A stretch of DNA of 64,000 bases from an uncultured Actinomycetes bacterium (GTDB taxonomy: Bacteria > Actinomycetota > Thermoleophilia > RBG-16-64-13). The stretch lies in contig CAVQME010000001.1 of NCBI GenBank assembly GCA_963713545.1, positions 24,540 through 88,539 of the forward strand, given 5' to 3'. The number at the start of each line of letters is the position of its first letter. The first letter of the stretch is position 1. The notes under the pieces are model-generated. The model ran no database searches and was not told the DNA's origin. It worked only from the letters and a program-made list of their open reading frames with translations. The position numbers and the translations under genes are program-made. Positions 1 through 64,000 of this stretch are shown piece by piece.

Positions 1-1185
1 GGTGTCGCCCAGGCCGGTCACCGTGAGCACCCGGCCCCCCGCGGTCGTCAGCCGGTGGTCGATGCGACCGGTGGCCGCGTGGAAGACCTCCACCCCGTCC
101 ATGGCCTTGACCGTATCCAACCCTGTGATCACGTCGCCCTTGGAGCTCGAGGCTGGATAGCCGCGCGAGGCCATGACCACCCCCACGGCCGCTCCGTCGC
201 GCCATCGGGCTGTCGCAGGCAAAGCGTCGCCCCGCGCCGCCGCCCAGAGCAGCTCCAGCAGATCCGATTCGAGCCGAGGCAGCAGCGCCTGCGTCTCCGG
301 ATCCCCGAAACGGCAGTTGAACTCGAGCACTCGGGGCCCCGCCTTTGTCAGCATCAGCCCGGCGTAGAGGACGCCCCGGAAGTCGATGCCCCGCCGGGCG
401 AGCTCCGCCACCGTGGGACGAACGACCTCCTCGACCAGACGGTCGTACAGAGCGTCGTCCACGGCCGGGACTGGGGAGTACGATCCCATCCCCCCCGTGT
501 TCGAGCCCAAGTCTCCATCAAGAGCTCTCTTGTAGTCCTGGGCGGGAGCGAGGGGCAAGATCTGCCGGCCGCTCACGATGGAAAGGAGCGAGACCTCTTC
601 TCCCTCCAGATACTCCTCGATCAACACTGTGCTCGCCGCAGCCCCGAAACGCCGCTCCACGAAGCACTCAGCCAGAGCGGCTTCCGCCTCCTCGACGGTC
701 TGGGCGACGATCACCCCCTTGCCGGCCGCCAGGCCATCGGCCTTGACCACCACCGGCGCTCCGTGCTCATGCAGATAAGCCAGAGCCTGCTCGTGCCGGG
801 TGAACGTGGCTGCGCGACCCGTGGGCACGCCGGCGGCTTCCATCACTTCCTTGGCGAAGGCCTTGGAGCCCTCGAGCCGGGCTCCCGCAGCCCCGGGGCC
901 GAACACGGTGAAGCCACGATCCCGCAGCTGATCGGCCAGTCCGGCGACCAGCGGAGCCTCCGGGCCTATCACGGTGAGATCGATCTTCTCGCGCTCCACG
1001 AAGGCGACGAGGGCGGGGACGTCTTCAGCTCCCACCGCGACGGTCACGGCATCGTCCTCTATGCCGGGGTTGCCGGGAGCACCGATCAGCCGGCCTATCC
1101 GGGAACTCTTGGCCAGGGCGCGGACGAGCGCGTGCTCCCGCGCGCCCCCGCCGACCACCAGGACATCCAGCCGGTTAGAAGCCAT
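1..1185 (-). CDS. purD: Phosphoribosylamine-glycine ligase (PurD), 3' end outside window
   Basis: The minus-strand frame is open to the window edge, so it is absent from the ORF track. Reverse complement from 1185 reads MASNRLDVLVVGGGAREHALVRALAKS. Further on it reads LYAGLMLTKAGPRVLEFNCRFGD, the PurD ATP-grasp signature. Confidence 0.9.
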   Translation of the reverse strand, partial: MASNRLDVLVVGGGAREHALVRALAKSSRIGRLIGAPGNPGIEDDAVTVAVGAEDVPALVAFVEREKIDLTVIGPEAPLVAGLADQLRDRGFTVFGPGAAGARLEGSKAFAKEVMEAAGVPTGRAATFTRHEQALAYLHEHGAPVVVKADGLAAGKGVIVAQTVEEAEAALAECFVERRFGAAASTVLIEEYLEGEEVSLLSIVSGRQILPLAPAQDYKRALDGDLGSNTGGMGSYSPVPAVDDALYDRLVEEVVRPTVAELARRGIDFRGVLYAGLMLTKAGPRVLEFNCRFGDPETQALLPRLESDLLELLWAAARGDALPATARWRDGAAVGVVMASRGYPASSSKGDVITGLDTVKAMDGVEVFHAATGRIDHRLTTAGGRVLTVTGLGDT

Positions 1186-1238
1186 GGTCTAGTCCCTTTC
1201 CCCCGTGCGGGTGATCGCGCTGGTGGCCCTTGCTGCGC

Positions 1239-2744
<1,506 letters not shown>

Positions 2745-2867
2745 TCAGTTTACACTAGGGTCGCGGGCCGACCGAACCGCGGCAGTCGCGGGGAAGCGCG
2801 GAGCGACACCCCGGCGGACGCGCGAGCGAAGCGGCGGTACCCGCGGGCGCGGGTCGCCGGCCGGCCG

Positions 2868-4292
2868 CTACTCTCGGGCGGCCGCGACCGCGCGGGCGGC
2901 CACCAGCCCGGAGGCGGAGGCCTGCACCAGGCCTCGTGTGACCCCGGCTCCGTCGCCGACGGCGTAAAGACCCGAGACCGGCGTCTGAAGGTCGGCGCCC
3001 AGCGCCACCCGGGAGGAGTAGAACTTCACCTCGGCGCCGTAGAGGAGCGTATCTCGACCCCCCACACCTGGGAGGAGCGCCTCGAGGGCTTCCAACATAT
3101 CCATGAGGTCGCGCAGATGGCGGTACGGCAAAGCGAAGCTGAGATCGCCGGGGGTGGCGGCGCGCAGCGTCGGTTCCACCACGCTGCGCCCCAACCTCTG
3201 CGGAGTAGTTCGATGCCCGGCGCGCAGATCGCCCAAGCGCTGTACGAGGATGTCCTTGCCCAACATGTTCGCCAGCCGGGCGATGGATTTGCCATATTCG
3301 ATGGGTTCCTTGAAGGGCTCGGTAAAGCGGGTGGAGACGAGCAGGGCGAAGTTGGTGTTCGCGGTCTTGCGGTCGGCATTGGCGTAGCTGTGGCCGTTGA
3401 CAGTCACCGCGTCGCCCCAGCTCTCGGTGCAGACCACGCCGTGCGGGTTCATACAGAACGTCCGCACCTGATCCTCGAAATGCCGTGACGTATACAAGAG
3501 CTTGGGCTCATAAAGCTCGTCGGTGATCACGTCGGCCACCACCGCCGGGATCTCCACCCGCACCCCGATGTCAACGGCGTTGTTCACCAGGGGGATCCCC
3601 AGGCGCCCGGCCTCCCCGGTGAGCCAGGCCGAACCCTCTCTCCCCGGAGCAAGTATCACCACCGGACTCTCATAGGTCTCTCCCGACGCGGTCGTCACGC
3701 CGGTGACCGTACTCCCATCGGCACTCGCAGTGAGTTTGGGGGACGCGCTCGTCAGGACCTGCGCCACCATGGTGTGGGTCGCGATGTCGACCTTGTCTTC
3801 GAGCTCCGCCCTCATGGCGGCCAGCACTTCCGCCGCCCGCTCGGTCCCCAGGTGGCGCACCGGCGAGCGCACGAGACGGAGACCCTGGCGCGCTGCCAGG
3901 TCGGCCCAGCGGTCGAGCTCTTCCGGATCGTCCCCGTAGAGTCTGTCCGGGGCCCCGAACTCTCGGTAGACTCCATCGACATCGGCGATGAGCGCCGGCA
4001 ATACTGCGGGGTCCACGTACTCGCCCAGCCAGCCCCCCACCTCCGACCCCAGCGTGAGCTTCCCGTCAGAGAAGGCTCCCGCGCCTCCCCAGCCCGTGGT
4101 GATGTCGCAGGTGGGGCAGTGCGCGCACGAACCTGTCACCCGCGCCGGGCAGCTCCGCTCGGAGATGTCGGCGCCCTTCTCCAGGAGTAGGACCCGCAGC
4201 TCGGGATGGCGCGCCAGTTCGAGGGCGGCGAAGATGCCGGCCGGCCCCCCGCCGACGATGATCACGTCGTAGTGACCGTCGTTTCGAGCCAT
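2868..4292 (-). CDS. FAD-dependent oxidoreductase (uncharacterised NAD(FAD)-utilising dehydrogenase family)
   Basis: 474-aa ORF. The N-terminus YDVIIVGGGPAGIFAALEL is a dinucleotide-binding fold, followed by a Cys cluster CPARVTGSCAHCPTC. A GDGAG motif lies near the C-terminus. Confidence 0.8.
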   Translation of the reverse strand: MARNDGHYDVIIVGGGPAGIFAALELARHPELRVLLLEKGADISERSCPARVTGSCAHCPTCDITTGWGGAGAFSDGKLTLGSEVGGWLGEYVDPAVLPALIADVDGVYREFGAPDRLYGDDPEELDRWADLAARQGLRLVRSPVRHLGTERAAEVLAAMRAELEDKVDIATHTMVAQVLTSASPKLTASADGSTVTGVTTASGETYESPVVILAPGREGSAWLTGEAGRLGIPLVNNAVDIGVRVEIPAVVADVITDELYEPKLLYTSRHFEDQVRTFCMNPHGVVCTESWGDAVTVNGHSYANADRKTANTNFALLVSTRFTEPFKEPIEYGKSIARLANMLGKDILVQRLGDLRAGHRTTPQRLGRSVVEPTLRAATPGDLSFALPYRHLRDLMDMLEALEALLPGVGGRDTLLYGAEVKFYSSRVALGADLQTPVSGLYAVGDGAGVTRGLVQASASGLVAARAVAAARE

Positions 4293-4300
4293 CGCCGGTC

Positions 4301-5677
4301 TTAGGGAGTGAGACGCTTGTCCGCCAGGTCGGCGAACCGCGTGTAGTTCTGGATGAAGACCATCTTGCAGTCGCCGATAGGCCCGTTGCGCTGCTTGCCC
4401 ACAATGATCTCGGCCGTGCCTTTATCCGGACTGTCCCGGTTGTAGACCTCGTCACGGTAGATGAACAAGACCAAGTCCGCGTCCTGTTCGATCGCGCCGG
4501 ATTCTCTCAGATCCGACAGCACCGGCTTGTTGCCCGCCCGCTGCTCCACCTGCCGCGATAGCTGCGAAAGCGCCAGTACCGGCACTTCCAGCTCGCGGGC
4601 CAGGATCTTCAGCCCTCGCGAGATCCGGGAGATCTCCTGCTGGCGGCTCTCGGCACTGGTGTCGCCCATCATGAGCTGCAGGTAGTCGACGATGACAAGG
4701 CCCAGGTTCTTCTCCTTGGCTCTGAGGCGCCGGGCCTTAGCCCGGATCTCCATCAAGTTGAGAGAGGCGCTATCGTCGACGAAGATCGGCGCGGTGTGCA
4801 GGGGGGTGCAGGCAGCCGCAAGCTTGCTCCACTCCTGGGGCTGCAGGATCCCGCGCCGCACCCGCCAGCTGTCCACCCGAGCCTCCGAGCACATCATCCG
4901 GTTGACGACTTCCATCTTGGACATCTCCAGGCTGAAGACGGCCACTCCCTTGCCCTGGTCGACGGCCACGTTGCGGGCGATGTTGAGGGCCAAGGCGGTC
5001 TTCCCCATCGACGGCCGGGCCGCCAGGATAACCAGATTGGAGGGTTGGAACCCGCTGATGATGGCGTCCAGGTCGCGGAAACCGGTCTGGCAACCCACGG
5101 TATGGTGCCCTTCCGACATGGTCCGCTCCAATTCGGCGAAGCTCTCGCTGATCAGCTCGCCGATGGGCTCGAACTCTCCGCCCACGCGGGTCTGCGAGAT
5201 CTCGAAGACCATCTGCTCGGCCCGGTCGATGAGATCCATGGGCGGCTGCTCCCGCCGGTACCCCATCTCGGTGATCTCGCCGCCCACCTTGATGAGCGAG
5301 CGCAGGTAATAGTTCTCGCGTACGATCTCCGCGTAATGCCGGGCGTTCGTGGCCGCGGGGACCGCGGTGGTCAGACTGTGGATGAACGCCCTCCCCCCCA
5401 CTGCGTCCAAGCTGGCCCGATTGGCCAGTTCCTCGCTGACGGTGATGGGGTCGACCGGCTCGCCTCGCGAGAACAGCTCTTCGATGACTTCGAATATGCG
5501 CTGGTGTGACTGCCGGTAGAAGTGATGCGGGCGGACGATCTCGCTCACACCGGGGATGACGTTGGGCGTGAGCATGCTGGCGCCCAGCACAGAGATCTCA
5601 GCGTCGAGGTTCTGCGGAAGCAGGTAGTCGCCCCCGCCTTGACCGTCGCTGCCTCCGCTGCCCGCCATCATCTCCAC
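4301..5677 (-). CDS. dnaB: Replicative DNA helicase DnaB
   Basis: 458-aa ORF with the N-terminal LPQNLDAEISVLG motif, Walker A ARPSMGKTALALN and the C-terminal RecA-like region. GGAGGAGGGG ribosome-binding site upstream. No intein. Confidence 0.97.
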   Translation of the reverse strand: MEMMAGSGGSDGQGGGDYLLPQNLDAEISVLGASMLTPNVIPGVSEIVRPHHFYRQSHQRIFEVIEELFSRGEPVDPITVSEELANRASLDAVGGRAFIHSLTTAVPAATNARHYAEIVRENYYLRSLIKVGGEITEMGYRREQPPMDLIDRAEQMVFEISQTRVGGEFEPIGELISESFAELERTMSEGHHTVGCQTGFRDLDAIISGFQPSNLVILAARPSMGKTALALNIARNVAVDQGKGVAVFSLEMSKMEVVNRMMCSEARVDSWRVRRGILQPQEWSKLAAACTPLHTAPIFVDDSASLNLMEIRAKARRLRAKEKNLGLVIVDYLQLMMGDTSAESRQQEISRISRGLKILARELEVPVLALSQLSRQVEQRAGNKPVLSDLRESGAIEQDADLVLFIYRDEVYNRDSPDKGTAEIIVGKQRNGPIGDCKMVFIQNYTRFADLADKRLTP

Positions 5678-5718
5678 CTGAGCCCCTCCTCCCCCGGGGG
5701 GACGAAATCCGCTCTAAC

Positions 5719-5879
5719 AACTCGTTTCAGAATGAAGCCGCGGCCGCCTAGTGCGCCCTGGGCGGCACGATAGTGCGTCCTCGGTCCCGCAAATAGCGCT
5801 GCTATTCGCGCTCCCTGCGTCCTTCTCTGGCGCGTGCCCAGCCCGTCCCTGGCGGCGGAGCTTCATTCTGAAACGAGTT
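5719..5879. repeat. Perfect 20-bp inverted repeat bracketing a ~121-nt GC-rich core in the rplI-dnaB intergenic region
   Basis: AACTCGTTTCAGAATGAAGC at 5719-5738 is the exact reverse complement of GCTTCATTCTGAAACGAGTT at 5860-5879. Inner helices also occur: GCCGCC/GGCGGC at 5743-5748 and 5761-5766, and AATAGC/GCTATT at 5792-5797 and 5801-5806. The arms are AT-richer than their surroundings. Confidence 0.8.
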
Positions 5880-6341
5880 CTAGGACTTGTGTTCCTCCGG
5901 GACCACCATGACCTTGACCTCGGCCGGCTCCACGCTGCTATGGACATCCACCTTGACTATGTACGTCCCGACCAGCTTGATGGGCTCCTCCAGGTCGACG
6001 TTGCGCTTGTCCACCCGGATCTTGCGGGCGGCGTATATCGCGTTCGCGATGTCCTGGTTGGTCACCGAGCCGAAGAGCCGGTCGGCGGAGCCGACGGGCG
6101 CCGGAATGGTAAGCACGGTCTTCGAGAGGAGGTCTCTCGTCTCGTCGGCCCTCTCCGCTTCGCGCCGGGCGTGAGCGGCCTTCTCTTCCATGATCTGCCG
6201 CACGACGGCGACCCGGGCCGGGGTAGCCATCTCCGCCAGCTTGCGGGGGAACAGAAAGTTGCGAGCGTAGCCGTCCGACACGTTCGCCAATTCGCCCTTC
6301 TTGCCCAGCTTATCCACGTCCTGCAAAAGGATTATCTCCAT
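5880..6341 (-). CDS. rplI: 50S ribosomal protein L9
   Basis: 153-aa [39 protein letters not shown] is the typical L9 N-domain. The position between rpsR and dnaB is conserved. Confidence 0.95.
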
Positions 6342-6360
6342 ATCTCACTCCTTGTCTATC

Positions 6361-7362
6361 TCACCCCAAGGGACCCGCACCGGGGCTCTTGAGAGCAAAA
6401 CGCTTCCGGTAATCGAACCAGGTGTCGAACAGCCCGGCCAGAGCCGTCACATGGACCAGCACTTGCCCCACTATCCCCGCTATGAAGAGCGCCGCCCATG
6501 ACCCCGGACGCATCCGGCGGGTGACGACGAACCACCTCAGGACGGCCATCCCCTGCACGAAGAACAGCGTCTGCGACACAAGCAGGATGTTGATGCCAAC
6601 ATACAGCACGACGGCCTGCCAGTCACCGTCACCCCGCGCAAACAGAAGCGTGGCCAGTCCCGCTATGGACGCATAGGCCACCGCCCAGTGCATCCGGAAC
6701 CGGGATAGTGAGAGACCCACCGCTACTTTCTCCCGCAACCGCGGGAACAGTAGATAGGCCAGACCCATGGAGCAGCCGGCCAGCAGGATCGCCCCCATAC
6801 CCAGAAGCCCCGGGGCAAGATAGGGGAGGATGTCCACGAACCGTCGCAACAGGTCGGAGACCGAATCCGCAGTGGCCGTCCCCACACCCATCTGGACGTA
6901 GAGCGCGGCCGTCTCCTCGATGGACGCATACGCGCTCTCGCGCAGATCAGTCAGGTTGACGCCGAACACCAGCCACAGCGCCATCCCCCAGGCCACGAAC
7001 GCGAAGAGCGCCGCGCCTGCCGTCGAAGCCAGGCTGCGGGTGAAAGCCCATTCCCTCCGCAGAGCCTGGCCCAGTGCCGCCCCCATAGAGAGCACGAGCA
7101 AAAAGGCCAGCAGGGCGGAGCTCAGGCCACCGACGAAATACAGCAGTCCCCCACTCACCACAGCGACGATCGCGCCGCTCAGCGCACCCCTACTGGCTAC
7201 GACATGGACTGCCGGTAACACCAGGAAAGGGGTCACGATGGGCTGGACGAACGGGAGGATCAGCAAGCAGAGCCCCATGATGACGGTCGCTGCCGTCGCC
7301 TTGGCCACGGGCACAAGCGCGACTGAGGACGACGCCTTCACGACCCGACCTTCACGGCCCAA
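6361..7362 (-). CDS. Polytopic membrane protein, YybS/DUF2232-like
   Basis: 333-aa ORF that is hydrophobic throughout with multiple predicted TM helices. It occupies the slot that yybS takes between rpsR and rplI in Firmicutes-type clusters. Confidence 0.7.
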   Translation of the reverse strand: MGREGRVVKASSSVALVPVAKATAATVIMGLCLLILPFVQPIVTPFLVLPAVHVVASRGALSGAIVAVVSGGLLYFVGGLSSALLAFLLVLSMGAALGQALRREWAFTRSLASTAGAALFAFVAWGMALWLVFGVNLTDLRESAYASIEETAALYVQMGVGTATADSVSDLLRRFVDILPYLAPGLLGMGAILLAGCSMGLAYLLFPRLREKVAVGLSLSRFRMHWAVAYASIAGLATLLFARGDGDWQAVVLYVGINILLVSQTLFFVQGMAVLRWFVVTRRMRPGSWAALFIAGIVGQVLVHVTALAGLFDTWFDYRKRFALKSPGAGPLG

Positions 7363-7376
7363 CCTTCACAGTCCGG

Positions 7377-7643
7377 CTATCCCTCTACCGGCTGCGTATA
7401 GGGAAGCAGTGCGACCTCACGAGCCCGCTTGATCGCGACGGCGACCTGCCGCTGATGCCGCCGGCACGCGCCGGTGGTGCGGCGCGACCGTATCTTGCCT
7501 CGCTCCGACATGAAGCGGCGGAGCGTGCCGTAGTCTTTGTAGTCGACTTCTTCCACACCTTCCTTGCAGAAAAAGCAATACTTGCGCCGCCGCGAGCCGG
7601 TCGTGGGCCGCGTGCGCCGCTGCTGCTTCTTGGGATTCGCCAC
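7377..7643 (-). CDS. rpsR: 30S ribosomal protein S18
   Basis: 88-aa ORF reading [62 protein letters not shown]. Confidence 0.95.
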
Positions 7644-7666
7644 CTTCTCTACCTCCTTGGAGACGA

Positions 7667-8110
7667 CTAGAACGGGATGTCGTCGCCCCCGAAATCGATG
7701 TCACGAAAATCGTCCTGCGCCGCCGCGTCGGACGAAGACTGAGCCCCTCCCCGGAACGACGGCTCGCGCGTCTCGCCCGGTGCCCCGACGAAGACCACGT
7801 TCTCTCCGATGATCTCCACCTTGCTGCGCTTGGTACCGTCCTGGGCATCCCAGGTGCGCTGTTCCAGACGACCGTCCACCACTACCTGGCGCCCCTTGGC
7901 GAGATAGCGAGCGCAGCTTTCGCCTTGTTGACCCCAGACCACTACGTCGAAGAAACTCGCCTTGTCCACCCACTCTCCCGACGCATCCTTGTACCTTCGC
8001 CCCACCGCCACACCGAACTGACACACGGAGGTGCCATTCGGAGTCTGGCGGAGCTCTGGGTCGCGGGTCAGATTACCCACTAAGGTCACGTGTGCGATGC
8101 CGCGAGCCAT
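7667..8110 (-). CDS. ssb: Single-stranded DNA-binding protein
   Basis: 147-aa ORF with an OB-fold N-terminus ([29 protein letters not shown]) and the acidic C-terminal tip [11 protein letters not shown]. Confidence 0.95.
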
Positions 8111-8125
8111 CTTCTTCTCCTTCGA

Positions 8126-8524
8126 CTAGGCTTCTTCAGCAGCCGCTGGCGCGGATGCCGCCGAGGCAGCCGCAGCCGGGGCAGCCGCAGCAGGGGCAGC
8201 AACCGCGGGGGTTGCCGCGGGCTGCTGGACGCTGAAAGGCTTTTCATGGCGGATGGGCATGAAGCGCAGCACGCTGTCGGTGATGCCGAGTACCCGGGTC
8301 ACTTCGTCGAGGGTCTTCGGCGTCGCCTCGAAGTAGAGGATGTAGTAGACGCCGTCGAAGACGTCCTTGATCTCGTACGCGAGACGTCTCTTGCCCCACT
8401 CGTCGATCTTCACGATGACGCCCTGGTCGCCCGTGATGATCTCTTTGGTGCGATCCAGCACCGCGGTTCGTTCATCATCCGGCACATCCGCGCGCAGGAT
8501 GAGAACCAGCTCATAGCTGTTCAG
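8126..8524 (-). CDS. rpsF: 30S ribosomal protein S6, probable CTG start
   Basis: The track ORF (8126-8485) lacks the conserved S6 N-terminus. The same frame stays open upstream and reads LNSYELVLILRADVPDDERT. The only start candidate is CTG at 8524-8522, 6 nt after GGAGGTGA. The tail is Ala-rich. Confidence 0.85.
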   Translation of the reverse strand: MNSYELVLILRADVPDDERTAVLDRTKEIITGDQGVIVKIDEWGKRRLAYEIKDVFDGVYYILYFEATPKTLDEVTRVLGITDSVLRFMPIRHEKPFSVQQPAATPAVAAPAAAAPAAAASAASAPAAAEEA

Positions 8525-8665
8525 TTTGGGTCACCTCCTACGGTCTTGAGCGGCCCCGGCTTCTCTGCCGGAGCAGGGGTGCAGTATGGAATTGTACTCG
8601 CGCCTCCGGACAGGACTATCGGGTCCATCGTCCACTGCTGGGGGCGCGAAGGAGAGAGTATACAC

Positions 8666-8708
8666 CGAGGGCGCTGGCACACCAAGACTGGTGCAGCCAG
8701 CGCCCTCG
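8666..8708 (-). terminator. Strong GC-rich hairpin downstream of ccdA (candidate terminator or RNA structure)
   Basis: CGAGGGCGCTGGCACACC, then loop AAGACT, then GGTGCAGCCAGCGCCCTCG. This gives an ~18-bp stem with a small bulge. There is no clear U-tract. Confidence 0.4.
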
Positions 8709-8907
8709 CGCCCCCCCGGCGGACTGAAAGGAGGGCGTCGCAGCTGATCACGCTGCGACCCCAACCCAGTCGCTCCTGGGACGGTGAACGGGACCTTCGA
8801 GTTCCGCAACAGATGAGTCGATGGCCGGGCGCAATCCCGAGCCCGCGCGCTGGTTTCGACGGCACACGATGAGACCCCATTCTGACGATGGACCTCGTCA
8901 TTCGGGC

Positions 8908-9630
8908 TCAGAAGAACGGCAACCCCAGGCCCGACAGCCGCGCCGAAAGCCAGCTGAACTGCCCTCCGATCAGGAGAGCTCCGTAGATCACCAAGATCGC
9001 CCCACACACTATCTGGATGACCCGCAGATGTCTCCGTATCCGGGAGAACGCTCGAAGCGCCCGGCCCACGAAGAAGCCTGCCAGCAAGAACGGTATGCCT
9101 AGCCCCAGAGAATAGACGAACAGCAGCGCGGCCCCTCCCGCCGGGTCGCCACCGGACGCGGCCATGGTCAGTATCGCAGCCAGAACGGGGCCGACGCAGG
9201 GCGTCCACCCGAAGGCGAAGGCGATCCCCATGACGAAGGCTCCCGTGGGCCCCCTCGGTACCTTGCCGAGGAGAGGACGCACGTCTTTCTGCATGAAGCT
9301 GGGCGCCGTCAGACCGGCGATGATCAGACCCAGGACGACCAGGAGCGCGCCCGCGATGATCTGCAGCAGCCTCTGATTGGCCACGAGCACGCCCGCGAAC
9401 GAGAAACCGGCTCCCAGCAAGGTGAATACCACGGAGAAACCGAGCACGAAGGCAAGCGTGCTCAGGATGACGCGCCGGTCCCCCTCCCGCAGTTCCTCGA
9501 CACTCAGGCCGGAGACGAACGAGAGGTAGGCCGGAAGGAGGGGAAGGACGCAAGGGCTGAGGAAGCTGGCCGCCCCGCCCGCCAACGCCACGAGGAAGGC
9601 GGTCAAACCGAGATCAGTCGGTAAGGTCAT
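8908..9630 (-). CDS. ccdA: Cytochrome c biogenesis / thiol-disulfide electron transporter CcdA (DsbD family)
   Basis: 240-aa polytopic ORF with the N-terminal SPCVLPLLPAYLSF and a second TPCVGPVLAAIL motif, the two conserved Cys-containing half-sites. Confidence 0.9.
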   Translation of the reverse strand: MTLPTDLGLTAFLVALAGGAASFLSPCVLPLLPAYLSFVSGLSVEELREGDRRVILSTLAFVLGFSVVFTLLGAGFSFAGVLVANQRLLQIIAGALLVVLGLIIAGLTAPSFMQKDVRPLLGKVPRGPTGAFVMGIAFAFGWTPCVGPVLAAILTMAASGGDPAGGAALLFVYSLGLGIPFLLAGFFVGRALRAFSRIRRHLRVIQIVCGAILVIYGALLIGGQFSWLSARLSGLGLPFF

Positions 9631-10189
9631 CCACCAGGCTGGAAAGCTCGTCGGCAGTCATGCCGCCGACCACGGTCTTCGCCACCTCTCCCTCAGAATC
9701 GAGGACCACTATGGTGGGGATCGCCCGCACCCCATAGTCCGCAGCGACGTTGTCTTCATCGAGCATCACGGGAAACGTGTACCCGCCCTCGCTCATGAAC
9801 TCGCGCATGTCGTCCTCGCCGTCGCTCACCGCTAGGACCAACACTCCCGCTCTTTCCGCTTCTTCTCGATAGAACCTATCGAGTTCGGGCGCCTCCGCCT
9901 CGCAGGCCCCTCACCAGCTGGCCATGAAGGCCAGCACCAGGGGCTTGCCCCGGTATTGGCCGAGCGAGACCTCCGTCCCATCGAGCGTTACGCCGGAGAA
10001 ACCGGCGTCGGCTTGGGCAGTCGTCGCGGTCGCGCCGCCCGTCGAGGAGGTGGCGGGAGATCCGCAAGCCACGGAGAGGACCGCGATGAGAGCGACCAGG
10101 AACGCCGCCATCCCCGCGGTGATAGCCAGAGAACTGCGCCTGCCCCGCACCGGTCTCACAGCATCGGATCTCACAGCGTTGGATCTCAC
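9614..10189 (-). CDS. TlpA/ResA-like thiol:disulfide oxidoreductase lipoprotein with in-frame TGA at the active site (candidate selenoprotein, W-U-G-A-C)
   Basis: Track ORFs 9911-10189 and 9614-9844 are in the same frame; the 66-nt gap is 22 codons. The joined product reads ...GKPLVLAFMASW[TGA]GACEAEAPELDRFY...VRAIPTIVVLD.... This is the thioredoxin-fold FWASWCGPC context with TGA (9913-9911) replacing the first Cys. The N-terminal signal ends in VAC, a lipobox-like sequence. Confidence 0.7.
9865..9883 (-). other. Candidate bacterial SECIS-like hairpin downstream of the ResA-like UGA
   Basis: On the mRNA: CUCGAUAG-GUU-CUAUCGAG, a perfect 8-bp stem with a G/U apical loop. It starts 27 nt after the UGA. 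An alternative bulged GC helix lies immediately after the UGA. Confidence 0.4.
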
Positions 10190-10204
10190 AGCGTCACCCG
10201 ACCG

Positions 10205-11014
10205 TCACCGGGCCTTGCGCCCCGTCGAAGCGGTAGCGGCCACCGGAGGGACGCTCTCCTCGCCGCCCAATACCGGGCGAAGTCGTCCGTAGGTCTCGAA
10301 GTACCACATCCCGACGATGCCGATGACGAAAAGCGCCACGGCGATCCACTGCTGCTGGGTGAGCCCCAGGAAGACCGCCTCGTTGGTGCGCACGAACTCC
10401 ACCAGGAAGCGCTCGATCCCGGCGAGCATCAGATACGCGAAGATCAAGGGACCTTCGCGCTTGAAACGGGGACTGATGACCCACACGAGCAAGGCAAAGA
10501 TCACCAGTGAGGCCGCAATCTCGTAGAGCTGGGTCGGATGCACCTTCACGGTCGTAGGCGGGAGACCTTGGGGAAAGGACATTCCCCAAGGGAGATCGGT
10601 GGGCACGCCGTAATCGTCGCCCCTGAGAAAGCAGCCCATCCGGCCCACCGCGTAGCCTACGGCTACCGCCGGACCACCCGAGTCCATGACGGCCGCGAGC
10701 CGCTCTTTCGAAAGCAGCGTGACCACGACCACGGCCACGATGGCGCCGAAAAGCCCGCCGAACCAGACCAGGCCCCCTCCGCTGAGGAGGTTGCCCGGCC
10801 ATTCGTCGGGATGGAGGATCAAATAGTGGATCTTGGCCCCGAGCAGACCGCCCACCACACAGGCGATGAGGAGCCCGTAGATGAAATCGGGCTTGACGCC
10901 TCGCTGTTTGAACTGCCAATGCGCGACGAAACCGGCGGAGATGAACGCGAGAGCCATCATGACCCCGAAGGAGTTCATCGTGAACCCGCCGATATGAAAC
11001 AGCTCAGGGTACAT
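10205..11014 (-). CDS. lgt: Prolipoprotein diacylglyceryl transferase
   Basis: 269-aa ORF. The N-terminus MYPELFHIGGFTMNSFGVMMALAF and the polytopic profile are typical of Lgt. Confidence 0.95.
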   Translation of the reverse strand: MYPELFHIGGFTMNSFGVMMALAFISAGFVAHWQFKQRGVKPDFIYGLLIACVVGGLLGAKIHYLILHPDEWPGNLLSGGGLVWFGGLFGAIVAVVVVTLLSKERLAAVMDSGGPAVAVGYAVGRMGCFLRGDDYGVPTDLPWGMSFPQGLPPTTVKVHPTQLYEIAASLVIFALLVWVISPRFKREGPLIFAYLMLAGIERFLVEFVRTNEAVFLGLTQQQWIAVALFVIGIVGMWYFETYGRLRPVLGGEESVPPVAATASTGRKAR

Positions 11015-11133
11015 TCAGCTCCCCAGGGTAAACGTCATGGCGCGAGAGACCTCGGCTTCAGCGTGCCGATTATCGCACGCCGGTCATCGGTCGCGCGCTG
11101 TTCGCTGGGACCACACGGGTCCCATCAAGACGC

Positions 11134-11367
11134 TCAGCTGAAGCCCGACCGAGGCGTGCAACTACTCTGAGGCACGCATCTGCCGGTGTCCACGCACGAC
11201 GGAGAAGAAGGTCCAAAGCCGAGCACACCGCCGAACCCGGTGAAACGCTGTTCCACTTCGCGGCCGCCACAATCAGGGCACACCTTAGCTTCCTCCTTGA
11301 GAAAGCCGAGGACGAACACCTCGAACTCGTTGCCGCACGAGCGGCACTTCAGATCATAGGAAGCCAT
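11134..11367 (-). CDS. FmdB-family zinc-ribbon protein
   Basis: MASYDLKCRSCGNEFEVFV...VCPDCGG is the CxxC...CxxC zinc-ribbon signature. I prefer the internal ATG at 11367 over the track start at 11436. Confidence 0.75.
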   Translation of the reverse strand: MASYDLKCRSCGNEFEVFVLGFLKEEAKVCPDCGGREVEQRFTGFGGVLGFGPSSPSCVDTGRCVPQSSCTPRSGFS

Positions 11368-11723
11368 CAGCCACCGTCTCCCTCGTCGCCGGCGAAGGGC
11401 GCAACGCCCATGTCGGCAAGCTGGTCTTCGACCCAATACATACTGATCGAGGCCGGAGTCTTGATCTCGTCTCCCACTAGTACCAGCGGGGCTCCGTGGC
11501 CTTCGGCCACCGCTCCGGCCAATACCGGGAAGTCGACGAGATCGGGATCCTCCACATCGACGTAGCGCAGGGGCCCGTCGTTCCCCATCCTGGCGCCCAG
11601 ATCCCGGTTCAGATAACCGACTATCTCCTCCAGAGATAGAGCAGGACGTCAGCCACCGCCTCTCCGCAGGGCATCCATGCGTCTCGAGCCCATCAACACC
11701 AGGTGGGCCGTGGAATCACTCAT
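11367..11723 (-). CDS. ArsD/YuzD-like thioredoxin-fold protein with in-frame TGA (candidate selenoprotein)
   Basis: The track ORF (11367-11588) holds only the C-terminal half (RYVDVEDP...APLVLVGDEIKTP...). The same frame continues upstream through TGA at 11651-11649 to ATG at 11723. It reads MSDSTAHLVLMGSRRMDALRRGGG[TGA]RPALSLEEIVGYLNRDLGARMGNDG. From memory of YuzD (CASC...) and ArsD (GVCG) sequences, the TGA sits where their active Cys lies. Total 118 codons. It starts 37 nt after the trxA stop. Confidence 0.5.
11621..11639 (-). other. Candidate bacterial SECIS-like hairpin downstream of the ArsD/YuzD-like UGA
   Basis: On the mRNA: CUAUCUC-UGGAG-GAGAUAG, a 7-bp perfect stem with a GG-containing loop. 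It starts 9 nt after the UGA, close to the spacing I recall for the E. coli fdhF SECIS. Confidence 0.4.
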
Positions 11724-11760
11724 AGAATCGCTTCTCACTTTCACCACTCGAGCTCGCGGC

Positions 11761-12087
11761 CTAGGCCAGCCCGAACTCCTTCTCGTAGTCTTTCTGGCTG
11801 CGGGCGCCGATCAGCTGGGTCTTCAACTGCCCGCCGTCGAACAAGATGACCGTGGGTATGCTCATGATCCCGTAGCGCGCCGCCAGCTCTTGGTTGCTGT
11901 CGACGTTGACCTTGAGCACCGTCACCTTCTCGGGGTGATCGGAAGCCAGCTTCTCCAAGACCGGACCCACCATGCGGCAGGGACCGCACCAGGGCGCCCA
12001 GAAATCCACCACCACAGGCACGGTGGACGTAGATACGACATCGTCGAACTGCTTGACGTCCACTTCCTGCACGCTGCCATCACTCAT
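11761..12087 (-). CDS. trxA: Thioredoxin
   Basis: VVVDFWAPWCGPCRMVGPVLE is the canonical WCGPC site. I prefer ATG at 12087, preceded by AAGGAG, over the track start at 12198. Confidence 0.93.
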   Translation of the reverse strand: MSDGSVQEVDVKQFDDVVSTSTVPVVVDFWAPWCGPCRMVGPVLEKLASDHPEKVTVLKVNVDSNQELAARYGIMSIPTVILFDGGQLKTQLIGARSQKDYEKEFGLA

Positions 12088-12201
12088 CTCAATCTCCTTG
12101 CTGTTGTGGGCCGGCCCACCGACCCCCCGTAGTATATGGTATCCGACCGGGCGGCCCGACCACCTGCTGCCCTCGACCGCCGGATCCTTCTTGAGCACCT
12201 G

Positions 12202-12225
12202 TAATATACCCAGTGGGGTATATTA
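12202..12225. promoter_or_regulatory. AT-rich perfect palindrome in the divergent trxA / MBL-hydrolase promoter region (candidate operator or paired -10 elements)
   Basis: TAATATACCC-AGTG-GGGTATATTA gives 10-bp perfect arms. Each strand presents TATATT. Confidence 0.45.
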
Positions 12226-12400
12226 GCACACATGCCGATCCGGTGGCACTTGAAGGGACCGAGCGCAGAGGCACCGCCCCGGGCCGCATCTCGTCCAGGT
12301 TGTTACCCGGTACCCCCATCCGCTAACCTATCTGCCGACGTTGGAGAACCTATCGGTGGATTGACGGCGGATGTCACAGCAGCGAGCGGAGGCGATCGCC

Positions 12401-13057
12401 ATGAGGATCACGTACTTCGGCCATTCTTCCTTCCTAGTCGAGACAGCGGGCGGCGTCCGGGTCATCCTGGATCCCTATAGACACGGGGCTTTCAACGGGG
12501 CGGTCGGATATGCGGCCATCGACGAACCGGCCGATGTGGTGGTGGCTTCCCACGACCATGATGACCACGGGGCCTGCGACACCATCCCCGGCGACCCGAT
12601 CGTGCTCCTGCACCCCACCGGCGAGAGCGTGGGATCGCTCAAGATCACCGGGGTCGACGTGGCCCATGATGAGAGCGGAGGAAGCGAGAGGGGAAAGAAC
12701 ACCATCGCCATCCTCGACGACGGCGACATACGCTTGGTCCACCTGGGGGACCTCGGCCATACCCTCGACTCCGCTACGGTGGAAGCGTTGGGGAGAGTGG
12801 ACGTGCTGCTGGTGCCGGTGGGCGGGTTCTTCACCATCGACCACCAGCAGGCGGCTGAGGTGGTGGAGTCGCTGAGCCCACGCATTGTGATCCCGATGCA
12901 CTATAAGACCAGCAAGATCGATTTCCCCATCGCGGCGGTCGATCCGTTCTTGGCGACGCAGGCCAAAGTCGAGCGGAGCAACGAATCCACTCTCGAGGTG
13001 ACGGCTGCGACGTTGCCCAAGGAGCGACTGACGGCCGTGCTCAGTCGCTGCCGGTAG
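12401..13057 (+). CDS. Metallo-beta-lactamase-fold hydrolase (UPF0173-like)
   Basis: MRITYFGHSSFLVETAGGVRVILDPY...VVASHDHDDHG is the HxHxDH-type motif. The start is either 12371 or, preferred, 12401. Confidence 0.85.
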   Translation: MRITYFGHSSFLVETAGGVRVILDPYRHGAFNGAVGYAAIDEPADVVVASHDHDDHGACDTIPGDPIVLLHPTGESVGSLKITGVDVAHDESGGSERGKNTIAILDDGDIRLVHLGDLGHTLDSATVEALGRVDVLLVPVGGFFTIDHQQAAEVVESLSPRIVIPMHYKTSKIDFPIAAVDPFLATQAKVERSNESTLEVTAATLPKERLTAVLSRCR

Positions 13058-13239
13058 GATCGCGGGTGATCCCGAAGGCGGGCGTTCCGGCGTCTGACCC
13101 GTAACCGAGGGCCGCCCGTGGAAACGGTTTGCCGGCCGGGCGCCGTCCAACGGGTCGCAAGTAGACCAGGGCAATGAACCAGGTTTTTAGACCGAAGTCA
13201 CAGAAAGTCGCCACAACGACGCCGCGGTCGGGAGCGACT

Positions 13240-16155
13240 ATGAGGGAGGGCAGTAGTCATCTCGCCTGAAAAAGAACCACCGGCAGACGGATCGTCGGCA
13301 AAGGCATCGTCGGCAAAGGCCAAGAAGCCTGCCAAGCCTGATAGGCTCCAGCGGATCCTACGCCTCAAACCGGGACCGCTGCGTCGTTTCGTCCTCGTCG
13401 TCGTCATCCTCGCCGTCGTCCTCTTGGTCTTCGGCTTCATCTCCCGCTTCTGGACGGAGTATCTCTGGTTCGACGAGGTGGGGTACACCACGGTGTTCTG
13501 GACGCCGATCGTGGCCAAGGTGTGCGTGGGGCTGTTCTTCGCCGTCATCTTCTTCGGGATCTTCTACGGCAGCCTCTGGCTCGCTCGTAAGATCTCCCCC
13601 GGCTACTAGCCGTGCCCGGAGCCGAAGACGGAGAGATCATCGACCTGGCCGAGCGCCGACGCTGGCCGGGACGGCTGATGCTGATCGTCTCCATCGTCAT
13701 AGCCGTCATCGTCGGCGTCATCTACAGCGGTAGTTGGGAGACGGTGCTCCTGTTCCTCAATCAGGGAGATTTCGGCTATGCCGAACCCCTCTTCGACAAG
13801 GACGCCTCCTTCTTCGTGTTCACCCTGCCCGTGTGGAATATGCTGGTGAACTTCGCCGCGGTCGTCCTACTGTTCACGTTCATCGCCACCGCCTTCACCT
13901 ACGTGGTGGACCGGGCCATGGTGGTGAACGCCCAGAACAAGATCCGGTTGGCTCCGCACGTCAAGGCGCATCTCTCGGTGATCCTGGCCTTGGCCATGGT
14001 GGCCAAAGCAGGAGACTACATGCTGCAGACGTGGGCTCTCGACTACTCCGAGCGAGGGGCGACCTTTGGTGCCAGCTACACGGACGTGAACGCCTCCCTC
14101 CCGGTGCTTCACTTCCTCGCCATCGTGTCCCTGGTCGCCGCCGCCATCTTCTTGGCGAATATCCGCTATAAGGGCTGGAGACTGCCCGCTATCGCAATCA
14201 TCATCATGTTCCTGACCTGGGCGATAGCCGGCAAGGCCTACCCCGCCATCATCCAGCAGTACAGAGTGTCCCCGAACGAGATCGCAGCTGAGACGCCGTA
14301 CATCGCCAACAACATCGAAGCTACCCGCTGGGCCTTCGGGTTGGACGAGGTCACGAAAGTATCTTCCGCCGCCACCACCGACCTGACCGCCGACGACGTG
14401 CGGGCGAACGCCGGTACGATCTCCAACATACGCCTTTGGGAGCCCCGCCCGGCTCTCGACACCTACTCCCAGATCCAGGAGATCCGCCTCTACTACTCTT
14501 TCGTCGATGTCGACGTGGATCGCTACGTCATCGACGGGCAGTACCGCCAAGTGCTGGTGAGCGGACGAGAGCTCGACCAGACCCAGCTCCAAGAGCAATC
14601 CCAGACCTGGGTCAACACGCACTTGAGCTACACCCACGGCTACGGGATGGTGATGAGCCCGGTGAACGAGGCCGGAGGCGACGGGCTCCCTATCCTTCTG
14701 ATAAGCGACATCCCGCCCAAGACCGACACCGACCTGAAGATCACGCGTCCCGAGATCTACTACGGGGAACTCGGCAACGACTTCGTAGTGGTTAAGACCA
14801 CGAGCCCGGAATTCGACTATCCCCAGGGCGATACCAACGTCTCCGCCACCTACCAGGGCCAAGGGGGCGTACCGGTGGGCAGCAAGGTGCGGCAGGCCGC
14901 CTTCGCCTTCCGGTTCGGAGACGCGAAACTGTTCTTCTCGAGCTCCTACACCGAGGAGTCCCGGGTCATGTACCGCCGGACCATCGCGGAGAGGGTGCAG
15001 GCGCTCGCTCCCTTCCTTCAGTACGACAAGGACCCGTATCTGGTGCTCCGGGACGATGGCTCGCTGGTGTGGATGTGGGATGCGTACACCTCCACCGACC
15101 GGTTCCCCTACTCGCAGCCTCGGGCCGATGGGACGAACTACGTGCGCAACCCTATCAAAGTTGTCATCAATGCCTATGACGGCAGTGTCACCTTCTACCA
15201 GATAGACCCCGAAGATCCCCTGGCGAACGCCTGGGGCAAGGTATTCGAAGGGCTGTTCACCCCGGGCGACCAGATGCCGGACGACATCCGCCGGCACATG
15301 CGCTATCCCGAGGACCTGTACAGCGTCCAGGCTGAAGCGCTGACCATCTATCACATGACGGACCCGCAGATCTTCTACAACAAAGAAGACGCCTGGGAGA
15401 TCCCGACGGAGGTCTACGGAACCGAGCAGATCCCGGTCGTGCCCTACTACGAGACATTGGCGTTGCCCGGTTCCACGGATCCGGAATTCGCCCTGCTGCT
15501 GCCGTTCTCCCCGCTGGGCAAGGACAACATGGCCTCTCAGTTGGTAGCGCTTCAGGATGGCGATAACTACGGCAAGCTCGTCTTGATCGACTATCCCAAG
15601 GACAAGCTGGTCTTCGGCCCGGCTCAGGTGGAGGCCCGGATCTCCAACGACCCCGAGATCTCGGCACAGATAACGCTCTGGAGCCAGTCCGGCAGCCAGG
15701 TGATACGCGGCAACCTGCTCGTGATTCCGGTGAACCAGTCGGTCATGTACTTCGAGCCCCTCTACCTGCAGGCTCAGCAGAGTCCCATCCCTGAGCTGAC
15801 AAGGGTGATCGCCAGCTACGGGGACGACGTGGTCATGAAACCGACCTTGGGCGAGGCTCTGGAGGCGATCTTCGGAGAGCCGGTCGGACCCGGGTCGTCC
15901 ACCACGACGACGGGCGGCGGCACCACCACTACGGCGCCGGGCGGCACGACAACGACCACCGGCAGCAGCACGACCACCACGGTCCCGGGCGGCACGACTA
16001 CCACTCTGTCGAGCGACCAGGCCAGGTTGATCGCGCAGGCCAATCAGTACTACCAGGCGGCCCTCGAAGCCCAGCGGCGAGGAGACTGGGCCGAGTACGG
16101 GCTTCAGATCGAGGCGCTGGGAGCGGTGCTGGAGGCACTCGCGGCGCTGGAATAG
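13240..16155 (+). pseudogene. UPF0182-family membrane protein, frame-disrupted as sequenced
   Basis: The N-terminal piece (track 13424-13609) carries the family motif YLWFDEVGYTTVFW and ends ...LARKISPGY-TAG. The remainder (13612-16155) is in the -1 frame, and that frame is open from 13591. A one-base shift at the C5 run 13596-13600 gives ...LARKISPRLLAVPGAEDGE.... The N-terminal frame is open back to 13244 with no ATG, GTG or TTG. ATG at 13240, preceded by GGGAG, would join if one base were removed in GGGAGGG. The C-terminal linker is Thr/Gly-rich. Confidence 0.8.
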
Positions 16156-16281
16156 ACGCGGGAGGGGCGGGCAAGGTCCGACAGGCACGTTTCGAAGGGG
16201 CAGACCGGCGAGGCGCGGTTTGCCGTGACCGCTTTACGGCAATACTCTTCACGGAACAAACTCTCGAGATGAGGTCATGCG

Positions 16282-16755
16282 GTGGAACCTAAGCGCAAAG
16301 ACGATCCCGCCGGCTTGAGGCGGACGCAGAATGATGTCGACAAGATGTTCCTCGACCTGCTGCGGGGGCAACGAGTGCCCCGCTACGGCAAGGCCGCCTT
16401 CCGGCCCAACGCCGATGTCTACTTCGATAAGAACGAGAAGGCGGTCGTGGTCAGGCTGGAACTGCCCGGGATCGATCCGGCTGTGATCGACCTGGAAGTC
16501 GACGAGAACATCCTGCGGGTGAGCGGCACGCGTTCCGACGAGCATCACCCCGAAGCGGTCTATCAGCAGATGGAGATCGTGTATGGTCGCTTCGAGCGCG
16601 CAGTCATGCTGCCGCCCGGAGTCGACGCCGGCAAGGCGTCCGCCAGATACTCCGCCGGGTTCCTCAAGATCGTCCTCCCCATGCGCGCACGTTCAGCGAG
16701 CAAGCGCATCGCCATCAACATGCAGGACGAATGCGAAGGCGGGCAGGAGAGATGA
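16282..16755 (+). CDS. Hsp20/alpha-crystallin small heat-shock protein
   Basis: 157-aa ORF. ADVYFDKNEKAVVVRLELPGIDPAVIDLEVDENILRVSGTR...GRFERAVMLP...A.Y..GFLKIVLP is the alpha-crystallin domain pattern. Confidence 0.9.
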   Translation: MEPKRKDDPAGLRRTQNDVDKMFLDLLRGQRVPRYGKAAFRPNADVYFDKNEKAVVVRLELPGIDPAVIDLEVDENILRVSGTRSDEHHPEAVYQQMEIVYGRFERAVMLPPGVDAGKASARYSAGFLKIVLPMRARSASKRIAINMQDECEGGQER

Positions 16756-19325
16756 CCGCCAGAGACCTTCGCAGGAAACGCTCGACGGAGCCGCTCGACG
16801 AGCCGGATAGCCCCTTCGAAGCAGCTGGGCAGGACTTCGTGATCATCTCCCAGGAACCGATGGACAGCGACCTGGCCCCCACTCCGACCGATCTACCCAT
16901 CTTGCCCCTCAAGGACACGGTGGTATTCCCCGACACAATGATGCCCCTAGCGGTGGGCCAGCCCCGGTCCGTGCGTCTCATCGACGACATCCTGCGCGGC
17001 GATCGGCAGGTGGGTCTCCTCTCTTCCAAAGATGCAGAGATCGAGACCCCGGGCCCAGAGGACGTACACACGGTGGGCGTTCTCGCCAGCATCCAGAAGA
17101 TGATCAAGGCCCCAGACGGGACGTTGCGCATCATCGCGCAGGGGATACGCCGTATCGAGATCGAGAGCTTCACGTCTGAGGAGCCCTACCTCACCGCCAC
17201 GTTCCACGATCTTCCCGATTTGGTCGAGGAGGGAACCGAGCTCGAGGCCCTTCAGCGGAACCTGGTCTCGGTCTACACCAGGATCATCCAGTTGGTCCCC
17301 TACCTGCCGGACGAGCTGGAGATGGCGGCGGCCAACATCGACGACCCGGCCCAACTCGGCTACTTCATCGCGTCGACCATGCGCATCAAGACCGAGGAGA
17401 AGCAGGAGCTGTTGGAGGAAGTCGACGTCTCGAAGCGTTTGCGCCGCCTGACGGCTCTCATGAACAGGGAGCTGGAAGTGTTGGAGCTGGGCTCGAAGAT
17501 CCAAGACCAGGTCCAGTCGGAGATGGACAAGTCCCAGCGGGAGTACGTCCTGCGCCAGCAGCTCAAGGCTATCCAGGAGGAGCTGGGCGAGACCGATGAG
17601 ACCCAGGCCGAGGTCAACGAGCTCCGAGAGCGCATCGACAAGGCCGGCCTCCCCGAGGAGGTCGACAAACAGGCCCGGCGCGAATTGGACCGGCTGGCGA
17701 AACTGCCTCCGGCCGCGGCCGAGTACGGGGTCATTCGCACCTACCTCGACTGGATCGTGTCGCTGCCGTGGTCGGGACTGACCGAGGACAATCTGGACAT
17801 CGGCCACGCGCGAGAGGTGCTGGACGACGACCACTACGACCTGGAAGACGTGAAGGACCGCATCCTCGAGCTCTTGGCGGTGCAGAAGCTGAGGAGCGAG
17901 GTCTCGGGACCCATCCTCTGCTTCGCCGGTCCGCCCGGCGTCGGCAAGACCAGCCTGGGCAAGAGCATCGCTCGGGCGATGGGCAGGAAGTTCATCCGCA
18001 TAAGCGTGGGCGGAGTGCGCGACGAGTCCGAAATACGCGGTCACAGGCGCACCTACGTAGGCGCGATGCCCGGCACCATCATCCGCGCCATCCGCGACGC
18101 CGGCAGCAGCAACCCGGTGTTCATGATCGACGAGATCGACAAGATGGGCTCCGACTGGCGGGGGGATCCATCCAGCGCCATGCTGGAAGTGCTCGATCCC
18201 GAACAGAACGGTACCTTCCGCGACCACTACCTCGATCTGCCGTTCGACCTCTCCCGGGTCATGTTCATTTGCACTGCCAACATGCTCGACACCATCCCCG
18301 GACCTCTGCGCGACCGCATGGAGATCATCTCCATCGCCGGCTACACCGAGGAGGACAAGCTTCACATAGCCCGCCGCTATGTGGTGCCCCGGCAACTGGA
18401 GAGGAACGGCCTCAAGGAAAAGCAGCTCGAGGTCACCGACGACGCCCTGCGCACTGTGATAGAGAACTACACACGGGAGGCGGGGGTCCGCGGGCTCGAG
18501 CGGCAGATAGGCACCATCGCCCGCAAGTTCGCGCGCATAGTGGCGGAAGAAGGCAAGGAGAGCATCACGGTCGACCGGGAACAGGTGGCAGAGTTCCTGG
18601 GCAAGCAGAAGGTCTTCCGCGAGACCAAGCGCCGTACGGCCGATCCGGGCGTCTCGACGGGACTGGCCTGGACTCCGACCGGCGGCGACATCCTGTTCAT
18701 CGAAGCGCGGGCGATGCCGGGCACGGGGCGGCTCATCCTCACGGGGCAACTGGGCGATGTGATGAAGGAGTCGGCCCAGGCCGCGCTGACCTTCATCCGT
18801 AGTGTCTCCGAGCGTCTCGGGGCAGGCAGCGAGTTCTTCCAGAAGCACGACATCCACGTGCACGTGCCGGCCGGCGCGGTGCCCAAGGACGGCCCCTCGG
18901 CCGGCGTGGCTATGGCCATCGCACTGGCCAGCATGGTGTCTGGGCGAGCGGTCGACCCCAACGTGGCCATGACCGGCGAGGTGACCCTCACCGGGCAGGT
19001 GCTGCCGGTCGGCGGTATCAAGGAGAAGGTGCTGGCAGCCCGGGCGGCCGGGATCACGCGCGTGTTCCTTCCCGACCGCAATGAGGCCGACGTGAGCGAG
19101 ATCCGGGGCGAGGACCTGCTCGAGGGTCTGGACTTCGTCTACGTGGACCACGTCGGTACCGTCCTCGACCAGATCCTCGCTTCGCCCAAGAAGGCCCGCC
19201 GCCCCCGCGCGACTGTAAGTGCGAAGAACGGCGGGAAACCCCCTTCGGGCGATGGCCGGTCGAGCGCGAAGAGGGCACGGCCGAAGCCGGTCGGAGCCGG
19301 AAGAGATGGGGGAAAAGGCAGATAG
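16752..19325 (+). CDS. lon: ATP-dependent Lon protease
   Basis: LON N-domain (LPILPLKDTVVFPDTMMPLAVGQ), AAA+ Walker A GPPGVGKTS and protease-domain PKDGPSAGVAM with the catalytic Ser. I prefer ATG at 16752, which overlaps the hsp20 stop (ATGA) and follows GGCAGGAGAG. Confidence 0.96.
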   Translation: MTARDLRRKRSTEPLDEPDSPFEAAGQDFVIISQEPMDSDLAPTPTDLPILPLKDTVVFPDTMMPLAVGQPRSVRLIDDILRGDRQVGLLSSKDAEIETPGPEDVHTVGVLASIQKMIKAPDGTLRIIAQGIRRIEIESFTSEEPYLTATFHDLPDLVEEGTELEALQRNLVSVYTRIIQLVPYLPDELEMAAANIDDPAQLGYFIASTMRIKTEEKQELLEEVDVSKRLRRLTALMNRELEVLELGSKIQDQVQSEMDKSQREYVLRQQLKAIQEELGETDETQAEVNELRERIDKAGLPEEVDKQARRELDRLAKLPPAAAEYGVIRTYLDWIVSLPWSGLTEDNLDIGHAREVLDDDHYDLEDVKDRILELLAVQKLRSEVSGPILCFAGPPGVGKTSLGKSIARAMGRKFIRISVGGVRDESEIRGHRRTYVGAMPGTIIRAIRDAGSSNPVFMIDEIDKMGSDWRGDPSSAMLEVLDPEQNGTFRDHYLDLPFDLSRVMFICTANMLDTIPGPLRDRMEIISIAGYTEEDKLHIARRYVVPRQLERNGLKEKQLEVTDDALRTVIENYTREAGVRGLERQIGTIARKFARIVAEEGKESITVDREQVAEFLGKQKVFRETKRRTADPGVSTGLAWTPTGGDILFIEARAMPGTGRLILTGQLGDVMKESAQAALTFIRSVSERLGAGSEFFQKHDIHVHVPAGAVPKDGPSAGVAMAIALASMVSGRAVDPNVAMTGEVTLTGQVLPVGGIKEKVLAARAAGITRVFLPDRNEADVSEIRGEDLLEGLDFVYVDHVGTVLDQILASPKKARRPRATVSAKNGGKPPSGDGRSSAKRARPKPVGAGRDGGKGR

Positions 19326-19434
19326 TCGGAGGCCGGCGAGCAGGTCGTCGCCCGGTGGGATGCCTGCGGGCGACACGCTGCTCGGCGGGCCGCCGCACGT
19401 CGGCCCGCCGCCGGATGACCTGCCGGAGATCGCC

Positions 19435-19946
19435 ATGCGACCGGCCTGGGTGTCACGAGACAGGATAGGTGCCTACCAGGAACTGGAGCACCCGGCCGAC
19501 CTGCTCCTGCAGATCACCGGCCCCGACCTGGCCGCCCTCTTCGAGAACGCCCTGTTCGCCTTCTATGACCAGGTAGCGGAACTGGGTGGGTTCAGAGCGG
19601 ACCGTGAGGTGGTCATCACCGTATGGGGCGCATCGCCGAGCGACGGCCTGCGCGAGCTTCTGAACGAGGCATTGTTCCGGTTCGAGACGGAGCGGTTCGT
19701 GGCTGTCGGCGCCCGGGTGACGATCGAGAGCCCACGTTCCCTGAAGGCACGGAGCCTGCGGAGGGAGAGAGCGGGGCCGAGCCTGGGGCCGGCGGGGTCA
19801 CCGCGGTCGCGCGCTTGTGGGGGGAGGACGCGACCCGAGACCGACACACCCTCGGCGCCGAGATCAAAGCAGTCACATACCACCGACTGGCTCTCGAGCG
19901 AACGCCCGACGGGACCTACCGGGCCACAGTGCTGTTCGATGTCTAA
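19435..19946 (+). pseudogene. Archease (RtcB activator), frame-disrupted as sequenced
   Basis: The N-terminal half in the frame of track ORF 19219-19992 reads YQELEHPADLLLQITGPDLAALFENALFAFYDQV. The conserved C-terminus GAEIKAVTYHRLALERTPDGTYRATVLFDV-stop is in the -1 frame (track ORF 19623-19946). The switch point is around 19720-19760. It lies directly upstream of rtcB. Confidence 0.8.
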
Positions 19947-19964
19947 GGAGGTGGGGGACAACGC

Positions 19965-21410
19965 ATGGGAGCGCCTTCACTGCGACAGCTGAGCGACGTC
20001 CTCTGGGAGCTGCCGGTCGAGGGCGGCATGCGTGTCCCCGGCCGTATCTACGCCGACCGTGAACTGGTGGCAGCGTTGCGAGAAGACCAGAGCCTGGTAC
20101 AGGTCAGCAACGTCGCTCATCTTCCCGGGATCCTGTGTTGGTCGCTGGCCATGCCGGATATCCACTACGGCTACGGCTTTCCCATCGGAGGCGTAGCCGC
20201 CTTTGCCGTCGATGAGGGAGTGGTGTCGCCCGGTGGAGTGGGATACGACATCAACTGCGGTTGCAGGCTTCTGGCGACCGACCTGGACTCGGCGGACATC
20301 CGAGACAAGGTGCCACGGATGGTGGACCAGCTCTTCCGGGATGTACCCTCCGGCGTCGGCTCCAGCGGGGCCATAGCCAAGCTTTCTCGTACGGAGCTAG
20401 AGAAAGTGCTTGTCAAGGGGGCCGCCTGGGCAGTGGAGCGAGGCTACGGTTCTCCCGAGGACCTGGCGCACACGGAGGACCGCGGCGCCCTGCCGGGTGC
20501 CGACCCGGCCGCGGTCAGCGAAAGAGCCTACGCCCGCGGACAGGATCAAGTGGGGACGCTGGGGTCGGGCAACCACTTCCTGGAGATCCAGGTGGTGGAA
20601 GAGGTCTTCGACAGCGAGGCCGCGCAAGCCTACGGCCTGCGCCCCGGCCAGGTCACGGTCATGGTCCACTGCGGGTCGCGCGGCCTGGGGTACCAAGTGT
20701 GCGAGGACTACCTGAGCGTGATGGCGGCCGCCACCTCCCGCTACCACCTGCAACTTCCAGACCGGCAACTCTCTTGTGCGCCGGTCGGCTCCGCGGAGGG
20801 CAAGAGATACCTCGCAGCCATGGCGTGCGCCGCCAATTATGCCTGGGCGAACCGCCAGATGATCATGCACCTCACCGAACAGGCACTCCTCCGTGCGCTT
20901 CACATTTCTCCAAAGGAACTCAACCTGCGTCTGGTCTACGACGTGGCGCACAACATCGCCAAGTTGGAGACGCATGAGGTAGCCGGAGCCTCAGTGGAGA
21001 CCTGCGTGCATCGGAAGGGAGCCACCCGAGCGTTCGGACCCGGCCGGGCCGAGGTGCCGGACGACTACCAGGCAGTGGGACAGCCTGTGCTCATCCCCGG
21101 CGATATGGGCACGGCGTCTTTCGTGTGCAAAGGCACCGAGGAGGCCATGAGACGGAGCTTCGGCTCCACGTGCCACGGGGCCGGGCGGGTGATGAGCAGA
21201 ACCCAGGCCCTGAAGCGGGCCAAGGGTAGATCGATAGCCGCGGAACTGGCCAAGGACGGCGTGTTCGTGCGGTCGCAGGGACCGAGGACTCTGGGCGAGG
21301 AGATGCCGGAAGCTTACAAGGACGTGGAGCGAGTGGTGGCTGTGATGGACCGGGCGGGGATATCTCCGCGAGTGGCGCGATTGCGCCCCCTCGGAGTGGT
21401 CAAAGGGTAA
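19965..21410 (+). CDS. rtcB: RNA-splicing ligase RtcB
   Basis: 481-aa ORF with MPDIHYGYGFPIGGVAA, GYDINCG and GSGNHFLEIQ motifs and an HNIA region. Confidence 0.97.
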   Translation: MGAPSLRQLSDVLWELPVEGGMRVPGRIYADRELVAALREDQSLVQVSNVAHLPGILCWSLAMPDIHYGYGFPIGGVAAFAVDEGVVSPGGVGYDINCGCRLLATDLDSADIRDKVPRMVDQLFRDVPSGVGSSGAIAKLSRTELEKVLVKGAAWAVERGYGSPEDLAHTEDRGALPGADPAAVSERAYARGQDQVGTLGSGNHFLEIQVVEEVFDSEAAQAYGLRPGQVTVMVHCGSRGLGYQVCEDYLSVMAAATSRYHLQLPDRQLSCAPVGSAEGKRYLAAMACAANYAWANRQMIMHLTEQALLRALHISPKELNLRLVYDVAHNIAKLETHEVAGASVETCVHRKGATRAFGPGRAEVPDDYQAVGQPVLIPGDMGTASFVCKGTEEAMRRSFGSTCHGAGRVMSRTQALKRAKGRSIAAELAKDGVFVRSQGPRTLGEEMPEAYKDVERVVAVMDRAGISPRVARLRPLGVVKG

Positions 21411-21927
21411 GGGAACCGTCTCCGCCTGTGCCGGTAGCTCCTTCGTCGGGCTCGCTCAGGCTCACCCCGTCGTCCTCCCCGGTCTCGCCCTTCTGCAGAC
21501 GCTGGGCGGCTGCGTGGCGAAGACGAGCCGCCTCTCTGACCGGCAGCGACTCACTGAGCTTCAACAAGACGTCGGGTGGGACCCGGTCCTTCAGCGCGTC
21601 CATGACTGCGTGCACAGCCCTTGTCGCTTCTTCCCTGGCCTGATACGACCCTGCCCTCTGGACGGCCTGAACCAGAGCCTCCACCTGATCCTTGACCGCC
21701 TTGCCCTTGTCGCTGAGCAGATCGGGGACGGCGAAGCTGAGCTTGAACTCGAGCTTGTCGCTGCGCTTGTACCGAGTGAGCCGCTGGATCACGCGAAGGA
21801 GCCCGCTCCAAATCAAGTGCCCGGTTGTGAACCGGCGATACTTGCGGCGACGAAAGCGAGGCCCGACAACGACTGCACCAGAACCACTGTTCTGCACTGG
21901 AGTTCCTCTGTTGTTCACGACTCCCAT
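21400..21927 (-). CDS. Hypothetical protein (weak DUF2267-like helical pattern)
   Basis: This is the C-terminal 175 codons of track ORF 21400-22278; the upstream part overlaps the AMMECR1 gene. There is no convincing Shine-Dalgarno sequence, so the start is uncertain. It has an acidic, low-complexity tail. Confidence 0.35.
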   Translation of the reverse strand: MGVVNNRGTPVQNSGSGAVVVGPRFRRRKYRRFTTGHLIWSGLLRVIQRLTRYKRSDKLEFKLSFAVPDLLSDKGKAVKDQVEALVQAVQRAGSYQAREEATRAVHAVMDALKDRVPPDVLLKLSESLPVREAARLRHAAAQRLQKGETGEDDGVSLSEPDEGATGTGGDGSLTL

Positions 21928-22018
21928 AGATAGATTGAATGATACCTCAGCGCAGGGCCGCTGGAAAGGCTCCGTCGCCACCAGACAGCCCCGCGGCGGG
22001 CCGCAGGATGGCTGCACG

Positions 22019-22552
22019 CTAGTGATGACGCTCCACCCTGAAGCGAGAGAGACGGTATCGGTCGCGGCTAGGATCGATGCCTCCCTTGCGACAGGTGATG
22101 GCCAATTGCTGCTCCGGCGTGTCCACTCCCTCGAGGTCGGGGAGAAGCAGTGCTTGCCGACCATCGGCCGTCTGCACGATGATGCCGTACTCCTTCGGAT
22201 CGAGATCGGCCACGCCGTCGACCGCTTCCGGGGGCCCCAGGACGTCCACCGACACGTCCAAACCATCAAGCTCATCAAGGGTCAGGGGATAGAAGCGCGG
22301 ATCTCTCGTGGCCGCGCTTATCGCGTTGCCGACGATCTCTTCCTCGATGCTGTCGCGGGTAGGCCCTATAGTTCCGATGCAGCCCCGCAGAGAACCATCT
22401 CCCCGGTGGAGTGAGACAAACACGCCCGCTCGTCGAGGCTCCGGCCCAAGCGGCTTCGGCTCGAGGACGGCGTGGTCTCGCACATAGGCCTCGATTGCCT
22501 CGCGGGCCAGCCTGACAAGGGGATCACCGGGAGCTTTCGCCCCGCCGCTCAT
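22019..22552 (-). CDS. AMMECR1-domain protein (AmmeMemoRadiSam system protein A-like)
   Basis: 177-aa ORF. GVFVSLHRGDGSLRGCIGTIGPT...AATRDPRF matches the AMMECR1 core. Confidence 0.9.
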   Translation of the reverse strand: MSGGAKAPGDPLVRLAREAIEAYVRDHAVLEPKPLGPEPRRAGVFVSLHRGDGSLRGCIGTIGPTRDSIEEEIVGNAISAATRDPRFYPLTLDELDGLDVSVDVLGPPEAVDGVADLDPKEYGIIVQTADGRQALLLPDLEGVDTPEQQLAITCRKGGIDPSRDRYRLSRFRVERHH

Positions 22553-23406
22553 CCGTCACCTTCCTCTGCTGCCGTTGCGGCCCACAAGATCTCGACTTCA
22601 CCCACCATGTAACCGACCCCGAACGGCCCTTCGTACGACAGCATGTGGTTGCGCACGTGTCCGCCGGCAGTCCCTACGGCCCCGACCACCCCTGAGAGCG
22701 TCGCCAGTGAGCGGTAGCCGCATTCTCCCGCCGCCCTGACCAGCCCGGGATCGATCGAGAGGAGGGCCTCCCAGTCTCCGGCGGCGAACGCGTCGACCAC
22801 CGCCCGGTCGAACTCCAGTCCCCGAGGGTCGTAGCCGGCCGGAGCTCCAGGAAGCAGCCGGTGGCTGAGGTCGCTGCTGGCGACGTACACGACCCGGGCG
22901 GGCGCCGCCATCATGGCCCGGCCCACGATCTCCCCAAAACGTAGGTGCTCCTCGAGGCTCAGGTAGGAGAAGCCGAGCTCGACCAGGCGGCAGGGGCCTT
23001 CAAGCGCTCCCATCAGATACCAGAGAGGGACCATCGCCCCGTGGTCGAGCTCGACCACCTCCCCGTGGGAGGCGGTGATGACTGTAGGAACACCGTGACC
23101 CTCGGCCTCTTCCAGGATGGTCTCCGCCAAGCCCTGGTCGCCCGCCGCTTCGATGCGTACGTGCGGCGCCCGGAAGAAGACCAAAGATCCTCGGTACGCA
23201 GAAGCGAGCGACACCCCCATCTGACTGCGAGCGAGGGGACTATGGGGAGACATGAGGACGATGGTCTCGGGATGGAGCGCGGCCGCTCGTTCCCGTAGCG
23301 TCAACATCGCCCGCACCGTCGAGTCCACCTCTGCCAGGCTGTCTCCCCCCACCTCCGGCACGATTATCGGCGGATGGGGCGCGACGAAACATCCGACAAG
23401 CGCCAT
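22549..23406 (-). CDS. Class III extradiol dioxygenase-like / Memo-superfamily protein (AmmeMemoRadiSam partner)
   Basis: MALVGCFVAPHPPIIVPEVGG...LMSPHSP...DHGAMVPL...SSDLSHR is a LigB/Memo-type fold pattern. ATG at 23406 follows GAGGGAGG. There is a 4-nt overlap with the AMMECR1 gene. Confidence 0.8.
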   Translation of the reverse strand: MALVGCFVAPHPPIIVPEVGGDSLAEVDSTVRAMLTLRERAAALHPETIVLMSPHSPLARSQMGVSLASAYRGSLVFFRAPHVRIEAAGDQGLAETILEEAEGHGVPTVITASHGEVVELDHGAMVPLWYLMGALEGPCRLVELGFSYLSLEEHLRFGEIVGRAMMAAPARVVYVASSDLSHRLLPGAPAGYDPRGLEFDRAVVDAFAAGDWEALLSIDPGLVRAAGECGYRSLATLSGVVGAVGTAGGHVRNHMLSYEGPFGVGYMVGEVEILWAATAAEEGDG

Positions 23407-23420
23407 GTTCGCACCTCCCT

Positions 23421-24512
23421 CTAGCGGTCCAGCCCCGCGATCTCGCGACCGCAGGAGAGACAGCGACCTTCGTTGACCAGATTCTTGCGGAGCGCGAAGC
23501 CCTGGCGTTCGATCACCGAGGCTCCGCACGCGGGGCACATCGTCGATTCGGAGGAATGACCGGGGACGTTACCCCCGTAGACGTAGTGGAGCCCCTCCGT
23601 CCGCCCGATCCTGACGGCCCTCTCCACCGAATCGAGCGGTGTCGGGGGCACGTCCAGCAGCCGATAGGTGGGATAGAACCTAGAGACGTGCCACGGAATG
23701 TCGGGGGACATGGAGGCCAGGAACGAGGCTATGGCACGCAGCTCTTCGTCGCCATCGTTGCGCCCAGGAATGAGCAGCGTGGTCACCTCCACCCACACTC
23801 CCATCTCCCACAGGCGACGGATAGAGTCCAGGACCGGCTTCAGTCGCGCCCCTACCAGAGCGCGGTAGAACTCGTCCGAGAAAGATTTGAGATCCACGTT
23901 GGCCGCATGCAGATCGCCATCGATGTCGGCCAAAGTCTCTGCCGTCATGTAGCCGTTGGTCACGAACACGTTCTTGAGCCCAGTAGTCGTGGCCAGGCGA
24001 GCGCAGTCGCGCGCGTACTCGTAGAAGATCGTCGGCTCGGTGTACGTATAGGAGACGCTCAGGCAGCCGGCTGCCTGAGCCGCCGAGACGACCTGCTCGG
24101 GAGACTGCGGCCTGCCGATGATCCGCCCCTGTTCGCTGGGCATCTGGCTGATATCGGCGTTCTGACAGAACTTGCATCGAAAGTTGCATCCCACCGTCGC
24201 TATCGAGAAGCTCAGACTGCCTGGCAGGAAATGGAAAAGAGGCTTCTTCTCGATCGGGTCGACTGCTGTGGAGATGGGGCAGCCGTACACGAGGGTATAG
24301 AGGACGCCTTCCCGGTTCTCGCGGACCCCACACAGACCCGCTTCCCCCGGGGCGATGCGGCAGTGGTGAGCGCAGAGGAAGCAATGGACCCGCGGGCCAC
24401 CGCGCCATTCTTCCCAGAGGGCCGCCCGCGTGACACCTGACGCCTGGCAGCTTTCCACCGATCGGTCCTCCTCGAGCCGGCGAGAGATCAACCACGTCCG
24501 GCTGGACGTCAT
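23421..24512 (-). CDS. AmmeMemoRadiSam-system radical SAM enzyme (PFL-activase-like)
   Basis: 363-aa ORF with the radical SAM motif CNFRCKFCQN, an N-terminal Cys cluster CFLCAHHCRI...GLCGVR and a C-terminal CPACG...CLSCG. Confidence 0.9.
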   Translation of the reverse strand: MTSSRTWLISRRLEEDRSVESCQASGVTRAALWEEWRGGPRVHCFLCAHHCRIAPGEAGLCGVRENREGVLYTLVYGCPISTAVDPIEKKPLFHFLPGSLSFSIATVGCNFRCKFCQNADISQMPSEQGRIIGRPQSPEQVVSAAQAAGCLSVSYTYTEPTIFYEYARDCARLATTTGLKNVFVTNGYMTAETLADIDGDLHAANVDLKSFSDEFYRALVGARLKPVLDSIRRLWEMGVWVEVTTLLIPGRNDGDEELRAIASFLASMSPDIPWHVSRFYPTYRLLDVPPTPLDSVERAVRIGRTEGLHYVYGGNVPGHSSESTMCPACGASVIERQGFALRKNLVNEGRCLSCGREIAGLDR

Positions 24513-24575
24513 GCCGTTGCTCTTCTTTTCTCTCTAGTACCCGCGATGACGCGAGACAAACAAGAGAGCGGCGGT

Positions 24576-25298
24576 TCAGAGACCGGCTGAGTGCGACGAG
24601 CGGGTCCCGATCAGCCTGCGCCGGGCGCGAGTCAAGGGGGACAGGCCTTGGAACCCCCAATTCAAGGTGTATTCCTTGGGGTTGAGCTCGTGCTCCACTG
24701 TACCCTGCTCCAGCAAGAGCACCAACGTCTCCCGAGTCGGCAGCGCATCGACCAGCACGTAGACCAGACCCACCTCGGCCGCCCGGTGCGCGTCGCTGCC
24801 CGCTCCCTGCGGCTTGCCCAGGCGCCGCGCCAGCCGATAGGCCTTCCGCGAGCACCAGGGGCCCAGCGAGCGACCGTTGACTACCTCGATGATGTCGGAC
24901 TGCGCCGCGACCCTCTCTCGCTGGCGAGGGTCGATGGCCCCGCGGCGAGGCCAGTCGTAGGGGTGAGGCAGATAGACCAGACCCCCCTGGGCCCGTATCC
25001 GTTTGATGGCTTCGGTTATGGGGAGATGAGCGGGGATCTTCTCGGTGACGTAAAGCCCGATGACCTCACCGGCCTCGGTGGACAGTTCGATACCCGGGAT
25101 GACCCTGGGTAGAGAGGGATCGGATCCGGCCAGAGCCGCGGCCTGGAGGGCACCGTCGACGGTGTTGTGGTCGGTGATCGCGATGCAGGAGATTCCCCGG
25201 GCGGCCGCCTCTACCAGGAGCTCGCGCGGAGACAGCAGGCCATCAGGAGAGAGGGCCGTGTGGTTGTGAAGATCCAGCCTAAGGCCGGAGACGCCCAC
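24576..25298 (-). CDS. PHP-domain metal-dependent phosphoesterase
   Basis: LDLHNHTALSPDG...AITDHNTVDG...GSDAH are PHP motifs. Confidence 0.85.
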   Translation of the reverse strand: MGVSGLRLDLHNHTALSPDGLLSPRELLVEAAARGISCIAITDHNTVDGALQAAALAGSDPSLPRVIPGIELSTEAGEVIGLYVTEKIPAHLPITEAIKRIRAQGGLVYLPHPYDWPRRGAIDPRQRERVAAQSDIIEVVNGRSLGPWCSRKAYRLARRLGKPQGAGSDAHRAAEVGLVYVLVDALPTRETLVLLLEQGTVEHELNPKEYTLNWGFQGLSPLTRARRRLIGTRSSHSAGL

Positions 25299-25300
25299 GC

Positions 25301-25501
25301 TCAGACATCCGGAAAGGAGCCGCTGATACGCCGCCGCCTGCGGTCGCGTATGACTCGCTTGCCTCCCCCTTCAATCGACTCGCGCCGTTCACTCTCGCGC
25401 CGGTCGATGATGACTTCGACTCCCTCTACGCCCTCGAAGCGTTTCTTGAACTCCTCGTAGTACTTGTCCGCGAGCTCGCGGGGGATCACGTAGTAGATCA
25501 C
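25301..25501 (-). CDS. Small Arg/Glu-rich hypothetical protein
   Basis: GTG at 25501 follows GGAGGAGG. It reads (M)IYYVIPRELADKYYEEFKKRFEGVEGVEVIIDRRESERRE...RDRRRRR. I recognise no family. Confidence 0.5.
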   Translation of the reverse strand: MIYYVIPRELADKYYEEFKKRFEGVEGVEVIIDRRESERRESIEGGGKRVIRDRRRRRISGSFPDV

Positions 25502-25587
25502 TCGGCGCCTCCTCCAAAGCTCCAATAAGTTCTATGATAATGTCTGCTGCCTCGGTGTCCAAGAGTCACGAGCTTTCATACTAGCGT

Positions 25588-27315
25588 ATGGCTGATACGC
25601 CTGATACTACAGAAGAAAGCGCGGCGGGACCGCTTCTCAAGAACCGATACCGGCTGGGACGGGTCTTGGGACGCGGCGGTATGTGCATCGTATACCAGGC
25701 CTGGGACACCCGGCTACAGCGGAACGTGGCGGTGAAACGCCTCGAACCCCCACTGAACGAAGACCCCCGCACCCGAGCCCGGTTCGACCGTGAGGGCCGG
25801 GCACTGGCCCAGCTCTCGCATCCCAATCTGGTGACCCTCATAGACCGAGGATCGACCGAGAACGAAGACTACTTGGTCTTCGAATACGTCGAAGGCCGCT
25901 CTCTCAAAGAGCTGACGCGCGAGGGCCCCCTAGGCGTCGCCGAGGCGGGCCAGATCGCGGGGCAGGTGGCCGAGGGGCTGGCCGCCGCTCACGCGGCGGG
26001 GATCGTACATAGGGATATCAAACCCCAGAACATCCTCATCGACCGGAACGGCCATGCCAAGGTGACTGACTTCGGCATCGCCACCGGGCCCGACTGGACC
26101 CGGGTGACGCGCGCCGGCTCGATCATCGGAAGCGCTCGCTACATGTCCCCCGAGCAGATCAGGAGCAAGCCGGTGGATGCCCGCTCGGACATCTACTCGC
26201 TCGGGGTGGTCATGTACGAGATGCTCGCCGGCCATCCGCCCTTCGACGGCACGAACATGCCTGAGATAGCCCGCCAGCATCTCAACAATCCGCCGCCGTC
26301 GCTCTCCGAGCTTCGGAGCGACCTGCCGGCAGGGCTGGAAAAGGTGGTCATGCGGTGCCTTGAGAAACTGCCCGAAGACAGATTCGTCTCCATGGACGAG
26401 CTGATGGGCGCCCTCGTCGGGCTTGGACTCTACGTCCCCCAACGCGTGGCCGAGGTGGCCCCGCCGCACAAACGCCAGCAGAAGCGGGGCGCCGCGGATG
26501 AGCGCCGGCCGCGCCATGTCGTCGGAGGGATCCCGGACGATCCTCACTCGGCTACGGGGGAAGACGCTGGTGACGCGGGCTGGGAACGCGATTTCGTCCG
26601 CGCCCGGGTCCGCAAGAAGCGGGCAGCCCGCCGCTGGAAGATACTGGGTACACTGGCGGCCATCGTTGTCATCGTCGCCGTGGCACTCGTACTGCTGTGG
26701 CCGAGCGGCGGCGCTCCGGCTGTCGTGGGGCTCACGCTCACTCAGGCGCAGGAGTTGGCGAAAGATGCGGGTATGACGGTCGAAAAGGCGTCCGAAGTGC
26801 CATCCTTCGACGAGCAGGCCGGGATCGTGCTGGAGCAGGACCCGGCTCCTGAGGGCAAGGCCGAAGATGACGTTCTCCGCGTCACTGTCACCAGAGAGCC
26901 CACGCCAGTCGCGGTGACCGAGATCCAGGACTACGACCCTGAGGGCGACGAGACGGAGAATCCGGATACGCTGTCCAAGATGACCGACGGGAAGGACAGC
27001 ACAAGCTGGACGACCGAGCTCTATCGGTCGGCAGAGTTCGGCGGGCTCAAGAGCGGTGTCGGCTTCGACTTCACCTTGGAAGAGGCAGCCACGATCATCG
27101 AGATCGTGTCGCCCGTCGAGGGGTGGAAGGGCGAGCTACTGCAGAACATAGAGTCCGGCACCGCCGCCCGGCTTGCGACCCTCGACGGCGATGCGAACCA
27201 GATCATCACCCTGCGCGAGACGATCACCTCGGGGAGGATGTGGTTCACGGAGTTGGCCAAGCTCACCGAGGACCGGTGGGGCGTCGAGATATCGGAGCTA
27301 CGCTTCTACCGGTAG
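25588..27315 (+). CDS. Ser/Thr protein kinase with TM segment, PASTA-like domain and C-terminal discoidin/F5-8-type-C-like domain
   Basis: Kinase motifs GRGGMCIVY, VAVK, HRDIKPQN, DFGIA and SPE. TM segment ILGTLAAIVVIVAVALVLLW. PASTA-like VVGLTLTQAQELAKDAGMTV. C-terminal beta-rich domain ...DGKDSTSWTTE...WGVEISELRFY. Confidence 0.93.
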   Translation: MADTPDTTEESAAGPLLKNRYRLGRVLGRGGMCIVYQAWDTRLQRNVAVKRLEPPLNEDPRTRARFDREGRALAQLSHPNLVTLIDRGSTENEDYLVFEYVEGRSLKELTREGPLGVAEAGQIAGQVAEGLAAAHAAGIVHRDIKPQNILIDRNGHAKVTDFGIATGPDWTRVTRAGSIIGSARYMSPEQIRSKPVDARSDIYSLGVVMYEMLAGHPPFDGTNMPEIARQHLNNPPPSLSELRSDLPAGLEKVVMRCLEKLPEDRFVSMDELMGALVGLGLYVPQRVAEVAPPHKRQQKRGAADERRPRHVVGGIPDDPHSATGEDAGDAGWERDFVRARVRKKRAARRWKILGTLAAIVVIVAVALVLLWPSGGAPAVVGLTLTQAQELAKDAGMTVEKASEVPSFDEQAGIVLEQDPAPEGKAEDDVLRVTVTREPTPVAVTEIQDYDPEGDETENPDTLSKMTDGKDSTSWTTELYRSAEFGGLKSGVGFDFTLEEAATIIEIVSPVEGWKGELLQNIESGTAARLATLDGDANQIITLRETITSGRMWFTELAKLTEDRWGVEISELRFYR

Positions 27316-27355
27316 CGCCCGGCGCACCTTCGGACGCGTGCCCCCCGGGGGGGCG

Positions 27356-30115
27356 TTACTCGATCGTGAAATGGGCATGGCCCGCTCCCCAGAGCCCCAA
27401 GATCACTGCGGCCGCGATCGCTACGACGGCCGCGAGAAACAGCCAGTCGGCGGCTCTCACCACCATGCGTTCCCGGTAGGTCCGGTCCGGCAAAGCGCCG
27501 AAAGCCCGGGCGTCCATGGCTATCGCCACCCGCCCCCCCTTGCGCACCGCCCCCGCCAGCAGCGGGATGGAATAGCGACGCATGCGCGACCAAACGTGCA
27601 GGAAACCTGTCCGTTCCCGCACTCCCCGGACCCGCTGCGCAGCCCGTATGGTCTGGTAGTCGCTCTGGAACGCGGGGAGCATGCGATAGCCCACCATGGT
27701 CCCGTAGGCCACCCGATAGTTCAGACGGACCTGATGCACCAGACTGAGGATGAAGCGCTGCGGCTCGGTGGTCTTCACGAACACGATGGACAGCAGCGCG
27801 AAGCAGAGCAACCGCGCCCAGAGGGTGGCGGTAGCCCACAGAGCCGGACCGGTGATCTTGATCGGACCGATGTAGAAGAGGGCTGCAGCGGTGGCGTTCT
27901 CCTTGTTGAAGAAGATGTTGGCCAGCAGGATGGCTACGCCGGCGATGACGAACACCCACAGCGGGCGGAGCAGAGCCCGCGCACTAAGACGTCCAAGAAA
28001 CCGGCCGGCTAGAAAGACGAGGGCGAAGAGCACCGCCGGCGTGATGGGATCGAAGATGAACGTGAGCGCCAACGCGACCAGGATCACGGCAAGCAGCTTG
28101 ATGCTCGGATTGCGCCGGGTCAGGTAGCTGTGAAGAGCCACGTCTTGCGCAGGTGGGCCCGCCGGCCGGCCCACCGCCGGACGGGGAGCGCTCGCTGGTT
28201 CGCCGGCCGCGCGTCCCAGCGCAGAGGACCCCAAGGCCGGGGCGCTGGTCGAGGCTACGGCGGAGACCCGCACAGGGGACGCGGCCGACGTCGCTTTTGC
28301 ACCTGTCTTCGCGGCCGAGGCATTCGCCGGGACCGCCCCAGAGATTGTTCCGGCCGCCCCGAGGAAGGCCTCGACGGTCAGAAGACCTTCAGGCGTCCCC
28401 GCCATCGTGTGCAGCCCCCTGCACACGTGCCCCAGGGCCGGGACTGACAGGCCCGCGGCCTCGACCAGTTCCGGTTGCGAGAAGAAGGCCTCCGGAGTGC
28501 CCTGGTACACGGTCCTTCCCTGGCTGAGCGCGAGAAGTGATCCCGCGTGCTCCGAGATGAGGCGCATGTCGTGACTGACCATGGCCACCGTGCCCCCCTC
28601 GGCGCGGAACTCCTGCATCATCGCCATCAGCCGGGCCGCCTGAAACTCGTCCTGGCCCAGGGTAGGCTCATCGAGGATCAGGGCCGACTGACCACGTATG
28701 AGCATTGCCGCCACACTCAGCCTCCGCTTCTGACCCTGGCTCAGAGAGAATGGATTGGCCTCCGCCAGCCGCAGCAACCCCAGGCGCTCGAGCCAGTCGT
28801 CCACCAGTGCTCGCTGCTGAGGAGTGAGGTGCGCGCTCCCCTTGCGGCCGGCTCTCGGAGAAAGGCTGAAGGCCAGCTCCCCCGCCACCGTGTCGCTGAC
28901 GAACTGGTGCTCCGGGTTCTGGAATACGTAGCCCACCTCATCGCTCAAGGCCCAGGGGGACATGCCGGCCACGTCCCTCCCATCAAGGAAGACGGCGGCC
29001 GGCGGCGGATCGAGGACCCCGGTCAGCAGGGAAGCGAGAGTGCTCTTGCCGGCCCCGTTCTCTCCCACGATGGCGAGGAGGTCGCCTCGCCGGAGAGAGA
29101 CGGAGATGTCCGTGAGGGCGGAGTGGCCGTTGGGATACCGGAAGCTCAGGTTCCTGGTCTCCAGGTGGCTTTCGCCCCGCACACTGGGGGATGGATGACT
29201 CCACCGCGCTCCCCCGTAATCTTGGGACAGGCGCAACCGCTCAACCAGGCCCTGCGTCTCGGCCAAAGCAGCCACCGTTTCTACGACGCCGAGGGGGCTT
29301 CCAGGCACGCTCCACCCCGCTTCGCGTAGTGCCGCGACCAGTTCGGCCGTCTGCGGCAGCCACACCCCCGCTTCGGAAAGGCCGGCGCTGTGCTCATAGA
29401 AGGCCGCGGCGGGATCTCCGCGAAAGAGCAGGCGTCCCCCCGGGGCCAGCACGAGCACGCTGTCCACCCACTCGATCAACTCGTCGAGCTTGTGCTCGAT
29501 TATGACGATGGAGTGCCGCCCGTCTTTCGCAAGGCGCTTCAAGAGACTGAAGAGCTCGGAGGTGGCTCGCGGGTCAAGGTTCGCAGAAGGCTCGTCCAGC
29601 ACCAGCACGCGCGGTCCCATCGCCAAGACGGCGGCCAAGGCGACTCGTTGCTTCTCACCCCCCGACAGGGTGGCAAGGCGCCGCTGTCGAAACCCCTCGA
29701 GACCGACCCAACCCAGGGCCTGGTCGACAGTGGACTCGATCTCTTCCGGAGACCGGCGCAGGTTCTCAAGACCGAAGGCGATCTCGTCCTCCACCGTGAG
29801 TGTGCAGAACTGGGCGTCGGGGTCCTGGAAGACCAGCCCGGCCTCTTGTGCCAGCAGGTGGACGGGACTCTCACCCACCACCAACCCGGCCAGCACCACC
29901 TCACCGGAGTAGTCACCTTGGACCAAGTGCGGGATCAGCCCGTCCAGGCACAGGGTCAAGGTGCTCTTGCCCGACCCGCTCGGCCCCAGCATCAGCACGG
30001 TCTCGCCCGGGGCTACCGCGAAGGAGAGATCGACCAGCGCGGGCTCCAGCCGGGTAGCGTAGGTGAAGGACAGCCCGGTGGCTGCGATGGCCGAGCGAGA
30101 GGCGGGCGTGATCAG
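27356..30115 (-). CDS. ECF-transporter energising module, triple fusion EcfA-EcfA'-EcfT (YkoD/YkoC-like); probable CTG start
   Basis: Two ABC ATPase domains: GPSGSGKST...LSGGEKQR and GENGAGKST...LSQGQKRR. An Ala/Ser/Pro linker is followed by a polytopic EcfT-like C-terminus. The track ORF starts inside the first ATPase domain. The frame stays open upstream (GKGEEDLITPASRSAIAATGLSFTY) with no ATG, GTG or TTG. CTG at 30115-30113 overlaps the upstream gene's TGA. Confidence 0.82.
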   Translation of the reverse strand: MITPASRSAIAATGLSFTYATRLEPALVDLSFAVAPGETVLMLGPSGSGKSTLTLCLDGLIPHLVQGDYSGEVVLAGLVVGESPVHLLAQEAGLVFQDPDAQFCTLTVEDEIAFGLENLRRSPEEIESTVDQALGWVGLEGFRQRRLATLSGGEKQRVALAAVLAMGPRVLVLDEPSANLDPRATSELFSLLKRLAKDGRHSIVIIEHKLDELIEWVDSVLVLAPGGRLLFRGDPAAAFYEHSAGLSEAGVWLPQTAELVAALREAGWSVPGSPLGVVETVAALAETQGLVERLRLSQDYGGARWSHPSPSVRGESHLETRNLSFRYPNGHSALTDISVSLRRGDLLAIVGENGAGKSTLASLLTGVLDPPPAAVFLDGRDVAGMSPWALSDEVGYVFQNPEHQFVSDTVAGELAFSLSPRAGRKGSAHLTPQQRALVDDWLERLGLLRLAEANPFSLSQGQKRRLSVAAMLIRGQSALILDEPTLGQDEFQAARLMAMMQEFRAEGGTVAMVSHDMRLISEHAGSLLALSQGRTVYQGTPEAFFSQPELVEAAGLSVPALGHVCRGLHTMAGTPEGLLTVEAFLGAAGTISGAVPANASAAKTGAKATSAASPVRVSAVASTSAPALGSSALGRAAGEPASAPRPAVGRPAGPPAQDVALHSYLTRRNPSIKLLAVILVALALTFIFDPITPAVLFALVFLAGRFLGRLSARALLRPLWVFVIAGVAILLANIFFNKENATAAALFYIGPIKITGPALWATATLWARLLCFALLSIVFVKTTEPQRFILSLVHQVRLNYRVAYGTMVGYRMLPAFQSDYQTIRAAQRVRGVRERTGFLHVWSRMRRYSIPLLAGAVRKGGRVAIAMDARAFGALPDRTYRERMVVRAADWLFLAAVVAIAAAVILGLWGAGHAHFTIE

Positions 30116-30693
30116 ATCCTCTTCACCTTTCCCTCAGAGATCGCGAGACCGGAAAGAACGCCGGTCCTGGCAAGAGCGTCACCGAGCAGCCGCGACACGA
30201 GCGCGCCCAGCACCACCGAGCTGATGATGGCCAGGATGGCCGCGACTCCGATGCTGCCCCACGTGTAGGTACGGTAATAGCTGTACACGAACGTGTCGAG
30301 GAGGATGCTGAAGGCTCCTGCCACCGCCCCGGCCCCCCAGAGGGCGATCCCATCGAAGCGCTTCCAGCGGAAGCCCGCGAAGACAAGCTCCGCACCCGCT
30401 CCCTGTACTAGACCGCTCGCCATGGTCAGAATGCCCCATTGGTTCCCTAGCGCCATGCTCACGAACGCGGCCACCAGCTCACCGATCAGGGCCGCGCCGG
30501 GCCGACGGATGATGTACGGTACGAGCAGCCCTCCGATCATCCATACGCCGATGAGGGCGTAGGAGAAGGGGAACGGGATCACCTGGAATACGCTCGACCA
30601 GAGCAGGCCCCATCCCCAGAAGACGACTCCGACCGCGACAGCCAGAACCGCGGCCACGACCAGTTCTCTGGTGGTCCAGTCCTTGAAGGACAC
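30112..30693 (-). CDS. ECF-transporter S component, YkoE-like (HMP/thiamine)
   Basis: 193-aa hydrophobic ORF. Context is TPP riboswitch, TPK, YkoF-like, this gene, then the fused YkoD/YkoC-like gene. Confidence 0.78.
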   Translation of the reverse strand: MSFKDWTTRELVVAAVLAVAVGVVFWGWGLLWSSVFQVIPFPFSYALIGVWMIGGLLVPYIIRRPGAALIGELVAAFVSMALGNQWGILTMASGLVQGAGAELVFAGFRWKRFDGIALWGAGAVAGAFSILLDTFVYSYYRTYTWGSIGVAAILAIISSVVLGALVSRLLGDALARTGVLSGLAISEGKVKRI

Positions 30694-31157
30694 TAGAGCT
30701 CCATCCCCGAGGGTCGGGCCGTGGCTCCTGCTGCGGCCGTGCCGCCTCCCGAGAGGTCGCGCTGGATCTCGCCGACCAGTTCGTCCGTGGGCATGCCTGC
30801 GGCCAACGTGGCCGTCATGACTGCAGGACCCCGGCGCTGCGCGGCGCGGAACGCCGCCCGCAGCGCCGCGAACACCTGGTCCTCGCTGCCCGAAAGCAGG
30901 GTACTCAGGTTTCCCACCCTCACCGAGCAGCCCTCACCGCTCGCAGCACCGATGGCCGCCTGAACGGGACCGTCGATGTCTTCCTGTAGTAGCGGGTAGA
31001 CGGAGAACTGGCAGCCTACTATCTCGGGGCTCATGTATCCCGGCCTGTCTCCCGGCTTGGCGGCCCCTGCCCCCAGCCGGTCGGCAGTAATGTCCGGCCC
31101 AGCGGCCGTCGCCCCCGGCTGATCGGACATGTCATCTCTTATGGTCGACATGGACAT
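30693..31157 (-). CDS. YkoF/MTH1187-like thiamine/HMP-binding protein
   Basis: VGCQFSVYPLLQEDIDGPVQAAI...VGNLSTLLSGSEDQVFAAL matches the ACT-like YkoF repeat pattern. It sits in a thiamine operon context. Confidence 0.65.
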   Translation of the reverse strand: MSMSTIRDDMSDQPGATAAGPDITADRLGAGAAKPGDRPGYMSPEIVGCQFSVYPLLQEDIDGPVQAAIGAASGEGCSVRVGNLSTLLSGSEDQVFAALRAAFRAAQRRGPAVMTATLAAGMPTDELVGEIQRDLSGGGTAAAGATARPSGMEL

Positions 31158-31796
31158 CTACCTCCCGTGGTAGTGGATGAGAAGAAGCACGCCCTCGCCG
31201 TGCGTCACTCGGGCTGTTTCTCCGGTCATCGCATTGCTGACCCCTCTCGTGGCCGACTGGGAGAGCGGTCCGTAGACAAGCGGATAGAGCAGACCCTCTG
31301 TCCAAACGTCCTCCACCCGCGGCGTCAGCGGCAGCAGCGAGACTGTGTCGCCGCGCTCCCCGCTGAAAGTGCTGTCACCTTTGACCAGGAAGGCCTCGTG
31401 CCAGTCGTCCACCATGCGCACACGTGCGGCTGCCAACCACGGAGACGACAGAAGCAGGAGATTCCCCACCAAGTGATCCAAGCGGGGGCCGCCCAGTGCG
31501 CCATAGACCGTGATGTCATCCGCGCCCCGCTCCATCACCAGGCGTAGCGCCGCTTCGGTGTCGGTCTCGTCTTTGGCCGTGGGGAGCAACACCACTTCCA
31601 CCCCCTGGGCCTCGAGAGCCTCGCGAGTACGGATGGTAATGGAGTCGAGGTCACCCACCAACAACCCCGGTACCAGGCCGACCCGGGCCAATGTTTCCGC
31701 TCCCCCGTCGACCGCCACAAGGAGGTCGGCCGAGGCCAGAGTGGCAGCATCCAGTTGTGCGGTCAGACTGGAACCTGCGACCACGGCGACATGCAT
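31158..31796 (-). CDS. thiN: Thiamine pyrophosphokinase
   Basis: VAVDGGA...GDLDSI...KDETDTEAAL...GALGGPRLDHLVGN are TPK catalytic and thiamine-binding domain motifs. Confidence 0.88.
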   Translation of the reverse strand: MHVAVVAGSSLTAQLDAATLASADLLVAVDGGAETLARVGLVPGLLVGDLDSITIRTREALEAQGVEVVLLPTAKDETDTEAALRLVMERGADDITVYGALGGPRLDHLVGNLLLLSSPWLAAARVRMVDDWHEAFLVKGDSTFSGERGDTVSLLPLTPRVEDVWTEGLLYPLVYGPLSQSATRGVSNAMTGETARVTHGEGVLLLIHYHGR

Positions 31797-31889
31797 GGCA
31801 GACTCCCGCGTCGGGCATCGGGGAGCGGAGCGTTCTCTAGCGGAAAGACGCCGGCGCCTCTAGAAGGCGAACGGGCTAATGTGGATAAC

Positions 31890-31978
31890 CGTTACTTCCC
31901 TTCGCTGGCATTACCCAGATCAGGTTCGCAGGGTCTGTGGCAGAGCCACACTCTCAGCTACAACGCTCCCCTAGCAAG
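31890..31978 (-). promoter_or_regulatory. TPP (THI-box) riboswitch
   Basis: The minus strand reads GGGGAGCGUUGUAGCUGAGAGUGUGGCUCUGCCACAGACCCUGCGAACCUGAUCUGGGUAAUGCCAGCGAAGGGAAG. It contains the conserved CUGAGA and ACCUGAUCUGG-UAAUGCCAGCG elements. It lies upstream of the thiN/ykoFED-like operon. Confidence 0.92.
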
Positions 31979-32471
31979 GTATATAGAATGCTCATGGATT
32001 ATAGCATCGTGGGACATGAACTGCCCCAAACGGCAACGCTGCGCGAGCGGCACTTGTGTATAATCAAGCCGTTTGTGCCGGTTGCCCGAGCACGGCGACG
32101 TCTCTTCGACGCATCCTTCCTCAGTAGGTGGTATAGACTGCCGAGAACACGAGCGTTGCGGTCAGACGGTGCGATCTCCACTCGCACCCGAGTACCTCTT
32201 CCGGCGCCGATCACAGTGAGCTCGCCCGAGCGTTTTGGGCTGAGCTGGATGGGGGGTTGGTGAACACGCAAACACTGGCCGTCGAACGGCCGGTCCCGGG
32301 GCTGAACAAGCCACCGGCGGTTTGTGCTGGTCACTTTTCCCTCCCCTGTCTTGCCGGACGTTCCACCGGCACCGTTCACGCAGAGACGCCAAGCGACGCA
32401 GGTCCGGTCAACGGGACCATCATCCAGCACACATCCGTCGAGCGGCGCCAAACGACTCCGGGGAAGGGGTG

Positions 32472-33086
32472 ATGGTGTCTACAACCACGGACGACCGCAA
32501 GGCAAGCCCTACCGAACACGGTCTCACCGAGATCCGCTGGCACGCCAGAGGCGGCCAAGGAGCGGTGACCGCAGCCAAGATGGTGGCCGAACTGGCCCTC
32601 GGCCAGGGCAAGCACTTCCAGGCCTTCCCCGAGTACGGGCCCGAGCGCTCGGGAGCCCCCATCGTCGCCTTCACGCGGGTGAGCGACGAGCCCATCCAGC
32701 TCTACTGCGGTGTCGAGCATCCGGGCATCGTGGTGGTGCTCGATCCGTCGTTGCTCGGCACGATAGACGTCACCAAGGGCGCCCCTGACGACGCGATCCT
32801 GCTTGTCAACAGCGAGATGACGCCGGCCGAGCTGCGGAGGCACTACAAGCTCACGGGCGGGCGTCTCTTCACCATCGAGGCCACCCGGATAGCCAACGAG
32901 ACGATCCGCCGGCCCATCCCGAACACGCCCATGGTCGGCGCTCTCACCCGGATAACCGGACTCTTTCCGATCGACAAGGTGGTCGAATTCCTGCGCGTTG
33001 ATTTCGGCAAGAAGTTCCCTCCCAAGGTGGTGGAGGGCAATATCTCCGCCATCACGCGAGCCTACGAGGAGGTCAAGGGCGAATGA
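32472..33086 (+). CDS. porG: 2-oxoacid (pyruvate):ferredoxin oxidoreductase, gamma subunit
   Basis: ATG at 32472 follows GGGGAAGGGG. EIRWHARGGQGAVTAAKMVAELA...FPEYGPERSGAPIVAFTR is the typical PorG pattern. Confidence 0.92.
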   Translation: MVSTTTDDRKASPTEHGLTEIRWHARGGQGAVTAAKMVAELALGQGKHFQAFPEYGPERSGAPIVAFTRVSDEPIQLYCGVEHPGIVVVLDPSLLGTIDVTKGAPDDAILLVNSEMTPAELRRHYKLTGGRLFTIEATRIANETIRRPIPNTPMVGALTRITGLFPIDKVVEFLRVDFGKKFPPKVVEGNISAITRAYEEVKGE

Positions 33087-33406
33087 GCCCCGCGAAGAAG
33101 CCCCAGTGGGATGTCAGCGACATCGACACTTGGGGGCCCGACAAGCACGAGCTCGGAGCGACCATCCCCGTGTCGGGGAACTCCGAGGAGGTCGAGACCG
33201 GCGGCTGGCGCTCGATGGTGCCGGTCATAGATTCCGAGGCCTGCAGCGGCTGCATGCTCTGCTACTTCTACTGCCCCGACGCCTCGATCATTATCGAGGA
33301 CGGTAAAGCAGTGGGTATCGACCTCAAGCACTGCAAGGGTTGTGGCATCTGCGCCAAGGAATGCCCGGCCGACGCGATAGTCATGAAGAACGACGAGAAG
33401 GAGTGA
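33083..33406 (+). CDS. porD: 2-oxoacid:ferredoxin oxidoreductase, delta subunit (2x[4Fe-4S])
   Basis: CSGCMLCYFYCP and CKGCGICAKECP motifs. ATGA overlap with porG. Confidence 0.92.
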   Translation: MSPAKKPQWDVSDIDTWGPDKHELGATIPVSGNSEEVETGGWRSMVPVIDSEACSGCMLCYFYCPDASIIIEDGKAVGIDLKHCKGCGICAKECPADAIVMKNDEKE

Positions 33407-33410
33407 CGAG

Positions 33411-34613
33411 GTGGGCGGAGACAGCACCGGCACGCTCGCCGTCACCGGCAACGAAGCGGTAGCGGAAGCGATGCGCCAGATCAACCCGGACGTGGTGTGC
33501 GCCTATCCCATCACTCCCCAGACCGAGGTCGTGCAGCTCTACGCGCAGATGGTGGCCGACGGTAAGGTGACCTCCGAGTTCGTCACGGTGGAGTCGGAGC
33601 ATTCGGCCATGAGCGCCGTGATCGGCTCCGAAGCCGCCGGCGCACGGACGATGACGGCCACCTCCTCGCAGGGCTTCGCCCTGATGTGGGAGCTCCTCTT
33701 CGTGGCCTCGAGCTACCGGCTGCCGATCGTGATGACCACGGTAAACCGTGCGCTCAGCGGGCCCATCAATATCCACTGCGACCACAGCGACACCATGGGG
33801 GGCCGGGACTCGGGCTGGATCCAGCTCTACGGCGAGGACCACCAGCAGGCCTACGACAATTGCATCCAGGCCATCCGTATTGCCGAGCATATGGACGTGC
33901 GCACGCCGGCGATGCACATGTACGACGGCTACGTCATCAGTGGCGCTATCGGCCCCCTGGTGATGTTGCCGGACGAGCAGGTCCAGGACTTCATCGGCCC
34001 GTTCCGATCTGTCAACCCACTCCTTGACGCCAAGCACCCCGTCACCGTAGGTCCTTTCGACGGTTTGCACGGCTGGTACTTCGAGCACAAGGTCTCGCAG
34101 AATCGAGCGATGGACCGAGCTCTGAAGGTGATCCAAGACGTCGCAGACGAGTACGCGGAGTTGAGCGGACGGCACTACAGCCTCCTCGATCCCTACCGCC
34201 TGGAAGACGCCGAGATAGCCATAGTCGTTGTCGGCTCCACGGCCGGGACCACACGCATGATCGTGGACAAGCTCCGCGCCAAGGGCGTCCGGGCCGGGAT
34301 GATACGGGTGCGCGTGTTCCGTCCGTTCCCGGACGCGGCCTACGCAAAGGCCCTCGAGCACGTGAAAGTGGTCGGCGTCATGGATCGGGCCGATTCCTTC
34401 GGCGCTCAGGGAGGCCCACTGTTTCTCGAGATCCGCGCGGCCTTGTACGACAACGAACCGCGTCCCCAGGTGCTGCCGTTCATCTACGGCCTCGGCGGGC
34501 GCGATATCTTCCCCGACAACATCGAGCACGCCTTCTCCGTCCTGGAGGAGGCGGCCCATAGCAGGCAGCGAGCGTCCACCGAGCGCCGCTATCTGAACCT
34601 GCGCGAAGACTGA
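33411..34613 (+). CDS. porA: 2-oxoacid:ferredoxin oxidoreductase, alpha subunit
   Basis: 400-aa ORF. TGNEAVAEAMRQINPDVVCAYPITPQTEVV is the PorA N-terminus. GTG start follows AAGGAG. Confidence 0.95.
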   Translation: MGGDSTGTLAVTGNEAVAEAMRQINPDVVCAYPITPQTEVVQLYAQMVADGKVTSEFVTVESEHSAMSAVIGSEAAGARTMTATSSQGFALMWELLFVASSYRLPIVMTTVNRALSGPINIHCDHSDTMGGRDSGWIQLYGEDHQQAYDNCIQAIRIAEHMDVRTPAMHMYDGYVISGAIGPLVMLPDEQVQDFIGPFRSVNPLLDAKHPVTVGPFDGLHGWYFEHKVSQNRAMDRALKVIQDVADEYAELSGRHYSLLDPYRLEDAEIAIVVVGSTAGTTRMIVDKLRAKGVRAGMIRVRVFRPFPDAAYAKALEHVKVVGVMDRADSFGAQGGPLFLEIRAALYDNEPRPQVLPFIYGLGGRDIFPDNIEHAFSVLEEAAHSRQRASTERRYLNLRED

Positions 34614-34623
34614 GGGAGCCGGC

Positions 34624-35436
34624 ATGGCACGCGACAACGGTCACAAAGATAAGGGATCGGCGCTGTACGAGGTCCTGCAAGGGATCGACTTCGAGCGCCG
34701 GCAATTGGTCGGCAAGAAAGCGGGCACCGGTCTCTTCGACCTGGCCCGGGATGAGAATGGCGGCTACCGCTGCTACGCCTGCACGCTCTGCGAACGGACC
34801 TGCCCGGTGGACTGCATCGAACTCGAATACTGCCCTGATTTCCCGGAAGAGCCGTTCGATCTCGAAGCCGCGCGAGCCGCGGCCCTGACCACCCTTCCCG
34901 GGGAGAGTTGCGGCGCGGCTTCGGCCTGCGTCATGGGCGAGACACCGGCCGGTTTCATACCCGAGATCGACATGAAGCACTTCGATCCGGTGATCGCCGG
35001 CATCCGCTCGGGATCGGGACTGGTGGAAGCCCTGCACGCCACCCAGGAAGCCTACGGCTATCTGCCCCGTGTGGCCCTCGAAGCCATCGCGGACGAGATG
35101 CACCTGCCCTTCTCGCGGGTCTACGGCGTCGCCAGCTTCTACAGCCAGTTCCGGCTCCGACCGGTGGGCAAGTACGTCATCGACGTCTGTATGGGCACCG
35201 CCTGCCACGTGGCCGGCGCCCCGCTGGTGGCGGAGGCGTTCAGCCAGGAGCTCGAGATCCCTCTGGGGGGGACTACTCCCGACGGTCTCTTCACCCTGCA
35301 GACGGTGAACTGCGTCGGTGCCTGTGCCCTCGCCCCGGTGGTGCGCATCGGGAACGACGAGACGTTCGGCCGTATGGGACCCAATGAGGCCAGGCGATTG
35401 GTACGCAGGTTGCGTAAAGCGGAGGTGCGGGCATGA
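34624..35436 (+). CDS. NuoE/HydC-type [2Fe-2S] subunit with N-terminal ferredoxin-like extension
   Basis: The C-terminal two thirds form the NuoE fold: LHATQEAYGYLP...DVCMGTACHVAG...NCVGACALAPVV. The ~110-aa N-terminal extension carries CYACTLCERTCP plus further Cys residues. Confidence 0.9.
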   Translation: MARDNGHKDKGSALYEVLQGIDFERRQLVGKKAGTGLFDLARDENGGYRCYACTLCERTCPVDCIELEYCPDFPEEPFDLEAARAAALTTLPGESCGAASACVMGETPAGFIPEIDMKHFDPVIAGIRSGSGLVEALHATQEAYGYLPRVALEAIADEMHLPFSRVYGVASFYSQFRLRPVGKYVIDVCMGTACHVAGAPLVAEAFSQELEIPLGGTTPDGLFTLQTVNCVGACALAPVVRIGNDETFGRMGPNEARRLVRRLRKAEVRA

Positions 35437-37421
35437 GCGCCGGTGGGACCGTGCGCGCCGGCGGCGCCTCGAACGGCGCCGGCCGCAAGGCCGCCCGCGC
35501 AGCGGCTGCGGCGGTGCAGGCCCGGGCCGATAGGATCGACGCGGCGCTGAAGGCCGCCGCCGATCCGAACGCCTACCTGGCCGAGGACGGCAACACGGAG
35601 ATAAGGGTCTGCGCCGGTACCGCCTGCCATGCTTCCGGCCGGGTGGCCCTGCGCAAGGCACTCGAGAAGGCGTTGGCCGAGCGCGGCCTCGGCGACAAGG
35701 TGACCATCGTCGAGACCGGCTGCCATGGGTTCTGCGAGCAGGGCCCCATCATCGTGCTTCGGCCACAGGGCATCTTCTACCCCCGTCTGGAGCCGAAAGA
35801 CGTGGAGGAGCTCATCGAGACGAGCGTGGTGGGAGACGGAGTGGTGGAACGGCTTCTCTACCAGCACCCGCGGTCGGGCGAACCCCTCGCGCTCGAGAAG
35901 GACATCCCGTTCTACTCTTTGCAGAGGCGTATCGTGCTGAGCCTCAACGGCAAGATCGACCCTTTCTCCCTGGACGACTACCTTGCCCATGGCGGCTACT
36001 CGGCGCTCGCCAAGGTGCTCAAACCCGCCGACCCGGTGGCGATCATCGACGAGATCGAGAGGAGCGGCCTGCGCGGCCGCGGGGGGGCCGGATTCCCGAC
36101 GGCTCGCAAATGGCGGAGCTGCCGCGCCAACCCCGGCGAGAAGCACTACATCATCTGCAACGCCGATGAGGGAGACCCCGGCGCCTTCATGGACCGCTCG
36201 GTGCTCGAAGGCAACCCTCACAGCGTGATAGAGGGAATGCTCATAGCCGCCTACGCGATCGGGTGCGACAACGGCCCGGTGGAAGGCTACGTGTACGTCC
36301 GTCACGAGTACCCCTTCGCTGTGGAGCGGCTTCGTTGGGCGCTGGAGCAGGCCCGTAACAGGAACCTACTCGGTGAGGACATCCTGGGTTCAGGCTTCTC
36401 CTTCGACATACGGATAAACCAGGGGGCGGGCGCTTTCGTCTGCGGCGAGTCCACGGCCCTCACCGCTTCCATCGAGGGGTTGCGGGGGATGCCGAGAGGT
36501 AAGCATATCCGCACCGTGTCCCACGGCCTCTGGAGCCAGCCTACCAACCTCAACAACGTCGAGACCTACGCCAACGTGCCCTGGATCATGATTCACGGCG
36601 CCGACGCGTTCGCTTCGCTGGGCACCGACACCAGCAAAGGAACCAAGATCTTCTCGCTCACGGGCAAGGTCGTCAACGGCGGTCTCATAGAGGTGCCGAT
36701 GGGCGCCACCTTGCGCGAGGTGATCTTCGATATCGGGGGCGGGATGCTGCCCGGCCGTCACTTCAAGGCCGTGCAACTGGGTGGACCGTCGGGGGGCTGT
36801 TTGCCCGCGTCTCTTCTCGACGAGCCCATCGATTTCGAGAGTCTGCTCGCGGCCGGCTCCATGATGGGTTCCGGCGGCATGGTGGTGGTCGACGACAGCA
36901 CGTGCATGGTCGACTTCGCCAAGTTCTTCCTGAAGTTCACGGCCGAGGAGAGCTGCGGGAAATGCGTGCCCTGCCGCGTCGGCGCCACCCGCATGCTCGA
37001 GATCCTGGAGCGCATCTCGGCCGGCCGCGCGACAGCGGCCGACGTGGATGCGCTCGAAATGTTGGCCGAGGACGTCGTGGAAGGCTCGCTCTGCGCCCTG
37101 GGCGGGAGCGCACCCAACCCGGTGCTGTCCACGCTCCGTTACTTCAGGGACGAGGTGATGGCCCACGCCGAGGAGCACCGTTGCCCGGCTAGGGTCTGCC
37201 GTCCTCTCATCCGCTACAAGATCGACAAAGACGCCTGCACCGGCTGCCGCGCCTGCCTCACCGCCTGCCCTACCGGCGCGGTGACCGGGGAGCGGAAAGA
37301 GGTCCACGTCATCGACCAAAAGCTCTGCATCAAGTGCGATGCCTGCCGGCAGGCGTGCCGGTTCGACGCGGTCCGCGTGGAGGCGGGCGCGCGTTCGCTG
37401 GCCGAAGGGAGGGTAAGGTGA
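35433..37421 (+). CDS. NuoF/HydB-type FMN- and NAD(H)-binding subunit with flanking FeS domains
   Basis: N-terminal thioredoxin-like [2Fe-2S] (RVCAGTACHASG...GCHGFCEQGP). NuoF core (GLRGRGGAGFPTARKW, CNADEGDPGAFMDR). ESCGKCVPCRVG cluster. C-terminal CTGCRACLTACP and CIKCDACRQAC. ATGA overlap with the upstream gene. Confidence 0.93.
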   Translation: MSAGGTVRAGGASNGAGRKAARAAAAAVQARADRIDAALKAAADPNAYLAEDGNTEIRVCAGTACHASGRVALRKALEKALAERGLGDKVTIVETGCHGFCEQGPIIVLRPQGIFYPRLEPKDVEELIETSVVGDGVVERLLYQHPRSGEPLALEKDIPFYSLQRRIVLSLNGKIDPFSLDDYLAHGGYSALAKVLKPADPVAIIDEIERSGLRGRGGAGFPTARKWRSCRANPGEKHYIICNADEGDPGAFMDRSVLEGNPHSVIEGMLIAAYAIGCDNGPVEGYVYVRHEYPFAVERLRWALEQARNRNLLGEDILGSGFSFDIRINQGAGAFVCGESTALTASIEGLRGMPRGKHIRTVSHGLWSQPTNLNNVETYANVPWIMIHGADAFASLGTDTSKGTKIFSLTGKVVNGGLIEVPMGATLREVIFDIGGGMLPGRHFKAVQLGGPSGGCLPASLLDEPIDFESLLAAGSMMGSGGMVVVDDSTCMVDFAKFFLKFTAEESCGKCVPCRVGATRMLEILERISAGRATAADVDALEMLAEDVVEGSLCALGGSAPNPVLSTLRYFRDEVMAHAEEHRCPARVCRPLIRYKIDKDACTGCRACLTACPTGAVTGERKEVHVIDQKLCIKCDACRQACRFDAVRVEAGARSLAEGRVR

Positions 37422-40400
37422 GCACACGAACCAAGACCGCCCTGAAGCTCACGATCGACGGTAGGGTGGTGAAAGCGCAGCAGGGCGAGACCGTTCTGGA
37501 CGTCGCCCGCCGGGAAGGCATCGACATACCGGCGCTGTGCCACATACCCGGCACCCCGGCCTGGGGCGCTTGTCGGCTGTGCCTGGTTGAAGTGGAGGGA
37601 CTCGACAAGCTCCAGGCCGCCTGCACCACCTGGGTGGAAGAAGACATGGTGGTGAAGACCGACACCCCGCGGGTGCGGGCGAGGCGGACGAGCTACCTCA
37701 AGATGTACCTCTCAGATCACAATGCCTATTGCGAGGCGCCCTGCACGCACGCCTGTCCCACCCACATCGACATTCCGGCGTATCTGGCTGCCCTGGCCGC
37801 CGGCGACGCCCCGGGAGCGGCCGCTCTGGTGCGCGAAGAACTTCCGTTCCCCGGCATCCTGGGACGGGTCTGCCCGCGCTATTGCGAGCCGGTCTGCAGA
37901 CGAGGCCAGATCGACGAACCGATCGCCATCTGCGCCCTTCATCGAGCCGCCGCCGACCATTCGCCGGGCGCGCGCCTCGCGTCGGGTGCGACCAGCGGCA
38001 AGCGGGTGGCCGTCATAGGCGCCGGTCCAGCCGGTCTCGCCGCCGCTTGGTTCCTCGTCGATCGCGGACATCGGGTCACCCTGTACGACATGAACGAGAA
38101 GCCCGGAGGAGCCCTCCGGTACACTATCCCCGAATTCCGCTTGCCGGAGAAGGTGCTCGACAAGGAGCTACAGCCCTTGTGGGATGCGGGCGTGCGCTTT
38201 GTGGGCGGGTCGAAGCTCGGCTATGAGGTCGATCCCGATGGATTGTTCGATGCCGGGTTCGACGCGGTCGTCATAAGCGTGGGCGGCATGGAGAGGCCCG
38301 CGCCCACCCTCCCCGGCGGCGAAGCCGCCCTCGATGGCCTCGAGCTGCTAAGAAGAGTCCGCGAAGGCCACCCCGTGCGCTTCACCGGCCAGACGGTGGT
38401 CGTAGGTGACGGGCCCACGGCTTTCGACGCCGCCCGCACCTCGTTGCGGCTAGGCGCCGCGGAGGTGGTGGTCATCGCCAAGCACGAAGAGAACGCCATC
38501 CCCGCCGGGAGACAGGATCTGGCCGCCGCTCTGGAAGAGGGCGTCAGGATCGAGTTCGGCGCGTCGGCCAAGCGCGTGAAGACAGCCGCCGGGAAGGTGA
38601 AGGGCGTCTCTTGCGCCCGTCTCGCTTGGGACGGGGATACGGCCCGGGAGATCGAAGATTCCGACTTCGAGGTGGCGGGAGCCACAGTGGTGCTGGCGGA
38701 TGACGAAGCACCGCCGGCCTCCGCCAAGGGGCGTCTGCAGGCCCATCCCTTCACCGGACGGACGTCTCGCGAGGGTGTCTTCGCAGCCGGCGACGCGGTC
38801 GCCGGGGCGGAGTCGGTGATCCACGCCGTGGCCGGCGGCAAACGCGCCGCCTTGGCCGTCGACGCCTGGTTACGCGGACACGACTTGGCGGCCCTGGAGG
38901 AACGACTGGAGGCGTTCAGCCGCTCGCCCTATCTGGACCAGCTCGAGGAGGCCTCCGAGATCGGCGACGTCGGCCGGCGCTTGACCGAAAGAAGCCCGGT
39001 CTGGCTCAAGATGGGCGCCACCGCGGAACCCGCGGCCCGCGCCTCCATGCCCAGGGCCGGCAAGGCCAAGCGCTTGTCCGGTGTGGAGGTGGAAGTCGAG
39101 AAGGGCTTCAGCCTTGCCACCGCTCGGGCCGAGGCCAAGCGCTGCCTGCAGTGCGTGTGTCCCACCCTTGGCGAATGCGATCTGCAACGGTTGGGAGTGC
39201 AGTACGAGATCACTGCCAACGAACTGGTCACCGAGGGCGGCAGGGTGCGGGTGGTCCAGCCCCAGCACGAGCATCCCTTCATCCGGCGCGACATGGACCG
39301 TTGCGTCGCTTGCGGGCGTTGCGTGCGGGTGTGCCGCGACGTGGCCGGTCCCGCCTGCTACGACTTCACCGGCCGAGGCTTCGCCATCAACGTCGACACC
39401 CCCTATGCCGAAGCCCTGCAGCTGGCCGACTGCATCTCCTGCGGTCGTTGCGTGTCCACCTGTCCTACCGGGGCACTCACCTTCAACGAGCGCCGGCTGA
39501 GTTCCTTCCGGGTCGACGAGAGCCGCTGCATCATGTGCCGGGAGTGCGTGGAGGTCTGCCCGGTGGATGCCATACAGGAGACCAACCACTTCGAGGACGC
39601 CCGCCGCAAGTGGCTCGAACTGGTGGCCAAGGGCAGCCAGCTTGCCGGCGGGCACCGCATGTGCGCCGGATGTGGCGCGCCCATCGTCGTCAGACAGGTC
39701 CTCATGGGCACCAGCGATCCGGTGGTGGTCAGCGCGGCCACGGGCTGTCTCGAGGTGAGTACCTCGATCTACCCGTACACTTCTTGGAAGGGTAGTTTCA
39801 TCCACACCGCTTTCGAGAACTCCGCGGCTACCCTGAGCGGGGTCGAGACCGCTTTCAAAGCGCTCAAGAAGAAGGGACTCATCGACGAGAACGTCAAGTT
39901 CATCGCCTTCGGCGGCGACGGCGGCACCTACGACATCGGGCTGCAGTCGCTCTCCGGCGCAATGGAACGCGGGCACCGGATGCTGTATGTCTGCTACGAC
40001 AACGGCGCCTACATGAACACCGGCTTCCAGCGCTCCGGGGCAACCCCGACATGTGCCTGGACGACCACCAGCCCGGTTGGCGAGGAGTCGGCCGGCAAGT
40101 TGCAGCAACGCAAGAACCTCACCGAGATAATGATCGCTCACGGTCTCGAGTATGTGGCCCAGGCCTCACCGCACGATCCGCGGGACTTGGTGCGCAAAGC
40201 GGCGAAGGCGCTGGCAGTAGACGGTCCCACCTTCCTCAACATCCTCGCTCCTTGCCCACGCGGGTGGCGCTCGGATGGGGCCGAGAGCATCGACCTGGCT
40301 CGGGAGGCCGTCAACACCTGCTACTGGCCGCTGTTCGAGTGCGTGGAAGGAGAGTACCGGCTCACCTACCGGCCCCACTACAAGCTGCCGCTCGTACCCT

Positions 40401-40576
40401 GGCTCAAGCGCCAGGGCCGCTTCGCTCACCTGTTCCAACCGGCCAACGAGTGGGCTCTTCGTCATCTCGAGGACTGGGTGGACGAGGAGTGGGAGAAGCT
40501 ATTGCGCAAGTGCCAAGAGCCTAGCGAGGCCGAATGGCAGGCGCATCTGCAGGCCAACGGTTGTCTCCTGCGCTGA
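37418..40576 (+). CDS. Multidomain fusion: NuoG-type [2Fe-2S], GltD/NfnB-like FAD-NAD(P)H oxidoreductase, NuoG-type [4Fe-4S] modules, extra ferredoxin motif, PorB (TPP-binding beta subunit of OFOR)
   Basis: GTG at 37418 overlaps the nuoF-like stop (GTGA). Domains by nucleotide position:
- 37439-37669: C-x10-C-x2-C-x13-C.
- 37697-38878: CEAPCTHACP, CPRYCEPVC, VAVIGAGPAGL, VVVGDGPTAFD, GVFAAGDA.
- 39131-39493: CLQCVCPTLGECDLQ, CVACGRCVRVC, CISCGRCVSTCP.
- 39506-39583: CIMCRECVEVCP.
- 39626-40513: HRMCAGCGAPI...GGDGGTYDIG...CYDNGAYMNTG...APCPRGW, the PorB pattern. Confidence 0.9.
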   Translation: MSTRTKTALKLTIDGRVVKAQQGETVLDVARREGIDIPALCHIPGTPAWGACRLCLVEVEGLDKLQAACTTWVEEDMVVKTDTPRVRARRTSYLKMYLSDHNAYCEAPCTHACPTHIDIPAYLAALAAGDAPGAAALVREELPFPGILGRVCPRYCEPVCRRGQIDEPIAICALHRAAADHSPGARLASGATSGKRVAVIGAGPAGLAAAWFLVDRGHRVTLYDMNEKPGGALRYTIPEFRLPEKVLDKELQPLWDAGVRFVGGSKLGYEVDPDGLFDAGFDAVVISVGGMERPAPTLPGGEAALDGLELLRRVREGHPVRFTGQTVVVGDGPTAFDAARTSLRLGAAEVVVIAKHEENAIPAGRQDLAAALEEGVRIEFGASAKRVKTAAGKVKGVSCARLAWDGDTAREIEDSDFEVAGATVVLADDEAPPASAKGRLQAHPFTGRTSREGVFAAGDAVAGAESVIHAVAGGKRAALAVDAWLRGHDLAALEERLEAFSRSPYLDQLEEASEIGDVGRRLTERSPVWLKMGATAEPAARASMPRAGKAKRLSGVEVEVEKGFSLATARAEAKRCLQCVCPTLGECDLQRLGVQYEITANELVTEGGRVRVVQPQHEHPFIRRDMDRCVACGRCVRVCRDVAGPACYDFTGRGFAINVDTPYAEALQLADCISCGRCVSTCPTGALTFNERRLSSFRVDESRCIMCRECVEVCPVDAIQETNHFEDARRKWLELVAKGSQLAGGHRMCAGCGAPIVVRQVLMGTSDPVVVSAATGCLEVSTSIYPYTSWKGSFIHTAFENSAATLSGVETAFKALKKKGLIDENVKFIAFGGDGGTYDIGLQSLSGAMERGHRMLYVCYDNGAYMNTGFQRSGATPTCAWTTTSPVGEESAGKLQQRKNLTEIMIAHGLEYVAQASPHDPRDLVRKAAKALAVDGPTFLNILAPCPRGWRSDGAESIDLAREAVNTCYWPLFECVEGEYRLTYRPHYKLPLVPWLKRQGRFAHLFQPANEWALRHLEDWVDEEWEKLLRKCQEPSEAEWQAHLQANGCLLR

Positions 40577-40633
40577 TCCGGGGCCGCGGGGCAGGAGCAC
40601 TGCGGTCTGGCGCCCACAAGGGCGAGACGAGAG

Positions 40634-40671
40634 ATGAAGAAGGGCGAGTCCGAGGACTCGCCCTTCTTCAT
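40634..40671. terminator. Bidirectional hairpin terminator between convergent genes
   Basis: ATGAAGAAGGGCGAGTC-CGAG-GACTCGCCCTTCTTCAT gives a 17-bp perfect stem. It lies between the stop at 40576 (+) and the stop at 40702 (-). Confidence 0.6.
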
Positions 40672-40701
40672 CCGGCGTACCGGAACACGCTCTTGCCAGG
40701 C

Positions 40702-42957
40702 TTAAGCCGGTGGTCTGAGCGGCCTGTTGCGCGGAGCCTCGAGCCGGATGCGGGGCAGGACCCGCCGCAGCGCCCGCGGTAGGTACCAGCTGATCTTGCC
40801 CAGGAGAGCCATGCTGGCCGGTACCAGTATCGAGCGTATGAGGGTGGCGTCGAGAAGCACCGCGACCGCCAGGCCGAACCCCACTTGCTGCAGCATCACC
40901 AGGTTGCCGGCGGCGAAGGTGGAGAAGACCACCACCATGATCAGGGCGGCCCCGGTGATGATGCGGCTCGTGGCCTTGAGACCGACCGCCACCGCTTCTT
41001 TGCTCTTGTCGGTGCGGTCGTAGTGTTCCTGGATGCGGCTGAGTAGGAACACGTGATAGTCCATGCTCAGACCGAAGAGGATGCAGAACAGGAAGATGGG
41101 CACCCACGACTCGATAGTGGGTGTTTGCTGGAATCCGAAGAGCTGATGGCCGATCCCTTTCTGGAACACGAGCACGAGCATCCCGTAGGCCGCTCCCACG
41201 GATAGCAGGTTCATGAAGATAGCGGTGAGTGGCACCACGATCGATCTGAAGACCACCATCAGCAAGATGAACGTCAGCCCCAGGACGAACGCCAGTACCG
41301 CCGGCGTCAGCTTGTTCACGAGGTTGACGGAGTCATGCTCGAGCGCGGTCTGCCCCGTCACGTATACCGTCGCGCTCTGGGCGGCGAAAGCCGCGGGGAT
41401 CAGGTCGCTCCGCAGGTCGTCGACCGCCGCGTATGCAGCCTCCGAATCGGTCTCGACGGCGAGGGGTGCGGTTATGAGCGCCACGTCCTCGTTCTGGTTC
41501 CAGGTCACTGTGCCCGCTGTGGCGAAGTCGTCCGAAGCGCTCATGCTTTGACGCAAGGTTTCGATCGCTCCGTCTACCGCAGCCGTCCGGTCGGCGTCCA
41601 CCACTATCTCGACGGGGGCCAACACCCCCGCTGGGAAGTTGTCCACGAGCAACTCATAAGCATCCCGTCGCTCCCCGGGGGGAAGTGTCCCCGCCCCACC
41701 GGACGCCCCGGTCTTGAGCATGAACGCGGGCGAGGTGATGGCCAGCAGTATGACCACCGTGAGCACCACTCCTACGATCGGCCTGGCCATGATGCCCTTG
41801 GTGAACTTGCCCCAGAAGCCCTTGTACACGGTGAGGTGGCTGTGTACGCGCTCGCCGTCGTGCTTCTTCCTGTGCCAGCGGACCAGAGGCCAGTTGACCC
41901 GGTCCCCCAGGAGACTGAGCAGGGCCGGGACCAGGGTGAGCATCGCCAGGATGGCGACCCCCACAACGAGCAGCGCTCCCGCTCCAAGACTGCGGAAGGT
42001 AGTTATGGGGATAATGAAGAGCCCGCACAAGGCGAGCATGACCGTGCCTCCAGAGAAGAGCACGGCACGGCTGGCTGAGGCTCCGGTGGCCGTGATGGCC
42101 TCCAGCTTGCTCAGACCCTGGCGGCGCTCCTCCCGAAAACGCTCGATGATGAAGAGGGCGTAGTCGATGCCCACGGCGAGCCCGATCATCATGATCACGT
42201 TGACGATGAAGAACGACTGAGGGAGGAAGAGCCCCACCACGGCTATCACCCCCATGCTGACGAAGATGCTGATCAAAGCCAGGGCCATGGAGACGCCGGC
42301 GGCCATCAGGGCCCCGAACACGAACACCAGGACGAGCAGTGTGATGGGCAGGCCTATCAGTTCGGCTTTCATCAGGTCTTTCTCGGCAGTAGCGGTGAAC
42401 TCATGCCCGATGCTGGCCCCGCCCACAGTCGCCACCGCGAAGTCCTCGGAGTTCTGGGCGCGCACCGTTGCCAGATACGCTTCCATGGTGTCGCCGTTGT
42501 CGGCGGCTCCCCCGGCGAACGAGATGGGTATCAGGGTGGTGTGCCGGTCGGCCGACACCATCGACTGCGCCGCGTCCGGAGCGAGAAGAGTTGCCTGGTA
42601 GTACGTGTACGCCTGAGAGACGACCCCACTCTCCGCGAGGAGGGCGGCCTGGACCTCTTCGACTCTCCGCTGGAACGCGGGGTCGTCCACGGTGGCCGCG
42701 TCGGAGTGCACGAGCACGGTCTCGCTGAAGTCGGCGGTCCCGGTCATCTCCTGCGAGAGCAAGGTCTCACCTTTGACCGAATCCGGGTTGTTCAGGAACT
42801 TCATCTCGTCGCCGGTGAGCGCGCTCTTGAGACCGGGCGACGCGACGATCGCCAGTACAAGGAAGAGCACCCAAACACCGACAACCCACCACGGGTGACG
42901 GGCGCTAGAACCGGCCAGTCTCTCGGTGGAAAGGAACTTCAAAGAAGGGAACTTCAC
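40702..42957 (-). CDS. MMPL-family (RND superfamily) membrane transporter
   Basis: 751-aa ORF with two blocks of TM helices separated by soluble loops, a typical MMPL profile. The motif DYALFIIERFREE is present. Confidence 0.92.
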   Translation of the reverse strand: MKFPSLKFLSTERLAGSSARHPWWVVGVWVLFLVLAIVASPGLKSALTGDEMKFLNNPDSVKGETLLSQEMTGTADFSETVLVHSDAATVDDPAFQRRVEEVQAALLAESGVVSQAYTYYQATLLAPDAAQSMVSADRHTTLIPISFAGGAADNGDTMEAYLATVRAQNSEDFAVATVGGASIGHEFTATAEKDLMKAELIGLPITLLVLVFVFGALMAAGVSMALALISIFVSMGVIAVVGLFLPQSFFIVNVIMMIGLAVGIDYALFIIERFREERRQGLSKLEAITATGASASRAVLFSGGTVMLALCGLFIIPITTFRSLGAGALLVVGVAILAMLTLVPALLSLLGDRVNWPLVRWHRKKHDGERVHSHLTVYKGFWGKFTKGIMARPIVGVVLTVVILLAITSPAFMLKTGASGGAGTLPPGERRDAYELLVDNFPAGVLAPVEIVVDADRTAAVDGAIETLRQSMSASDDFATAGTVTWNQNEDVALITAPLAVETDSEAAYAAVDDLRSDLIPAAFAAQSATVYVTGQTALEHDSVNLVNKLTPAVLAFVLGLTFILLMVVFRSIVVPLTAIFMNLLSVGAAYGMLVLVFQKGIGHQLFGFQQTPTIESWVPIFLFCILFGLSMDYHVFLLSRIQEHYDRTDKSKEAVAVGLKATSRIITGAALIMVVVFSTFAAGNLVMLQQVGFGLAVAVLLDATLIRSILVPASMALLGKISWYLPRALRRVLPRIRLEAPRNRPLRPPA

Positions 42958-42959
42958 TT

Positions 42960-43625
42960 TTAACCCCCGACAGAAACCAACGCGTCGTCGTCTGCATCGT
43001 CCACACTTGGACTCGGCAGAGGCGCAAGACGCTCCAACATAACGTCAACCATCTCGGGAAGCTTCCTCATGTCGAGGCTGTCCCCGAATTCCAGGCTCAG
43101 TACGTGAATCCCGACCATCAAAGAGACGAAGAGGAGAGCCATGCCGCGGGCGTCGACTCCGGGGTCCAAGGCTCCCTGCTCCTGTGCCTGGCGGAACAGA
43201 CGCTCGGTCAGGAAGAGATAGGCCTCGCGCAGTTGACGGCCCCCAGTCGGAGCATTCTTCTCCCGGCGCGCCTCCGCGAGGATGGCCTCCATCACCAGGA
43301 TGGTCTCCTCGCGCGTAGGCGCCTCCCTGAAGCGCTGCTCGATCGCCCAACCGGCGCTACTTAGTATGTCGGCGGGATTGCCGGCGCGTTCCGTCGCCCG
43401 GGCGAACAAAGCCCGCGTGCTCTCGCTGATGCGTTCGAACACAGCCTGGACCAGGTCGTCCTTGCTGGGATAGTAGCGGTAGATGGCCCCCACGCTCAGG
43501 CCGGCGTCGGCCGCGACATCGTGCATAGTCGCCTGAGCGCAGCCCTTGCGGGCGAAGACACGGGTGGCGGAAGCGAGTATCTCGTCTCTGCGCGATTGGA
43601 ATTCCTCAGGTGTGATTCGCACCAA
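42960..43625 (-). CDS. TetR-family transcriptional regulator
   Basis: HTH region ILASATRVFARKGCAQATMHDVAADAGLSVGAIYRYYPSKDDL. I prefer TTG at 43625 or GTG at 43622, after GGGAGG. The track ATG at 43685 lies inside the operator-like palindrome. Confidence 0.88.
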   Translation of the reverse strand: MVRITPEEFQSRRDEILASATRVFARKGCAQATMHDVAADAGLSVGAIYRYYPSKDDLVQAVFERISESTRALFARATERAGNPADILSSAGWAIEQRFREAPTREETILVMEAILAEARREKNAPTGGRQLREAYLFLTERLFRQAQEQGALDPGVDARGMALLFVSLMVGIHVLSLEFGDSLDMRKLPEMVDVMLERLAPLPSPSVDDADDDALVSVGG

Positions 43626-43669
43626 GTGTGACCGCCTCCCTAGGTACGGACCACCGACTGGATTCGACA

Positions 43670-43689
43670 GTGAATGAACGTTCATTCAC
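43670..43689. promoter_or_regulatory. Perfect 20-bp palindrome, candidate TetR operator
   Basis: GTGAATGAAC|GTTCATTCAC, located ~45 nt upstream of the tetR start and ~100 nt upstream of the divergent eis-like gene. Confidence 0.55.
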
Positions 43690-43786
43690 GGACCGAGTGA
43701 GTTTACAGAGCCGGTCCGTCATCGTCAAGTATCGGCAGCGACATACGACGAGGTGAGACGCCCCTGTTGTGTCATCATTGTTCACC

Positions 43787-45028
43787 ATGGACGGCATAGA
43801 GATACGTCCCCTTCGAGACGAGGAGGGCCACACCGCGGTGAGCGTCGTGTGCGCCGCCTTCGGCGAACTGCCCACCGAGGAAGACGTGCGGGCCTATCGT
43901 CTTTCTTTTCCCTTGGAGAGGGCCATATGCGCGTTCGAGGGCGGCAGGATGGTGGCTACCTCCACGGTGATCTCGATGGAGCTCACCCTACCCGGAGGGT
44001 CCGCCTTGCCCGCGGCGGGACTGACCTGGGTGGCCGCCCTCCCCACCCATCGGCGGCGTGGCATCCTTCGGAGACTCGTGGCTGCTCAATTCGCCGACAT
44101 GATCCGCCGCGGCGAGCCCCTGACGGTGCTGCTCGCCTCCGAGGGCAACATCTATGGCCGCTTCGGTTACGGACCCGCGACGAGCCACCTCAGCTTCAGT
44201 GTCGAACAACCCTATGCCGCTCTCGCGCTCTCGGTAGAGGACCCGGGCCACATCACCCTTCTGGACACCGCCGAAGCCAAGGCGGAGGTGCCGCGAATAT
44301 ACGATAGTCTCCGCCTCAAGCAACCCGGAATGCTCAGCCGCACTCAGGGCTTGTGGGACGAGCACTTCTCCGACCCCCCTGGTCATCGTGAAGGCGGGGG
44401 CGGCATGTTCCACGCCAAGCATGAGACGGTACCCGGCGTAGCCGACGGCTATGTCAGCTACCGCATCCGCGAGGACCGGGAAGCGGCGATCCCCTTCAAC
44501 CGAGTCTTGGTGGTCGAGTTGCAGGCCGCCGATCCTATCGTCTACCGGGCACTATGGGATTTCGTCCTGAATACCGACCTGTGCCGGACGATATCGTTCT
44601 CGAGTGGGCGGATAGACGAGCCCCTCCGCTGGTTGCTCGCCGACCCCCGGCGGTTCCGCGTAGATGCTCTGACCGACTTCTTGTGGGTGTGCATGCTGGA
44701 CGTGCCCCGCGCGCTCGCGGCCAGGTCATATAGCGCCCCCGGTAGGCTGGTATTCGAGGTGACCGATCCGTTTCCCGTTCTGAGGACCAGTCGTTATCTC
44801 CTGAGTACCGGCCCAGACGGGGCCGATGGAGCCGAGTGCGTGCCCACCCAGGCGGAGCCCGACCTTGTCCTCGACCTGGGCGTTCTCGGGACGGCCTATT
44901 TGGGTGGGACTACGTTCGCTTCGCTGGCGATCGCGGGCAGGGTGCTGGAGTTGCGAGAGGGAGCGTTGGAAGAGGCCGACGCAATGTTCAGGACGAGCGT
45001 CGCCCCCTATTGTCTGACGGATTTCTAG
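43787..45028 (+). CDS. Eis-like GNAT N-acetyltransferase with SCP2-like C-terminal domain
   Basis: MDGIEIRPL...LTWVAALPTHRRRGILRRLV...GNIYGRFGYG. About 410 aa, the length and pattern of the Eis family. Confidence 0.85.
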   Translation: MDGIEIRPLRDEEGHTAVSVVCAAFGELPTEEDVRAYRLSFPLERAICAFEGGRMVATSTVISMELTLPGGSALPAAGLTWVAALPTHRRRGILRRLVAAQFADMIRRGEPLTVLLASEGNIYGRFGYGPATSHLSFSVEQPYAALALSVEDPGHITLLDTAEAKAEVPRIYDSLRLKQPGMLSRTQGLWDEHFSDPPGHREGGGGMFHAKHETVPGVADGYVSYRIREDREAAIPFNRVLVVELQAADPIVYRALWDFVLNTDLCRTISFSSGRIDEPLRWLLADPRRFRVDALTDFLWVCMLDVPRALAARSYSAPGRLVFEVTDPFPVLRTSRYLLSTGPDGADGAECVPTQAEPDLVLDLGVLGTAYLGGTTFASLAIAGRVLELREGALEEADAMFRTSVAPYCLTDF

Positions 45029-45036
45029 GAGTCACT

Positions 45037-45621
45037 GTGGGCGATCATGCGCATTTCCCAGGACACAGGGCTTCGCAACTCGATGACACGAGGCGGCTAC
45101 AGACTCAGGTGAGCGAGGAGGATCTGGCTCGCCTACTCGATCTGACGGGCGCCGAGGATGTCGTCGATCTGGGCAGCGGCACAGGCTTCTACACCAACCG
45201 GGTCGCCGCCCTCACAACAGGCACCGTGCACGCGGTCGAGCTCCAGGCGGAGATGAACGACGCCTACCGGGAGCGTGGCGTGCCGGCAAACGTGAAGCTG
45301 GTCCTGGGCGATATCACCGCCCTCTCGCTCGCACCGACGAGCGCGGACGTGGCGATCAGCATCTCCACGTGGCACGAGGTGGAGGGCGGGCTCGACCTCC
45401 CAGGGTTGGTCCGCATCCTTCGACCGCCGGGGAAGCTCGTCGTGATCGACTGGCGGAGAGATCCCGAATCCTGGGAGAATGGACCGCCCGCCGGCATCCG
45501 TTCCACCAAAGAAGAAGTGGCGGATGCGCTCGCCCCATACTTCGACCCGGTTTCCGCGGAGGATCTGGGCCGTTTCATGTTCGCCGTGGTGGCAAGAATA
45601 AGGTCGCGGACCACGAGCTAG
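45037..45621 (+). CDS. Class I SAM-dependent methyltransferase
   Basis: GTG at 45037 follows AGGAG. VVDLGSGTGFYT is motif I, and LRPPGKLVVID is also present. Confidence 0.85.
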   Translation: MGDHAHFPGHRASQLDDTRRLQTQVSEEDLARLLDLTGAEDVVDLGSGTGFYTNRVAALTTGTVHAVELQAEMNDAYRERGVPANVKLVLGDITALSLAPTSADVAISISTWHEVEGGLDLPGLVRILRPPGKLVVIDWRRDPESWENGPPAGIRSTKEEVADALAPYFDPVSAEDLGRFMFAVVARIRSRTTS

Positions 45622-45741
45622 GCCCGGGCACCTGCCAGACTGGGCGGCGGCCAAGCCGGGCGGCGCGCCTCGGCCGGCGGCGCGACCCTGAGCCGGCGGC
45701 GCGCCTCGGCGGGCTCGCGATCACCGCAGGGGCTCTCGCCT

Positions 45742-46167
45742 TCAATCCTCCGCGTCGAAGTCCGCGCTCCGCTCCCGCTTCAGCCGGCTCCTTAACCGCT
45801 TCGCTTCGAGCCGCTTCTCTCGCGCCCGACCTGACGGTGCCACCGGCACTCGCATCGGCTCTTCCGTCAAAGCCGTCCGAACGAGCTCGGCGAAACGCTC
45901 CACCGCGGCGTCCCGATTGGCCAGCTGGGTGCGGTGACGTTGAGAGACCACCCGCAGAACGCCGTCCTTGCTGATCCGCCCCGGCAGCCGGCTACGCAGC
46001 AGGTACCGCTGCTGGGCCGACAAGGACGTCGACGCCTCCAGGTCGAACAGCAGGGTGACGCGCGTGTTCACCTTGTTGACGTTCTGGCCCCCGGGGCCGC
46101 TGCTACGCGACGTGGTGAAGGCGAGCTCCCCGTCGGCGATCTCCAGATCCTCGGTCACCCGCACCAT
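45742..46167 (-). CDS. arfB: Alternative ribosome-rescue factor ArfB (peptidyl-tRNA hydrolase, RF-1 domain)
   Basis: 141-aa ORF with the GGQ motif (SSGPGGQNVNKVNTRV) and a basic C-terminal tail. Confidence 0.9.
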   Translation of the reverse strand: MVRVTEDLEIADGELAFTTSRSSGPGGQNVNKVNTRVTLLFDLEASTSLSAQQRYLLRSRLPGRISKDGVLRVVSQRHRTQLANRDAAVERFAELVRTALTEEPMRVPVAPSGRAREKRLEAKRLRSRLKRERSADFDAED

Positions 46168-46202
46168 CTCCCACCTGCGTCCTCTCCGTTCGTGAGACCA
46201 TC

Positions 46203-47537
46203 TTGACTATGGAGCGACTTCCTTTCAGCGATGCCCCCACCATCGTTCCAGCCGGTGCCCAGGAACTCCTGCATGGTCTCTTTCGGACGATGGTGGACGC
46301 AGCTGCGCCCCAGCGTCTCATGCCTTCCAGACTACCCCCTCCGCCCCGAGGGCGCACCCTCGTGCTTGGCGCGGGCAAAGCCGCCGCCGCCATGGTCAAG
46401 GCGGTCGAGGACCACTGGCACGGCCCGGTCTCGGGTCTGGTCGTGACCCGCTACGGTCATGGGGTCCCGTGCCGGACGGTGGAGGTCGTAGCGGCCGGCC
46501 ACCCGTTCCCCGACACCGTCGGACAGCAGACGGCCGAACGGATGCTCGAGCTTGCCCGAAGCCTCAGCTCCGACGACCTCGTGCTGGCGCTGTTCAGCGG
46601 GGGTGGATCGGCCCTCTTGACGCTGCCCGCACCCGGCCTGACGCTCGCCGAACTGCAAGAAGCGAACCGGCAGCTGCTGCACTCGGGAGTCCCGATCGCC
46701 CAGGTGAACTGCGTGCGCAAGCACCTCTCTGCCATCGCGGGCGGACGCCTGGGAGTGGCCTGCGCGCCCGCCCCGGTGGTCACCTTCCTCATCTCCGATG
46801 TCCCCGGAGACGACCCCACCGTCATCGCGTCCGGCCCGACGGTCGCCGATCCCACCACTTTCGCGGAGGCGCGAGCGGTGGTTGAGCGGCACCACCTCGA
46901 CCTACCCTCGGCGGTGCGCCGCCACCTTGACCTGGCGCAGGACGAGACCCCGAAACCGGGCGATCCGCGACTTTCAAGGGGCGAGGTGATCATGCTCGCC
47001 ACCCCCGGGCAGGCTCTGGAGGCGGCGGCAGCGAAGGCGCGCGCCGCCGGCCTCACCCCCACCGTGCTCGGCGCCGACCTGGAGGGTGAGGCTCGGGAAG
47101 TAGCGGCCGCGCATGCCGATCTCGCTCGAGCGACGCATCGCTCGCGGTCGGAGCGAGATCAGGGGTCGCCGGCGGCCGCCCCTACGCTCATTCTCTCTGG
47201 CGGCGAGACCACGGTCACGGTTCGTGGAGGCGGAAAAGGAGGACGCAACACCGAGTATCTTCTGGCTCTGGCGCTGGCGTTCCGCGCGGCAAAAGGAGAG
47301 ACCGCGCGCGTGTTCGCCCTGGCGGCCGACACGGACGGGATCGACGGCACGGAGGAGAACGCCGGGGCCTTCCTCTACCCCGACACGCTGGAACGGGCCG
47401 CCGCGGCCGGTCTCGACGCACGGGACTTTCTCGCGGCTAACGACAGCTATCGCTTCTTTCAGAAGCTCGGGGATCTGCTGGTGACCGGTCCCACCCGCAC
47501 GAACGTCAACGACTTCCGCGCGATCTTGTTGGTCTGA
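46203..47537 (+). CDS. Glycerate 2-kinase / hydroxypyruvate reductase-like (DUF4147-MOFRL family)
   Basis: 444-aa ORF reading LVLGAGKAAAAM...LSGGETTV...GGKGGRNTEYLL...TDGIDG...TGPTRTNVNDF. Confidence 0.88.
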   Translation: MTMERLPFSDAPTIVPAGAQELLHGLFRTMVDAAAPQRLMPSRLPPPPRGRTLVLGAGKAAAAMVKAVEDHWHGPVSGLVVTRYGHGVPCRTVEVVAAGHPFPDTVGQQTAERMLELARSLSSDDLVLALFSGGGSALLTLPAPGLTLAELQEANRQLLHSGVPIAQVNCVRKHLSAIAGGRLGVACAPAPVVTFLISDVPGDDPTVIASGPTVADPTTFAEARAVVERHHLDLPSAVRRHLDLAQDETPKPGDPRLSRGEVIMLATPGQALEAAAAKARAAGLTPTVLGADLEGEAREVAAAHADLARATHRSRSERDQGSPAAAPTLILSGGETTVTVRGGGKGGRNTEYLLALALAFRAAKGETARVFALAADTDGIDGTEENAGAFLYPDTLERAAAAGLDARDFLAANDSYRFFQKLGDLLVTGPTRTNVNDFRAILLV

Positions 47538-47643
47538 CCCCGCGCAGCACGCCCCGGGCAGCGCGACCCCGGACAGGGCGATCCAGACAGGGTGACCCCG
47601 GGGCAGCTCGACCTTGTCTGGGGCGCCCCCCGATCCGCCGCGG

Positions 47644-48060
47644 TTAGGTCGTCTTCAGAATGCAGTGACCAGAGATCGCCACCATGCCGTGGGCTTCACA
47701 GTACTCGAGGGCGGCATCGGACTCCGCTCCCGGCTGGAACCACACACTATCGAGGCCGGCCTCGTCCGCCTCCTTCACCACAGCTTCGCCCTGCTTCGGC
47801 GGCACCACGATCAGCACCCTGTCGACCGGTTCCGGCAGGGCTGACAAGCTCGGATAGCAGGTCACGCCCTCGATCTCTTTCGACTTTCTGTTGATCGGGT
47901 ACACCTGCTTCCCCCGCATCTTGAGCTCGCGAAGGGTGATGTTCCCGAACTTGCTCCTGTCTTCCGACGCGCCTACGACAGCCCAGCGTCGCCCTTTCAA
48001 GAACTCGTCCAGACGATCCCTATCGACCATGATCAGACTTCCCCTCTCTCCTTCCCTCAT
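47644..48060 (-). CDS. CoA-binding domain protein (YccU/YneT-like)
   Basis: RWAVVGASEDRSKFGN...VYPINRK matches the CoA_binding_2 pattern. Confidence 0.85.
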   Translation of the reverse strand: MREGERGSLIMVDRDRLDEFLKGRRWAVVGASEDRSKFGNITLRELKMRGKQVYPINRKSKEIEGVTCYPSLSALPEPVDRVLIVVPPKQGEAVVKEADEAGLDSVWFQPGAESDAALEYCEAHGMVAISGHCILKTT

Positions 48061-48094
48061 CCGTGCGCCCGAGTCATCCTTGATCTAGCCTCCG

Positions 48095-48757
48095 TTATCC
48101 CCGTCTCAGGGATGCCACAACCTCGGCCGTAAGCTCCGCTACGGAACCCAGCACGAGATCGGCCGCCCCCACAGACTCAGCCGATGGGGGAAAATCGGGA
48201 TTGGGCGCGACGATGACCGCCAGCCCGGCCGCGGACGCAGCCTTGATGCCGTTCGAGGAATCCTCCACCGCGGCCGAACGCTCGGGGGTCGCGCCTAAAC
48301 GGGCGCAGGCTTCCAGATAGACGTCCGGGGCAGGTTTTCCCCGCGCCACCTGGTCCGACGAGACCACGGCCGCGAAATGCGGACGTAGTCCGGCAAGCTC
48401 CAGCGCGTCTTCGATGAGCTCGGGAGGAGACGACGAAGCCACTCCCAGCCGATACTTCTTCGCCAGGCGCAAGACCGCCGCGCGCGCCCCGGGAACGAGC
48501 GGCAGATCACGCGCGTACCGTTCGCGCAGCCCCCCGATCACCCCGTCGTAGATCTCCTGGTTGGACAGATCAACGCCGCTCTGCTCGCGCATGTAGGTCG
48601 CCCACTGCATGGAATTGGCCCCCATCACCGCGGGCTGGTCGTGCTCGTCCCAGTGGCCGCCGTGGGCCAGGGCGAAGTCACGGCGCACCATGTGCCACAC
48701 GTGCTCGGTGTCGATGATCACCCCGTCCAGGTCGAAGATGACGGTGTCGATGCTCAT
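48095..48757 (-). CDS. HAD-superfamily hydrolase (beta-phosphoglucomutase-like subfamily IA)
   Basis: [18 protein letters not shown] is the DxD motif, followed by GVASSS and [12 protein letters not shown] prefer ATG at 48757. The track N-terminal extension runs antisense into guaB. Confidence 0.88.
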
Positions 48758-48899
48758 GGTCCGGTAGGTTAGCAGAAGGCCGGGAGGCCTGGCACGACCG
48801 ACTGGGGCGGCGGCGTTCGCCCGCCACCGCCCCAGTCTCACTGCATTTATGCAATCACTCGTCGTTTCAGTTAGAATCACCAAGAAAAGGAGGTCGGGC

Positions 48900-50382
<1,483 letters not shown>

Positions 50383-50384
50383 TC

Positions 50385-51140
50385 TTAGTGCCCGTGATAG
50401 GCGAGGGTCTGGGCCAGCACCTGCTCGACCTCGGCCGTCGCCCGATCGTCCAGGTCGAGGTGCTCCACTTCCGCCAGTGGGCTCTGCAGCAATGTGCACA
50501 GCGTGGCCTGCGCCCCTCCGCTGAGGGCAAAGCAGGCGACAGTGCCCGTCTCGGCGCAGCCCGAGCACACCGCACCACCCAGACTCGGCGAGAACCCATA
50601 TAGGGGCCCCTCGGCACCGCAGGCCGTGCAACGGGACATCTCGGGCGCGTATCCCAGCAGAGCGAGCAGCTTGAGCCGGGCGGCGAGCACGATGCCCGCG
50701 GCCGCCGCGGCGTCCGGAGCTTCCGCCAATCGGGCGATGCCCCGCACCAGCAGGTTGAACACGGGGGCGCTGGCTTCTTCGCCGGGGAACAGATGGCGGA
50801 CGGCGCTCACCAGGCGTCCCCCCTCCTCCATGCGGAACAACTCGTCGCGGACTCCCTGGAAGGTGCGCAGGGTGTCGACGCCCACGACGGTGTACAGGCC
50901 GCGTCCCGAATAGAGGCTGGCCCGCACGAGGCTAAAGGGCTCGAGCCGCCCCCCCACCTTGGACTTGGTCCGCCGCACCCCTTTGGCTATGGCCCCGATC
51001 CGACCGCGATCGCGCGTGTAGAGCGTGACGATACGATCGGCCTCGCGATACCGCATCGAGCCTATGACGAGAGCCTCGGTGGTAAAGAAACGGGAGCTCA
51101 GGGAAGCCTCCCTCCGGTCGCTCGGCCTCGCTCCGGACAC
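50385..51140 (-). CDS. recO: DNA repair protein RecO
   Basis: 251-aa ORF with an OB-fold N-terminus (EALVIGSMRYREADRIVTLYTRDRGRIGAIAKGVRR) and the zinc motif CTACG...CSGC. Confidence 0.9.
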   Translation of the reverse strand: MSGARPSDRREASLSSRFFTTEALVIGSMRYREADRIVTLYTRDRGRIGAIAKGVRRTKSKVGGRLEPFSLVRASLYSGRGLYTVVGVDTLRTFQGVRDELFRMEEGGRLVSAVRHLFPGEEASAPVFNLLVRGIARLAEAPDAAAAAGIVLAARLKLLALLGYAPEMSRCTACGAEGPLYGFSPSLGGAVCSGCAETGTVACFALSGGAQATLCTLLQSPLAEVEHLDLDDRATAEVEQVLAQTLAYHGH

Positions 51141-51159
51141 CGAGCGCCCTCCAGGTCGG

Positions 51160-51855
51160 TCAGTCCTTGTCGGAGGCGAACTCCTTGATGATGTCGACCG
51201 CCGAGGAGGTGCCGACCCGCGCGGCCCCCGCGTTGATCATGATCTCGGCGGCTTCGGCCGTACGGATGCCTCCGCAGGCATCCACACCGACGCTCTCGGG
51301 CAGGAGGTCGCGGAACAACTCGACATCCTTGGCCGTGGCACCACCCGGAGCTTTGCCGGTGGAGGTCTTGATGAAGTCGGCTCCAGAGTCCTCCACGATC
51401 TTGCAGACGAGCCTCTTCAGCTTCTCGTCCAGATAGTAGGCTTCCACGTTGGCCTTCACGAGGACCAACCCCCGCCCGGTATTGACGCTGCTCATGCGCA
51501 CCGAGCGGACCACGGCCCGCAGCTCGTCCCGCACGTAGCGGAAGTCGCCGGACAGCATGGCGGGGATATTGATGACCACGTCCAACTCGTCCGCGCCCAG
51601 AGCCACCGCCTGCTCGGCGCCGGTTATCTTGGTGCGCTGCGCGTCGGCCCCGTAGGGGTACGAGACGACGGTCCCCACCTTGACGTCGTAGCCCTGCAGC
51701 AACTGTCGCGCCACCGGCACGCAGTAGGGGAGGACACATACGGAGGCGAAATGGTAGGAGATGGCGTCACGGCACAGCGCCTCGACAGCGGTGGTGGTGC
51801 TGGTGGCTTCGAGCAAGGCGCTATCAATGGTCTTGGCCAGCTCTTCGACTCTCAC
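51160..51855 (-). CDS. deoC: Deoxyribose-phosphate aldolase
   Basis: IDSALLEATST...ASVCVLP...VKANVEA...FIKTSTGK (Schiff-base Lys context)...GGIR. Confidence 0.92.
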   Translation of the reverse strand: MRVEELAKTIDSALLEATSTTTAVEALCRDAISYHFASVCVLPYCVPVARQLLQGYDVKVGTVVSYPYGADAQRTKITGAEQAVALGADELDVVINIPAMLSGDFRYVRDELRAVVRSVRMSSVNTGRGLVLVKANVEAYYLDEKLKRLVCKIVEDSGADFIKTSTGKAPGGATAKDVELFRDLLPESVGVDACGGIRTAEAAEIMINAGAARVGTSSAVDIIKEFASDKD

Positions 51856-51941
51856 GGCGTCCTCGCACTCTCGCTGGGCTCGTCATCGCCGGGTTCACGC
51901 CCCGCTCCAACTTTCTATCATACACCGCCATGCAAGCCCCT

Positions 51942-52898
51942 CTATGAGAAGCGCAGGCGCAGGATATGTCTGTCCTCCCCCTTGCCGTAGAAGTGGGGGA
52001 CGAAGGCTTCGTCGACGAACCCCCCGCTCGAGTAGAGTCCCATCGCTTTGGTATTGCCGGGAGCGACGGTGAGGATCAGGCCTTGCGCTCCCAGCTCCCT
52101 GCACCGCTCCGTCACTGCGTCCAAGAGCTTCCGTCCCAGACCCTGGCCCTGCCATTCCGGCCGCACGTAAAAGCCGACCACGTAGAAGAAGTCGGGCTCA
52201 TCGAGCACCCGCAAAAGCTGGCAGCTGCCCACTATCTCGTCCTCGATCCGAGCCACCAAGATGACCCCGGCCTCAGCCATGACCGCCAGATCGTACGTGC
52301 GCAGCCCGGTGGGCCCGAAGGCCTCCAGATCGTAGACAGCCAGCCTGACGAGCAGAGCCTGGTCAGGCCGGACCAGCCGCTCGAGGGTCAGTCCCTCGGT
52401 GGGAACGGGTCGGCCGGGTGCGGACGAGCCAGATGCGGAGCCGGTGGGCACGGCTCGCCTCATTCCGGCGACCAGAATCTGGACAGCGGGAGCATCACCC
52501 AACGACCCTTCTGCTTGAGGACCACGGGCAGCTCGGGGTCGAGCTTCCGCCAAAGAGCGGCAGGTAGCGGGGCTGGGAGACACGCTCTGCGATGCGTCGC
52601 TCGTCACGGCGATGGCCGCCACCAGTACTTCGTCGTCCCCGGCAGCGCGGGCAAGGGCCCAGGCAGCCTCGGCGGCGGAGACCGGGGCCTCCGGGTGGTC
52701 CAGTTCGGCGATCTGCTCCGCCTGTCCGGCTTGCTCCGCCGCTCCCGCCTGTCCCGTCTGCCCCGTGTAGACCGCCCCCGAGGGGGTCAGGAGAGCGACC
52801 ACCTCCGTCGGAGGAAGGGTCGGATCGACCCGAGCCGCCTCGGCCTTCGCCGCATCGATCAAGCGGCCCAATTGAGGTGAGAGTCGTTCTTCGTGCAC
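51942..52898 (-). CDS. Fusion of a degenerate cytidine-deaminase-like domain and a GNAT acetyltransferase domain
   Basis: The C-terminal half is GNAT: YVRPEWQGQGLGRKLL...GLILTVAPGNTKAMGLYSSGGF. The N-terminal ~110 aa occupy the cdd slot of the ybeY-dgkA-cdd cluster and resemble CDA, but the zinc ligands are missing. SAAEAAW replaces CAE-type and SPSPATCRS replaces PCGxCRQ-type motifs. Confidence 0.65.
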   Translation of the reverse strand: MHEERLSPQLGRLIDAAKAEAARVDPTLPPTEVVALLTPSGAVYTGQTGQAGAAEQAGQAEQIAELDHPEAPVSAAEAAWALARAAGDDEVLVAAIAVTSDASQSVSPSPATCRSLAEARPRAARGPQAEGSLGDAPAVQILVAGMRRAVPTGSASGSSAPGRPVPTEGLTLERLVRPDQALLVRLAVYDLEAFGPTGLRTYDLAVMAEAGVILVARIEDEIVGSCQLLRVLDEPDFFYVVGFYVRPEWQGQGLGRKLLDAVTERCRELGAQGLILTVAPGNTKAMGLYSSGGFVDEAFVPHFYGKGEDRHILRLRFS

Positions 52899-52923
52899 CA
52901 GGCCCTCCCTTCAGAACCGCCGT

Positions 52924-53646
52924 TCAGAACCACAACTGGAAGATGAGCGTGGTCGCCGCTATTCCCAGCAGCGCCCCCAACACCACCTCCAGGAGAGAAT
53001 GAACGCCCGTCTCCACCCGGCTCTGAGCCACCAACGCGGCGATCACGAACGTTATCGCGCTTACCAACAGCCCTTGCGGAGTGGCGCCTATCACGAAGGT
53101 GACCGCGGTCCACCCGGCGAAGGCGACGGCCGCATGTCCCGACGGCAAACCCCCGGTGAGCGGAGTCCCCTTGGCCCGCGTAGCTTTGACCACCACCACC
53201 ACCAGTGCCACCAGCGCGAGGGCGACGATGGTCAGATGCGCAGGAGACCGGCGGATGACACCCAGCAGCTCCAGCGAGACGTTGGCCAGCCGGTCGGCGA
53301 GCACCAGATAGGCCACCACAAGAGCGTTGATCGCGGCGATGAGCACCGCGCCGGCAGCCAGGTCCTTAGCGACCTTCGCCCGCGGATCGTACTCTTCGGT
53401 CACGATGTCCACCAGCGCTTCGATGGCCGTGTTCATGAGCTCGGCCATCAGGACAAAGGCGATGGTAGCAAAAATGATGACCAGTTCGAGCCGGGAGACG
53501 TTGAGAAAGATGCTGGCGACCAGCACGATGAGAGCCACGGCCATGTGGATGCGCATGTTGCGCTGATGCCGAACTGAGTATACGAGACCCTGGAAGGCAT
53601 GGTTGAAGCTCTGCAGGAGCGTCGTCTTACTTCGCTCGGGCGTCAT
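52924..53646 (-). CDS. dgkA: Diacylglycerol/undecaprenol kinase (DgkA) fused to a PAP2 phosphatase domain
   Basis: The N-terminal ~120 aa are DgkA-like: SFNHAFQGLVY...MAELMNTAIEALVD. The C-terminal half carries PAP2 motifs PSGHAA and SRVETGVHSLLEV. Confidence 0.85.
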   Translation of the reverse strand: MTPERSKTTLLQSFNHAFQGLVYSVRHQRNMRIHMAVALIVLVASIFLNVSRLELVIIFATIAFVLMAELMNTAIEALVDIVTEEYDPRAKVAKDLAAGAVLIAAINALVVAYLVLADRLANVSLELLGVIRRSPAHLTIVALALVALVVVVVKATRAKGTPLTGGLPSGHAAVAFAGWTAVTFVIGATPQGLLVSAITFVIAALVAQSRVETGVHSLLEVVLGALLGIAATTLIFQLWF

Positions 53647-53673
53647 GCTCAGGCCCCCACTGTCGGACCCGTC

Positions 53674-54156
53674 TCAGTCGCCCGCCGGCAGAGAGAGGGC
53701 GCGTGCCAGCCGGCCCAGTTCCTCCAGAAGGGCCTGCTCGCGCAGACGCATCTCGCCGTCATCTCGTTCGTGATCGTATCCGAGAACATGGAGGACCCCA
53801 TGGATCACGGTCCAGGCCAGTTGGCGGCCCGGCTCGCAGTCTCCCTCTTTCGCATAACGGCGTACCACAGCGGGACATACGATGACTTCGCCCAAGTCGG
53901 GGGGGACTCCTTCACCCTCGAACACTCCGGGCCACTCGATATCGTCGTCCCCAGCGCAGTAGGAGAGGACATCCGTAGGTTCCAGCAGCCCTCTGTCGCG
54001 GCGGTTCAGCTCCGCGATGGCCTGCTCCTCCACGAGGGCGACCACGATAGCTCCCTCGGCCTCCTCACGCTTGAGTACGGCCCGGACCAGCTCCGCCAGG
54101 CGATCGGTGGGCAGACCGAGGTCGGTCTCATCGACCACCTCCACCACGACGCTCAC
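53674..54156 (-). CDS. ybeY: rRNA maturation endoribonuclease YbeY
   Basis: 160-aa ORF with the zinc motif HGVLHVLGYDHE. Confidence 0.95.
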   Translation of the reverse strand: MSVVVEVVDETDLGLPTDRLAELVRAVLKREEAEGAIVVALVEEQAIAELNRRDRGLLEPTDVLSYCAGDDDIEWPGVFEGEGVPPDLGEVIVCPAVVRRYAKEGDCEPGRQLAWTVIHGVLHVLGYDHERDDGEMRLREQALLEELGRLARALSLPAGD

Positions 54157-55920
54157 TCGAGCTCCTCTGGCCTATCACCGGGTCCGGCCGGCTGAGCGAC
54201 CGCAGGGGACCTGGACGGAGCCGCGGAAGGAAGGGCCGCCGTGGACGTGACAGGAGCCCCAGGCACGGGCTCGGTGGGGGCCGCAGGCACGGGCTCGGTG
54301 GGGCCCGCCGGGATCCTTGTCTGGAGCGCGGCGGCGCTAGGGGGCACGGCCGGCCTGCGCATCGGCGCATCCACTCCTTGAGGCCGGTCCCCGGCATCCA
54401 ATTCATCGGAAGACCGGGCGCCGATGCCACGCGGGGGCCTGCCGGCCCCCTTGCCGTTCTTCTCCGGGTAGCGGATCCGCTGGCCCAGGAGCCCGAGCAG
54501 ACTCTGGTCAAACGACTGCTCGATCTTGTGCAAGTCGCCCTGCGTGAGATCGGACTCGTCAAGCTGGCCGTCGAGGATCTTCTGCCGGATTATCTCCTGG
54601 ATCAGCCCTTGGATCTTGCGGCGCGTAGGGTACTCGCGATTCTCCATTTCCCGCGCTGCCGCTTCCACGCTGTCGGCCAGCATGATAATGGTCGCCTCTT
54701 TCGAGCGAGGTTTCTGCTCCTCGTAGCGGTAGCTCTCCTCGTAGACCTGGTCTCTCGCGCCTTCCTGGGCCTTGTGATAGAAGTAGGCGAGCACGGAGGT
54801 CCCGTGGTGCTGCTTGATGATATCCACCACCGGCGCCGGCAGCCCGTAGACCTTGCCCAGATCCTCCCCATCGCGGACGTGGGCAGTGATCGCAAGTTTG
54901 GAGAGGCTGGGACTCAGGTAGTCATGGGGATTGTCCGAGTAGAGAGGGGTCTGGTTCTCGTAGAAATACTCCGGACGGACCGTCTTGCCGATGTCATGGT
55001 AGTAAGCTCCAACCTTGGTGAGAAGCGAGTCGGCCCCTATTGCCTCGGCTGCTGCCTCTCCCAAATAGCCCATGTTCATGCTGTGCCTGTACGTACCAGG
55101 CGCGACCTGCATCAGCTTCTTGAGCAAAGGGTGAGCGAGATTCGACAGTTCGAGCAAACGCAAAGGCGTTGTGAGATTGAATACCGTCTCCAGAATCTGG
55201 AGTACGACCATCGCAAGAACACCTGCCAAGAACCCGTTTGCGAGACCCCAGGCACTGGCCTTCAAGAGCGTCACCGAGCGAGGCCTCGCCGAACATCTCG
55301 ACACTGAAGATGGTCAGAGCCGCCAACCCCATGGCGGCAGCGCCGGCCCCCAGTATTGCCTGCCGGGTCGCGACCCGCGACACCAGATACAGCGACAGCG
55401 CTCCCACCACCAGCGCGACCAGCGCGTAGCGCATGCCGAGATCGGTGAGCAGCCCGATATTGAGCGACGTGAGGGAAACGAGTAGGAGCGCGCTGCGCGC
55501 GTTCAGGATGACGGTTACCACCATTCCTAGAGCGGCGACGGGGATGATGTACGCCGATATGGGGGGAATGATCAGAAGCCGCGACACCAGCGTGGCGCCC
55601 ACCAACAGAATAACGAGCGCCAAAAGCAGGTTGTTGTCCACCCGAGGGGACTTGTTGAAACGATACAAAAGGAGCGACAACGTGGCCGCTTCCAACACCG
55701 TGATCAGGAAGACACCCAAGTAGATCTGCCATCCGGAACGGGCGACAGCGCCTTCCTCCACAGTCTGCAACCCAGGAATGAAGGCGGAGGAGATGATGAT
55801 GGTCACGCTGACGACGAAGCAGGAAAGCAGGACCAGTTCGAACCGTCGCCGGTCGCGCTTCTCTATCCACTCCCTGTACTCTGCCAGCCGCTCGCGCAGC
55901 CGGAGACCAAATCGGTCCAT
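54153..55920 (-). pseudogene. pgpH: 7TM-HD (PgpH/YqfF-like) membrane HD-domain phosphohydrolase, frame-disrupted as sequenced
   Basis: The TM-rich N-terminal part is in track ORF 54994-55920, up to ...FSVEMFGEASLGDAL. The remainder (KASAWGLANGFLAGV...APGTYRHSMNM...YYHDIGK...) is in the +1 frame (track 54153-55304). The switch point is around 55255-55290, and an extra T in GCTCTTGAAG is a plausible cause. The C-terminal tail is Pro-rich with a PTEPVP tandem repeat. Confidence 0.85.
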
Positions 55921-55937
55921 GCGATGGTGGGCGGCGT

Positions 55938-57044
55938 CTACGAACCGGCCGCGGCGCCGCTCCTCCGGCCGCCATGACGTCGGTTGTCCGCCCCGCGGGC
56001 TGTGGCTTTGCGGGCCGGCTGGTGCTCTTCGCCGTACTTCTTGTATGCCGACACGATGTCTTGCACGAGCTTGTGGCGCACCACGTCCTGACTATCGAAG
56101 TAGACGAAGGCGATGTCCGGAATACTGGCCAGCACTTCGCGCACGTTGACCAAGCCGGAGTGCTGGCCGCGAGGCAGATCGATCTGCGTGATGTCGCCCG
56201 TGACCACCATCTTCGCTCCGAAACCCAGACGGGTGAGGAACATCTTCATCTGCTCGGGACTCGTGTTCTGCGCCTCGTCCAGGATGATCAGCGAATCGTT
56301 GAGCGTGCGGCCCCGCATGTATGCGAGGGGAGCCACTTCGATCGTCCCTCGCTGCAGGTGGTCGGTCAGGCCGTCGGTGTCCATCATGTCGTAGAGCGCA
56401 TCGAAGAGAGGCCGAAGATAGGGGTCCACCTTCTCCATCAGCCCCCCGGGGAGGAAGCCGAGCTTCTCCCCTGCCTCGACGGCTGGGCGAGTAAGGATGA
56501 TGCGGGCCACGGCACCGGTCAGCAGCGCGGACGTGGCCATGGCCATGGCCAGATAGGTCTTGCCGGTACCGGCCGGTCCGATCCCGAAGGTGATGGTGTT
56601 GTTGCGTATTGCGTCGACATATGCCTTCTGGTTGACGGTCTTGGGCCGGATGCGCCTGCCCCGGTGCTCCAGGATGACATCGCTGACGATGTTGTTGAGG
56701 TCCTTGGCCCAGCCAGGATCGCCGGTGCTGAGCGAAGCGGCCAGTTCAAGAGTTGAACGGTCGAGTCCCTGGCCGGAGCGGAGTAACAGCAGCAGTTCCT
56801 CAACGAGCAACTCCCCCCGCTCCACCTCGGCAGCCTCACCCTCGAGAGTGAGCTGGTTACCCCGCAGGCTGATGTCGCACTGAAGCAGGTCCTCGAGGGT
56901 GCGCAGATAGGTGTCGTGCTCCCCGACGAGCAGCGCCGCCGCCCGATTGTCGAGGTCGATCTGCTTAATGGAGCCGTGCGGGCTCACGCCGCCCCTCCCC
57001 CCATGACCGTCCGTGACCCCATAGAGGCCCCCACCCCGCTTCAC
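55938..57044 (-). CDS. phoH: PhoH-like ATPase (YbeZ)
   Basis: Walker A GPAGTGKTYLAM plus the IILDEAQN and VVTGDITQIDLP motifs. Confidence 0.93.
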   Translation of the reverse strand: MKRGGGLYGVTDGHGGRGGVSPHGSIKQIDLDNRAAALLVGEHDTYLRTLEDLLQCDISLRGNQLTLEGEAAEVERGELLVEELLLLLRSGQGLDRSTLELAASLSTGDPGWAKDLNNIVSDVILEHRGRRIRPKTVNQKAYVDAIRNNTITFGIGPAGTGKTYLAMAMATSALLTGAVARIILTRPAVEAGEKLGFLPGGLMEKVDPYLRPLFDALYDMMDTDGLTDHLQRGTIEVAPLAYMRGRTLNDSLIILDEAQNTSPEQMKMFLTRLGFGAKMVVTGDITQIDLPRGQHSGLVNVREVLASIPDIAFVYFDSQDVVRHKLVQDIVSAYKKYGEEHQPARKATARGADNRRHGGRRSGAAAGS

Positions 57045-57487
57045 GCGGATAGACGCTCCTTGACCAGACGAGATGCCACCTTGCCGTCGACGCGGACGCC
57101 ACCCTTGGCCATGACCGAGGCCATGACCTTCCCCATATCGCGCACGGATGTGGCTCCGGTCTCAGTGATGGCCTGCTCGACGAGACCGGCCAACTCTGTC
57201 TCATCCATCTGCTTGGGCAGCAGCCCCTCGATGATCTGAGTAGCGAATTCCTCATGGGCGATGAGATCTTCGCGCCCGCCCGCCCTGAAAGCCTCGATAG
57301 ACTCCTGGCGGCGTTTGAGCTCACGCCTGAGGACGAGAAGCTCTGCAGCTTCGTCCAACTCCTGGCCGGCCTGCTTGGCTTCCTTCTGCAACTCGCAGAC
57401 GATCATGCGAAGAGCAGCGACCCGTTCCTTGTCGCCGGCCTTGAGAGCCGCGTTGACCGACTCCTGTAGGCTCGAGAGCATGCTCAC
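57041..57487 (-). CDS. GatB/YqeY-domain protein
   Basis: 148-aa ORF. LKAGDKERVAALRMI...GKVMASVMAK...VDGKVAS..VKERL is the YqeY pattern. Confidence 0.9.
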   Translation of the reverse strand: MSMLSSLQESVNAALKAGDKERVAALRMIVCELQKEAKQAGQELDEAAELLVLRRELKRRQESIEAFRAGGREDLIAHEEFATQIIEGLLPKQMDETELAGLVEQAITETGATSVRDMGKVMASVMAKGGVRVDGKVASRLVKERLSA

Positions 57488-57828
57488 CGGAAATCACCCA
57501 AGTCTTCCCCGCCGAGGATGTGAAAATGCAGGTGCTGTACTTCCTGCCCGCCATCGGGGCCGACGTTGACCAATGCCCGGTATCCACTCTCGCTTATGCC
57601 CAGCAAGGCGGCCACGCGAACGATGAACTGAAGAAGCGACTGTCCCTCGCAGTTCTTCCAGCGATGATCCACATCGTTCAGCGACACGATGTGCTCGCGG
57701 GGCACGACCAGCACATGTTGAGGGGCTTTCGGATTGATGTCGCGGAAAGCGACGAAAGTATCGTCCTCAAGGACTCTGTCGCTCGGTATATCCCCGCGTG
57801 CGATCTTGCAGAAAAGGCAGTCATCCAT
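57484..57828 (-). CDS. HIT-family (histidine triad) nucleotide-binding protein
   Basis: CLFCKIARGDIP...QEVQHLHFHILGG is the HxHxHxx motif. Confidence 0.93.
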   Translation of the reverse strand: MDDCLFCKIARGDIPSDRVLEDDTFVAFRDINPKAPQHVLVVPREHIVSLNDVDHRWKNCEGQSLLQFIVRVAALLGISESGYRALVNVGPDGGQEVQHLHFHILGGEDLGDFR

Positions 57829-58020
57829 GGCCCGTGATTATACTACCAATCAGGCCCTGCTCCTCCGCGACCTGACGGACTATGCCGCAAACCCGGTCAA
57901 TCCGGGGGCGTCCTCCCGCCGCATAAGAACGCAGATTGCGCCCGCTGCTGCCCCGTTACGGACCGGCCGTTAGCAAACCGTTAGCAGAATCGGCGCCCCG
58001 GCGGCAAGGCTTGGTGCGGA

Positions 58021-58251
58021 TCAGGAAGCCTTGCGCTCCAGTTTCTCCGCGATCCACACCTTGATCACGGACTGCCGAGTGACCCCAAGCCGCTTGGCCT
58101 CGCGATCGAGCGAATCGACCATCCATGAGGGGAAGTCGACGTTGACACGGCGCGGAGTCTGGTTGGGACGGGTTGTGCCGGACAGGTCGAGGTCATCGAT
58201 GATGTCCTCGACACCCTCGTCGAACTTCTTGTCGAAATCAGTCGCCTTCAT
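58021..58251 (-). CDS. brnA: BrnA-family antitoxin (RHH/CopG-like)
   Basis: 76-aa ORF. The tail ...VNVDFPSWMVDSLDREAKRLGVTRQSVIKVWIAEKL is a ribbon-helix-helix. It overlaps the upstream DUF497 gene by 14 nt. Confidence 0.8.
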   Translation of the reverse strand: MKATDFDKKFDEGVEDIIDDLDLSGTTRPNQTPRRVNVDFPSWMVDSLDREAKRLGVTRQSVIKVWIAEKLERKAS

Positions 58252-58501
58252 AGATCGCGACCTCCTTTGCCCGAGAGCGCCTCACTGAAACGATTCGGGT
58301 GCGGCCTTCGCGGTGAGTAATGACCGCCGAGTAGTGCTTGCTCCCGATGGCGCCGATGACGAGCGAGCGCGGCTCGTCCACCGTCTTCGCCGGGATCTCG
58401 ATCAGAAACTCATCGAGCCACAACTCCTGGGCCGCTAAGAAGTCGATGCCGTGCTTGGCCGCGTTCGCATCCGACTTCGCTTGATCGAACTCGAACTCCA
58501 C
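58238..58501 (-). CDS. brnT: BrnT-family toxin (DUF497 ribonuclease)
   Basis: 87-aa ORF reading (M)EFEFDQAKSDANAAKHGIDF...VIGAIGSKHYSAVITHREGRTRIVSVRRSRAKE. GTG start follows AGAGAGGGG. Confidence 0.85.
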   Translation of the reverse strand: MEFEFDQAKSDANAAKHGIDFLAAQELWLDEFLIEIPAKTVDEPRSLVIGAIGSKHYSAVITHREGRTRIVSVRRSRAKEVAIYEGD

Positions 58502-58536
58502 CGTGCAGCCCCTCTCTGCGCCGTTACAGTATAGAA

Positions 58537-58564
58537 ACTATACCACTGTTACAGGAAGATTCAA
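58537..58564 (-). promoter_or_regulatory. Candidate sigma-70-type promoter of brnTA
   Basis: On the minus strand: TTGAAT (58564-58559), a 16-nt spacer, then TATAGT (58542-58537). It overlaps an imperfect palindrome, GTTACAGTATAG..CTATAC..TGTTAC. Confidence 0.4.
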
Positions 58565-58661
58565 TCCGGGATCCGGCGACCGCTGTACGCTCAACGCCCG
58601 GCGCTTCGTCTGCGCCCGAATGACTCAGTCCGCAGATGGCTCCTGAGTGGCGCTCAACGTC

Positions 58662-59591
58662 CTACCAATCCCCCAGCGCAAGCCGGGCCACGGCCACCGC
58701 CACCGGTCCCGCGGTCTCCGCGCGGAGCACGCTTCGTCCCAGTCTGACCCTCTTCGCGCCGGCGGCGCCCAGACGCTCCAACTCCTCCCCCGTCCAACCG
58801 CTCTCGGGACCGACCCAGAGGGCGAGGCGCGCCGGCCGCTCCGCGTCCCGCGCCCCCCCCGACAGGTCTCCCCGCCCCCATGCCGCCGCCACGGCCTCGT
58901 GCAGGCCGTCGGAAGCGCCCGGCTCAAGGACCAGCGAAATCGTCTCTACGCCCAGGCGGTCTAGCGCATCATCGATCGAACCCAGCACGTCGACGGACGG
59001 CAACGCCAGTTGCTTGCTCTGTTTGGCCGCCTCCCGAACGATCCGGCGCCAGCGAGCCAACCGAGGGCCTCGCGACGCTCCGGACCGCAGAGCCGACCCC
59101 GCGGCCGGCACGAGAAGGAAGAAGCTGGCGCCTACCTCGGTCCCCTTCTCCAGAAGGTAGTCTGTTACCGCCGGCCGGGTCATGCCCTGCACGAGGCCCA
59201 CCGGTATCGCATAGGCCGCTCCCGCCTGCCTTCCCTCCAGAGGAGCGACGAGCCGGACCCTGACCCGGCCGGCCGTCGAGGTCGCGACGGCTTGGTAGGC
59301 CGCGCCGCTCGAGCCCGGCCCGGCGGGCAAAAGCACCACCTCACAGGGGTCGCCGACCCCCAGCCGCAGCACACGGACTGCGTGGTGCGAATCCTCAGGG
59401 TCGAGCGCGAGCTCGTTTCCAGAAAGGTCCACTCCCGGAGTCGCGAGCGCAGACCCCGCTGCCAGGGAACGCCCCTCGAAGGGATCCGCAGACTCTACGA
59501 AGAAGCGGGGGAGATAGCTAGGGCGTCCATCGACCCCGGAACAAGCACGCAGGTCCCCGGCGTTCGGTCGCTTGGCCCGCGAGCGCCCCAC
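58662..59591 (-). CDS. rsmE: 16S rRNA (uracil1498-N3)-methyltransferase RsmE
   Basis: LPRFFVES...HHAVRVLRLGVGD... is followed by a SPOUT C-terminal region (VGPESGWTGEE...LGRSVLRAETA). The exact start is uncertain. Confidence 0.87.
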   Translation of the reverse strand: MGRSRAKRPNAGDLRACSGVDGRPSYLPRFFVESADPFEGRSLAAGSALATPGVDLSGNELALDPEDSHHAVRVLRLGVGDPCEVVLLPAGPGSSGAAYQAVATSTAGRVRVRLVAPLEGRQAGAAYAIPVGLVQGMTRPAVTDYLLEKGTEVGASFFLLVPAAGSALRSGASRGPRLARWRRIVREAAKQSKQLALPSVDVLGSIDDALDRLGVETISLVLEPGASDGLHEAVAAAWGRGDLSGGARDAERPARLALWVGPESGWTGEELERLGAAGAKRVRLGRSVLRAETAGPVAVAVARLALGDW

Positions 59592-59604
59592 TTCAGCCCC
59601 GTGA

Positions 59605-60930
59605 TCAGGGCGCGGCAGTCGTAGAGCCGGCGATCAGCTCCTCGGCTGCCTGCAATCCCTCGTCGACCTCGGTCGCGGGATCGTCGGGAGCCGCCACATC
59701 CGGGATGATGCCGGTCTCGTTTATGTCCCGGCCATCCGGTGTGAAGTAGACGGCTATCGTCACTTTCAAGGCTCCACCGTTGCTGAGCGGCATGATGCTC
59801 TGGACCAGGCCCTTACTGAAAGTGGTCTCCCCCACGATGGTGGCCCGCTCGTGGTCCTGCAACGCCCCGGAAACGATCTCCGAGGAGCTGGCGGTGAACT
59901 CGTCGACGAGGACGATGACGGGAATATCTGTGTAGGCCCCCCCCTCAGCGTACCTGACCTCCTTCGGAACGTGCAGCCCTTCCTCGGAGACCACTACTTC
60001 ACCCTCTGGAACGAAGATGCTGGCCACACTCACCGCCTCATTCAGCCACCCACCGAGGTTGCCGCGCAGGTCCAGGATGATCGCGCTCACGCCGTCGCTC
60101 TTGATGGCCCGCTCTACCTCGGCTCGGAGCTGAGCCGCTGAGTTGTCATAGAAGTTGAAGAGGCTTATAAGCGCGACCTTCTCACCATCTACGTCGAGCA
60201 TCTCAGACTCCACTGCTGGGATCTCGATGGTCTTGCGGGCGAGCGTGTAGTCCGTGGTCTCCCCCCCTGAGGGGAGCTTCGACAGATCGGCCGTGGGCGC
60301 GGCGGCGGGTTCCTCGGTGTCCTGTCCCCCGTCCTCGTTCGCGGCGACCGTCGTTGTCGTAGTCGGAGCGGGCGGCCGATACATGGTCAAGGTGACCGTC
60401 GTGCCTTCAGGGCCCTTGATCCCAGCGACCACCTGGTCGAGGTCCTCGCCATCTGTCGAAACCCCGTCGACCGCCAGGATTATGTCCCCTCGTACGATGC
60501 CCGCCAGCTCAGCGGGGCTCCCCTTGAACGTGGAGACGACCGTGACGAGGTCGTCGCTCATCTCAACGACCATGCCCACTCCACTGTACTCTCCGGACGT
60601 ACGTTGCATATACAGAGCGTACGTCTCGGGGTCCCAGTAGACCGTGTAATCGTCCCCCAATCCGGCCACCATGCCATCTATGGCATCGTTTTCGAGCTCC
60701 GCTGCATCGAAAGGCTTGTAGAAGTTGGACTCGAGCTTCTCCAGCACCTCCTGCTGGAGGGCGAAATCCTCGCCGGAGCCGCTCGAACCGAAGAAGCTGC
60801 CGGGCAGAACGTTGCGCAGCGCCCCGCGGACATCGGGGTTGAGTCCCACGAGGACCCCACCCGAGACCAGGAGGATGGCGGCCACCAGGCCGGCCACCGC
60901 CAACAGTACTGTCTTGGCAGTCTTGGACAT
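59605..60930 (-). CDS. S41-family carboxy-terminal processing peptidase with PDZ domain
   Basis: N-terminal TM anchor, PDZ (GSPAELAGIVRGDIILAVDGVST), the catalytic region LDLRGNLGGW and VLVDEFTASSSE. A Thr/Pro-rich insert is present. Confidence 0.92.
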   Translation of the reverse strand: MSKTAKTVLLAVAGLVAAILLVSGGVLVGLNPDVRGALRNVLPGSFFGSSGSGEDFALQQEVLEKLESNFYKPFDAAELENDAIDGMVAGLGDDYTVYWDPETYALYMQRTSGEYSGVGMVVEMSDDLVTVVSTFKGSPAELAGIVRGDIILAVDGVSTDGEDLDQVVAGIKGPEGTTVTLTMYRPPAPTTTTTVAANEDGGQDTEEPAAAPTADLSKLPSGGETTDYTLARKTIEIPAVESEMLDVDGEKVALISLFNFYDNSAAQLRAEVERAIKSDGVSAIILDLRGNLGGWLNEAVSVASIFVPEGEVVVSEEGLHVPKEVRYAEGGAYTDIPVIVLVDEFTASSSEIVSGALQDHERATIVGETTFSKGLVQSIMPLSNGGALKVTIAVYFTPDGRDINETGIIPDVAAPDDPATEVDEGLQAAEELIAGSTTAAP

Positions 60931-60981
60931 GCTCTACCTCGCTAAGCTCTCGCGGAATCTAAAGGATGGTCGTGCGCCGGC

Positions 60982-61866
60982 TCAGACCTTGAGGAAGCGC
61001 CGGAGCCCGATACCCGAACCGGCCGCCCCGATCACCACCCCCACAGCGAGCAGGATGACGACGACCAGGACGTACGGCACCGCGTCGAGAGGGACGGACA
61101 TGAAGGGCAGGCTGTCCCGGATCTTGTCGACGAGGTAGGCATTGAGAGCCAGAACCACGGCGGCGGCGACCGCCGCGCCGAGGAAGCCCACCGTCACCCC
61201 CTCGATCACGAAGGGCCAGCGGATGAACCAGTTGGTCGCCCCCACCAACTTCATGATCTCCACTTCCCGCTTGCGGGCGAAGATCGAGAGGCGGATGGTG
61301 TTGGAGATGAGCAGAATGGCAACGATGCCCAGCAGGATGATGAAGATGAGCATGAAGTTCCGCGCCTGGGAGGTGAAGGCGAAGAGCTTGTCCGCTATCT
61401 CCTTGCCGTACCTGACCTCGTCGACGATCGGGTCGCCTTCGAACCGCGCCGCGATCTCGTCCACCGTCTGTGGATCTACGAGAGCGATCTCGAAGGAAGC
61501 CGGCAAGGGGTTGCTTTTGAGGTTCTCGAGGATCTCAGGATTGTCTTTGAAATCCTCCTTGAGGCTCTCGAGTGCGTCGACCTTGCTCACATAGACCACG
61601 CTCTTGACCTCCGGCCAGCTCGTGATCTCCGCTGTCATCTCCTTGACCGCGGTGGCATCGGGATCGGGATCGGCGACCAGGTAGACGGTGATCTCGACCT
61701 TCTGTTCCACTTCCTGGAGAAGGGCATCGGAGGTGTAGACGAACACCAGCACCCCGCCCAGCACCACGATCGACAGAAAGACCGTCACCAGAGCGGCGAT
61801 GGTCATGAAGTAGTTGCGTCTCAAGGACCCGAAGGCTTCCTTGAAGAAGAAGCTAATCCTCCCCAT
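60982..61866 (-). CDS. ftsX: Cell-division protein FtsX
   Basis: 294-aa ORF with TM1, a periplasmic domain and three C-terminal TM helices. It overlaps ftsE by 14 nt. Confidence 0.92.
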   Translation of the reverse strand: MGRISFFFKEAFGSLRRNYFMTIAALVTVFLSIVVLGGVLVFVYTSDALLQEVEQKVEITVYLVADPDPDATAVKEMTAEITSWPEVKSVVYVSKVDALESLKEDFKDNPEILENLKSNPLPASFEIALVDPQTVDEIAARFEGDPIVDEVRYGKEIADKLFAFTSQARNFMLIFIILLGIVAILLISNTIRLSIFARKREVEIMKLVGATNWFIRWPFVIEGVTVGFLGAAVAAAVVLALNAYLVDKIRDSLPFMSVPLDAVPYVLVVVILLAVGVVIGAAGSGIGLRRFLKV

Positions 61867-62536
61867 AGCCGCCTCGACTCTGGTCGCGCACCACTCTCCC
61901 CGCGTCGAGCGCGACCACGCGGCGGCGCATGCGGTCGACCATCTCCCGGTCGTGCGTAGCCATCAGCACGGTGGTGCCGGTCTTGTTGATGCGGTACAGC
62001 AGCTGCATGATCCCCATAGACGTATCGGGATCGAGGTTGCCGGTCGGCTCGTCGGCGATGAGTAGAGGAGGATGATTCACGAAGGCCCGGGCTATCGACA
62101 CCCGCTGCTGCTCGCCACCGGAGAGCTCGTTGGGGTAGCTGTTGGCCTTGTGACCCAGGCCTACGAGGGAAAGGATCTCGCTCGCCTTCTTCTTGGAAGC
62201 GCTCGTTGCACTGCCCGTCACCACCAGGGCGTACATGATGTTGTCGAAGGCCGTCTTGTTAGGGAGGAGCTTGAAATCCTGGAAGACGCAGCCGATGTTG
62301 CGCCGCAGGTATGGGACCTTCCATCTCCGCAGGGTGGCCAGATCGCGGCCGCCTACCGAGACACGGCCCCGGTCGGGCTCCAATTCGCGGATGAGCAGAC
62401 GGATGAAAGTGGATTTACCCGAGCCCGAAGGCCCCACGAGAAAAACGAACTCCCCCTTCTCGATGTGAAGACTGACCTTCTCCAGACCGACGGTGCTGGG
62501 GGGGTAGATCTTGGTGACGTCTTCGAACTTGATCAC
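61853..62536 (-). CDS. ftsE: Cell-division ATP-binding protein FtsE
   Basis: GPSGSGKST, LSGGEQQR and LLIADEPTGNLD motifs. Confidence 0.95.
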   Translation of the reverse strand: MIKFEDVTKIYPPSTVGLEKVSLHIEKGEFVFLVGPSGSGKSTFIRLLIRELEPDRGRVSVGGRDLATLRRWKVPYLRRNIGCVFQDFKLLPNKTAFDNIMYALVVTGSATSASKKKASEILSLVGLGHKANSYPNELSGGEQQRVSIARAFVNHPPLLIADEPTGNLDPDTSMGIMQLLYRINKTGTTVLMATHDREMVDRMRRRVVALDAGRVVRDQSRGGYGED

Positions 62537-62628
62537 GTGATACCTTCAACCTCCGTTACTGGGGCATCTTGAGGGTATTCTGCAAAGCCCCAAGAAAGCC
62601 TCCGTGCCTACACGTGCGGTCGCGTTGA

Positions 62629-63811
62629 CTATGAGACGGTCCGTCCCGCCATCGGTTTCCCGAGCTTCCCGGTGGATCTCTGCCAGAGGAACTCGCGTAT
62701 GAAATCGTCCAGCCCGCCATTGAGAACGGCGTCGACGTTGCCCTTCTCCAGATTGGTGCGATGGTCCTTCACCAGAGTGTACGGGGCGAGCACATAAGAT
62801 CGGATCTGGCTCCCCCAGGCTATCTCCTTCTGCTCCCCCTTTTCCCGGGCCAGCTCCTGCTCGCGTTTCTCGTGCTCGAGCAGGAGGAGCTTGCCGCGCA
62901 GCATGCGCATGGCCGTCTCCCGGTTCTGGATCTGGGAGCGTTCGTTCTGACACTGCACCACGGTCTTCGTGGGGACGTGGGTGATCCTCACGGCCGAGTC
63001 GGTCTTGTTGACGTGCTGCCCACCCGCGCCCGAGGAGCGGTAGGTCTCGACCCTGAGGTCTTTCTCGTCGATGTCCAGCTCGACCTCCCCGTCGATGAGC
63101 GGAGCGACATCGACCGAGGCGAACGATGTGTGCCGCCGGCTGGCGGCGTCGAAGGGCGAGATCCGCACGAGGCGGTGCACCCCCCGTTCGGCGGAGAGGA
63201 GCCCGTAGGCATTCTCGCCGTGCACGGTGAAGGTGGCGCTCTTGAGACCGGCCTCATCACCCTCGGACGCTTCGTTCAACTCCACGGCGAAACCTCGCGC
63301 CTGCGCCCAGCGCAGGTACATGCGGAGAAGCATCTCGGCCCAATCTTGGCTCTCGGTCCCCCCCGCTCCAGGGTGGATGCTCACTATGGCGTCGCCCGCG
63401 TCGAACTCCCCCGTGAAGAGACGCTGTTCCTCCAGATGCTCCACCGCCCGAGCGATCGCGCTCGCCACCCGTTCGGTCTCTTCCTCCAGCTCCTCAGGGA
63501 CCTCGTCGCCGGAACCCTCTTCGCCGGCCATGTCAAGAAGGGTCTCAAGGTCGTCGACCTGGGAGGCGAGCGACTGGAAGTCGTCCAGCCGACTGCGCAG
63601 CCGGCTGTAGCGCGTGCTCACGGCCTGGGCGTGACTCTGATCGTCCCAGAAATCGGGGGCGCGCATCGCCTCCTCGAGAGCGGCGATGTCGCGCGTCAGC
63701 GCGTCGGGGTCAAAGATAGTCCCTTGCCCAGAGGAGCTTCTGACGGAACACCGCCAGCAGCTCTCGGTACTCGGCAAGGGACGCTGTCTGTCTCTCTGTC
63801 TTTTCAGCCAT
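62629..63811 (-). CDS. prfB: Peptide chain release factor 2, with programmed +1 frameshift
   Basis: ATG at 63811 opens a 33-codon frame, MAEKTERQTASLAEYRELLAVFRQKLLWARDYL-TGA. After a +1 shift the long frame continues DPDALTRDIAALEE... with the SPF-region and GGQ motifs (SSGAGGQHVNKTDSAVR). Confidence 0.95.
63709..63724 (-). promoter_or_regulatory. RF2 autoregulatory +1 frameshift site
   Basis: The minus strand reads AGGGAC UAU CUU UGA C. This is an internal SD-like element plus the CUU UGA C slippery stop, nearly identical to the E. coli prfB site. Confidence 0.9.
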
Positions 63812-63962
63812 CTTCCCGGGGAGTATAGCCTAGGCTGGATGATATGTCCCCTTTGCAGGAACGATCGGGTCCATAAAGGCGGTGCCGGCCGGGGCCTGGA
63901 CCGGTGGCCGGGGCCGAGCCGAGCGCCCGCGTCGTCTCAGAGCCTGCCGGCCGGCGGGCGGC

Positions 63963-64000
63963 TCAAGCCCCGCAGCACTTCTTGTATTTCTTGCCGCTTC
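63963..64000 (-). CDS. secA: Probable 3' end of secA (C-terminal zinc-binding tail only)
   Basis: The minus strand ends ...GKKYKKCCGA-TGA, resembling the SecA C-terminal Cys-rich tail. secA upstream of prfB is a common arrangement. Only 12 codons are visible. Confidence 0.5.
   Translation of the reverse strand, partial: SGKKYKKCCGA

Follow-up and report, generated by a model that had tools for sequence, protein, structure and literature searches.

The replacement of Cys by selenocysteine (Sec) in thioredoxin-fold proteins is established, and TlpA-like selenoproteins with a UxxC active site are a known class of predicted selenoproteins, described in 2005 and 2006 and covered by a 2026 review (PMC1088965, PMC1794560, PMC13188914). 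The described examples, from Deltaproteobacteria (Geobacter, Syntrophus) and marine metagenomes, are extracytoplasmic thioredoxin-fold oxidoreductases in which Sec stands first in UxxC; they have widespread Cys homologues, and their genes carry a SECIS hairpin inside the coding sequence with a G opening the loop. ResA, StoA, TlpA and CcmG, which are fed by CcdA or DsbD, have a nucleophilic Cys in the motif W-C-x-x-C, a Glu at position +6, a cis-Pro, an N-terminal anchor and an adjacent ccdA. In E. coli fdhF and fdnG, the SECIS is a coding-sequence stem-loop 3' of the UGA with a G and a U in its apical loop, the lower region of which must melt as the ribosome nears (PMC13188914).

Here we describe a locus in a 64-kb stretch of DNA, referred to below as the window, in which the internal “stop” of a thioredoxin-fold lipoprotein gene is, judging from the sequence comparisons presented here, almost certainly read as Sec, guided by a conserved hairpin downstream. 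The initial annotation of this locus had appealed to Sec-for-Cys replacement as an established phenomenon, and the class described above bears this out.

Comparison with described systems

Going by the published descriptions, the gene shares with the described UxxC TlpA-like selenoproteins every property listed above, and it may be of the same family. Unlike those examples, it belongs to Thermoleophilia/Gaiellales-labelled Actinomycetota, lies in the conserved gene order trx-lgt-tlpA-ccdA, and carries a near-invariant SECIS of its own, 19 nt long. It is apparently unannotated, and the case for regarding it as a new, lineage-specific member of the UxxC TlpA-like selenoproteins is well supported.

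The ResA/StoA/TlpA/CcmG features are likewise shared, whereas the nucleophile here would be Sec, neither resB/resC nor any other cytochrome c maturation gene adjoins the selenoprotein gene, and the scores fall far under the NCBIfam equivalog cut-offs for ResA proper (NF002854, 86.4 bits against 170) and StoA (NF041202, 72.7 bits against 210). Another family with a ResA-like fold and Sec in the active-site region, the WAxxUGC selenoprotein NF041054, was considered and rejected: its cut-off is 300 bits and the score 40.1, both the motif and the place of Sec in it are different (ASW-U-GAC here, with the arrangement W-U-x-x-C), and the protein has about double the length of this one. As for the RNA element, the position 3' of the UGA, the loop G and U, and a lower region that would have to melt are held in common with the E. 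coli fdhF and fdnG SECIS, whereas the loop here lies farther away (35 nt) and has only 3 nt, there is no evident bulged U, and the spacer is occupied by a small hairpin of its own.

The locus and its product

The initial annotation had noted two ORFs parted by one TGA in the same frame and had read them together as one thioredoxin-fold protein, and both observations hold. The minus-strand translation from 10189 to 9614 is a single frame with a sole internal stop (...GKPLVLAFMASW*GACEAEAPELDRFYREE...). The joined protein, with Cys placed at the site, matches Pfam Redoxin at 80.6 bits (cut-off 26.6), AhpC-TSA at 77.6 bits (cut-off 26), Thioredoxin_8 at 41.8 (cut-off 27) and Thioredoxin_2 at 41.3 (cut-off 27), with Thioredoxin also matched. 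With these curated domain thresholds passed, the product is predicted to be a TlpA/ResA-like thioredoxin-fold thiol:disulfide oxidoreductase (cd02966 class). Among solved structures, ResA (4nmu, E = 1.2e-17) and StoA (3erw, E = 7e-16) match best, and in both the TGA position aligns with the first Cys of CxxC (wC..CekEmP in the structures vs wU..CeaEaP here, and ..lPT.. vs ..IPT..). The Glu at +6, i.e., the ResA Glu80 position, and the cis-Pro loop are kept across the family. The coordinates of all features are given in Table 1.

Table 1. Features of the predicted selenoprotein locus, in positions of the window.
Feature	Position	Strand	Description
ccdA	8908..9630	-	DsbD_TM family membrane electron transporter; Pfam DsbD_TM 76 bits
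Predicted selenoprotein gene (TlpA/ResA-like lipoprotein)	9614..10189	-	Complete, ~191 codons including one predicted Sec codon
SECIS core (predicted)	9865..9883	-	8-bp stem with GUU apical loop: CUCGAUAG-GUU-CUAUCGAG
Spacer hairpin (hairpin 1)	9886..9901	-	4-6 bp, GAGG or GAAG-type loop, between UGA and SECIS core
Resolving Cys codon of UxxC	9902..9904	-	Cys invariant, TGC/TGT synonymous variation among orthologues
In-frame UGA, predicted Sec codon	9911..9913	-	N-terminal nucleophilic position of U-x-x-C (W-U-G-A-C)
Predicted lipidation Cys (..AVLSVA-C-GS..)	10064..10066	-	Ends hydrophobic signal sequence; lipoprotein signal peptide
lgt	10205..11014	-	Prolipoprotein diacylglyceryl transferase; Pfam LGT 181.6 bits, full length

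The start codon is the only uncertain coordinate, with several in-frame GTGs between 10189 and ~10150 that sit within a 15-nt tandem repeat. A positively charged n-region and an h-region followed by a small residue (G or A) and Cys, mostly as L-A-G-C, are found in about 65 of 67 orthologues; this lipoprotein signal and the CcdA-type partner encoded next door point to an extracytoplasmic location. The tryptic peptide predicted across the Sec site would be ...PLVLAFMASW-U-GACEAEAPELDR.

The first 17 nt of ccdA are shared with the 3' end of the selenoprotein gene, and ccdA adjoins the gene in many orthologous loci of both the Sec and the Cys form; its product is the predicted supplier of reductant to the Sec lipoprotein. 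Directly upstream lies lgt, with its TGA stop 15 nt ahead of the selenoprotein ORF, in a synteny that is conserved. The other neighbors are rpsF-ssb-rpsR-rplI-dnaB, trx, and a metallo-beta-lactamase-fold gene. A promoter and terminator scan of positions 8700-12400 found nothing over the shuffle expectation, an outcome that fits an lgt-tlpA-ccdA operon without being informative.

Conservation of the UGA among relatives

The same in-frame TGA was found in 62 other distinct sequences and, with the window included, is invariant in all 63. These come from independent metagenomes and ~35 species-level MAGs labelled Thermoleophilia, Gaiellales or Actinomycetota, and the host lineage is one of uncultured anaerobic Actinomycetota. 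Many of the genome loci were obtained with a pattern demanding the exact hairpin, which introduces a sampling bias; this bias is largely absent from a protein-based sample and from a scan in which most stem positions were left open.

Nearly all of the TGA forms whose contig reaches far enough run ~96-99 codons past the TGA to a common C-terminus, the exceptions being one with a longer C-terminal extension (L103) and one with a premature TAG (L116). Orthologues that truly end at the TGA, which would have spoken against the initial annotation, were looked for and not found among these sequences. The pattern of substitution by codon position fits translated sequence on both sides of the TGA; over codons +16..+98 the pairwise differences per codon position are 0.34/0.27/0.55, and these values, the shared C-termini, and the kept cis-Pro and Glu(+6) together argue that the downstream part is translated. 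The eight codons right after the TGA (x-x-C-x-x-E-x-P) show conservation at the protein level with synonymous variation (TGC/TGT), while the two residues between U and C vary freely around a TGA that never changes (GA, GS, SA, PA, ST, SS, HS, SG, GV, SV, GT, PS, PT and others).

Cys-containing orthologues, proposed earlier as a comparison, do exist, and they carry TGC or TGT exactly at the TGA position in the same gene order (lgt-tlpA-ccdA, with trx upstream). For instance, W-TGA-GAC in the window corresponds to WCGxC in P0001-P0005, L052 and L068, all seven of them syntenic. These alignments, like those to the ResA and StoA structures, place the TGA at the family's first active-site Cys, just where the initial annotation had put it. 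The UGA and the conserved catalytic Cys with which it aligns form a Cys/Sec pair, and orthologues from other organisms keep the UGA in an ORF that runs on under coding constraint.

The predicted SECIS hairpin

The published model of the bacterial SECIS (bSECIS) has an apical loop of 3-9 nt, an upper stem of 4-16 bp, a G at loop position 1 or 2, mostly followed by G or U, a UGA-to-loop distance of 16-37 nt, and an MFE of at most -7.5 kcal/mol (PMC13188914). The initial annotation had reported a perfect 8-bp hairpin with a G/U loop 27 nt downstream of the TGA, at 9883-9865, and had suggested a bacterial SECIS prediction. The coordinates and the pairing were confirmed, and the hairpin satisfies the model: the loop has 3 nt and opens with G and then U, the stem has 8 bp, the UGA-to-loop spacing is 35 nt, and the hairpin folded alone reaches -8.4 kcal/mol (z = -3.6; 1 of 200 shuffles as stable). 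The spacing is close to the upper limit of the model and exceeds that of E. coli fdhF.

Several lines of evidence bear on whether this structure is maintained. Across the family, 503 of 504 stem cells are paired, with compensatory changes at 2 pairs; the double changes (C-G to U-A and A-U to G-C) occur in several loci, and G-U intermediates were seen. The covariation amounts to 5 double-change and 5 wobble cells, because most stem positions are invariant. When a scan was run with most of the stem unspecified, the 8-bp stem was present in all family members and in 0 of ~25 chance matches. The mean folding energy of 61 Sec forms is -8.3 kcal/mol (z = -4.75) vs about -1 kcal/mol (z = 0) in the Cys forms of the clade, from which the hairpin is absent; one Cys orthologue (L034) retains a relic of it with one mismatch. 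The core encodes L-D-R-F-Y-R-E with minority codons (AGG 10%, CGA 9%, TAT 25%, GAT 27%), and synonymous diversity at its seven codons (+9..+15) is 0-0.11 vs ~0.5 gene-wide. On this evidence, selection acts on the RNA structure, which is specific to the UGA forms, and the hairpin is the predicted SelB-binding element. An Rfam E-value search of 9600-10250 returned chance-level matches only and no known RNA family, and the window holds no second copy of the hairpin at up to 2 mismatches.

In the spacer hairpin, 76.7% of the cells are paired and double changes occur at 4 pairs, among them a G-C to A-U change involving a synonymous Pro codon. Its mean z is -1.4 in the Sec forms vs 0 in the Cys forms, and hairpins resembling it are present in some Cys orthologues. 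Possibly, although on weaker evidence than for the core, it forms the lower portion of the SECIS and is opened by the approaching ribosome. A long-range pairing of the xxC codons (9906..9902) with GCGGG (9850..9846) was tried and rejected: 91.6% of the cells are paired, with one-sided changes only and none compensatory.

Codon use and selenocysteine machinery

Global reassignment of TGA had been judged unlikely in the initial annotation. TGA terminates 20 of the 45 annotated genes of the window, flanking lgt and ccdA included, and release factor 2 (prfB) is encoded there, so TGA is not reassigned. A GC3-based scan of the window for other genes with in-frame TGAs gave two sites, at 19977 and 22412, both of which were judged likely to be ordinary stops with antisense GC3 signal; the scan is an insensitive negative, because its thresholds also missed the target gene.

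No tRNA-Sec was found in the 64-kb window (ARAGORN, Rfam), and no sel genes are among its ~50 genes by Pfam/NCBIfam annotation. Within the ~1 Mb of fetched loci, tblastn with the E. coli proteins and three high-GC SelAs found no SelA, SelB or SelD, and ARAGORN no tRNA-Sec. Against the protein collection, E. coli SelA gave enterobacterial matches only, and a representative search gave 150 diverse SelAs, of which the named high-GC ones are from Gemmatimonadota. A genome scan with a SelA alignment yielded, among the matches listed, other phyla and one Coriobacteriia locus, and the Coriobacteriia SelA used as a query retrieved only Coriobacteriia-type proteins. A literature search for selenocysteine in Thermoleophilia found nothing relevant.

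Alternative explanations

Gene callers split the locus: the ORF listing gives two ORFs at the TGA, the public gene call for one homologue (P0016) stops exactly at the Trp before it, and no full-length Sec form came up when a collection of 5.8 billion proteins was searched. Taken at face value, such calls would mean genuine termination, with a ~92-aa N-terminal lipoprotein fragment and the rest either untranslated or made from an internal start, e.g., the GTG at 9844. We consider this highly improbable. The conserved codons that follow the TGA would go untranslated, neither fragment alone is a thioredoxin fold, and either the split would part the CxxC helix from the cis-Pro loop or no active site would be left; moreover, no conserved restart signal was seen, and the Cys orthologues are single genes. 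The TGA could also be the mark of a pseudogene or of a sequencing or assembly error. Assembly errors are possible in this window, because the UPF0182 gene is split at ~13610 by a probable frameshift, but the TGA recurs in independent assemblies, which excludes an error at the codon itself; the 63 distinct sequences with the identical TGA span different samples, assemblers and sequencing technologies. Both sides of the TGA evolve as translated sequence and the hairpin is under selection, which does not fit a pseudogene, and we give explanations of this kind almost no weight.

Stop-codon read-through can be stimulated by downstream structures in some systems. The downstream hairpins might stimulate SECIS-independent read-through or some other recoding, in which a suppressor or near-cognate tRNA for Trp, Cys or Gly would decode the UGA to give a full-length protein free of selenium, and the fact that the searches of the window and of the ~1 Mb of fetched loci found no Sec machinery speaks for this. 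Nevertheless, the site is the catalytic Cys of CxxC, occupied by Cys in the orthologues, where Trp or Gly would abolish activity; if Cys were the residue inserted, a Cys codon would be the simpler route, yet more than 60 sequences keep the TGA. The hairpin fits the SelB-type bSECIS model down to the G-U start of its loop, and TGA is otherwise an efficient normal stop here. Read-through of this kind is very unlikely in our estimation. The candidate Sec of the initial annotation is supported by the Cys/Sec pair, by the 62 other TGA forms with their conserved downstream coding, by the bSECIS-type hairpin with its fold, its covariation and its constraint on synonymous change, and by the normal use of TGA stops elsewhere.

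Proposed mechanism and implications

The explanation that we favor with high confidence is a single gene for a lipid-anchored U-x-x-C TlpA/ResA-like reductase, with the UGA recoded through a SECIS and the protein fed by CcdA. During translation, the ribosome would first unwind the more variable short hairpin preceding the SECIS core, and SelB bound to the core would direct insertion of Sec at the UGA. After export, the protein would be lipidated (lgt being the upstream gene), giving a secreted, lipid-anchored thiol:disulfide reductase with Sec in place of the N-terminal nucleophilic Cys. The selenol/thiol pair would be kept reduced by the co-transcribed CcdA, which would take its electrons from cytoplasmic thioredoxin (a trx gene is conserved nearby), and the reduced protein could then reduce disulfides of putative extracytoplasmic client proteins.

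A more far-reaching proposal, which we put forward only tentatively and think rather unlikely, is that the SECIS is bipartite and clade-specific and that the CcdA-to-Sec-TlpA selenol pathway is the default of the lineage, from which the Cys forms would have reverted secondarily; the fossil SECIS in L034 points that way. If true, a 19-nt SelB-binding hairpin would be near-invariant across a class-level group of anaerobic Thermoleophilia-like Actinomycetota, with the core at the far end of the permitted UGA distance and preceded by a spacer hairpin that co-varies. The proposal would call for a SelB of unusual sequence specificity and a different geometry at the ribosome entrance, and it would also define a previously unannotated extracytoplasmic selenol-based reducing pathway from CcdA to a Sec-TlpA lipoprotein.

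General knowledge of selenoproteins is unchanged by this gene, since it is already well established that Sec can replace Cys in UxxC thioredoxin-fold proteins. The gene is currently mis-called as two fragments, and its reading as a selenoprotein gene would correct how a conserved redox gene of the cell envelope is annotated in at least ~35 species-level MAGs. The compact 19-nt SECIS, with its natural compensatory variants, is a possible search model for further selenoproteins in these genomes and could also be used as a substrate in tests of a SelB from high-GC Gram-positives. Finally, the locus indicates that a poorly known anaerobic actinobacterial lineage uses selenocysteine.

A single gene interrupted by one TGA

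The two ORFs that the initial annotation had described as split by a lone TGA are indeed in one frame, and translation of its 191 codons meets no other internal stop. The product reads VRSNAV...LAITAGMAAFLVALIAVLSVACGS...GFSGVTLDGTEVSLGQYRGKPLVLAFMASW, then the TGA, then GACEAEAPELDRFYREEAERAGVLVLAV...IPTIVVLDSEGEVAKTVVGGMTADELSSLVDDLTD up to the terminal stop. With Cys put at the TGA, it scores 80.6 bits against Pfam Redoxin and 77.6 bits against AhpC-TSA and matches several other thioredoxin-like models, all above curated cut-offs; among solved structures, ResA (4nmu, E = 1.2e-17) and StoA (3erw) match best. The TGA lines up with the first Cys in their W-C-x-x-C, as had been proposed, and the Glu at +6 and the cis-Pro loop likewise align. 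The locus is a single gene with a thioredoxin-fold TlpA/ResA-like domain and a U-x-x-C site; re-deriving the translation, fold matches and hairpin reproduced every coordinate first reported.

The N-terminus runs from a basic through a hydrophobic stretch to A-C-G-S, and G or A followed by C occurs at the same point in about 65 of 67 orthologues, mostly as L-A-G-C, so the product is most likely a lipoprotein. The start codon is uncertain, since several in-frame GTGs (10189 to about 10150) lie within a 15-nt tandem repeat (window 10154-10195; 2.8 copies, 88% matches). This repeat encodes A-V-R-S repeats, covers the lgt-tlpA junction and the initial codons of the ORF, and has fewer copies in relatives such as locus L002. 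Among the orthologous loci compared, lgt adjacency is conserved, as is ccdA adjacency in many. Downstream lie rpsF-ssb-rpsR-DUF2232-rplI-dnaB, and in the window gene annotation no cytochrome c maturation genes adjoin the selenoprotein gene.

Coordinates of the candidate selenoprotein gene, its RNA elements and neighboring features in the window
Feature	Position	Strand	Remark
Candidate selenoprotein gene (tlpA-like)	10189..9614	-	
Internal stop TGA	9913..9911	-	From translation of the gene
Spacer hairpin	9901..9886	-	Second and shorter; between UGA and SECIS-type hairpin
SECIS-type hairpin, CUCGAUAG-GUU-CUAUCGAG	9883..9865	-	27 nt after TGA
lgt	11014..10205	-	Selenoprotein gene begins 15 nt downstream
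ccdA/DsbD_TM	9630..8908	-	Start overlaps 3' end of selenoprotein gene by 17 nt
Thioredoxin gene	12198..11761		Upstream of selenoprotein gene
TPP riboswitch	31880-31982	-	70.6 bits

Conservation of the TGA among orthologues

Full-length homologues with Cys (WCGPC, WCGTC or WCGAC; 45-54% identity in the aligned region) were recovered from a collection of 5.8 billion proteins. Their shared lgt-tlpA-ccdA arrangement makes them orthologues; the alignment suggested in the initial annotation could therefore be made with syntenic Cys forms. No full-length Sec form was returned from this collection, and one close homologue, the 118-residue gene call P0016, stops exactly at the Trp of ...LAFMASW. On its contig, the same TGA is followed by GSC...PELDRFYRE and an identical hairpin. 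This low-coverage ENA contig (L001:~690-973), probably a chimera, ceases to resemble the family about 30 codons beyond the UGA and runs on into a stretch resembling an ABC permease.

Protein-based scans of species-representative genomes and metagenomes, pooled with two DNA-pattern scans, found the in-frame TGA in 63 distinct sequences. These derive from metagenome contigs and about 35 MAGs with Thermoleophilia, Gaiellales, Actinomycetes or Actinomycetota in their titles, among them RBG_16_64_13 and bins from anaerobic digesters, AnMBR and Microflora Danica. The TGA is invariant in these forms, and the pair of residues separating U from C is highly variable.

Such a TGA could be a sequencing error, mark a pseudogene or truly terminate translation. 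Nearly all sequences on long enough contigs share a common C-terminus about 96-99 codons beyond the TGA; L103 instead runs on for 282 codons past the UGA, and L116 has a premature TAG. Per-site pairwise differences over +16..+98 come to 0.34 at the first, 0.27 at the second and 0.55 at the third codon position, which is the signature of translated sequence, and the resolving Cys varies synonymously between TGC and TGT. Taken together, these features rule out all three possibilities; the initial annotation had raised orthologues that truly end here, and nearly all run on. Genome-wide reassignment of TGA, already doubted there, is excluded by its use as the ordinary stop in 20 of the 45 annotated window genes, lgt and ccdA included, and by a release factor 2 gene within the window.

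Several variant copies were seen. L103 (4049 onward; MAG SRP185410_co2_381) is a Sec paralogue with LWASW-U-PHC whose C-terminal extension looked by eye like S-layer homology repeats; its MAG also contains L123, a standard copy. In L116 (5472, minus strand) the TAG comes 19 codons past the UGA, and the copy may be a paralogue in decay or the result of an assembly error. Three Sec-form copies in one MAG, L107 and L221 (both CAWCLH010000020.1) and L239 (MFD01721.bin.2.195), point to paralogous expansion; L221 and L239 carry a G-C compensatory hairpin variant.

A SECIS-type hairpin downstream of the TGA

The perfect 8-bp hairpin noted initially is real, folding at -8.4 kcal/mol (z = -3.6 against shuffles). 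In the protein-based sample from metagenomes, whose selection carries no RNA bias, it was present in 32 of 32 TGA forms and absent (0 to -0.4 kcal/mol) from the Cys forms L052 and L068, as from L035/L036 and L037, found earlier. The 19-mer averages -8.3 kcal/mol over 61 Sec forms (z = -4.75), versus z of about 0 in Cys forms. One DNA-pattern scan fixed only the UGA context and a GGTTCTA core (the loop and three adjacent stem bases); it recovered the 8-bp stem in every family member and in none of about 25 chance hits.

Across the 63 distinct sequences, standard pairs occupy 503 of 504 stem cells, with full compensatory changes at two stem pairs (C-G to U-A in L067 and L242; A-U to G-C in L067, L221 and L239, L065 showing the G-U intermediate) and wobble changes at three. 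In L047 the closing pair is open, which shortens the stem to 7 bp and enlarges the loop to 5 nt. Synonymous-codon diversity, about 0.5 gene-wide, is 0-0.11 at exactly codons +9..+15 (E-L-D-R-F-Y-R), and the hairpin codons are minority choices in the source genome (AGG 10%, CGA 9%, TAT 25%, GAT 27%). A published bacterial SECIS model (PMC13188914) describes a loop of 3-9 nt with a G at its first two positions that mostly has G or U after it, a stem of 4-16 bp, a UGA-to-loop distance of 16-37 nt and an MFE of at most -7.5 kcal/mol; our hairpin agrees on all four constraints (loop 3 nt, stem 8 bp, G-U loop start, spacing 35 nt). An Rfam search of the region matched no family. Judged from these comparisons, the hairpin behaves as a SECIS conserved within coding sequence.

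The Cys orthologue P0001 (L034:759-820) retains a relic with one mismatch, CUGGAUAG-GUU-CUAUCGAG (-5.0 kcal/mol), resembling the "fossil SECIS" cases of Zhang et al. 2006 (PMC1794560); this apparent fossil suggests a recent Sec-to-Cys conversion.

In the spacer hairpin 77% of cells are paired, and there are double changes from G-C to A-U, one of them involving a Pro codon at its synonymous third position. Its stability exceeds that of shuffles modestly, and only in Sec forms (z = -1.4 versus 0); some Cys orthologues have similar hairpins. It is probably the lower part of the SECIS element.

Probable selenocysteine reading and proposed function

The Cys and Sec orthologues, conserved TGA and SECIS-type hairpin support the selenocysteine interpretation (W-U-G-A-C) first proposed, and the UGA very probably encodes selenocysteine. 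Neither the 64-kb window nor roughly 1 Mb of fetched loci contained selA, selB, selD or tRNA-Sec. For the related MAGs, sel genes were sought with E. coli SelA, among protein representatives, by scanning genomes with an alignment of SelA and with a Coriobacteriia SelA, and the listed matches were dominated by other lineages. From the selenoprotein gene itself, we infer that the source lineage has Sec-decoding machinery.

The ribosome would melt the spacer hairpin and Sec would enter the chain at the UGA. Once exported and lipidated, the protein would be kept reduced by CcdA, with electrons supplied via cytoplasmic thioredoxin, and would then reduce disulfides of extracytoplasmic clients.

Other features of the window

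Adjacent ORFs in different frames, 13244-13609 (+) and 13612-16155 (+), both match UPF0182 models (PRK00068 positions 15-86 and 113-970), suggesting either that one gene has been frameshifted or split, or that the assembly has an indel near 13610. An RtcB-family RNA ligase (19965-21410, +) has an "intein-containing RtcB" model as its best NCBIfam match, and matches only its extein parts, in two stretches. The TPP riboswitch lies directly upstream of 31158-31796 (-), a thiamine diphosphokinase gene plus two unannotated small genes. The cluster at 32322-40576 (+) holds PorC-like, PorA-like, NuoE-like and NuoF-like genes and a 1080-aa fusion matching HoxU/NuoG-N, GltD-like and PorB models. It is a putative, unusual fused pyruvate:ferredoxin oxidoreductase with electron-bifurcation-like modules, and fits an anaerobic lifestyle.

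Relation to known selenoproteins

Thioredoxin-fold selenoproteins with a UxxC motif form an established predicted class, whose defining features and mode of action the present gene shares. It is not a ResA equivalog (86 bits versus a cut-off of 170) or a StoA equivalog (73 versus 210), nor does it belong to the NCBIfam WAxxUGC ResA-like selenoprotein family (40 versus 300). New elements are the lineage, namely uncultured Thermoleophilia-like Actinomycetota that are apparently anaerobes; the trx-lgt-tlpA-ccdA setting, which is conserved; a 19-nt SECIS that hardly varies; and the apparent lack of a correct public annotation. Unsurprising to a specialist, the finding cleanly corrects an annotation on good support and yields a useful SECIS model.

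Follow-up and report, generated by a model that had tools for sequence, protein, structure and literature searches.

A UGA-containing gene in a trxA-ccdA cluster of Actinomycetota, very probably a new thioredoxin-fold selenoprotein family distantly related to YuzD

Introduction

An inventory of May 2026 lists 119 prokaryotic selenoprotein families, and nearly all selenoproteins have Cys-form homologues (PMC13188914). The thioredoxin-fold bacterial selenoproteins in Table 1 of that inventory include the SelW-like CxxU proteins (PMC13188914). In the bSECIS model of the same work, a stem of 4-16 bp carries a loop of 3-9 nt that has a G at one of its first two positions, the distance from the UGA to the loop is 16-37 nt and the MFE is at most -7.5 kcal/mol (PMC13188914). 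Outside the described selenoproteins, the closest described family is YuzD/DUF1462 of Bacillales. Its member SA0798 from S. aureus (PDB 1XG8) was described as a 'putative disulfide oxidoreductase' and classified in SCOP as thioredoxin-like, c.47.1.17 (PMC3091736). No Sec forms of YuzD are listed in the 2026 inventory, and a literature search combining YuzD/DUF1462 with selenocysteine found nothing.

The DNA analyzed here, a stretch of 64 kb that is called the window throughout, carries on its minus strand a gene whose reading frame passes through an in-frame TGA. We consider it highly likely that the gene at 11723..11367 encodes a cytoplasmic selenoprotein of 117 residues in which Sec is inserted at the UGA of codon 25. 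It very probably represents a new thioredoxin-fold selenoprotein family, for which we infer a function below. The preliminary description of the window had not recognized a described family in this gene, in agreement with its absence from the 2026 selenoprotein inventory and from the NCBIfam models.

Like the SelW-like CxxU proteins, the window protein is small, single-domain and predicted to be thioredoxin-like; its Sec takes the place of the second Cys where helix a1 begins, and an in-frame bSECIS hairpin follows the UGA. It differs from them in that its sequence resembles neither PF10262 nor any of the selenoprotein models in NCBIfam, its family has either a C-x4-U spacing or no Cys, and close Cys orthologues are lacking.

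The resemblance to YuzD extends over the length (~105-118 aa) and the order of elements, b1 - redox motif - a1 - b2 - a2 - b3 - b4 - a3. Both share a G after b1 and the C/U site with a nearby Pro behind it; in both, helix a1 contains an aromatic-Leu pair and strand b2 the motif Y-[IV]-D, and P-L comes before b3 followed by D-E. The window family differs from YuzD by having (C/W/L/F)-x4-U in place of C-A-S-C, a loop that is 5 residues longer and an invariant G-S-R motif. The hosts also differ, being Thermoleophilia/Gaiellales-type Actinomycetota as opposed to the Bacillales of YuzD, and unlike YuzD the window family is located in a trxA...ccdA cluster.

The preliminary description had also likened the protein to ArsD, which is likewise a small thioredoxin-fold protein without a canonical CxxC. 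However, a triad of the Cys12-Cys13-Cys18 type is missing and there are no ars genes nearby. The ArsD relationship was abandoned, since the Pfam, NCBIfam and PDB searches gave no match to it at E <= 10; the window protein contains no Cys, and no ArsD signal appeared in any search.

Results

Reading frame and product

At this locus the mechanical ORF list contained the 73-aa ORF (11588..11367) alone, and the database homologues were all annotated as proteins of 57-91 aa, cut at or after the TGA. Direct reading of the frame gave the longer gene in Table 1, which is terminated by the TGA at 11369-11367 of the minus strand. The coordinates first assigned to the ATG, the in-frame TGA, the terminal stop and the hairpin were all correct. 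The product was MSDSTAHLVLMGSRRMDALRRGGG-U-RPALSLEEIVGYL..., with 117 residues and not a single Cys, and the context of the proposed Sec was GGG-U-RPALSLEEIVGYLNR.

Table 1 Features of the candidate selenoprotein gene and its neighbors in the window
Feature	Position	Strand	Remarks
YuzD-like selenoprotein CDS (candidate)	11367..11723	(-)	117 residues + stop, Sec at codon 25; frame read directly
In-frame TGA, proposed Sec codon (U25)	11649..11651	(-)	TGA in 37 of 38 related loci
Proposed true start ATG	11721..11723	(-)	37 nt after trxA stop
Internal ATG (Met46)	11586..11588	(-)	gene callers' start of the 73-aa product; judged not the real start
SECIS-like hairpin CUAUCUC-UGGAG-GAGAUAG	11621..11639	(-)	within codons 29-35 (L-S-L-E-E-I-V)
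trxA (thioredoxin, WCGPC)	11761..12087	(-)	ORF + motif; directly upstream
FmdB-family zinc-ribbon gene (CxxC...CxxC)	11134..11367	(-)	PF09723 4e-12, TIGR02605 2e-10
ResA/TlpA-like lipoprotein gene	9614..10111	(-)	C-terminal part matches ResA model 6e-15
lgt	11014..10205	(-)	flanks ResA-like gene, conserved synteny
ccdA	9630..8908	(-)	flanks ResA-like gene, conserved synteny

A total of 38 related loci were compared, all of them from MAGs or metagenome contigs of Thermoleophilia/Gaiellales-type Actinomycetota and representing 31 distinct sequences. The start codon was located 19-26 codons 5' of the UGA in all loci and was ATG in 26, TTG in four and GTG in one of the 31 distinct sequences. A Shine-Dalgarno-like purine run such as GGAGGTG or AAGGAG preceded the start by 5-10 nt in most lineages; the window's own site, GTGAGAAG at 11738-11731, is weak. 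The column of Met46 was occupied by a codon other than ATG (TAC, CTC, ACC, TTC or CTG) in 8/31 distinct sequences, and codons 26-45, which lie 5' of Met46, were conserved as protein. Homologues starting at the internal Met, or an upstream segment that is non-coding in relatives, had been named in the preliminary description as findings that would speak against the longer gene. Neither was observed: the internal codon is not kept, protein conservation covers the stretch from the TGA to the Met, and the upstream segment shows the conservation of coding sequence.

Conservation across the TGA codon

The full length of the gene, including the N-terminal 24 codons, was matched by tblastn in the 38 related loci. 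Homologous coding sequence was continuous across the TGA in these loci down to 44% identity, and the frame was unshifted in 38/38. The Sec-site codon was TGA in 37 of the 38 loci and TGG in the remaining one (L003), and two low-GC contigs also carried TGA at this site. The true stop of the relatives' genes varied among TGA, TAG and TAA. Within the window, TGA is the ordinary stop of 8 of 23 genes, therefore a genome-wide reassignment does not apply.

Invariant residues flanked the UGA on both sides (G12, S13, R14, G24, U25, P27 and LSLEE), and G12, S13 and R14 were each encoded by 3-5 synonymous codons. Codons 2-24 displayed a dN/dS of 0.33 with a saturated dS of 1.27, indicating purifying selection. 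Downstream of the UGA the dN/dS was 0.19-0.21, with 0.19 for codons 26-45. The earlier claim of a UGA-encoded Sec is thus supported by a conserved TGA with coding sequence on both sides.

There was no TGC or TGT variant at the Sec codon anywhere in the loci or in the database search. Among 1.84 billion (1.84e9) protein representatives no full-length Cys-form orthologue was detected, the copies present being truncated ones. A Cys aligned to the UGA was encountered at superfamily distance only, as Cys18 of YuzD reached through a low-GC member. The TGG copy in L003 contained unique substitutions at the otherwise invariant P27, Y54 and P79, and hence looks altered or decaying instead of being a tolerated equivalent. 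Decay as judged by dN/dS was not borne out, because the pairwise values (0.15-0.21) were not elevated; an altered function is suggested by the changes at invariant sites alone. The ResA-like gene of L003 has retained its TGA.

The SECIS-like hairpin

A hairpin with a 7-bp stem started 9 nt after the UGA and consisted of CUAUCUC (11639-11633), the loop UGGAG (11632-11628) and GAGAUAG (11627-11621). The loop of 5 nt has the form N1-G-G-N-N2, in which N1 and N2 are pairable, and the loop lies 16 nt from the UGA, the minimum of the bSECIS range. All four features of the bSECIS model, namely loop, stem, spacing and MFE, were found in the window hairpin (PMC13188914).

In the alignment of 29 distinct sequences, 99.5% of the hairpin cells were paired, and the changes among relatives were pair-compatible only. 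One pair runs A-U/G-U/G-C, tying the synonymous CTA>CTG to the non-synonymous ATA>ACA. The covariation was limited to this one pair and, with 6-8/500 in the shuffle control, is reachable by related sequences without any structure. The hairpin dS was 0.31 compared with 1.3-1.7 elsewhere, a 4-5-fold suppression, and the codons TCT, CTG and GAG were invariant. The hairpin is built from rare codons, CTA accounting for 2.4% of Leu, TCT for 7.3% of Ser and ATA for 14.5% of Ile codons. The low-GC contigs (n=2) shared the hairpin core AUCUC-CGGAG-GAGAU.

Taken alone, the hairpin with its predicted MFE of -8.3 kcal/mol does not stand out thermodynamically (z = -1.1 to -2.1 vs shuffles), and it is conservation, not the folding of a single sequence, that puts the feature far beyond chance. 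An extended lower stem that includes the UGA was predicted for the window sequence alone and was dropped, since the alignment did not support it.

The apical loop of the E. coli fdhF SECIS carries G23-U24. Like the fdhF-type bSECIS, the window hairpin is a stem-loop situated directly 3' of the UGA and inside the ORF, and it has an apical-loop G-G at nucleotides 21-22 as counted from the U of the UGA. Unlike the fdhF type, it has a short, A/U-rich stem of 7-8 bp (-8.3 kcal/mol) and lacks a conserved lower stem. The comparison with fdhF that had been drawn before therefore stands as an analogy of spacing and goes no further, while the SECIS hairpin itself was borne out by nucleotide-level conservation and by its fit to the bSECIS model.

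Relation to YuzD/DUF1462

Neither the window protein (U>C) nor the profile of 27 sequences matched any Pfam, NCBIfam or PDB-sequence family, and PF07315 was not matched at E <= 10 by the window protein or by any of the 27 Actinomycetota members. Matches to KRas in the PDB arose through a 'VLVGN/D' motif and were rejected as chance.

Two low-GC contigs (L042 and L043) carried the same architecture. L042 aligned with the Actinomycetota family (hhalign 99.3%, E 5e-20) and with YuzD in the profile-profile comparison (94.1%, E 1.3e-7). The low-GC member exceeded the threshold of PF07315 with 39.6 bits at full length and 34.9 bits when truncated (gathering cut-off 25). Its Sec aligned with the second Cys (Cys18) of C-A-S-C in YuzD/1XG8. 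The direct profile-profile comparison between the family and YuzD was weak (E 0.22), reaching E 0.0034 with a probability of 9.5% when the bridge sequence was included; this weak direct alignment placed the Sec at the same Cys column. These comparisons show that the window family is distantly related to YuzD/DUF1462 of Bacillales via an intermediate sequence, a relationship that is real but indirect. The first proposal, a YuzD-like fold that has Sec in place of the active Cys, is supported through the low-GC intermediate.

The C-A-S-C (CxxC) before a1 is absent. The window protein has x-x4-U at this position, and C-x4-U was found in 7/31 Actinomycetota relatives as well as in L042 and L043, where the Cys of the C-x4-U relatives matches the first Cys of YuzD. 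The idea of a single-Sec site consequently fits the window protein, which is free of Cys, but it does not extend to these seven relatives and the two low-GC members.

A model of the 93 residues after Sec, which does not include strand b1, reached a pLDDT of 61, and its element order a1-b2-a2-b3-b4-a3 fits a thioredoxin-like fold. Foldseek with this post-Sec model (pLDDT 61) returned nothing at E <= 0.001; the weak matches were mostly Trx, Grx and DsbA.

Gene neighborhood and Sec decoding

The conserved cluster is arranged as trxA - YuzD-like gene - FmdB Zn-ribbon - lgt - ResA-like (U-x-x-C) - ccdA. The position of trxA and its WCGPC motif were kept in every Actinomycetota locus that extends upstream. 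No terminator-like site was found between trxA and the selenoprotein gene, and both probably belong to the same operon. On the other side, the start of the FmdB gene overlaps the selenoprotein stop (ATGA), and in each of the Actinomycetota loci reaching that far the FmdB gene comes next after the YuzD-like gene.

The ResA-like gene has its own in-frame TGA at 9913-9911, in the motif W-U-G-A-C. At least 16 related loci retain this TGA, with a conserved W-U-x-x-C. The ResA-like W-U-x-x-C protein is a selenoprotein type already contained in the 2026 inventory (PMC13188914), and its conserved motif implies Sec decoding in these genomes.

A lack of Sec machinery, the third finding that the preliminary description had named as speaking against the gene, was followed up in the 64-kb window and the fetched flanks of the loci, and no selA, selB, selD or tRNA-Sec was detected there. 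ARAGORN identified no tRNA genes in the window and 24 loci, Pfam identified no SelA, SelB or SelD among the ~30 window ORFs, and approximate SelA and SelD queries of E. coli gave no tblastn match in the window or the loci. The Rfam scan of the window found a TPP riboswitch alone. Another observation in the window is that guaB looks frameshifted.

Alternative readings of the TGA codon

The UGA could be recoded by something other than Sec, namely by hairpin-stimulated read-through with a near-cognate tRNA (Trp or Cys), resulting in a mixture of a 24-aa peptide and the full-length protein. We regard this as very unlikely. The Trp codon TGG in L003 would agree with it, but this copy is the one with the unique changes at invariant P27, Y54 and P79. 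The lack of Sec machinery in the window and the fetched loci would also agree with it. Against it, the adjacent ResA-like gene has U for the first Cys of its CxxC, the site aligns with the catalytic-motif Cys of YuzD, and the hairpin matches the SelB-type bSECIS consensus in both loop and spacing.

About as unlikely is an arrangement of two cistrons, in which a conserved uORF of 24 codons would end at the TGA, the downstream gene would be re-initiated and the hairpin would act as a coupling or regulatory element. Gene callers universally predict the downstream ORF (73-91 aa), but no start codon is conserved past the TGA and the internal Met is missing in 8/31 sequences. Other TGA codons of the genome do function as stops. 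The frame across this one is unshifted in 38 loci, codons 26-45 are conserved in that same frame (dN/dS 0.19), and the homology to YuzD is collinear across the TGA, from b1 through the Cys motif to helix a1.

A pseudogene or assembly error, with the TGA as a nonsense mutation or artefact in a Cys-containing gene, would be conceivable from a single window, and guaB in this window does look frameshifted. This reading is effectively refuted by the conservation data: 37 independent assemblies and contigs from differing studies and technologies share the TGA, as do two low-GC contigs, with purifying selection on both sides and no TGC/TGT variant.

Discussion

With the UGA read as Sec, the hairpin would be the binding site of a SelB-type elongation factor, which would bring Sec-tRNA(Sec) to the ribosome. 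The product would be a minimal thioredoxin-fold domain, b1-loop-U-a1-b2-a2-b3-b4-a3, in which the Sec would sit at the N-terminal end of helix a1, the place taken in YuzD by the second Cys of the C-A-S-C motif. It is probably a selenol-based oxidoreductase in a cluster-encoded, thioredoxin-dependent thiol-disulfide pathway. Since the window protein has no Cys, a mechanism with one selenol is proposed: the protein would form a mixed selenenylsulfide with its substrate, which an external thiol, for example TrxA, would then resolve. The C-x4-U relatives could form an internal selenenylsulfide instead. A further reading, tentative and in our opinion rather doubtful, is that the family represents an obligate-Sec branch of the YuzD superfamily that lacks Cys-form orthologues throughout the sequences now known. 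It would have lost the partner Cys in most lineages, so that a lone selenol is the sole redox-active residue of a protein free of Cys, and would form a dedicated cytoplasmic module with the translationally coupled FmdB and TrxA, feeding the CcdA/ResA(Sec) reducing pathway.

The gene, mis-annotated in databases as a 73-aa hypothetical protein, would add a selenoprotein family to those in the May 2026 inventory and NCBIfam. Close Cys-form homologues were not found among the 1.84e9 representatives, which is unusual for a selenoprotein, and because the window protein has no resolving Cys it is well suited to the question of what keeps Sec in place. The position of the Sec marks Cys18 of the Bacillales YuzD as a functionally critical residue. 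If the reading as an obligate-Sec branch is true, it would give the first functional handle on YuzD/DUF1462. Together with the ResA-like gene, the family indicates that bacteria of the Thermoleophilia/Gaiellales type, which abound in soils, devote selenium to a conserved thiol-redox cluster that runs from trxA to ccdA.

The reading frame and its relatives

At the locus of the Sec-YuzD-like gene, the mechanical ORF list held only an ORF of 73 aa starting at the internal ATG 11588. Read from the upstream ATG through the in-frame TGA at codon 25, the proposed selenocysteine (Sec) codon, the frame encoded a product of 117 residues, MSDSTAHLVLMGSRRMDALRRGGG-U-RPALSLEEIVGYLNRDLGARMGNDG...GDGG, with no cysteine. 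A weak Shine-Dalgarno-like GTGAGAAG was all that was found upstream of this ATG. TGA was the ordinary stop of 8 of the 23 confidently identified genes in the window, and the genetic code is therefore standard.

Positions of the features in the window and of the gene in three related loci
Feature	Position	Strand	Remarks
trxA	12087..11761	(-)	ends 37 nt before the ATG at 11723
Sec-YuzD-like gene	11723..11367	(-)	ATG 11723; in-frame TGA 11651-11649; terminal TGA 11369-11367
Hairpin CUAUCUC-UGGAG-GAGAUAG	11639-11621	(-)	nine nucleotides 3' of the UGA
FmdB-family zinc-ribbon gene	11134-11367	(-)	CxxC...CxxC; PF09723/TIGR02605; ATGA overlap with the stop of the Sec-YuzD-like gene
ResA/TlpA-like lipoprotein gene	9614-10111	(-)	lipobox LSVAC; in-frame TGA 9913-9911 in W-U-G-A-C
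TPP riboswitch	31880-31982	(-)	Rfam RF00059, 70.6 bits; upstream of a minus-strand ORF
2-oxoacid:ferredoxin oxidoreductase cluster	32322-40576	(+)	subunits POR and POR_N/PFOR_II; NuoE-like 2Fe-2S protein; NuoF-like protein; 1080-aa protein of Fer2_4, GltD-like Pyr_redox_2, Fer4 and TPP_enzyme_C, an unusual domain fusion
guaB (IMP dehydrogenase)	48849-50382	(+)	spread over two overlapping frames, which points to a frameshift or assembly error
guaB, first ORF	48849..50177	(+)	PF00478 positions 1-144 plus CBS
guaB, second ORF	49621..50382	(+)	PF00478 positions 142-345
Relative in L003	6001-6354		TGG for the Sec TGA
Relative in L042	2278-2615		low-GC bacterium; C-x4-U
Relative in L043	4930-5267		low-GC bacterium; C-x4-U

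Searched against 5.8 billion proteins, the U>C product (Sec replaced by Cys) retrieved 23 homologues. In all but one (22/23), the annotated protein was truncated to 64-91 aa, and several started directly past the TGA (e.g., 'MSLEEIVGYLN...' and 'MGYLNQDL...'). The exception, P0023 (129 aa, from an ENA contig of 74.9 kb), joined the YuzD-like C-terminal part to a garbled downstream zinc-ribbon gene; a frameshift of that assembly at the ATGA overlap is the probable cause.

DNA was obtained for 41 related loci in GTDB genomes and JGI/ENA metagenomes, and 38 of them spanned the TGA site. Those with taxonomic labels belonged to Thermoleophilia, Gaiellales or unclassified Actinomycetota MAGs. In-frame translation gave the N-terminal segment x-V-G-S-R-x-x-D-A-x-R-x-G-G-*-x-P-x-L-S-L-E-E in 38/38, with TGA at the Sec position in all but one (37 loci; the remaining locus had TGG); the terminal stop differed between loci (TGA, TAG or TAA). 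A start codon was located 19-26 codons 5' of the internal TGA in every locus, mostly as ATG at -24, and was preceded in most lineages by a Shine-Dalgarno-like purine run (e.g., GGAGGTG, AAGGAG). The internal Met codon used by gene callers was not ATG in 8 of the 31 distinct sequences. The gene has a single uninterrupted ORF that contains a conserved UGA.

The sole relative with TGG (Trp) was L003 (MAG MFD05942.bin.1.358, contig CAWDXC010000011.1). Its unique substitutions were P27A, Y54C and P79R at otherwise invariant positions and P66R and K88E at near-invariant ones. Because its pairwise dN/dS was not raised, either the L003 copy was inactivated or repurposed recently, or the long-read assembly contains consensus errors.

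Selection on the protein and on the RNA hairpin

Nei-Gojobori analysis of the codon alignment (n=31 distinct sequences) gave a dN/dS of 0.33 (dS 1.27) for codons 2-24 upstream of the UGA, 0.21 (dS 1.68) for codons 41-105 and 0.18 (dS 0.31) for the hairpin codons 29-35. The invariant G12, S13 and R14 were each encoded by 3-5 synonymous codons in these sequences, which is the signature of protein-level selection 5' of the TGA.

The hairpin after the UGA had exactly the sequence and position given in the preliminary description. Its energy alone (-8.3 kcal/mol, z = -2.1; longer segments z ~ -1.1) was not exceptional, therefore the case rests on comparative evidence. Synonymous change in the hairpin codons was suppressed 4-5-fold, and TCT (Ser30), CTG (Leu31) and GAG (Glu33) were invariant in 31/31 sequences. 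Codons of the hairpin are rare in this genome (CTA 2.4% of Leu, TCT 7.3% of Ser, ATA 14.5% of Ile). Among 29 distinct 63-nt segments, 99.5% of the stem cells were paired and all variants were pair-compatible, and a slid-partner control was clean (30-69% of cells paired). The only covarying pair, A-U in 16 sequences, G-U in eight and G-C in five, couples the synonymous Leu change CTA>CTG to Ile>Thr (ATA>ACA); with 6-8/500 in the shuffle control, it is within reach of related sequences without structure. The RNA hairpin is under nucleotide-level selection. A longer lower stem, predicted from the window sequence alone, was unsupported by RNAalifold.

The hairpin lay within all bSECIS limits of the 2026 prokaryotic selenoproteome review (PMC13188914): an apical loop of 5 nt (UGGAG; 3-9 nt required, with a G within the first two positions), an upper stem of 7 bp that grows to 8 when the closing U.G pair is counted (4-16 bp), a UGA-to-loop spacing of 16 nt (16-37 nt) and the MFE (<= -7.5 kcal/mol).

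Relationship to YuzD

No match to the window protein or to 26 relatives came from Pfam, NCBIfam or the PDB sequences, and the window protein fell below Pfam's own threshold for PF07315. An exhaustive HMMER search of 1.84 billion cluster representatives with the post-Sec profile detected only 25 matches and no full-length Cys-containing orthologue. The matches were the P0023 fusion, three long proteins of repetitive sequence and otherwise only short truncated proteins. One of them, P0046 (E 3.9e-4), from the low-GC contig L042, was annotated as Pfam DUF1462 (YuzD), and this annotation was confirmed (34.9 bits vs. a cut-off of 25).

Two low-GC loci, L042 and L043 (Logan SRR27457109 / SRR28285714), carried the gene as SD-ATG/GTG ... 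V-I-G-S-R-F-F-S-K-C-F-S-G-G-TGA-A-P-M-P-S-P-E-E-I-T-N-W-L, sharing the hairpin core AUCUC-CGGAG-GAGAU. Here the gene lay 3' of trmB-like and radical-SAM/DUF3463 genes, without trxA. The family thus extends to at least two widely different lineages. The full-length L042 product (U>C) scored 39.6 bits on PF07315, and aligned with S. aureus SA0798 (PDB 1XG8) with its Sec column at the second Cys of C-A-S-C. It matched the 27-sequence family profile (99.3% probability, E 5e-20, 102 columns including the N-terminal G-S-R...G-G-U) and an alignment of 18 Staphylococcaceae YuzD sequences (94.1%, E 1.3e-7). The direct match of the Actinomycetota profile to YuzD was weak (E 0.22; with L042 added, E 0.0034, probability 9.5%). 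Both direct alignments were collinear and put the Sec column on the same YuzD Cys. The Sec site coincides with a redox-motif Cys.

Fold classification places DUF1462/1XG8 among the thioredoxin folds (PMC3091736). In a low-confidence model of the post-Sec fragment (pLDDT 61), the element order a1-b2-a2-b3-b4-a3 was that expected of a thioredoxin fold without b1; Foldseek with this model returned no significant match. We conclude that the window gene is part of a Sec-containing sister family of YuzD. The relationship to ArsD that had also been proposed is without any support.

Residue 19, at the position of the first YuzD Cys, was W, L, C, F or M across the family. C-x4-U occurred in the two low-GC members and in 7 of the 31 distinct sequences from Actinomycetota. 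Leu occupies residue 19 in the window protein, which lacks Cys throughout; the earlier reading of a single-Sec site is therefore right here, but not family-wide.

Gene neighbourhood and proposed decoding of the UGA

The order UPF0182(-), MBL-fold(-), trxA, Sec-YuzD-like gene, FmdB zinc-ribbon, lgt, ResA-like, ccdA, ... rpsF-ssb was the same in every Actinomycetota locus of sufficient length, and the FmdB gene came after the Sec-YuzD-like gene in each one reaching far enough. No terminator-like site was found between trxA and the Sec-YuzD-like gene. FmdB-family proteins are listed elsewhere as a UxxU selenoprotein family (PMC13188914), whereas the window FmdB is the Cys form.

The ResA-like gene is the second selenoprotein gene of the cluster and of an already described type, the UxxC thiol:disulfide selenoproteins. 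Its U stands where the canonical CxxC has its first Cys, a hairpin (CUCGAUAG-GUU-CUAUCGAG) starts 27 nt 3' of the UGA, and at least 16 relatives retain the TGA, L003 among them. Indirectly, this argues strongly that these organisms decode Sec. Neither tRNA-Sec nor SelA, SelB or SelD was encoded within the window or the fetched flanks.

The Sec-YuzD-like gene is very probably a genuine selenoprotein gene. Read-through of the UGA by a near-cognate tRNA would agree with the TGG of L003, but is disfavoured by the alignment of the Sec column with Cys, the SECIS fit of the hairpin, the adjoining UxxC gene and the changes in L003 itself at otherwise invariant residues. An upstream ORF followed by re-initiation is contradicted, as no restart codon is conserved and YuzD homology continues across the TGA. 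Conservation in about 40 independent contigs excludes a pseudogene or assembly error.

For a selenoprotein, the UGA would be decoded through SelB-dependent Sec insertion. The product is probably cytoplasmic, because it has no signal peptide and strand b1 begins at residue 7. We hypothesize that it acts as a selenol-based oxidoreductase tied to TrxA and the CcdA/ResA pathway of the same cluster; the Cys-free window protein may form a mixed selenenylsulfide that an external thiol then resolves.

Neither YuzD nor DUF1462 is named in the 2026 inventory of 119 prokaryotic selenoprotein families, no NCBIfam model matched the window protein, and our literature search found no paper connecting YuzD with selenocysteine. 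The gene belongs to the well-known kind of thioredoxin-fold bacterial selenoproteins; what is notable in it is that the family has no close Cys forms and that the window protein carries its Sec with no partner Cys.

Follow-up and report, generated by a model that had tools for sequence, protein, structure and literature searches.

A covalent gene fusion joins a 2-oxoacid oxidoreductase to a bifurcating-type NAD(H) module within a single operon of an uncultured Actinomycetes bacterium (GTDB lineage Bacteria; Actinomycetota; Thermoleophilia; RBG-16-64-13). The stretch of DNA analysed, hereafter the window, comprises 64,000 nt (contig CAVQME010000001.1, positions 24,540-88,539 of the forward strand, assembly GCA_963713545.1), and all coordinates refer to it. 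Open reading frame calls delimit six co-directional, tightly packed genes on the + strand at 32472-40576, in the order PorG, PorD, PorA, a NuoE/BfuC-like protein, a NuoF/BfuB-like protein and a 1052-aa BfuA::PorB fusion (Table 1). We favour, with about even confidence, the reading that these genes encode one hard-wired Por-Bfu enzyme of the Bfu (HydABC-type) family, catalyzing pyruvate-linked bifurcation of the kind previously proposed.

Table 1. Features of the por-bfu locus in window coordinates.
Feature	Position	Strand	Description
Candidate extended -10 promoter TGTATAAT	32057..32064	+	upstream of porG, for the por-bfu operon
porG/porC	32472..33086	+	204 aa, gamma subunit of 2-oxoacid:ferredoxin oxidoreductase
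porD	33083..33406	+	107 aa, delta subunit, 2x[4Fe-4S]
porA	33411..34613	+	400 aa, alpha subunit
bfuC (NuoE/HydC-like)	34624..35436	+	270 aa
bfuC N-terminal extension	34624-34998	+	residues 1-125
bfuB (NuoF/HydB-like)	35433..37421	+	662 aa
bfuA::porB fusion ORF	37418-40576	+	1052 aa
bfuA part of fusion	37418..39622	+	residues 1-735
porB part of fusion	39623..40576	+	residues 736-1052, TPP-binding beta subunit with [4Fe-4S] ligands
18-bp perfect hairpin	40633..40672	.	between the operon stop codon and a convergent MMPL gene

The fusion of PorB to the C-terminus of BfuA indicates that the POR unit is physically wired to BfuA-BfuB-BfuC. Pfam places TPP_enzyme_C at residues 775-942 of the fusion, residues 737-1029 match the NCBIfam model PRK11865 PorB, and the best solved relative of this part is the PFOR beta subunit 9bt4_C (262 bits). 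The TPP motif, GDG(833-835)...N862, and the ligands C749, C752, C777 and C946 are invariant in 74 sequences, in agreement with an earlier note on this DNA that recognized a PorB TPP domain at the C-terminus. A canonical porB standing elsewhere beside a degenerate fused domain would have told a different story, and no second porB-like sequence is found elsewhere in the 64,000-nt window. PorG (Pfam POR, 8e-40; TIGR02175 PorC_KorC, 188.9 bits against a cut-off of 81.1), PorD (two Fer4 motifs; TIGR02179 PorD_KorD, 95.7 bits against 60.05) and PorA (POR_N, 5e-68; PFOR_II, 4e-30) would complete, with the PorB domain, a four-subunit-type catalytic unit. The eight PorD cysteines (54, 57, 60, 64, 84, 87, 90 and 94) are 100% conserved among 63 homologues. 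Each of the four modules (alpha, beta, gamma, delta) has its full set of cofactor motifs, as in the four-subunit pyruvate/2-oxoisovalerate:ferredoxin oxidoreductases (PorABDG; e.g. 9bt4), but here the beta subunit does not occur as a separate protein, and the unit is connected to an FMN/NAD(H) module. Throughout the operon, profile HMMs (Pfam, NCBIfam) return the domain content that the earlier note had assigned to the six products.

Relatives were detected in 135 genomes at the species level; those listed, 80 in all, are Actinomycetota MAGs, mostly Thermoleophilia/Gaiellales. The six-gene order is kept in 68 of the 85 related loci fetched; the remaining 17 end at contig edges, and none of the 85 has a different order. 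With the contig-end-cut loci left out, all of the informative loci, which come from Actinomycetota MAGs, reproduce the six-gene order (68/68), and the arrangement is not due to chance. Three additional loci, at about 50% identity, encode a minimal BfuA::PorB. Two of these, from Promethearchaeota MAGs, contain all six genes ordered as in the window, and the third, a metagenome contig, agrees as far as it reaches. The gene order and PorB fusion pointed out in the earlier note therefore recur in other genomes, and the minimal Promethearchaeota version, which has no flavin insert, suggests that the core function needs none.

The NAD(H) module has the features of a bifurcating enzyme. Residues 131-263 of BfuC form a thioredoxin-like [2Fe-2S] domain (Pfam 2Fe-2S_thioredx, 1e-43) whose C1 ligands are almost fully conserved (C189/194/234 100%, C230 98%). 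The N-terminal extension aligns with the N-terminal half of NuoI models and carries a NuoI-like CxxCxxCxxxCP motif and four further conserved cysteines (C50/53/56/60 100%, C64/70 94-95%, C96/102 85%). BfuB comprises, in order, an N-terminal [2Fe-2S] domain, the FMN/NAD(H) domain, an N3-type [4Fe-4S] cluster, a Cys/His site and a C-terminal 2x[4Fe-4S] domain (Pfam: N-terminal 2Fe-2S_thioredx, Complex1_51K 1e-42, NADH_4Fe-4S 7e-32, C-terminal Fer4 motifs; SLBB at E 8e-5 and 22.8 bits is under its 27-bit cut-off). Its best solved relatives are all B subunits of bifurcating enzymes (7t2r_B, 8a6t_B, 7q4v_B, 9bov_B, 9n5u_B, 8oh5_B), and the bifurcation-type extra sites that had been ascribed to this subunit are present as in HydB and NfnB. 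In NfnABC the electron path ends at the B3-B4 clusters of the corresponding C-terminal domain, where ferredoxin is reduced. Because that domain is fully conserved here, ferredoxin is probably still a substrate, coupled at the BfuB C-terminal clusters, contrary to the earlier proposal of an enzyme working without free ferredoxin.

In the Por-Bfu scheme that we favour, electrons from the TPP site would pass to the PorB cluster and then into the BfuA Fe-S chain, a predicted route that involves the clusters of PorD and the extra NuoI-like ones. From there they would reach the FMN/[4Fe-4S]/[2Fe-2S] site of BfuB-BfuC and divide, one share going to NAD+ at the FMN and the other to ferredoxin at the BfuB C-terminal clusters. 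The predicted net reaction, which would be reversible, is 2 pyruvate + 2 CoA + NAD+ + 2 Fd(ox) = 2 acetyl-CoA + 2 CO2 + NADH + 2 Fd(red). In NfnA of Csac, the A2-A4-A5 branch leads into a vestigial Fdh-like lobe and goes no further (PMC11829005); here PorB takes the place of this lobe and would make the branch a live one. Residues 611-751, the Fe-S linker joining BfuA to PorB, are predicted with pLDDT below 50. Pyruvate (E0' about -500 mV) can reduce both NAD+ and ferredoxin without coupling, so that the gain from bifurcation is not obvious, a point also raised by Schut et al. (PMC9304861).

The reduction of NAD+ by pyruvate is a strongly exergonic reaction that requires no coupling, and this lends some appeal to a non-bifurcating pyruvate:NAD+ oxidoreductase, a reading that we consider unlikely. 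BfuCBA would then conduct electrons from POR through FMN to NAD+, as a complex I N-module in reverse, and the enzyme would stand in for pyruvate dehydrogenase without needing ferredoxin, with the logic of the NAD+-dependent phenylglyoxylate dehydrogenase. The NuoI-like motifs of the BfuC extension and BfuA are in keeping with this. So is the setting of P0125, the nearest relative of the BfuA part that lacks the fusion (45% identity, with a BfuB next to it that is 71% identical): it takes the place of NuoG in a complex I operon. However, BfuB retains the N-terminal [2Fe-2S], the Cys/His site and the C-terminal 2x[4Fe-4S], all of which are absent from characterized non-bifurcating homologues (Schut et al., PMC9304861), its predicted metal-ligand cysteines are all 98-100% conserved (58 homologues), and PorD, through which electrons usually leave for ferredoxin, is likewise retained.

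The BfuA part (Pfam Fer2_4, Fer4_20, Pyr_redox_2, Fer4_Nqo3 and Fer4 motifs; NCBIfam PRK12814 across residues 8-642) consists of a [2Fe-2S] domain, a GltD/NfnL-like insert, NuoG/HydA-like [4Fe-4S] motifs and an extra NuoI-like CxxCxxCxxxCP (704-714). The insert, a Fer4_20 domain plus a FAD/NAD(P)H fold, occupies about residues 100-490. Residues 9-689 align with the NfnA/StnC subunits of the Nfn-Bfu (NfnABC/StnABC) structures from Caldicellulosiruptor saccharolyticus (9bov_A, 439 bits), Sporomusa ovata (8oh5_C) and Thermococcus sibiricus (9n5u_A), sharing with NfnA the [2Fe-2S], the NfnL-like FAD domain inserted in the His-cluster motif and the subsequent [4Fe-4S] motifs; BfuB and BfuC are likewise close homologues of NfnB and NfnC. 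The locus differs from NfnA in having PorB in place of the C-terminal Fdh-like lobe and POR subunits in the operon.

The earlier note took the FAD domain to be a functional NAD(P)H site that shares its Fe-S chain with POR. The enzyme would then act as a pyruvate:NAD(P)+ oxidoreductase, or would run backwards as a pyruvate synthase, the low-potential electrons for the reductive carboxylation of acetyl-CoA coming from NAD(P)H bifurcation at the BfuBC core. The domain itself is there: it aligns with NADPH-oxidizing NfnA/StnC, its GxGxxG (GAGPAG), GxGxxA (GDGPTA) and GD motifs are intact in the window protein, its fold is predicted confidently (pLDDT mostly 83-96) and the cysteine ligands of the BfuA part, including the seven of the Fer4_20 clusters, are invariant. 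The insert probably still binds FAD, and the intact motifs and predicted fold leave room for a working nicotinamide site. The NADPH signature, however, is lost. Where NfnA/NfnL have the 2'-phosphate motif YRR, the window protein reads AKH, and YRR is found in 0 of 109 family members (one has ARR). GGG has become GDG; about 20 of the 109 have lost the third Gly of this dinucleotide motif and about 15 the GD motif. Conservation is lowest in the NAD(P)H subdomain (identity 0.42 versus 0.66-0.85 elsewhere), which ranges from 101 to 151 residues, a spread of 50, and is deleted in two relatives (L086 and L087); the minimal Promethearchaeota version dispenses with the whole insert. Lys170 of Csac NfnA, a ligand of the FAD-proximal cluster A7, is His175 here, accompanied by a new invariant Cys172; in Sporomusa NfnABC, changing the A7 Lys to Arg or Cys lowers bifurcating activity by about 50% and 100%. 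True NfnA-like proteins (P0129 and P0132) retain GGG, YRR and Lys. Loss of the signature suggests that the insert is more likely vestigial or auxiliary than a main substrate site, and a functional NAD(P)H site is in our view improbable.

The insert was probably inherited from an NfnA-like ancestor or from a complex-I-associated (Nuo-Bfu) one. The latter group (metagenomic L089 and L090; P0125) provides the closest non-fused Bfu module (BfuB 71%, BfuC 50%, BfuA 44-45% identity). This group shares with the operon described here GDG, the absence of YRR, Cys..His instead of Lys, the extra CxxCxxCxxxCP after the NuoG-like motifs and the N-terminal extension of BfuC. The Nuo-Bfu module lies between nuoH and nuoJ in a complex I operon with no separate nuoI and no POR, whereas that of the window ends in PorB.

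The substrate of the POR unit is most likely pyruvate, judging from model and structure matches; a different 2-oxoacid (2-oxoisovalerate, 2-oxobutyrate or an aromatic one) in the same architecture is a somewhat slighter prospect than either the non-bifurcating or the NAD(P)H-site reading. The pyruvate-specific equivalogs all fall under their curated cut-offs (PorA_Arch, the best NCBIfam model for PorA, 474/550 bits; PorB 347/405; PorC 195/270) and only pyruvate/2-ketoisovalerate subfamily models pass, which makes the substrate uncertain. Against another 2-oxoacid, the top-scoring model is that of a pyruvate enzyme each time, and the closest solved PorB relative belongs to a PFOR. Two further OFOR-based systems bear comparison as functional analogies only, each pairing an OFOR core with a pyridine-nucleotide-reducing flavoprotein. 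For NAD+-dependent phenylglyoxylate dehydrogenase (PadEFGHI), the Pad NCBIfam scores are far below their cut-offs (PadE 132/300, PadF 71/150, PadG 308/700, PadI 226/700). In the pyruvate:NADP+ oxidoreductase (PNO) of Euglena and Cryptosporidium the OFOR core is linked to a P450-reductase-type domain; Pfam finds no such domain in the six products.

The six genes are one operon. The junctions are exactly those listed in the earlier note, namely ATGA overlaps for porG/porD (33083-33086) and bfuC/bfuB (35433-35436), a GTGA overlap for bfuB/bfuA (37418-37421) and gaps of 4 nt (TGA CGAG GTG) for porD/porA and 10 nt for porA/bfuC, and a GGAGG-like ribosome-binding site precedes every start. A consensus scanner finds no promoter-like or full sigma-70 site in 31700-41000, and a scan of the operon finds no + strand terminator-like site. 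The TGTATAAT element is invariant in the intergenic alignment (the window and four related loci), and given the scanner result its promoter function is putative. The downstream hairpin (-40.7 kcal/mol; z = -6.75 versus shuffles) is likely a terminator, a role that stays presumptive since the + strand has no T-run. With the PorB-BfuA fusion and the kept order, these observations suggest that the six products almost certainly form one complex, and the operon described in the earlier note is confirmed. Chance adjacency of two unrelated enzymes, a general concern for Bfu gene clusters (Schut et al., PMC9304861), is very improbable and is contradicted by the gene fusion: bfuC and bfuB separate porA from the coding sequence of porB, for which the bfuA fusion is the only form, start and stop codons overlap, synteny is invariant, and the scans find no promoter-like site in 31700-41000 and no + strand terminator-like site inside the operon, with a single conserved -10 element upstream of porG.

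The concept of Por-Bfu is not new, as it was predicted from gene clusters of Dehalococcoides and syntrophic Proteobacteria (Schut et al. 2022, Front Microbiol 13:946711, PMC9304861). The novelty claimed in the earlier note is narrowed accordingly, yet the literature searched holds no biochemically characterized enzyme of this composition, Por-Bfu having never been purified, and no description of a covalent BfuA::PorB fusion, the GltD/NfnL-like flavin insert or the extra NuoI-like Fe-S motifs; the phylum Actinomycetota is absent from the main text of PMC9304861 and from the supplement searched. Both versions have por and bfuABC in one cluster, a bifurcating-type BfuB and pyruvate as the proposed third substrate. 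In the published version, however, all seven subunits are separate, BfuA being small and PorB free, whereas the operon here has six genes, PorB fused to a BfuA with an NfnL-like insert and an extra NuoI-like motif, and a BfuC with an Fe-S N-terminal extension. For an enzyme class hitherto predicted and never purified, the BfuA::PorB fusion constitutes genetic evidence.

The best-supported reading of the operon is that it encodes a Por-Bfu, a 2-oxoacid:ferredoxin oxidoreductase (Por) joined to a module of the HydABC-type bifurcating family Bfu. Enzymes of this composition were predicted in Dehalococcoides and syntrophic Proteobacteria, and stated to be uncharacterised, by Schut et al. (2022, PMC9304861); no characterisation was found in the literature searched, where Por-Bfu appears only in that paper and in a one-sentence mention in PMC12318220. 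As in the predicted systems, por and bfuABC genes lie in one cluster, and the window enzyme belongs to this kind as a variant. The predicted form has seven separate subunits (BfuA-C and four Por subunits) and a small type-2 BfuA, whereas the window operon has six genes, a covalent BfuA::PorB fusion, a large NfnA-type BfuA with a flavin insert, NuoI-like additions and a host from another phylum; the supplement of Schut et al. holds no Actinobacteria entries. The enzyme is not placed among the NfnABC/StnABC enzymes, since it fails three of the four features tested (NADPH signature, A7 Lys and Fdh/NuoG-like lobe), nor with the NAD+-dependent phenylglyoxylate dehydrogenase PadEFGHI, since every Pad score is less than half its equivalog cut-off.

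Table. The por-bfu operon, the adjoining thiamine features and the archaeal minimal form (window positions unless a locus is named)
Feature	Position	Strand	Basis
Thiamine operon, divergent, upstream of por-bfu, behind the TPP riboswitch	27356-31796	-	
TPP riboswitch	31880-31982	-	Rfam RF00059, 70.6 bits
porG (POR)	32472-33086	+	ORF, Pfam/NCBIfam
porD (two Fer4 motifs)	33083-33406	+	ORF, Pfam/NCBIfam
porA (POR_N + PFOR_II)	33411-34613	+	ORF, Pfam/NCBIfam
bfuC, NuoE-like, 270 aa	34624-35436	+	ORF, Pfam/NCBIfam
bfuB, NuoF-like, 662 aa: N-terminal thioredoxin-like [2Fe-2S] + C-terminal dicluster domain	35433-37421	+	
bfuA::porB, 1052 aa: Fer2_4, Fer4_20, Pyr_redox_2, Fer4_Nqo3, Fer4 motifs, TPP_enzyme_C	37418-40576	+	
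Promethearchaeota (Asgard) minimal Por-Bfu + adjoining porGDAB-type cluster	L092 3711-9473, 12419-15660; L093 320-6110, 6426-7858		

BfuB combines an FMN/NAD(H) domain and an N3-type [4Fe-4S] cluster with an extra N-terminal [2Fe-2S], a Cys/His (Zn) site and a C-terminal 2x[4Fe-4S], and the ligands (C60/65/97/101, C508/511/514/554, C491/H578/C584/C589, C602-612 and C632-642) are 98-100% conserved in the window protein and 57 homologues. Its best solved relatives are B subunits of bifurcating hydrogenases and Nfn enzymes (7t2r_B, 8a6t_B, 7q4v_B, 9bov_B, 9n5u_B and 8oh5_B), with complex I NuoF matching at about half their score. BfuC has a thioredoxin-like [2Fe-2S], and BfuA an N-terminal [2Fe-2S] and NuoG-like [4Fe-4S] motifs. 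Within a Por-Bfu complex, electrons released at the TPP site would travel through the clusters of PorB and PorD and the additional NuoI-like ones to the BfuA chain, and from there to the FMN-containing BfuBC core. NAD(H) would be bound at this core and ferredoxin served by the C-terminal clusters of BfuB, and oxidation of the 2-oxoacid would be obligatorily coupled to reduction of both NAD+ and ferredoxin, reversibly in principle. Such coupling is expected by analogy with characterised Bfu enzymes, among them Wor-Bfu, which has a low-potential substrate (Schut et al. 2022, PMC9304861). What the sequences show directly is the fusion, the domain content, the conserved ligands and the synteny, from which the assembly of a complex, its electron route, the coupling, the direction of reaction and the substrate are inferred. 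That the complex is instead a simple pyruvate:NAD+ wire is unlikely; the Bfu family is defined by its BfuBC core, and the characterised homologues that do not bifurcate are without the extra B2-B5 sites (PMC9304861).

Residues 9-689 of the fusion protein align with NfnA/StnC, the A subunits of the NADPH-oxidising, electron-bifurcating NfnABC/StnABC, as seen in the structures 9bov_A (Caldicellulosiruptor saccharolyticus, Csac; 439 bits), 8oh5_C (Sporomusa ovata) and 9n5u_A (Thermococcus sibiricus). As in those enzymes, an NfnL-like FAD domain is inserted in the BfuA part, and its FAD GxGxxG motif is intact. Electrons in Csac NfnA pass from FAD through clusters A7, A6, A3, A2 and A1 to the B1-FMN-C1 site and on to B3 and B4, and A2, A4 and A5 form a dead-end branch that enters the Fdh-like lobe (PMC11829005). 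This C-terminal Fdh/NuoG-like lobe is absent from the fusion protein and PorB stands there from about residue 736; thus the former dead-end Fe-S branch now ends in a live catalytic domain.

The NADPH end of the flavin module looks degenerate. The NADPH signature, GGGxTAxD with YRR where the second strand ends, is absent: the window protein reads GDGPTAFD...AKH, and NfnA (of Csac, Sporomusa and T. sibiricus), NfnI-L and DPD-type proteins carry GGGNTAMD...YRR. Across 109 family members YRR never occurs, and one reads ARR; about 20 of the 109 have lost the last of the three Gly in the dinucleotide motif and about 15 the GD motif. The NAD(P)H subdomain is 101 to 151 residues long, with a conservation of 0.42 compared with 0.66-0.85 in the other domains. 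In two related loci, L086 and L087 (ENA contigs ERZ25039549 and ERZ25039461), this subdomain (about window residues 290-441) is missing from the DNA and the rest of the operon is present; both have several frameshifts in porG and bfuB, and may be decaying copies or long-read sequencing errors. The proteins P0115 and P0116 lie on contigs with many frameshifts, of which only the DNA-level absence of the subdomain was used, at modest weight. Three others (P0117, P0119 and P0120) were discarded, being frameshifted gene calls rather than genuinely short proteins. Cluster A7, the one nearest the FAD, has a Lys ligand in NfnA (Csac K170); the window protein has His175 at this position and a new invariant Cys172 nearby; exchanging this Lys for Arg or Cys in Sporomusa NfnABC lowered bifurcating activity by about 50% or 100%, respectively.

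The earlier note described a GltD-like NAD(P)H module and, with it, a four-site hybrid having a working NAD(P)H site. The domain itself, the FAD and GxGxxA motifs, which are intact in the window protein, and the predicted fold all speak for this, but the YRR, the A7 Lys and the conservation of the NAD(P)H subdomain do not, and the hybrid appears improbable. Those intact motifs, together with the confident prediction of the flavin domain in an AlphaFold2 model of the fusion protein (74-sequence alignment), leave an NADP(H) site doubtful rather than dismissed. Residues 611-751 of the model, the Fe-S linker, have pLDDT < 50, too low for cluster distances or domain docking.

On the oxidoreductase side, the alpha (POR_N + PFOR_II), gamma (POR) and delta (8-Cys dicluster) subunits of a four-subunit enzyme are all present, and the Cys residues of the PorD delta subunit are 100% conserved. 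The NCBIfam PorB model spans residues 737-1029 of the fusion protein, and the C-terminal remainder beyond the BfuA part aligns with the PFOR beta subunit 9bt4_C. The earlier note named as a refuting case a fused PorB without its ligands together with a free porB elsewhere, and the available sequences speak against it. In alignments of 15 and 74 sequences, both the TPP motif GDG-X(~26)-N (G833-D834-G835...N862) and the proximal [4Fe-4S] ligands C749, C752, C777 and C946 are invariant, and the 64-kb window holds no second porB-like sequence. We infer pyruvate as the substrate from the best-scoring models, all of which fall below their pyruvate-specific equivalog cut-offs (PorA 474 against 550, PorB 347 against 405, PorC 195 against 270, PorD 94 against 120); among the NCBIfam Por models, only the subfamily models TIGR02175 and TIGR02179 exceed theirs. 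These missed cut-offs would favour a 2-oxoacid other than pyruvate, a reading we consider quite improbable.

The gene order and the fusion are shared with other genomes. All six genes occur in the same order in 68 of 85 fetched loci, the other 17 being interrupted by contig ends, and an alternative order is found in none of the 85. The idea of two merely adjacent operons, one for POR and one for the NuoEF-type module, is ruled out because PorB is fused to BfuA and the synteny is invariant. More than 100 full-length relatives of the fusion protein remain at 90% clustering, and the entire fusion family collapses into a single full-length representative at 50%; thus the family is abundant but phylogenetically narrow. 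A species-level scan (one genome per species) returned 135 matching genomes, and the 80 listed are all Actinomycetota MAGs, labelled mostly Thermoleophilia or Gaiellales, with record titles that indicate soils or sediments, bogs and anaerobic reactors. The nearest relative (L003/L077) is 90-96% identical per protein. One MAG carries two full six-gene operons (L028 and L031) about 2.5 Mb apart on a 3.56-Mb contig, CAVZIK010000006.1, and the fusion protein of each shares 70-71% identity with that of the window.

The junctions reported in the earlier note (an ATGA overlap, gaps of 4 and 10 nt, then ATGA and GTGA overlaps) are all seen, Pfam and NCBIfam verify each domain that it named, and a purine-rich ribosome-binding site precedes every one of the six starts. 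A sigma-70 consensus scan of 31700-41000 found no promoter-like site, and a consensus scan found no + strand terminator-like site inside the operon. A candidate -10 element, TGTATAAT at 32057-64, is visible in the intergenic alignment only, where it is invariant across five related regions; the sigma-70 scan missed it. It precedes the start codon of porG by about 400 nt. The intervening leader (32065-32471) matches no Rfam family; it is alignable in the closest relatives L003 and L001 and absent in L023 and L037, in which the spacer is much shorter. After the last stop, a perfect 18-bp GC-rich hairpin at 40633-40672 (-40.7 kcal/mol, z = -6.75) separates the operon from a convergent MMPL/TetR gene pair; it lacks a T-run and probably acts as a terminator in both directions.

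Outside the family, P0131 (492 aa, on a metagenomic contig) is a minimal BfuA::PorB fusion without the flavin insert, and its contig, as far as it reaches, and two Promethearchaeota MAG loci have the order PorG-PorD-PorA-BfuC-BfuB-BfuA::PorB. These proteins are about 50% identical to those of the window and their BfuC is short; a canonical porGDAB-type cluster lies immediately beside the minimal Por-Bfu in both archaeal loci, ending at the contig edge in L093. Thus the fused layout exists in very distant lineages. Set against this minimal form, the window protein contains two inserted stretches: one, at about residues 100-626, comprises the His-cluster region and the NfnL-like module, and the other, at about residues 697-737, holds an additional CxxCxxCxxxCP motif.

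Among relatives of the BfuA part that are not fused, the closest is P0125 (816 aa, 45% identity), which stands in the place of NuoG in a complex I operon (L089 2466-13432; also L090; metagenome contigs) with the order nuoA-B-C-D-H-[E-F-G']-J-K-L-M-N, in which the bracketed genes are nuoE-like, a Bfu-type nuoF and an NfnA-like nuoG. The BfuB encoded next to it shares 71% identity with the window BfuB. P0125 shares the deviations of the flavin module, and the more distant NfnA-like proteins P0129 and P0132 retain GGG, YRR and Lys. A separate nuoI is absent from this operon in L089/L090. The first half of NuoI is the best match for the N-terminal extension of its NuoE-like protein, and NuoI is also the best match for the dicluster region at the C-terminus of its NuoG-like protein; the arrangement resembles a nuoI into which nuoEFG had been inserted. 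The same two NuoI-like pieces occur in the window, in the N-terminal extension of BfuC (34624-34998), whose best match is again the first half of NuoI, and at residues 669-745 of the fusion protein (39425-39650), also best matched by NuoI. The two extra motifs go together: the window family and the Nuo-linked cluster have both, and the archaeal minimal form has neither. This pattern suggests one NuoI-like dicluster domain split between BfuC and BfuA. P0127, in which PorB carries a ferredoxin-like domain at its N-terminus, was set aside; its 4.4-kb contig has no informative neighbours.

The divergent thiamine operon encodes thiamine pyrophosphokinase, YkoF, an ABC_cobalt/YkoE-like permease and a fused YkoD/YkoC-like ATPase-permease. 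A conserved TATAAT (31998-32003, - strand) lies about 16 nt upstream of its riboswitch. About 30 of the fetched loci have the kinase-YkoF pair beside por-bfu, with the side switched in L002, L008 and L030, and this proximity suggests that the pair is linked to the TPP enzyme through supply of its cofactor. The remaining neighbours in the window (protein kinase, Lon, RtcB, MMPL/TetR, GNAT, glycerate-kinase-like and others) are housekeeping or unrelated, and the flanking genes within the window give no hint of physiological direction.

Schut et al. (2022, PMC9304861) asked whether the catalytic genes beside bfuABC truly form one enzyme, and for the pyruvate case the covalent BfuA::PorB fusion is an answer at the genetic level. 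The six genes in one operon also offer a tractable target for the first purification and cryo-EM of a Por-Bfu. The family is furthermore a case study of module exchange, in which the dead-end Fe-S branch of an NfnA-type subunit gains a live catalytic domain and the original NADPH site decays. It is a long shot that the enzyme is a redox hub with four sites (2-oxoacid/acyl-CoA + CO2, NAD(H), ferredoxin and a second nicotinamide at the FAD). If so, nicotinamide-driven bifurcation at the BfuBC core would feed low-potential electrons directly to the fused POR, and uncultured Thermoleophilia could fix CO2 into pyruvate from acetyl-CoA with no pool of reduced ferredoxin; in the forward direction, pyruvate could yield ferredoxin of unusually low potential. 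For the Por-Bfu reading itself, if pyruvate oxidation were obligatorily split between NADH and reduced ferredoxin, or ran in reverse, models of carbon and electron flow in Thermoleophilia/Gaiellales would change.
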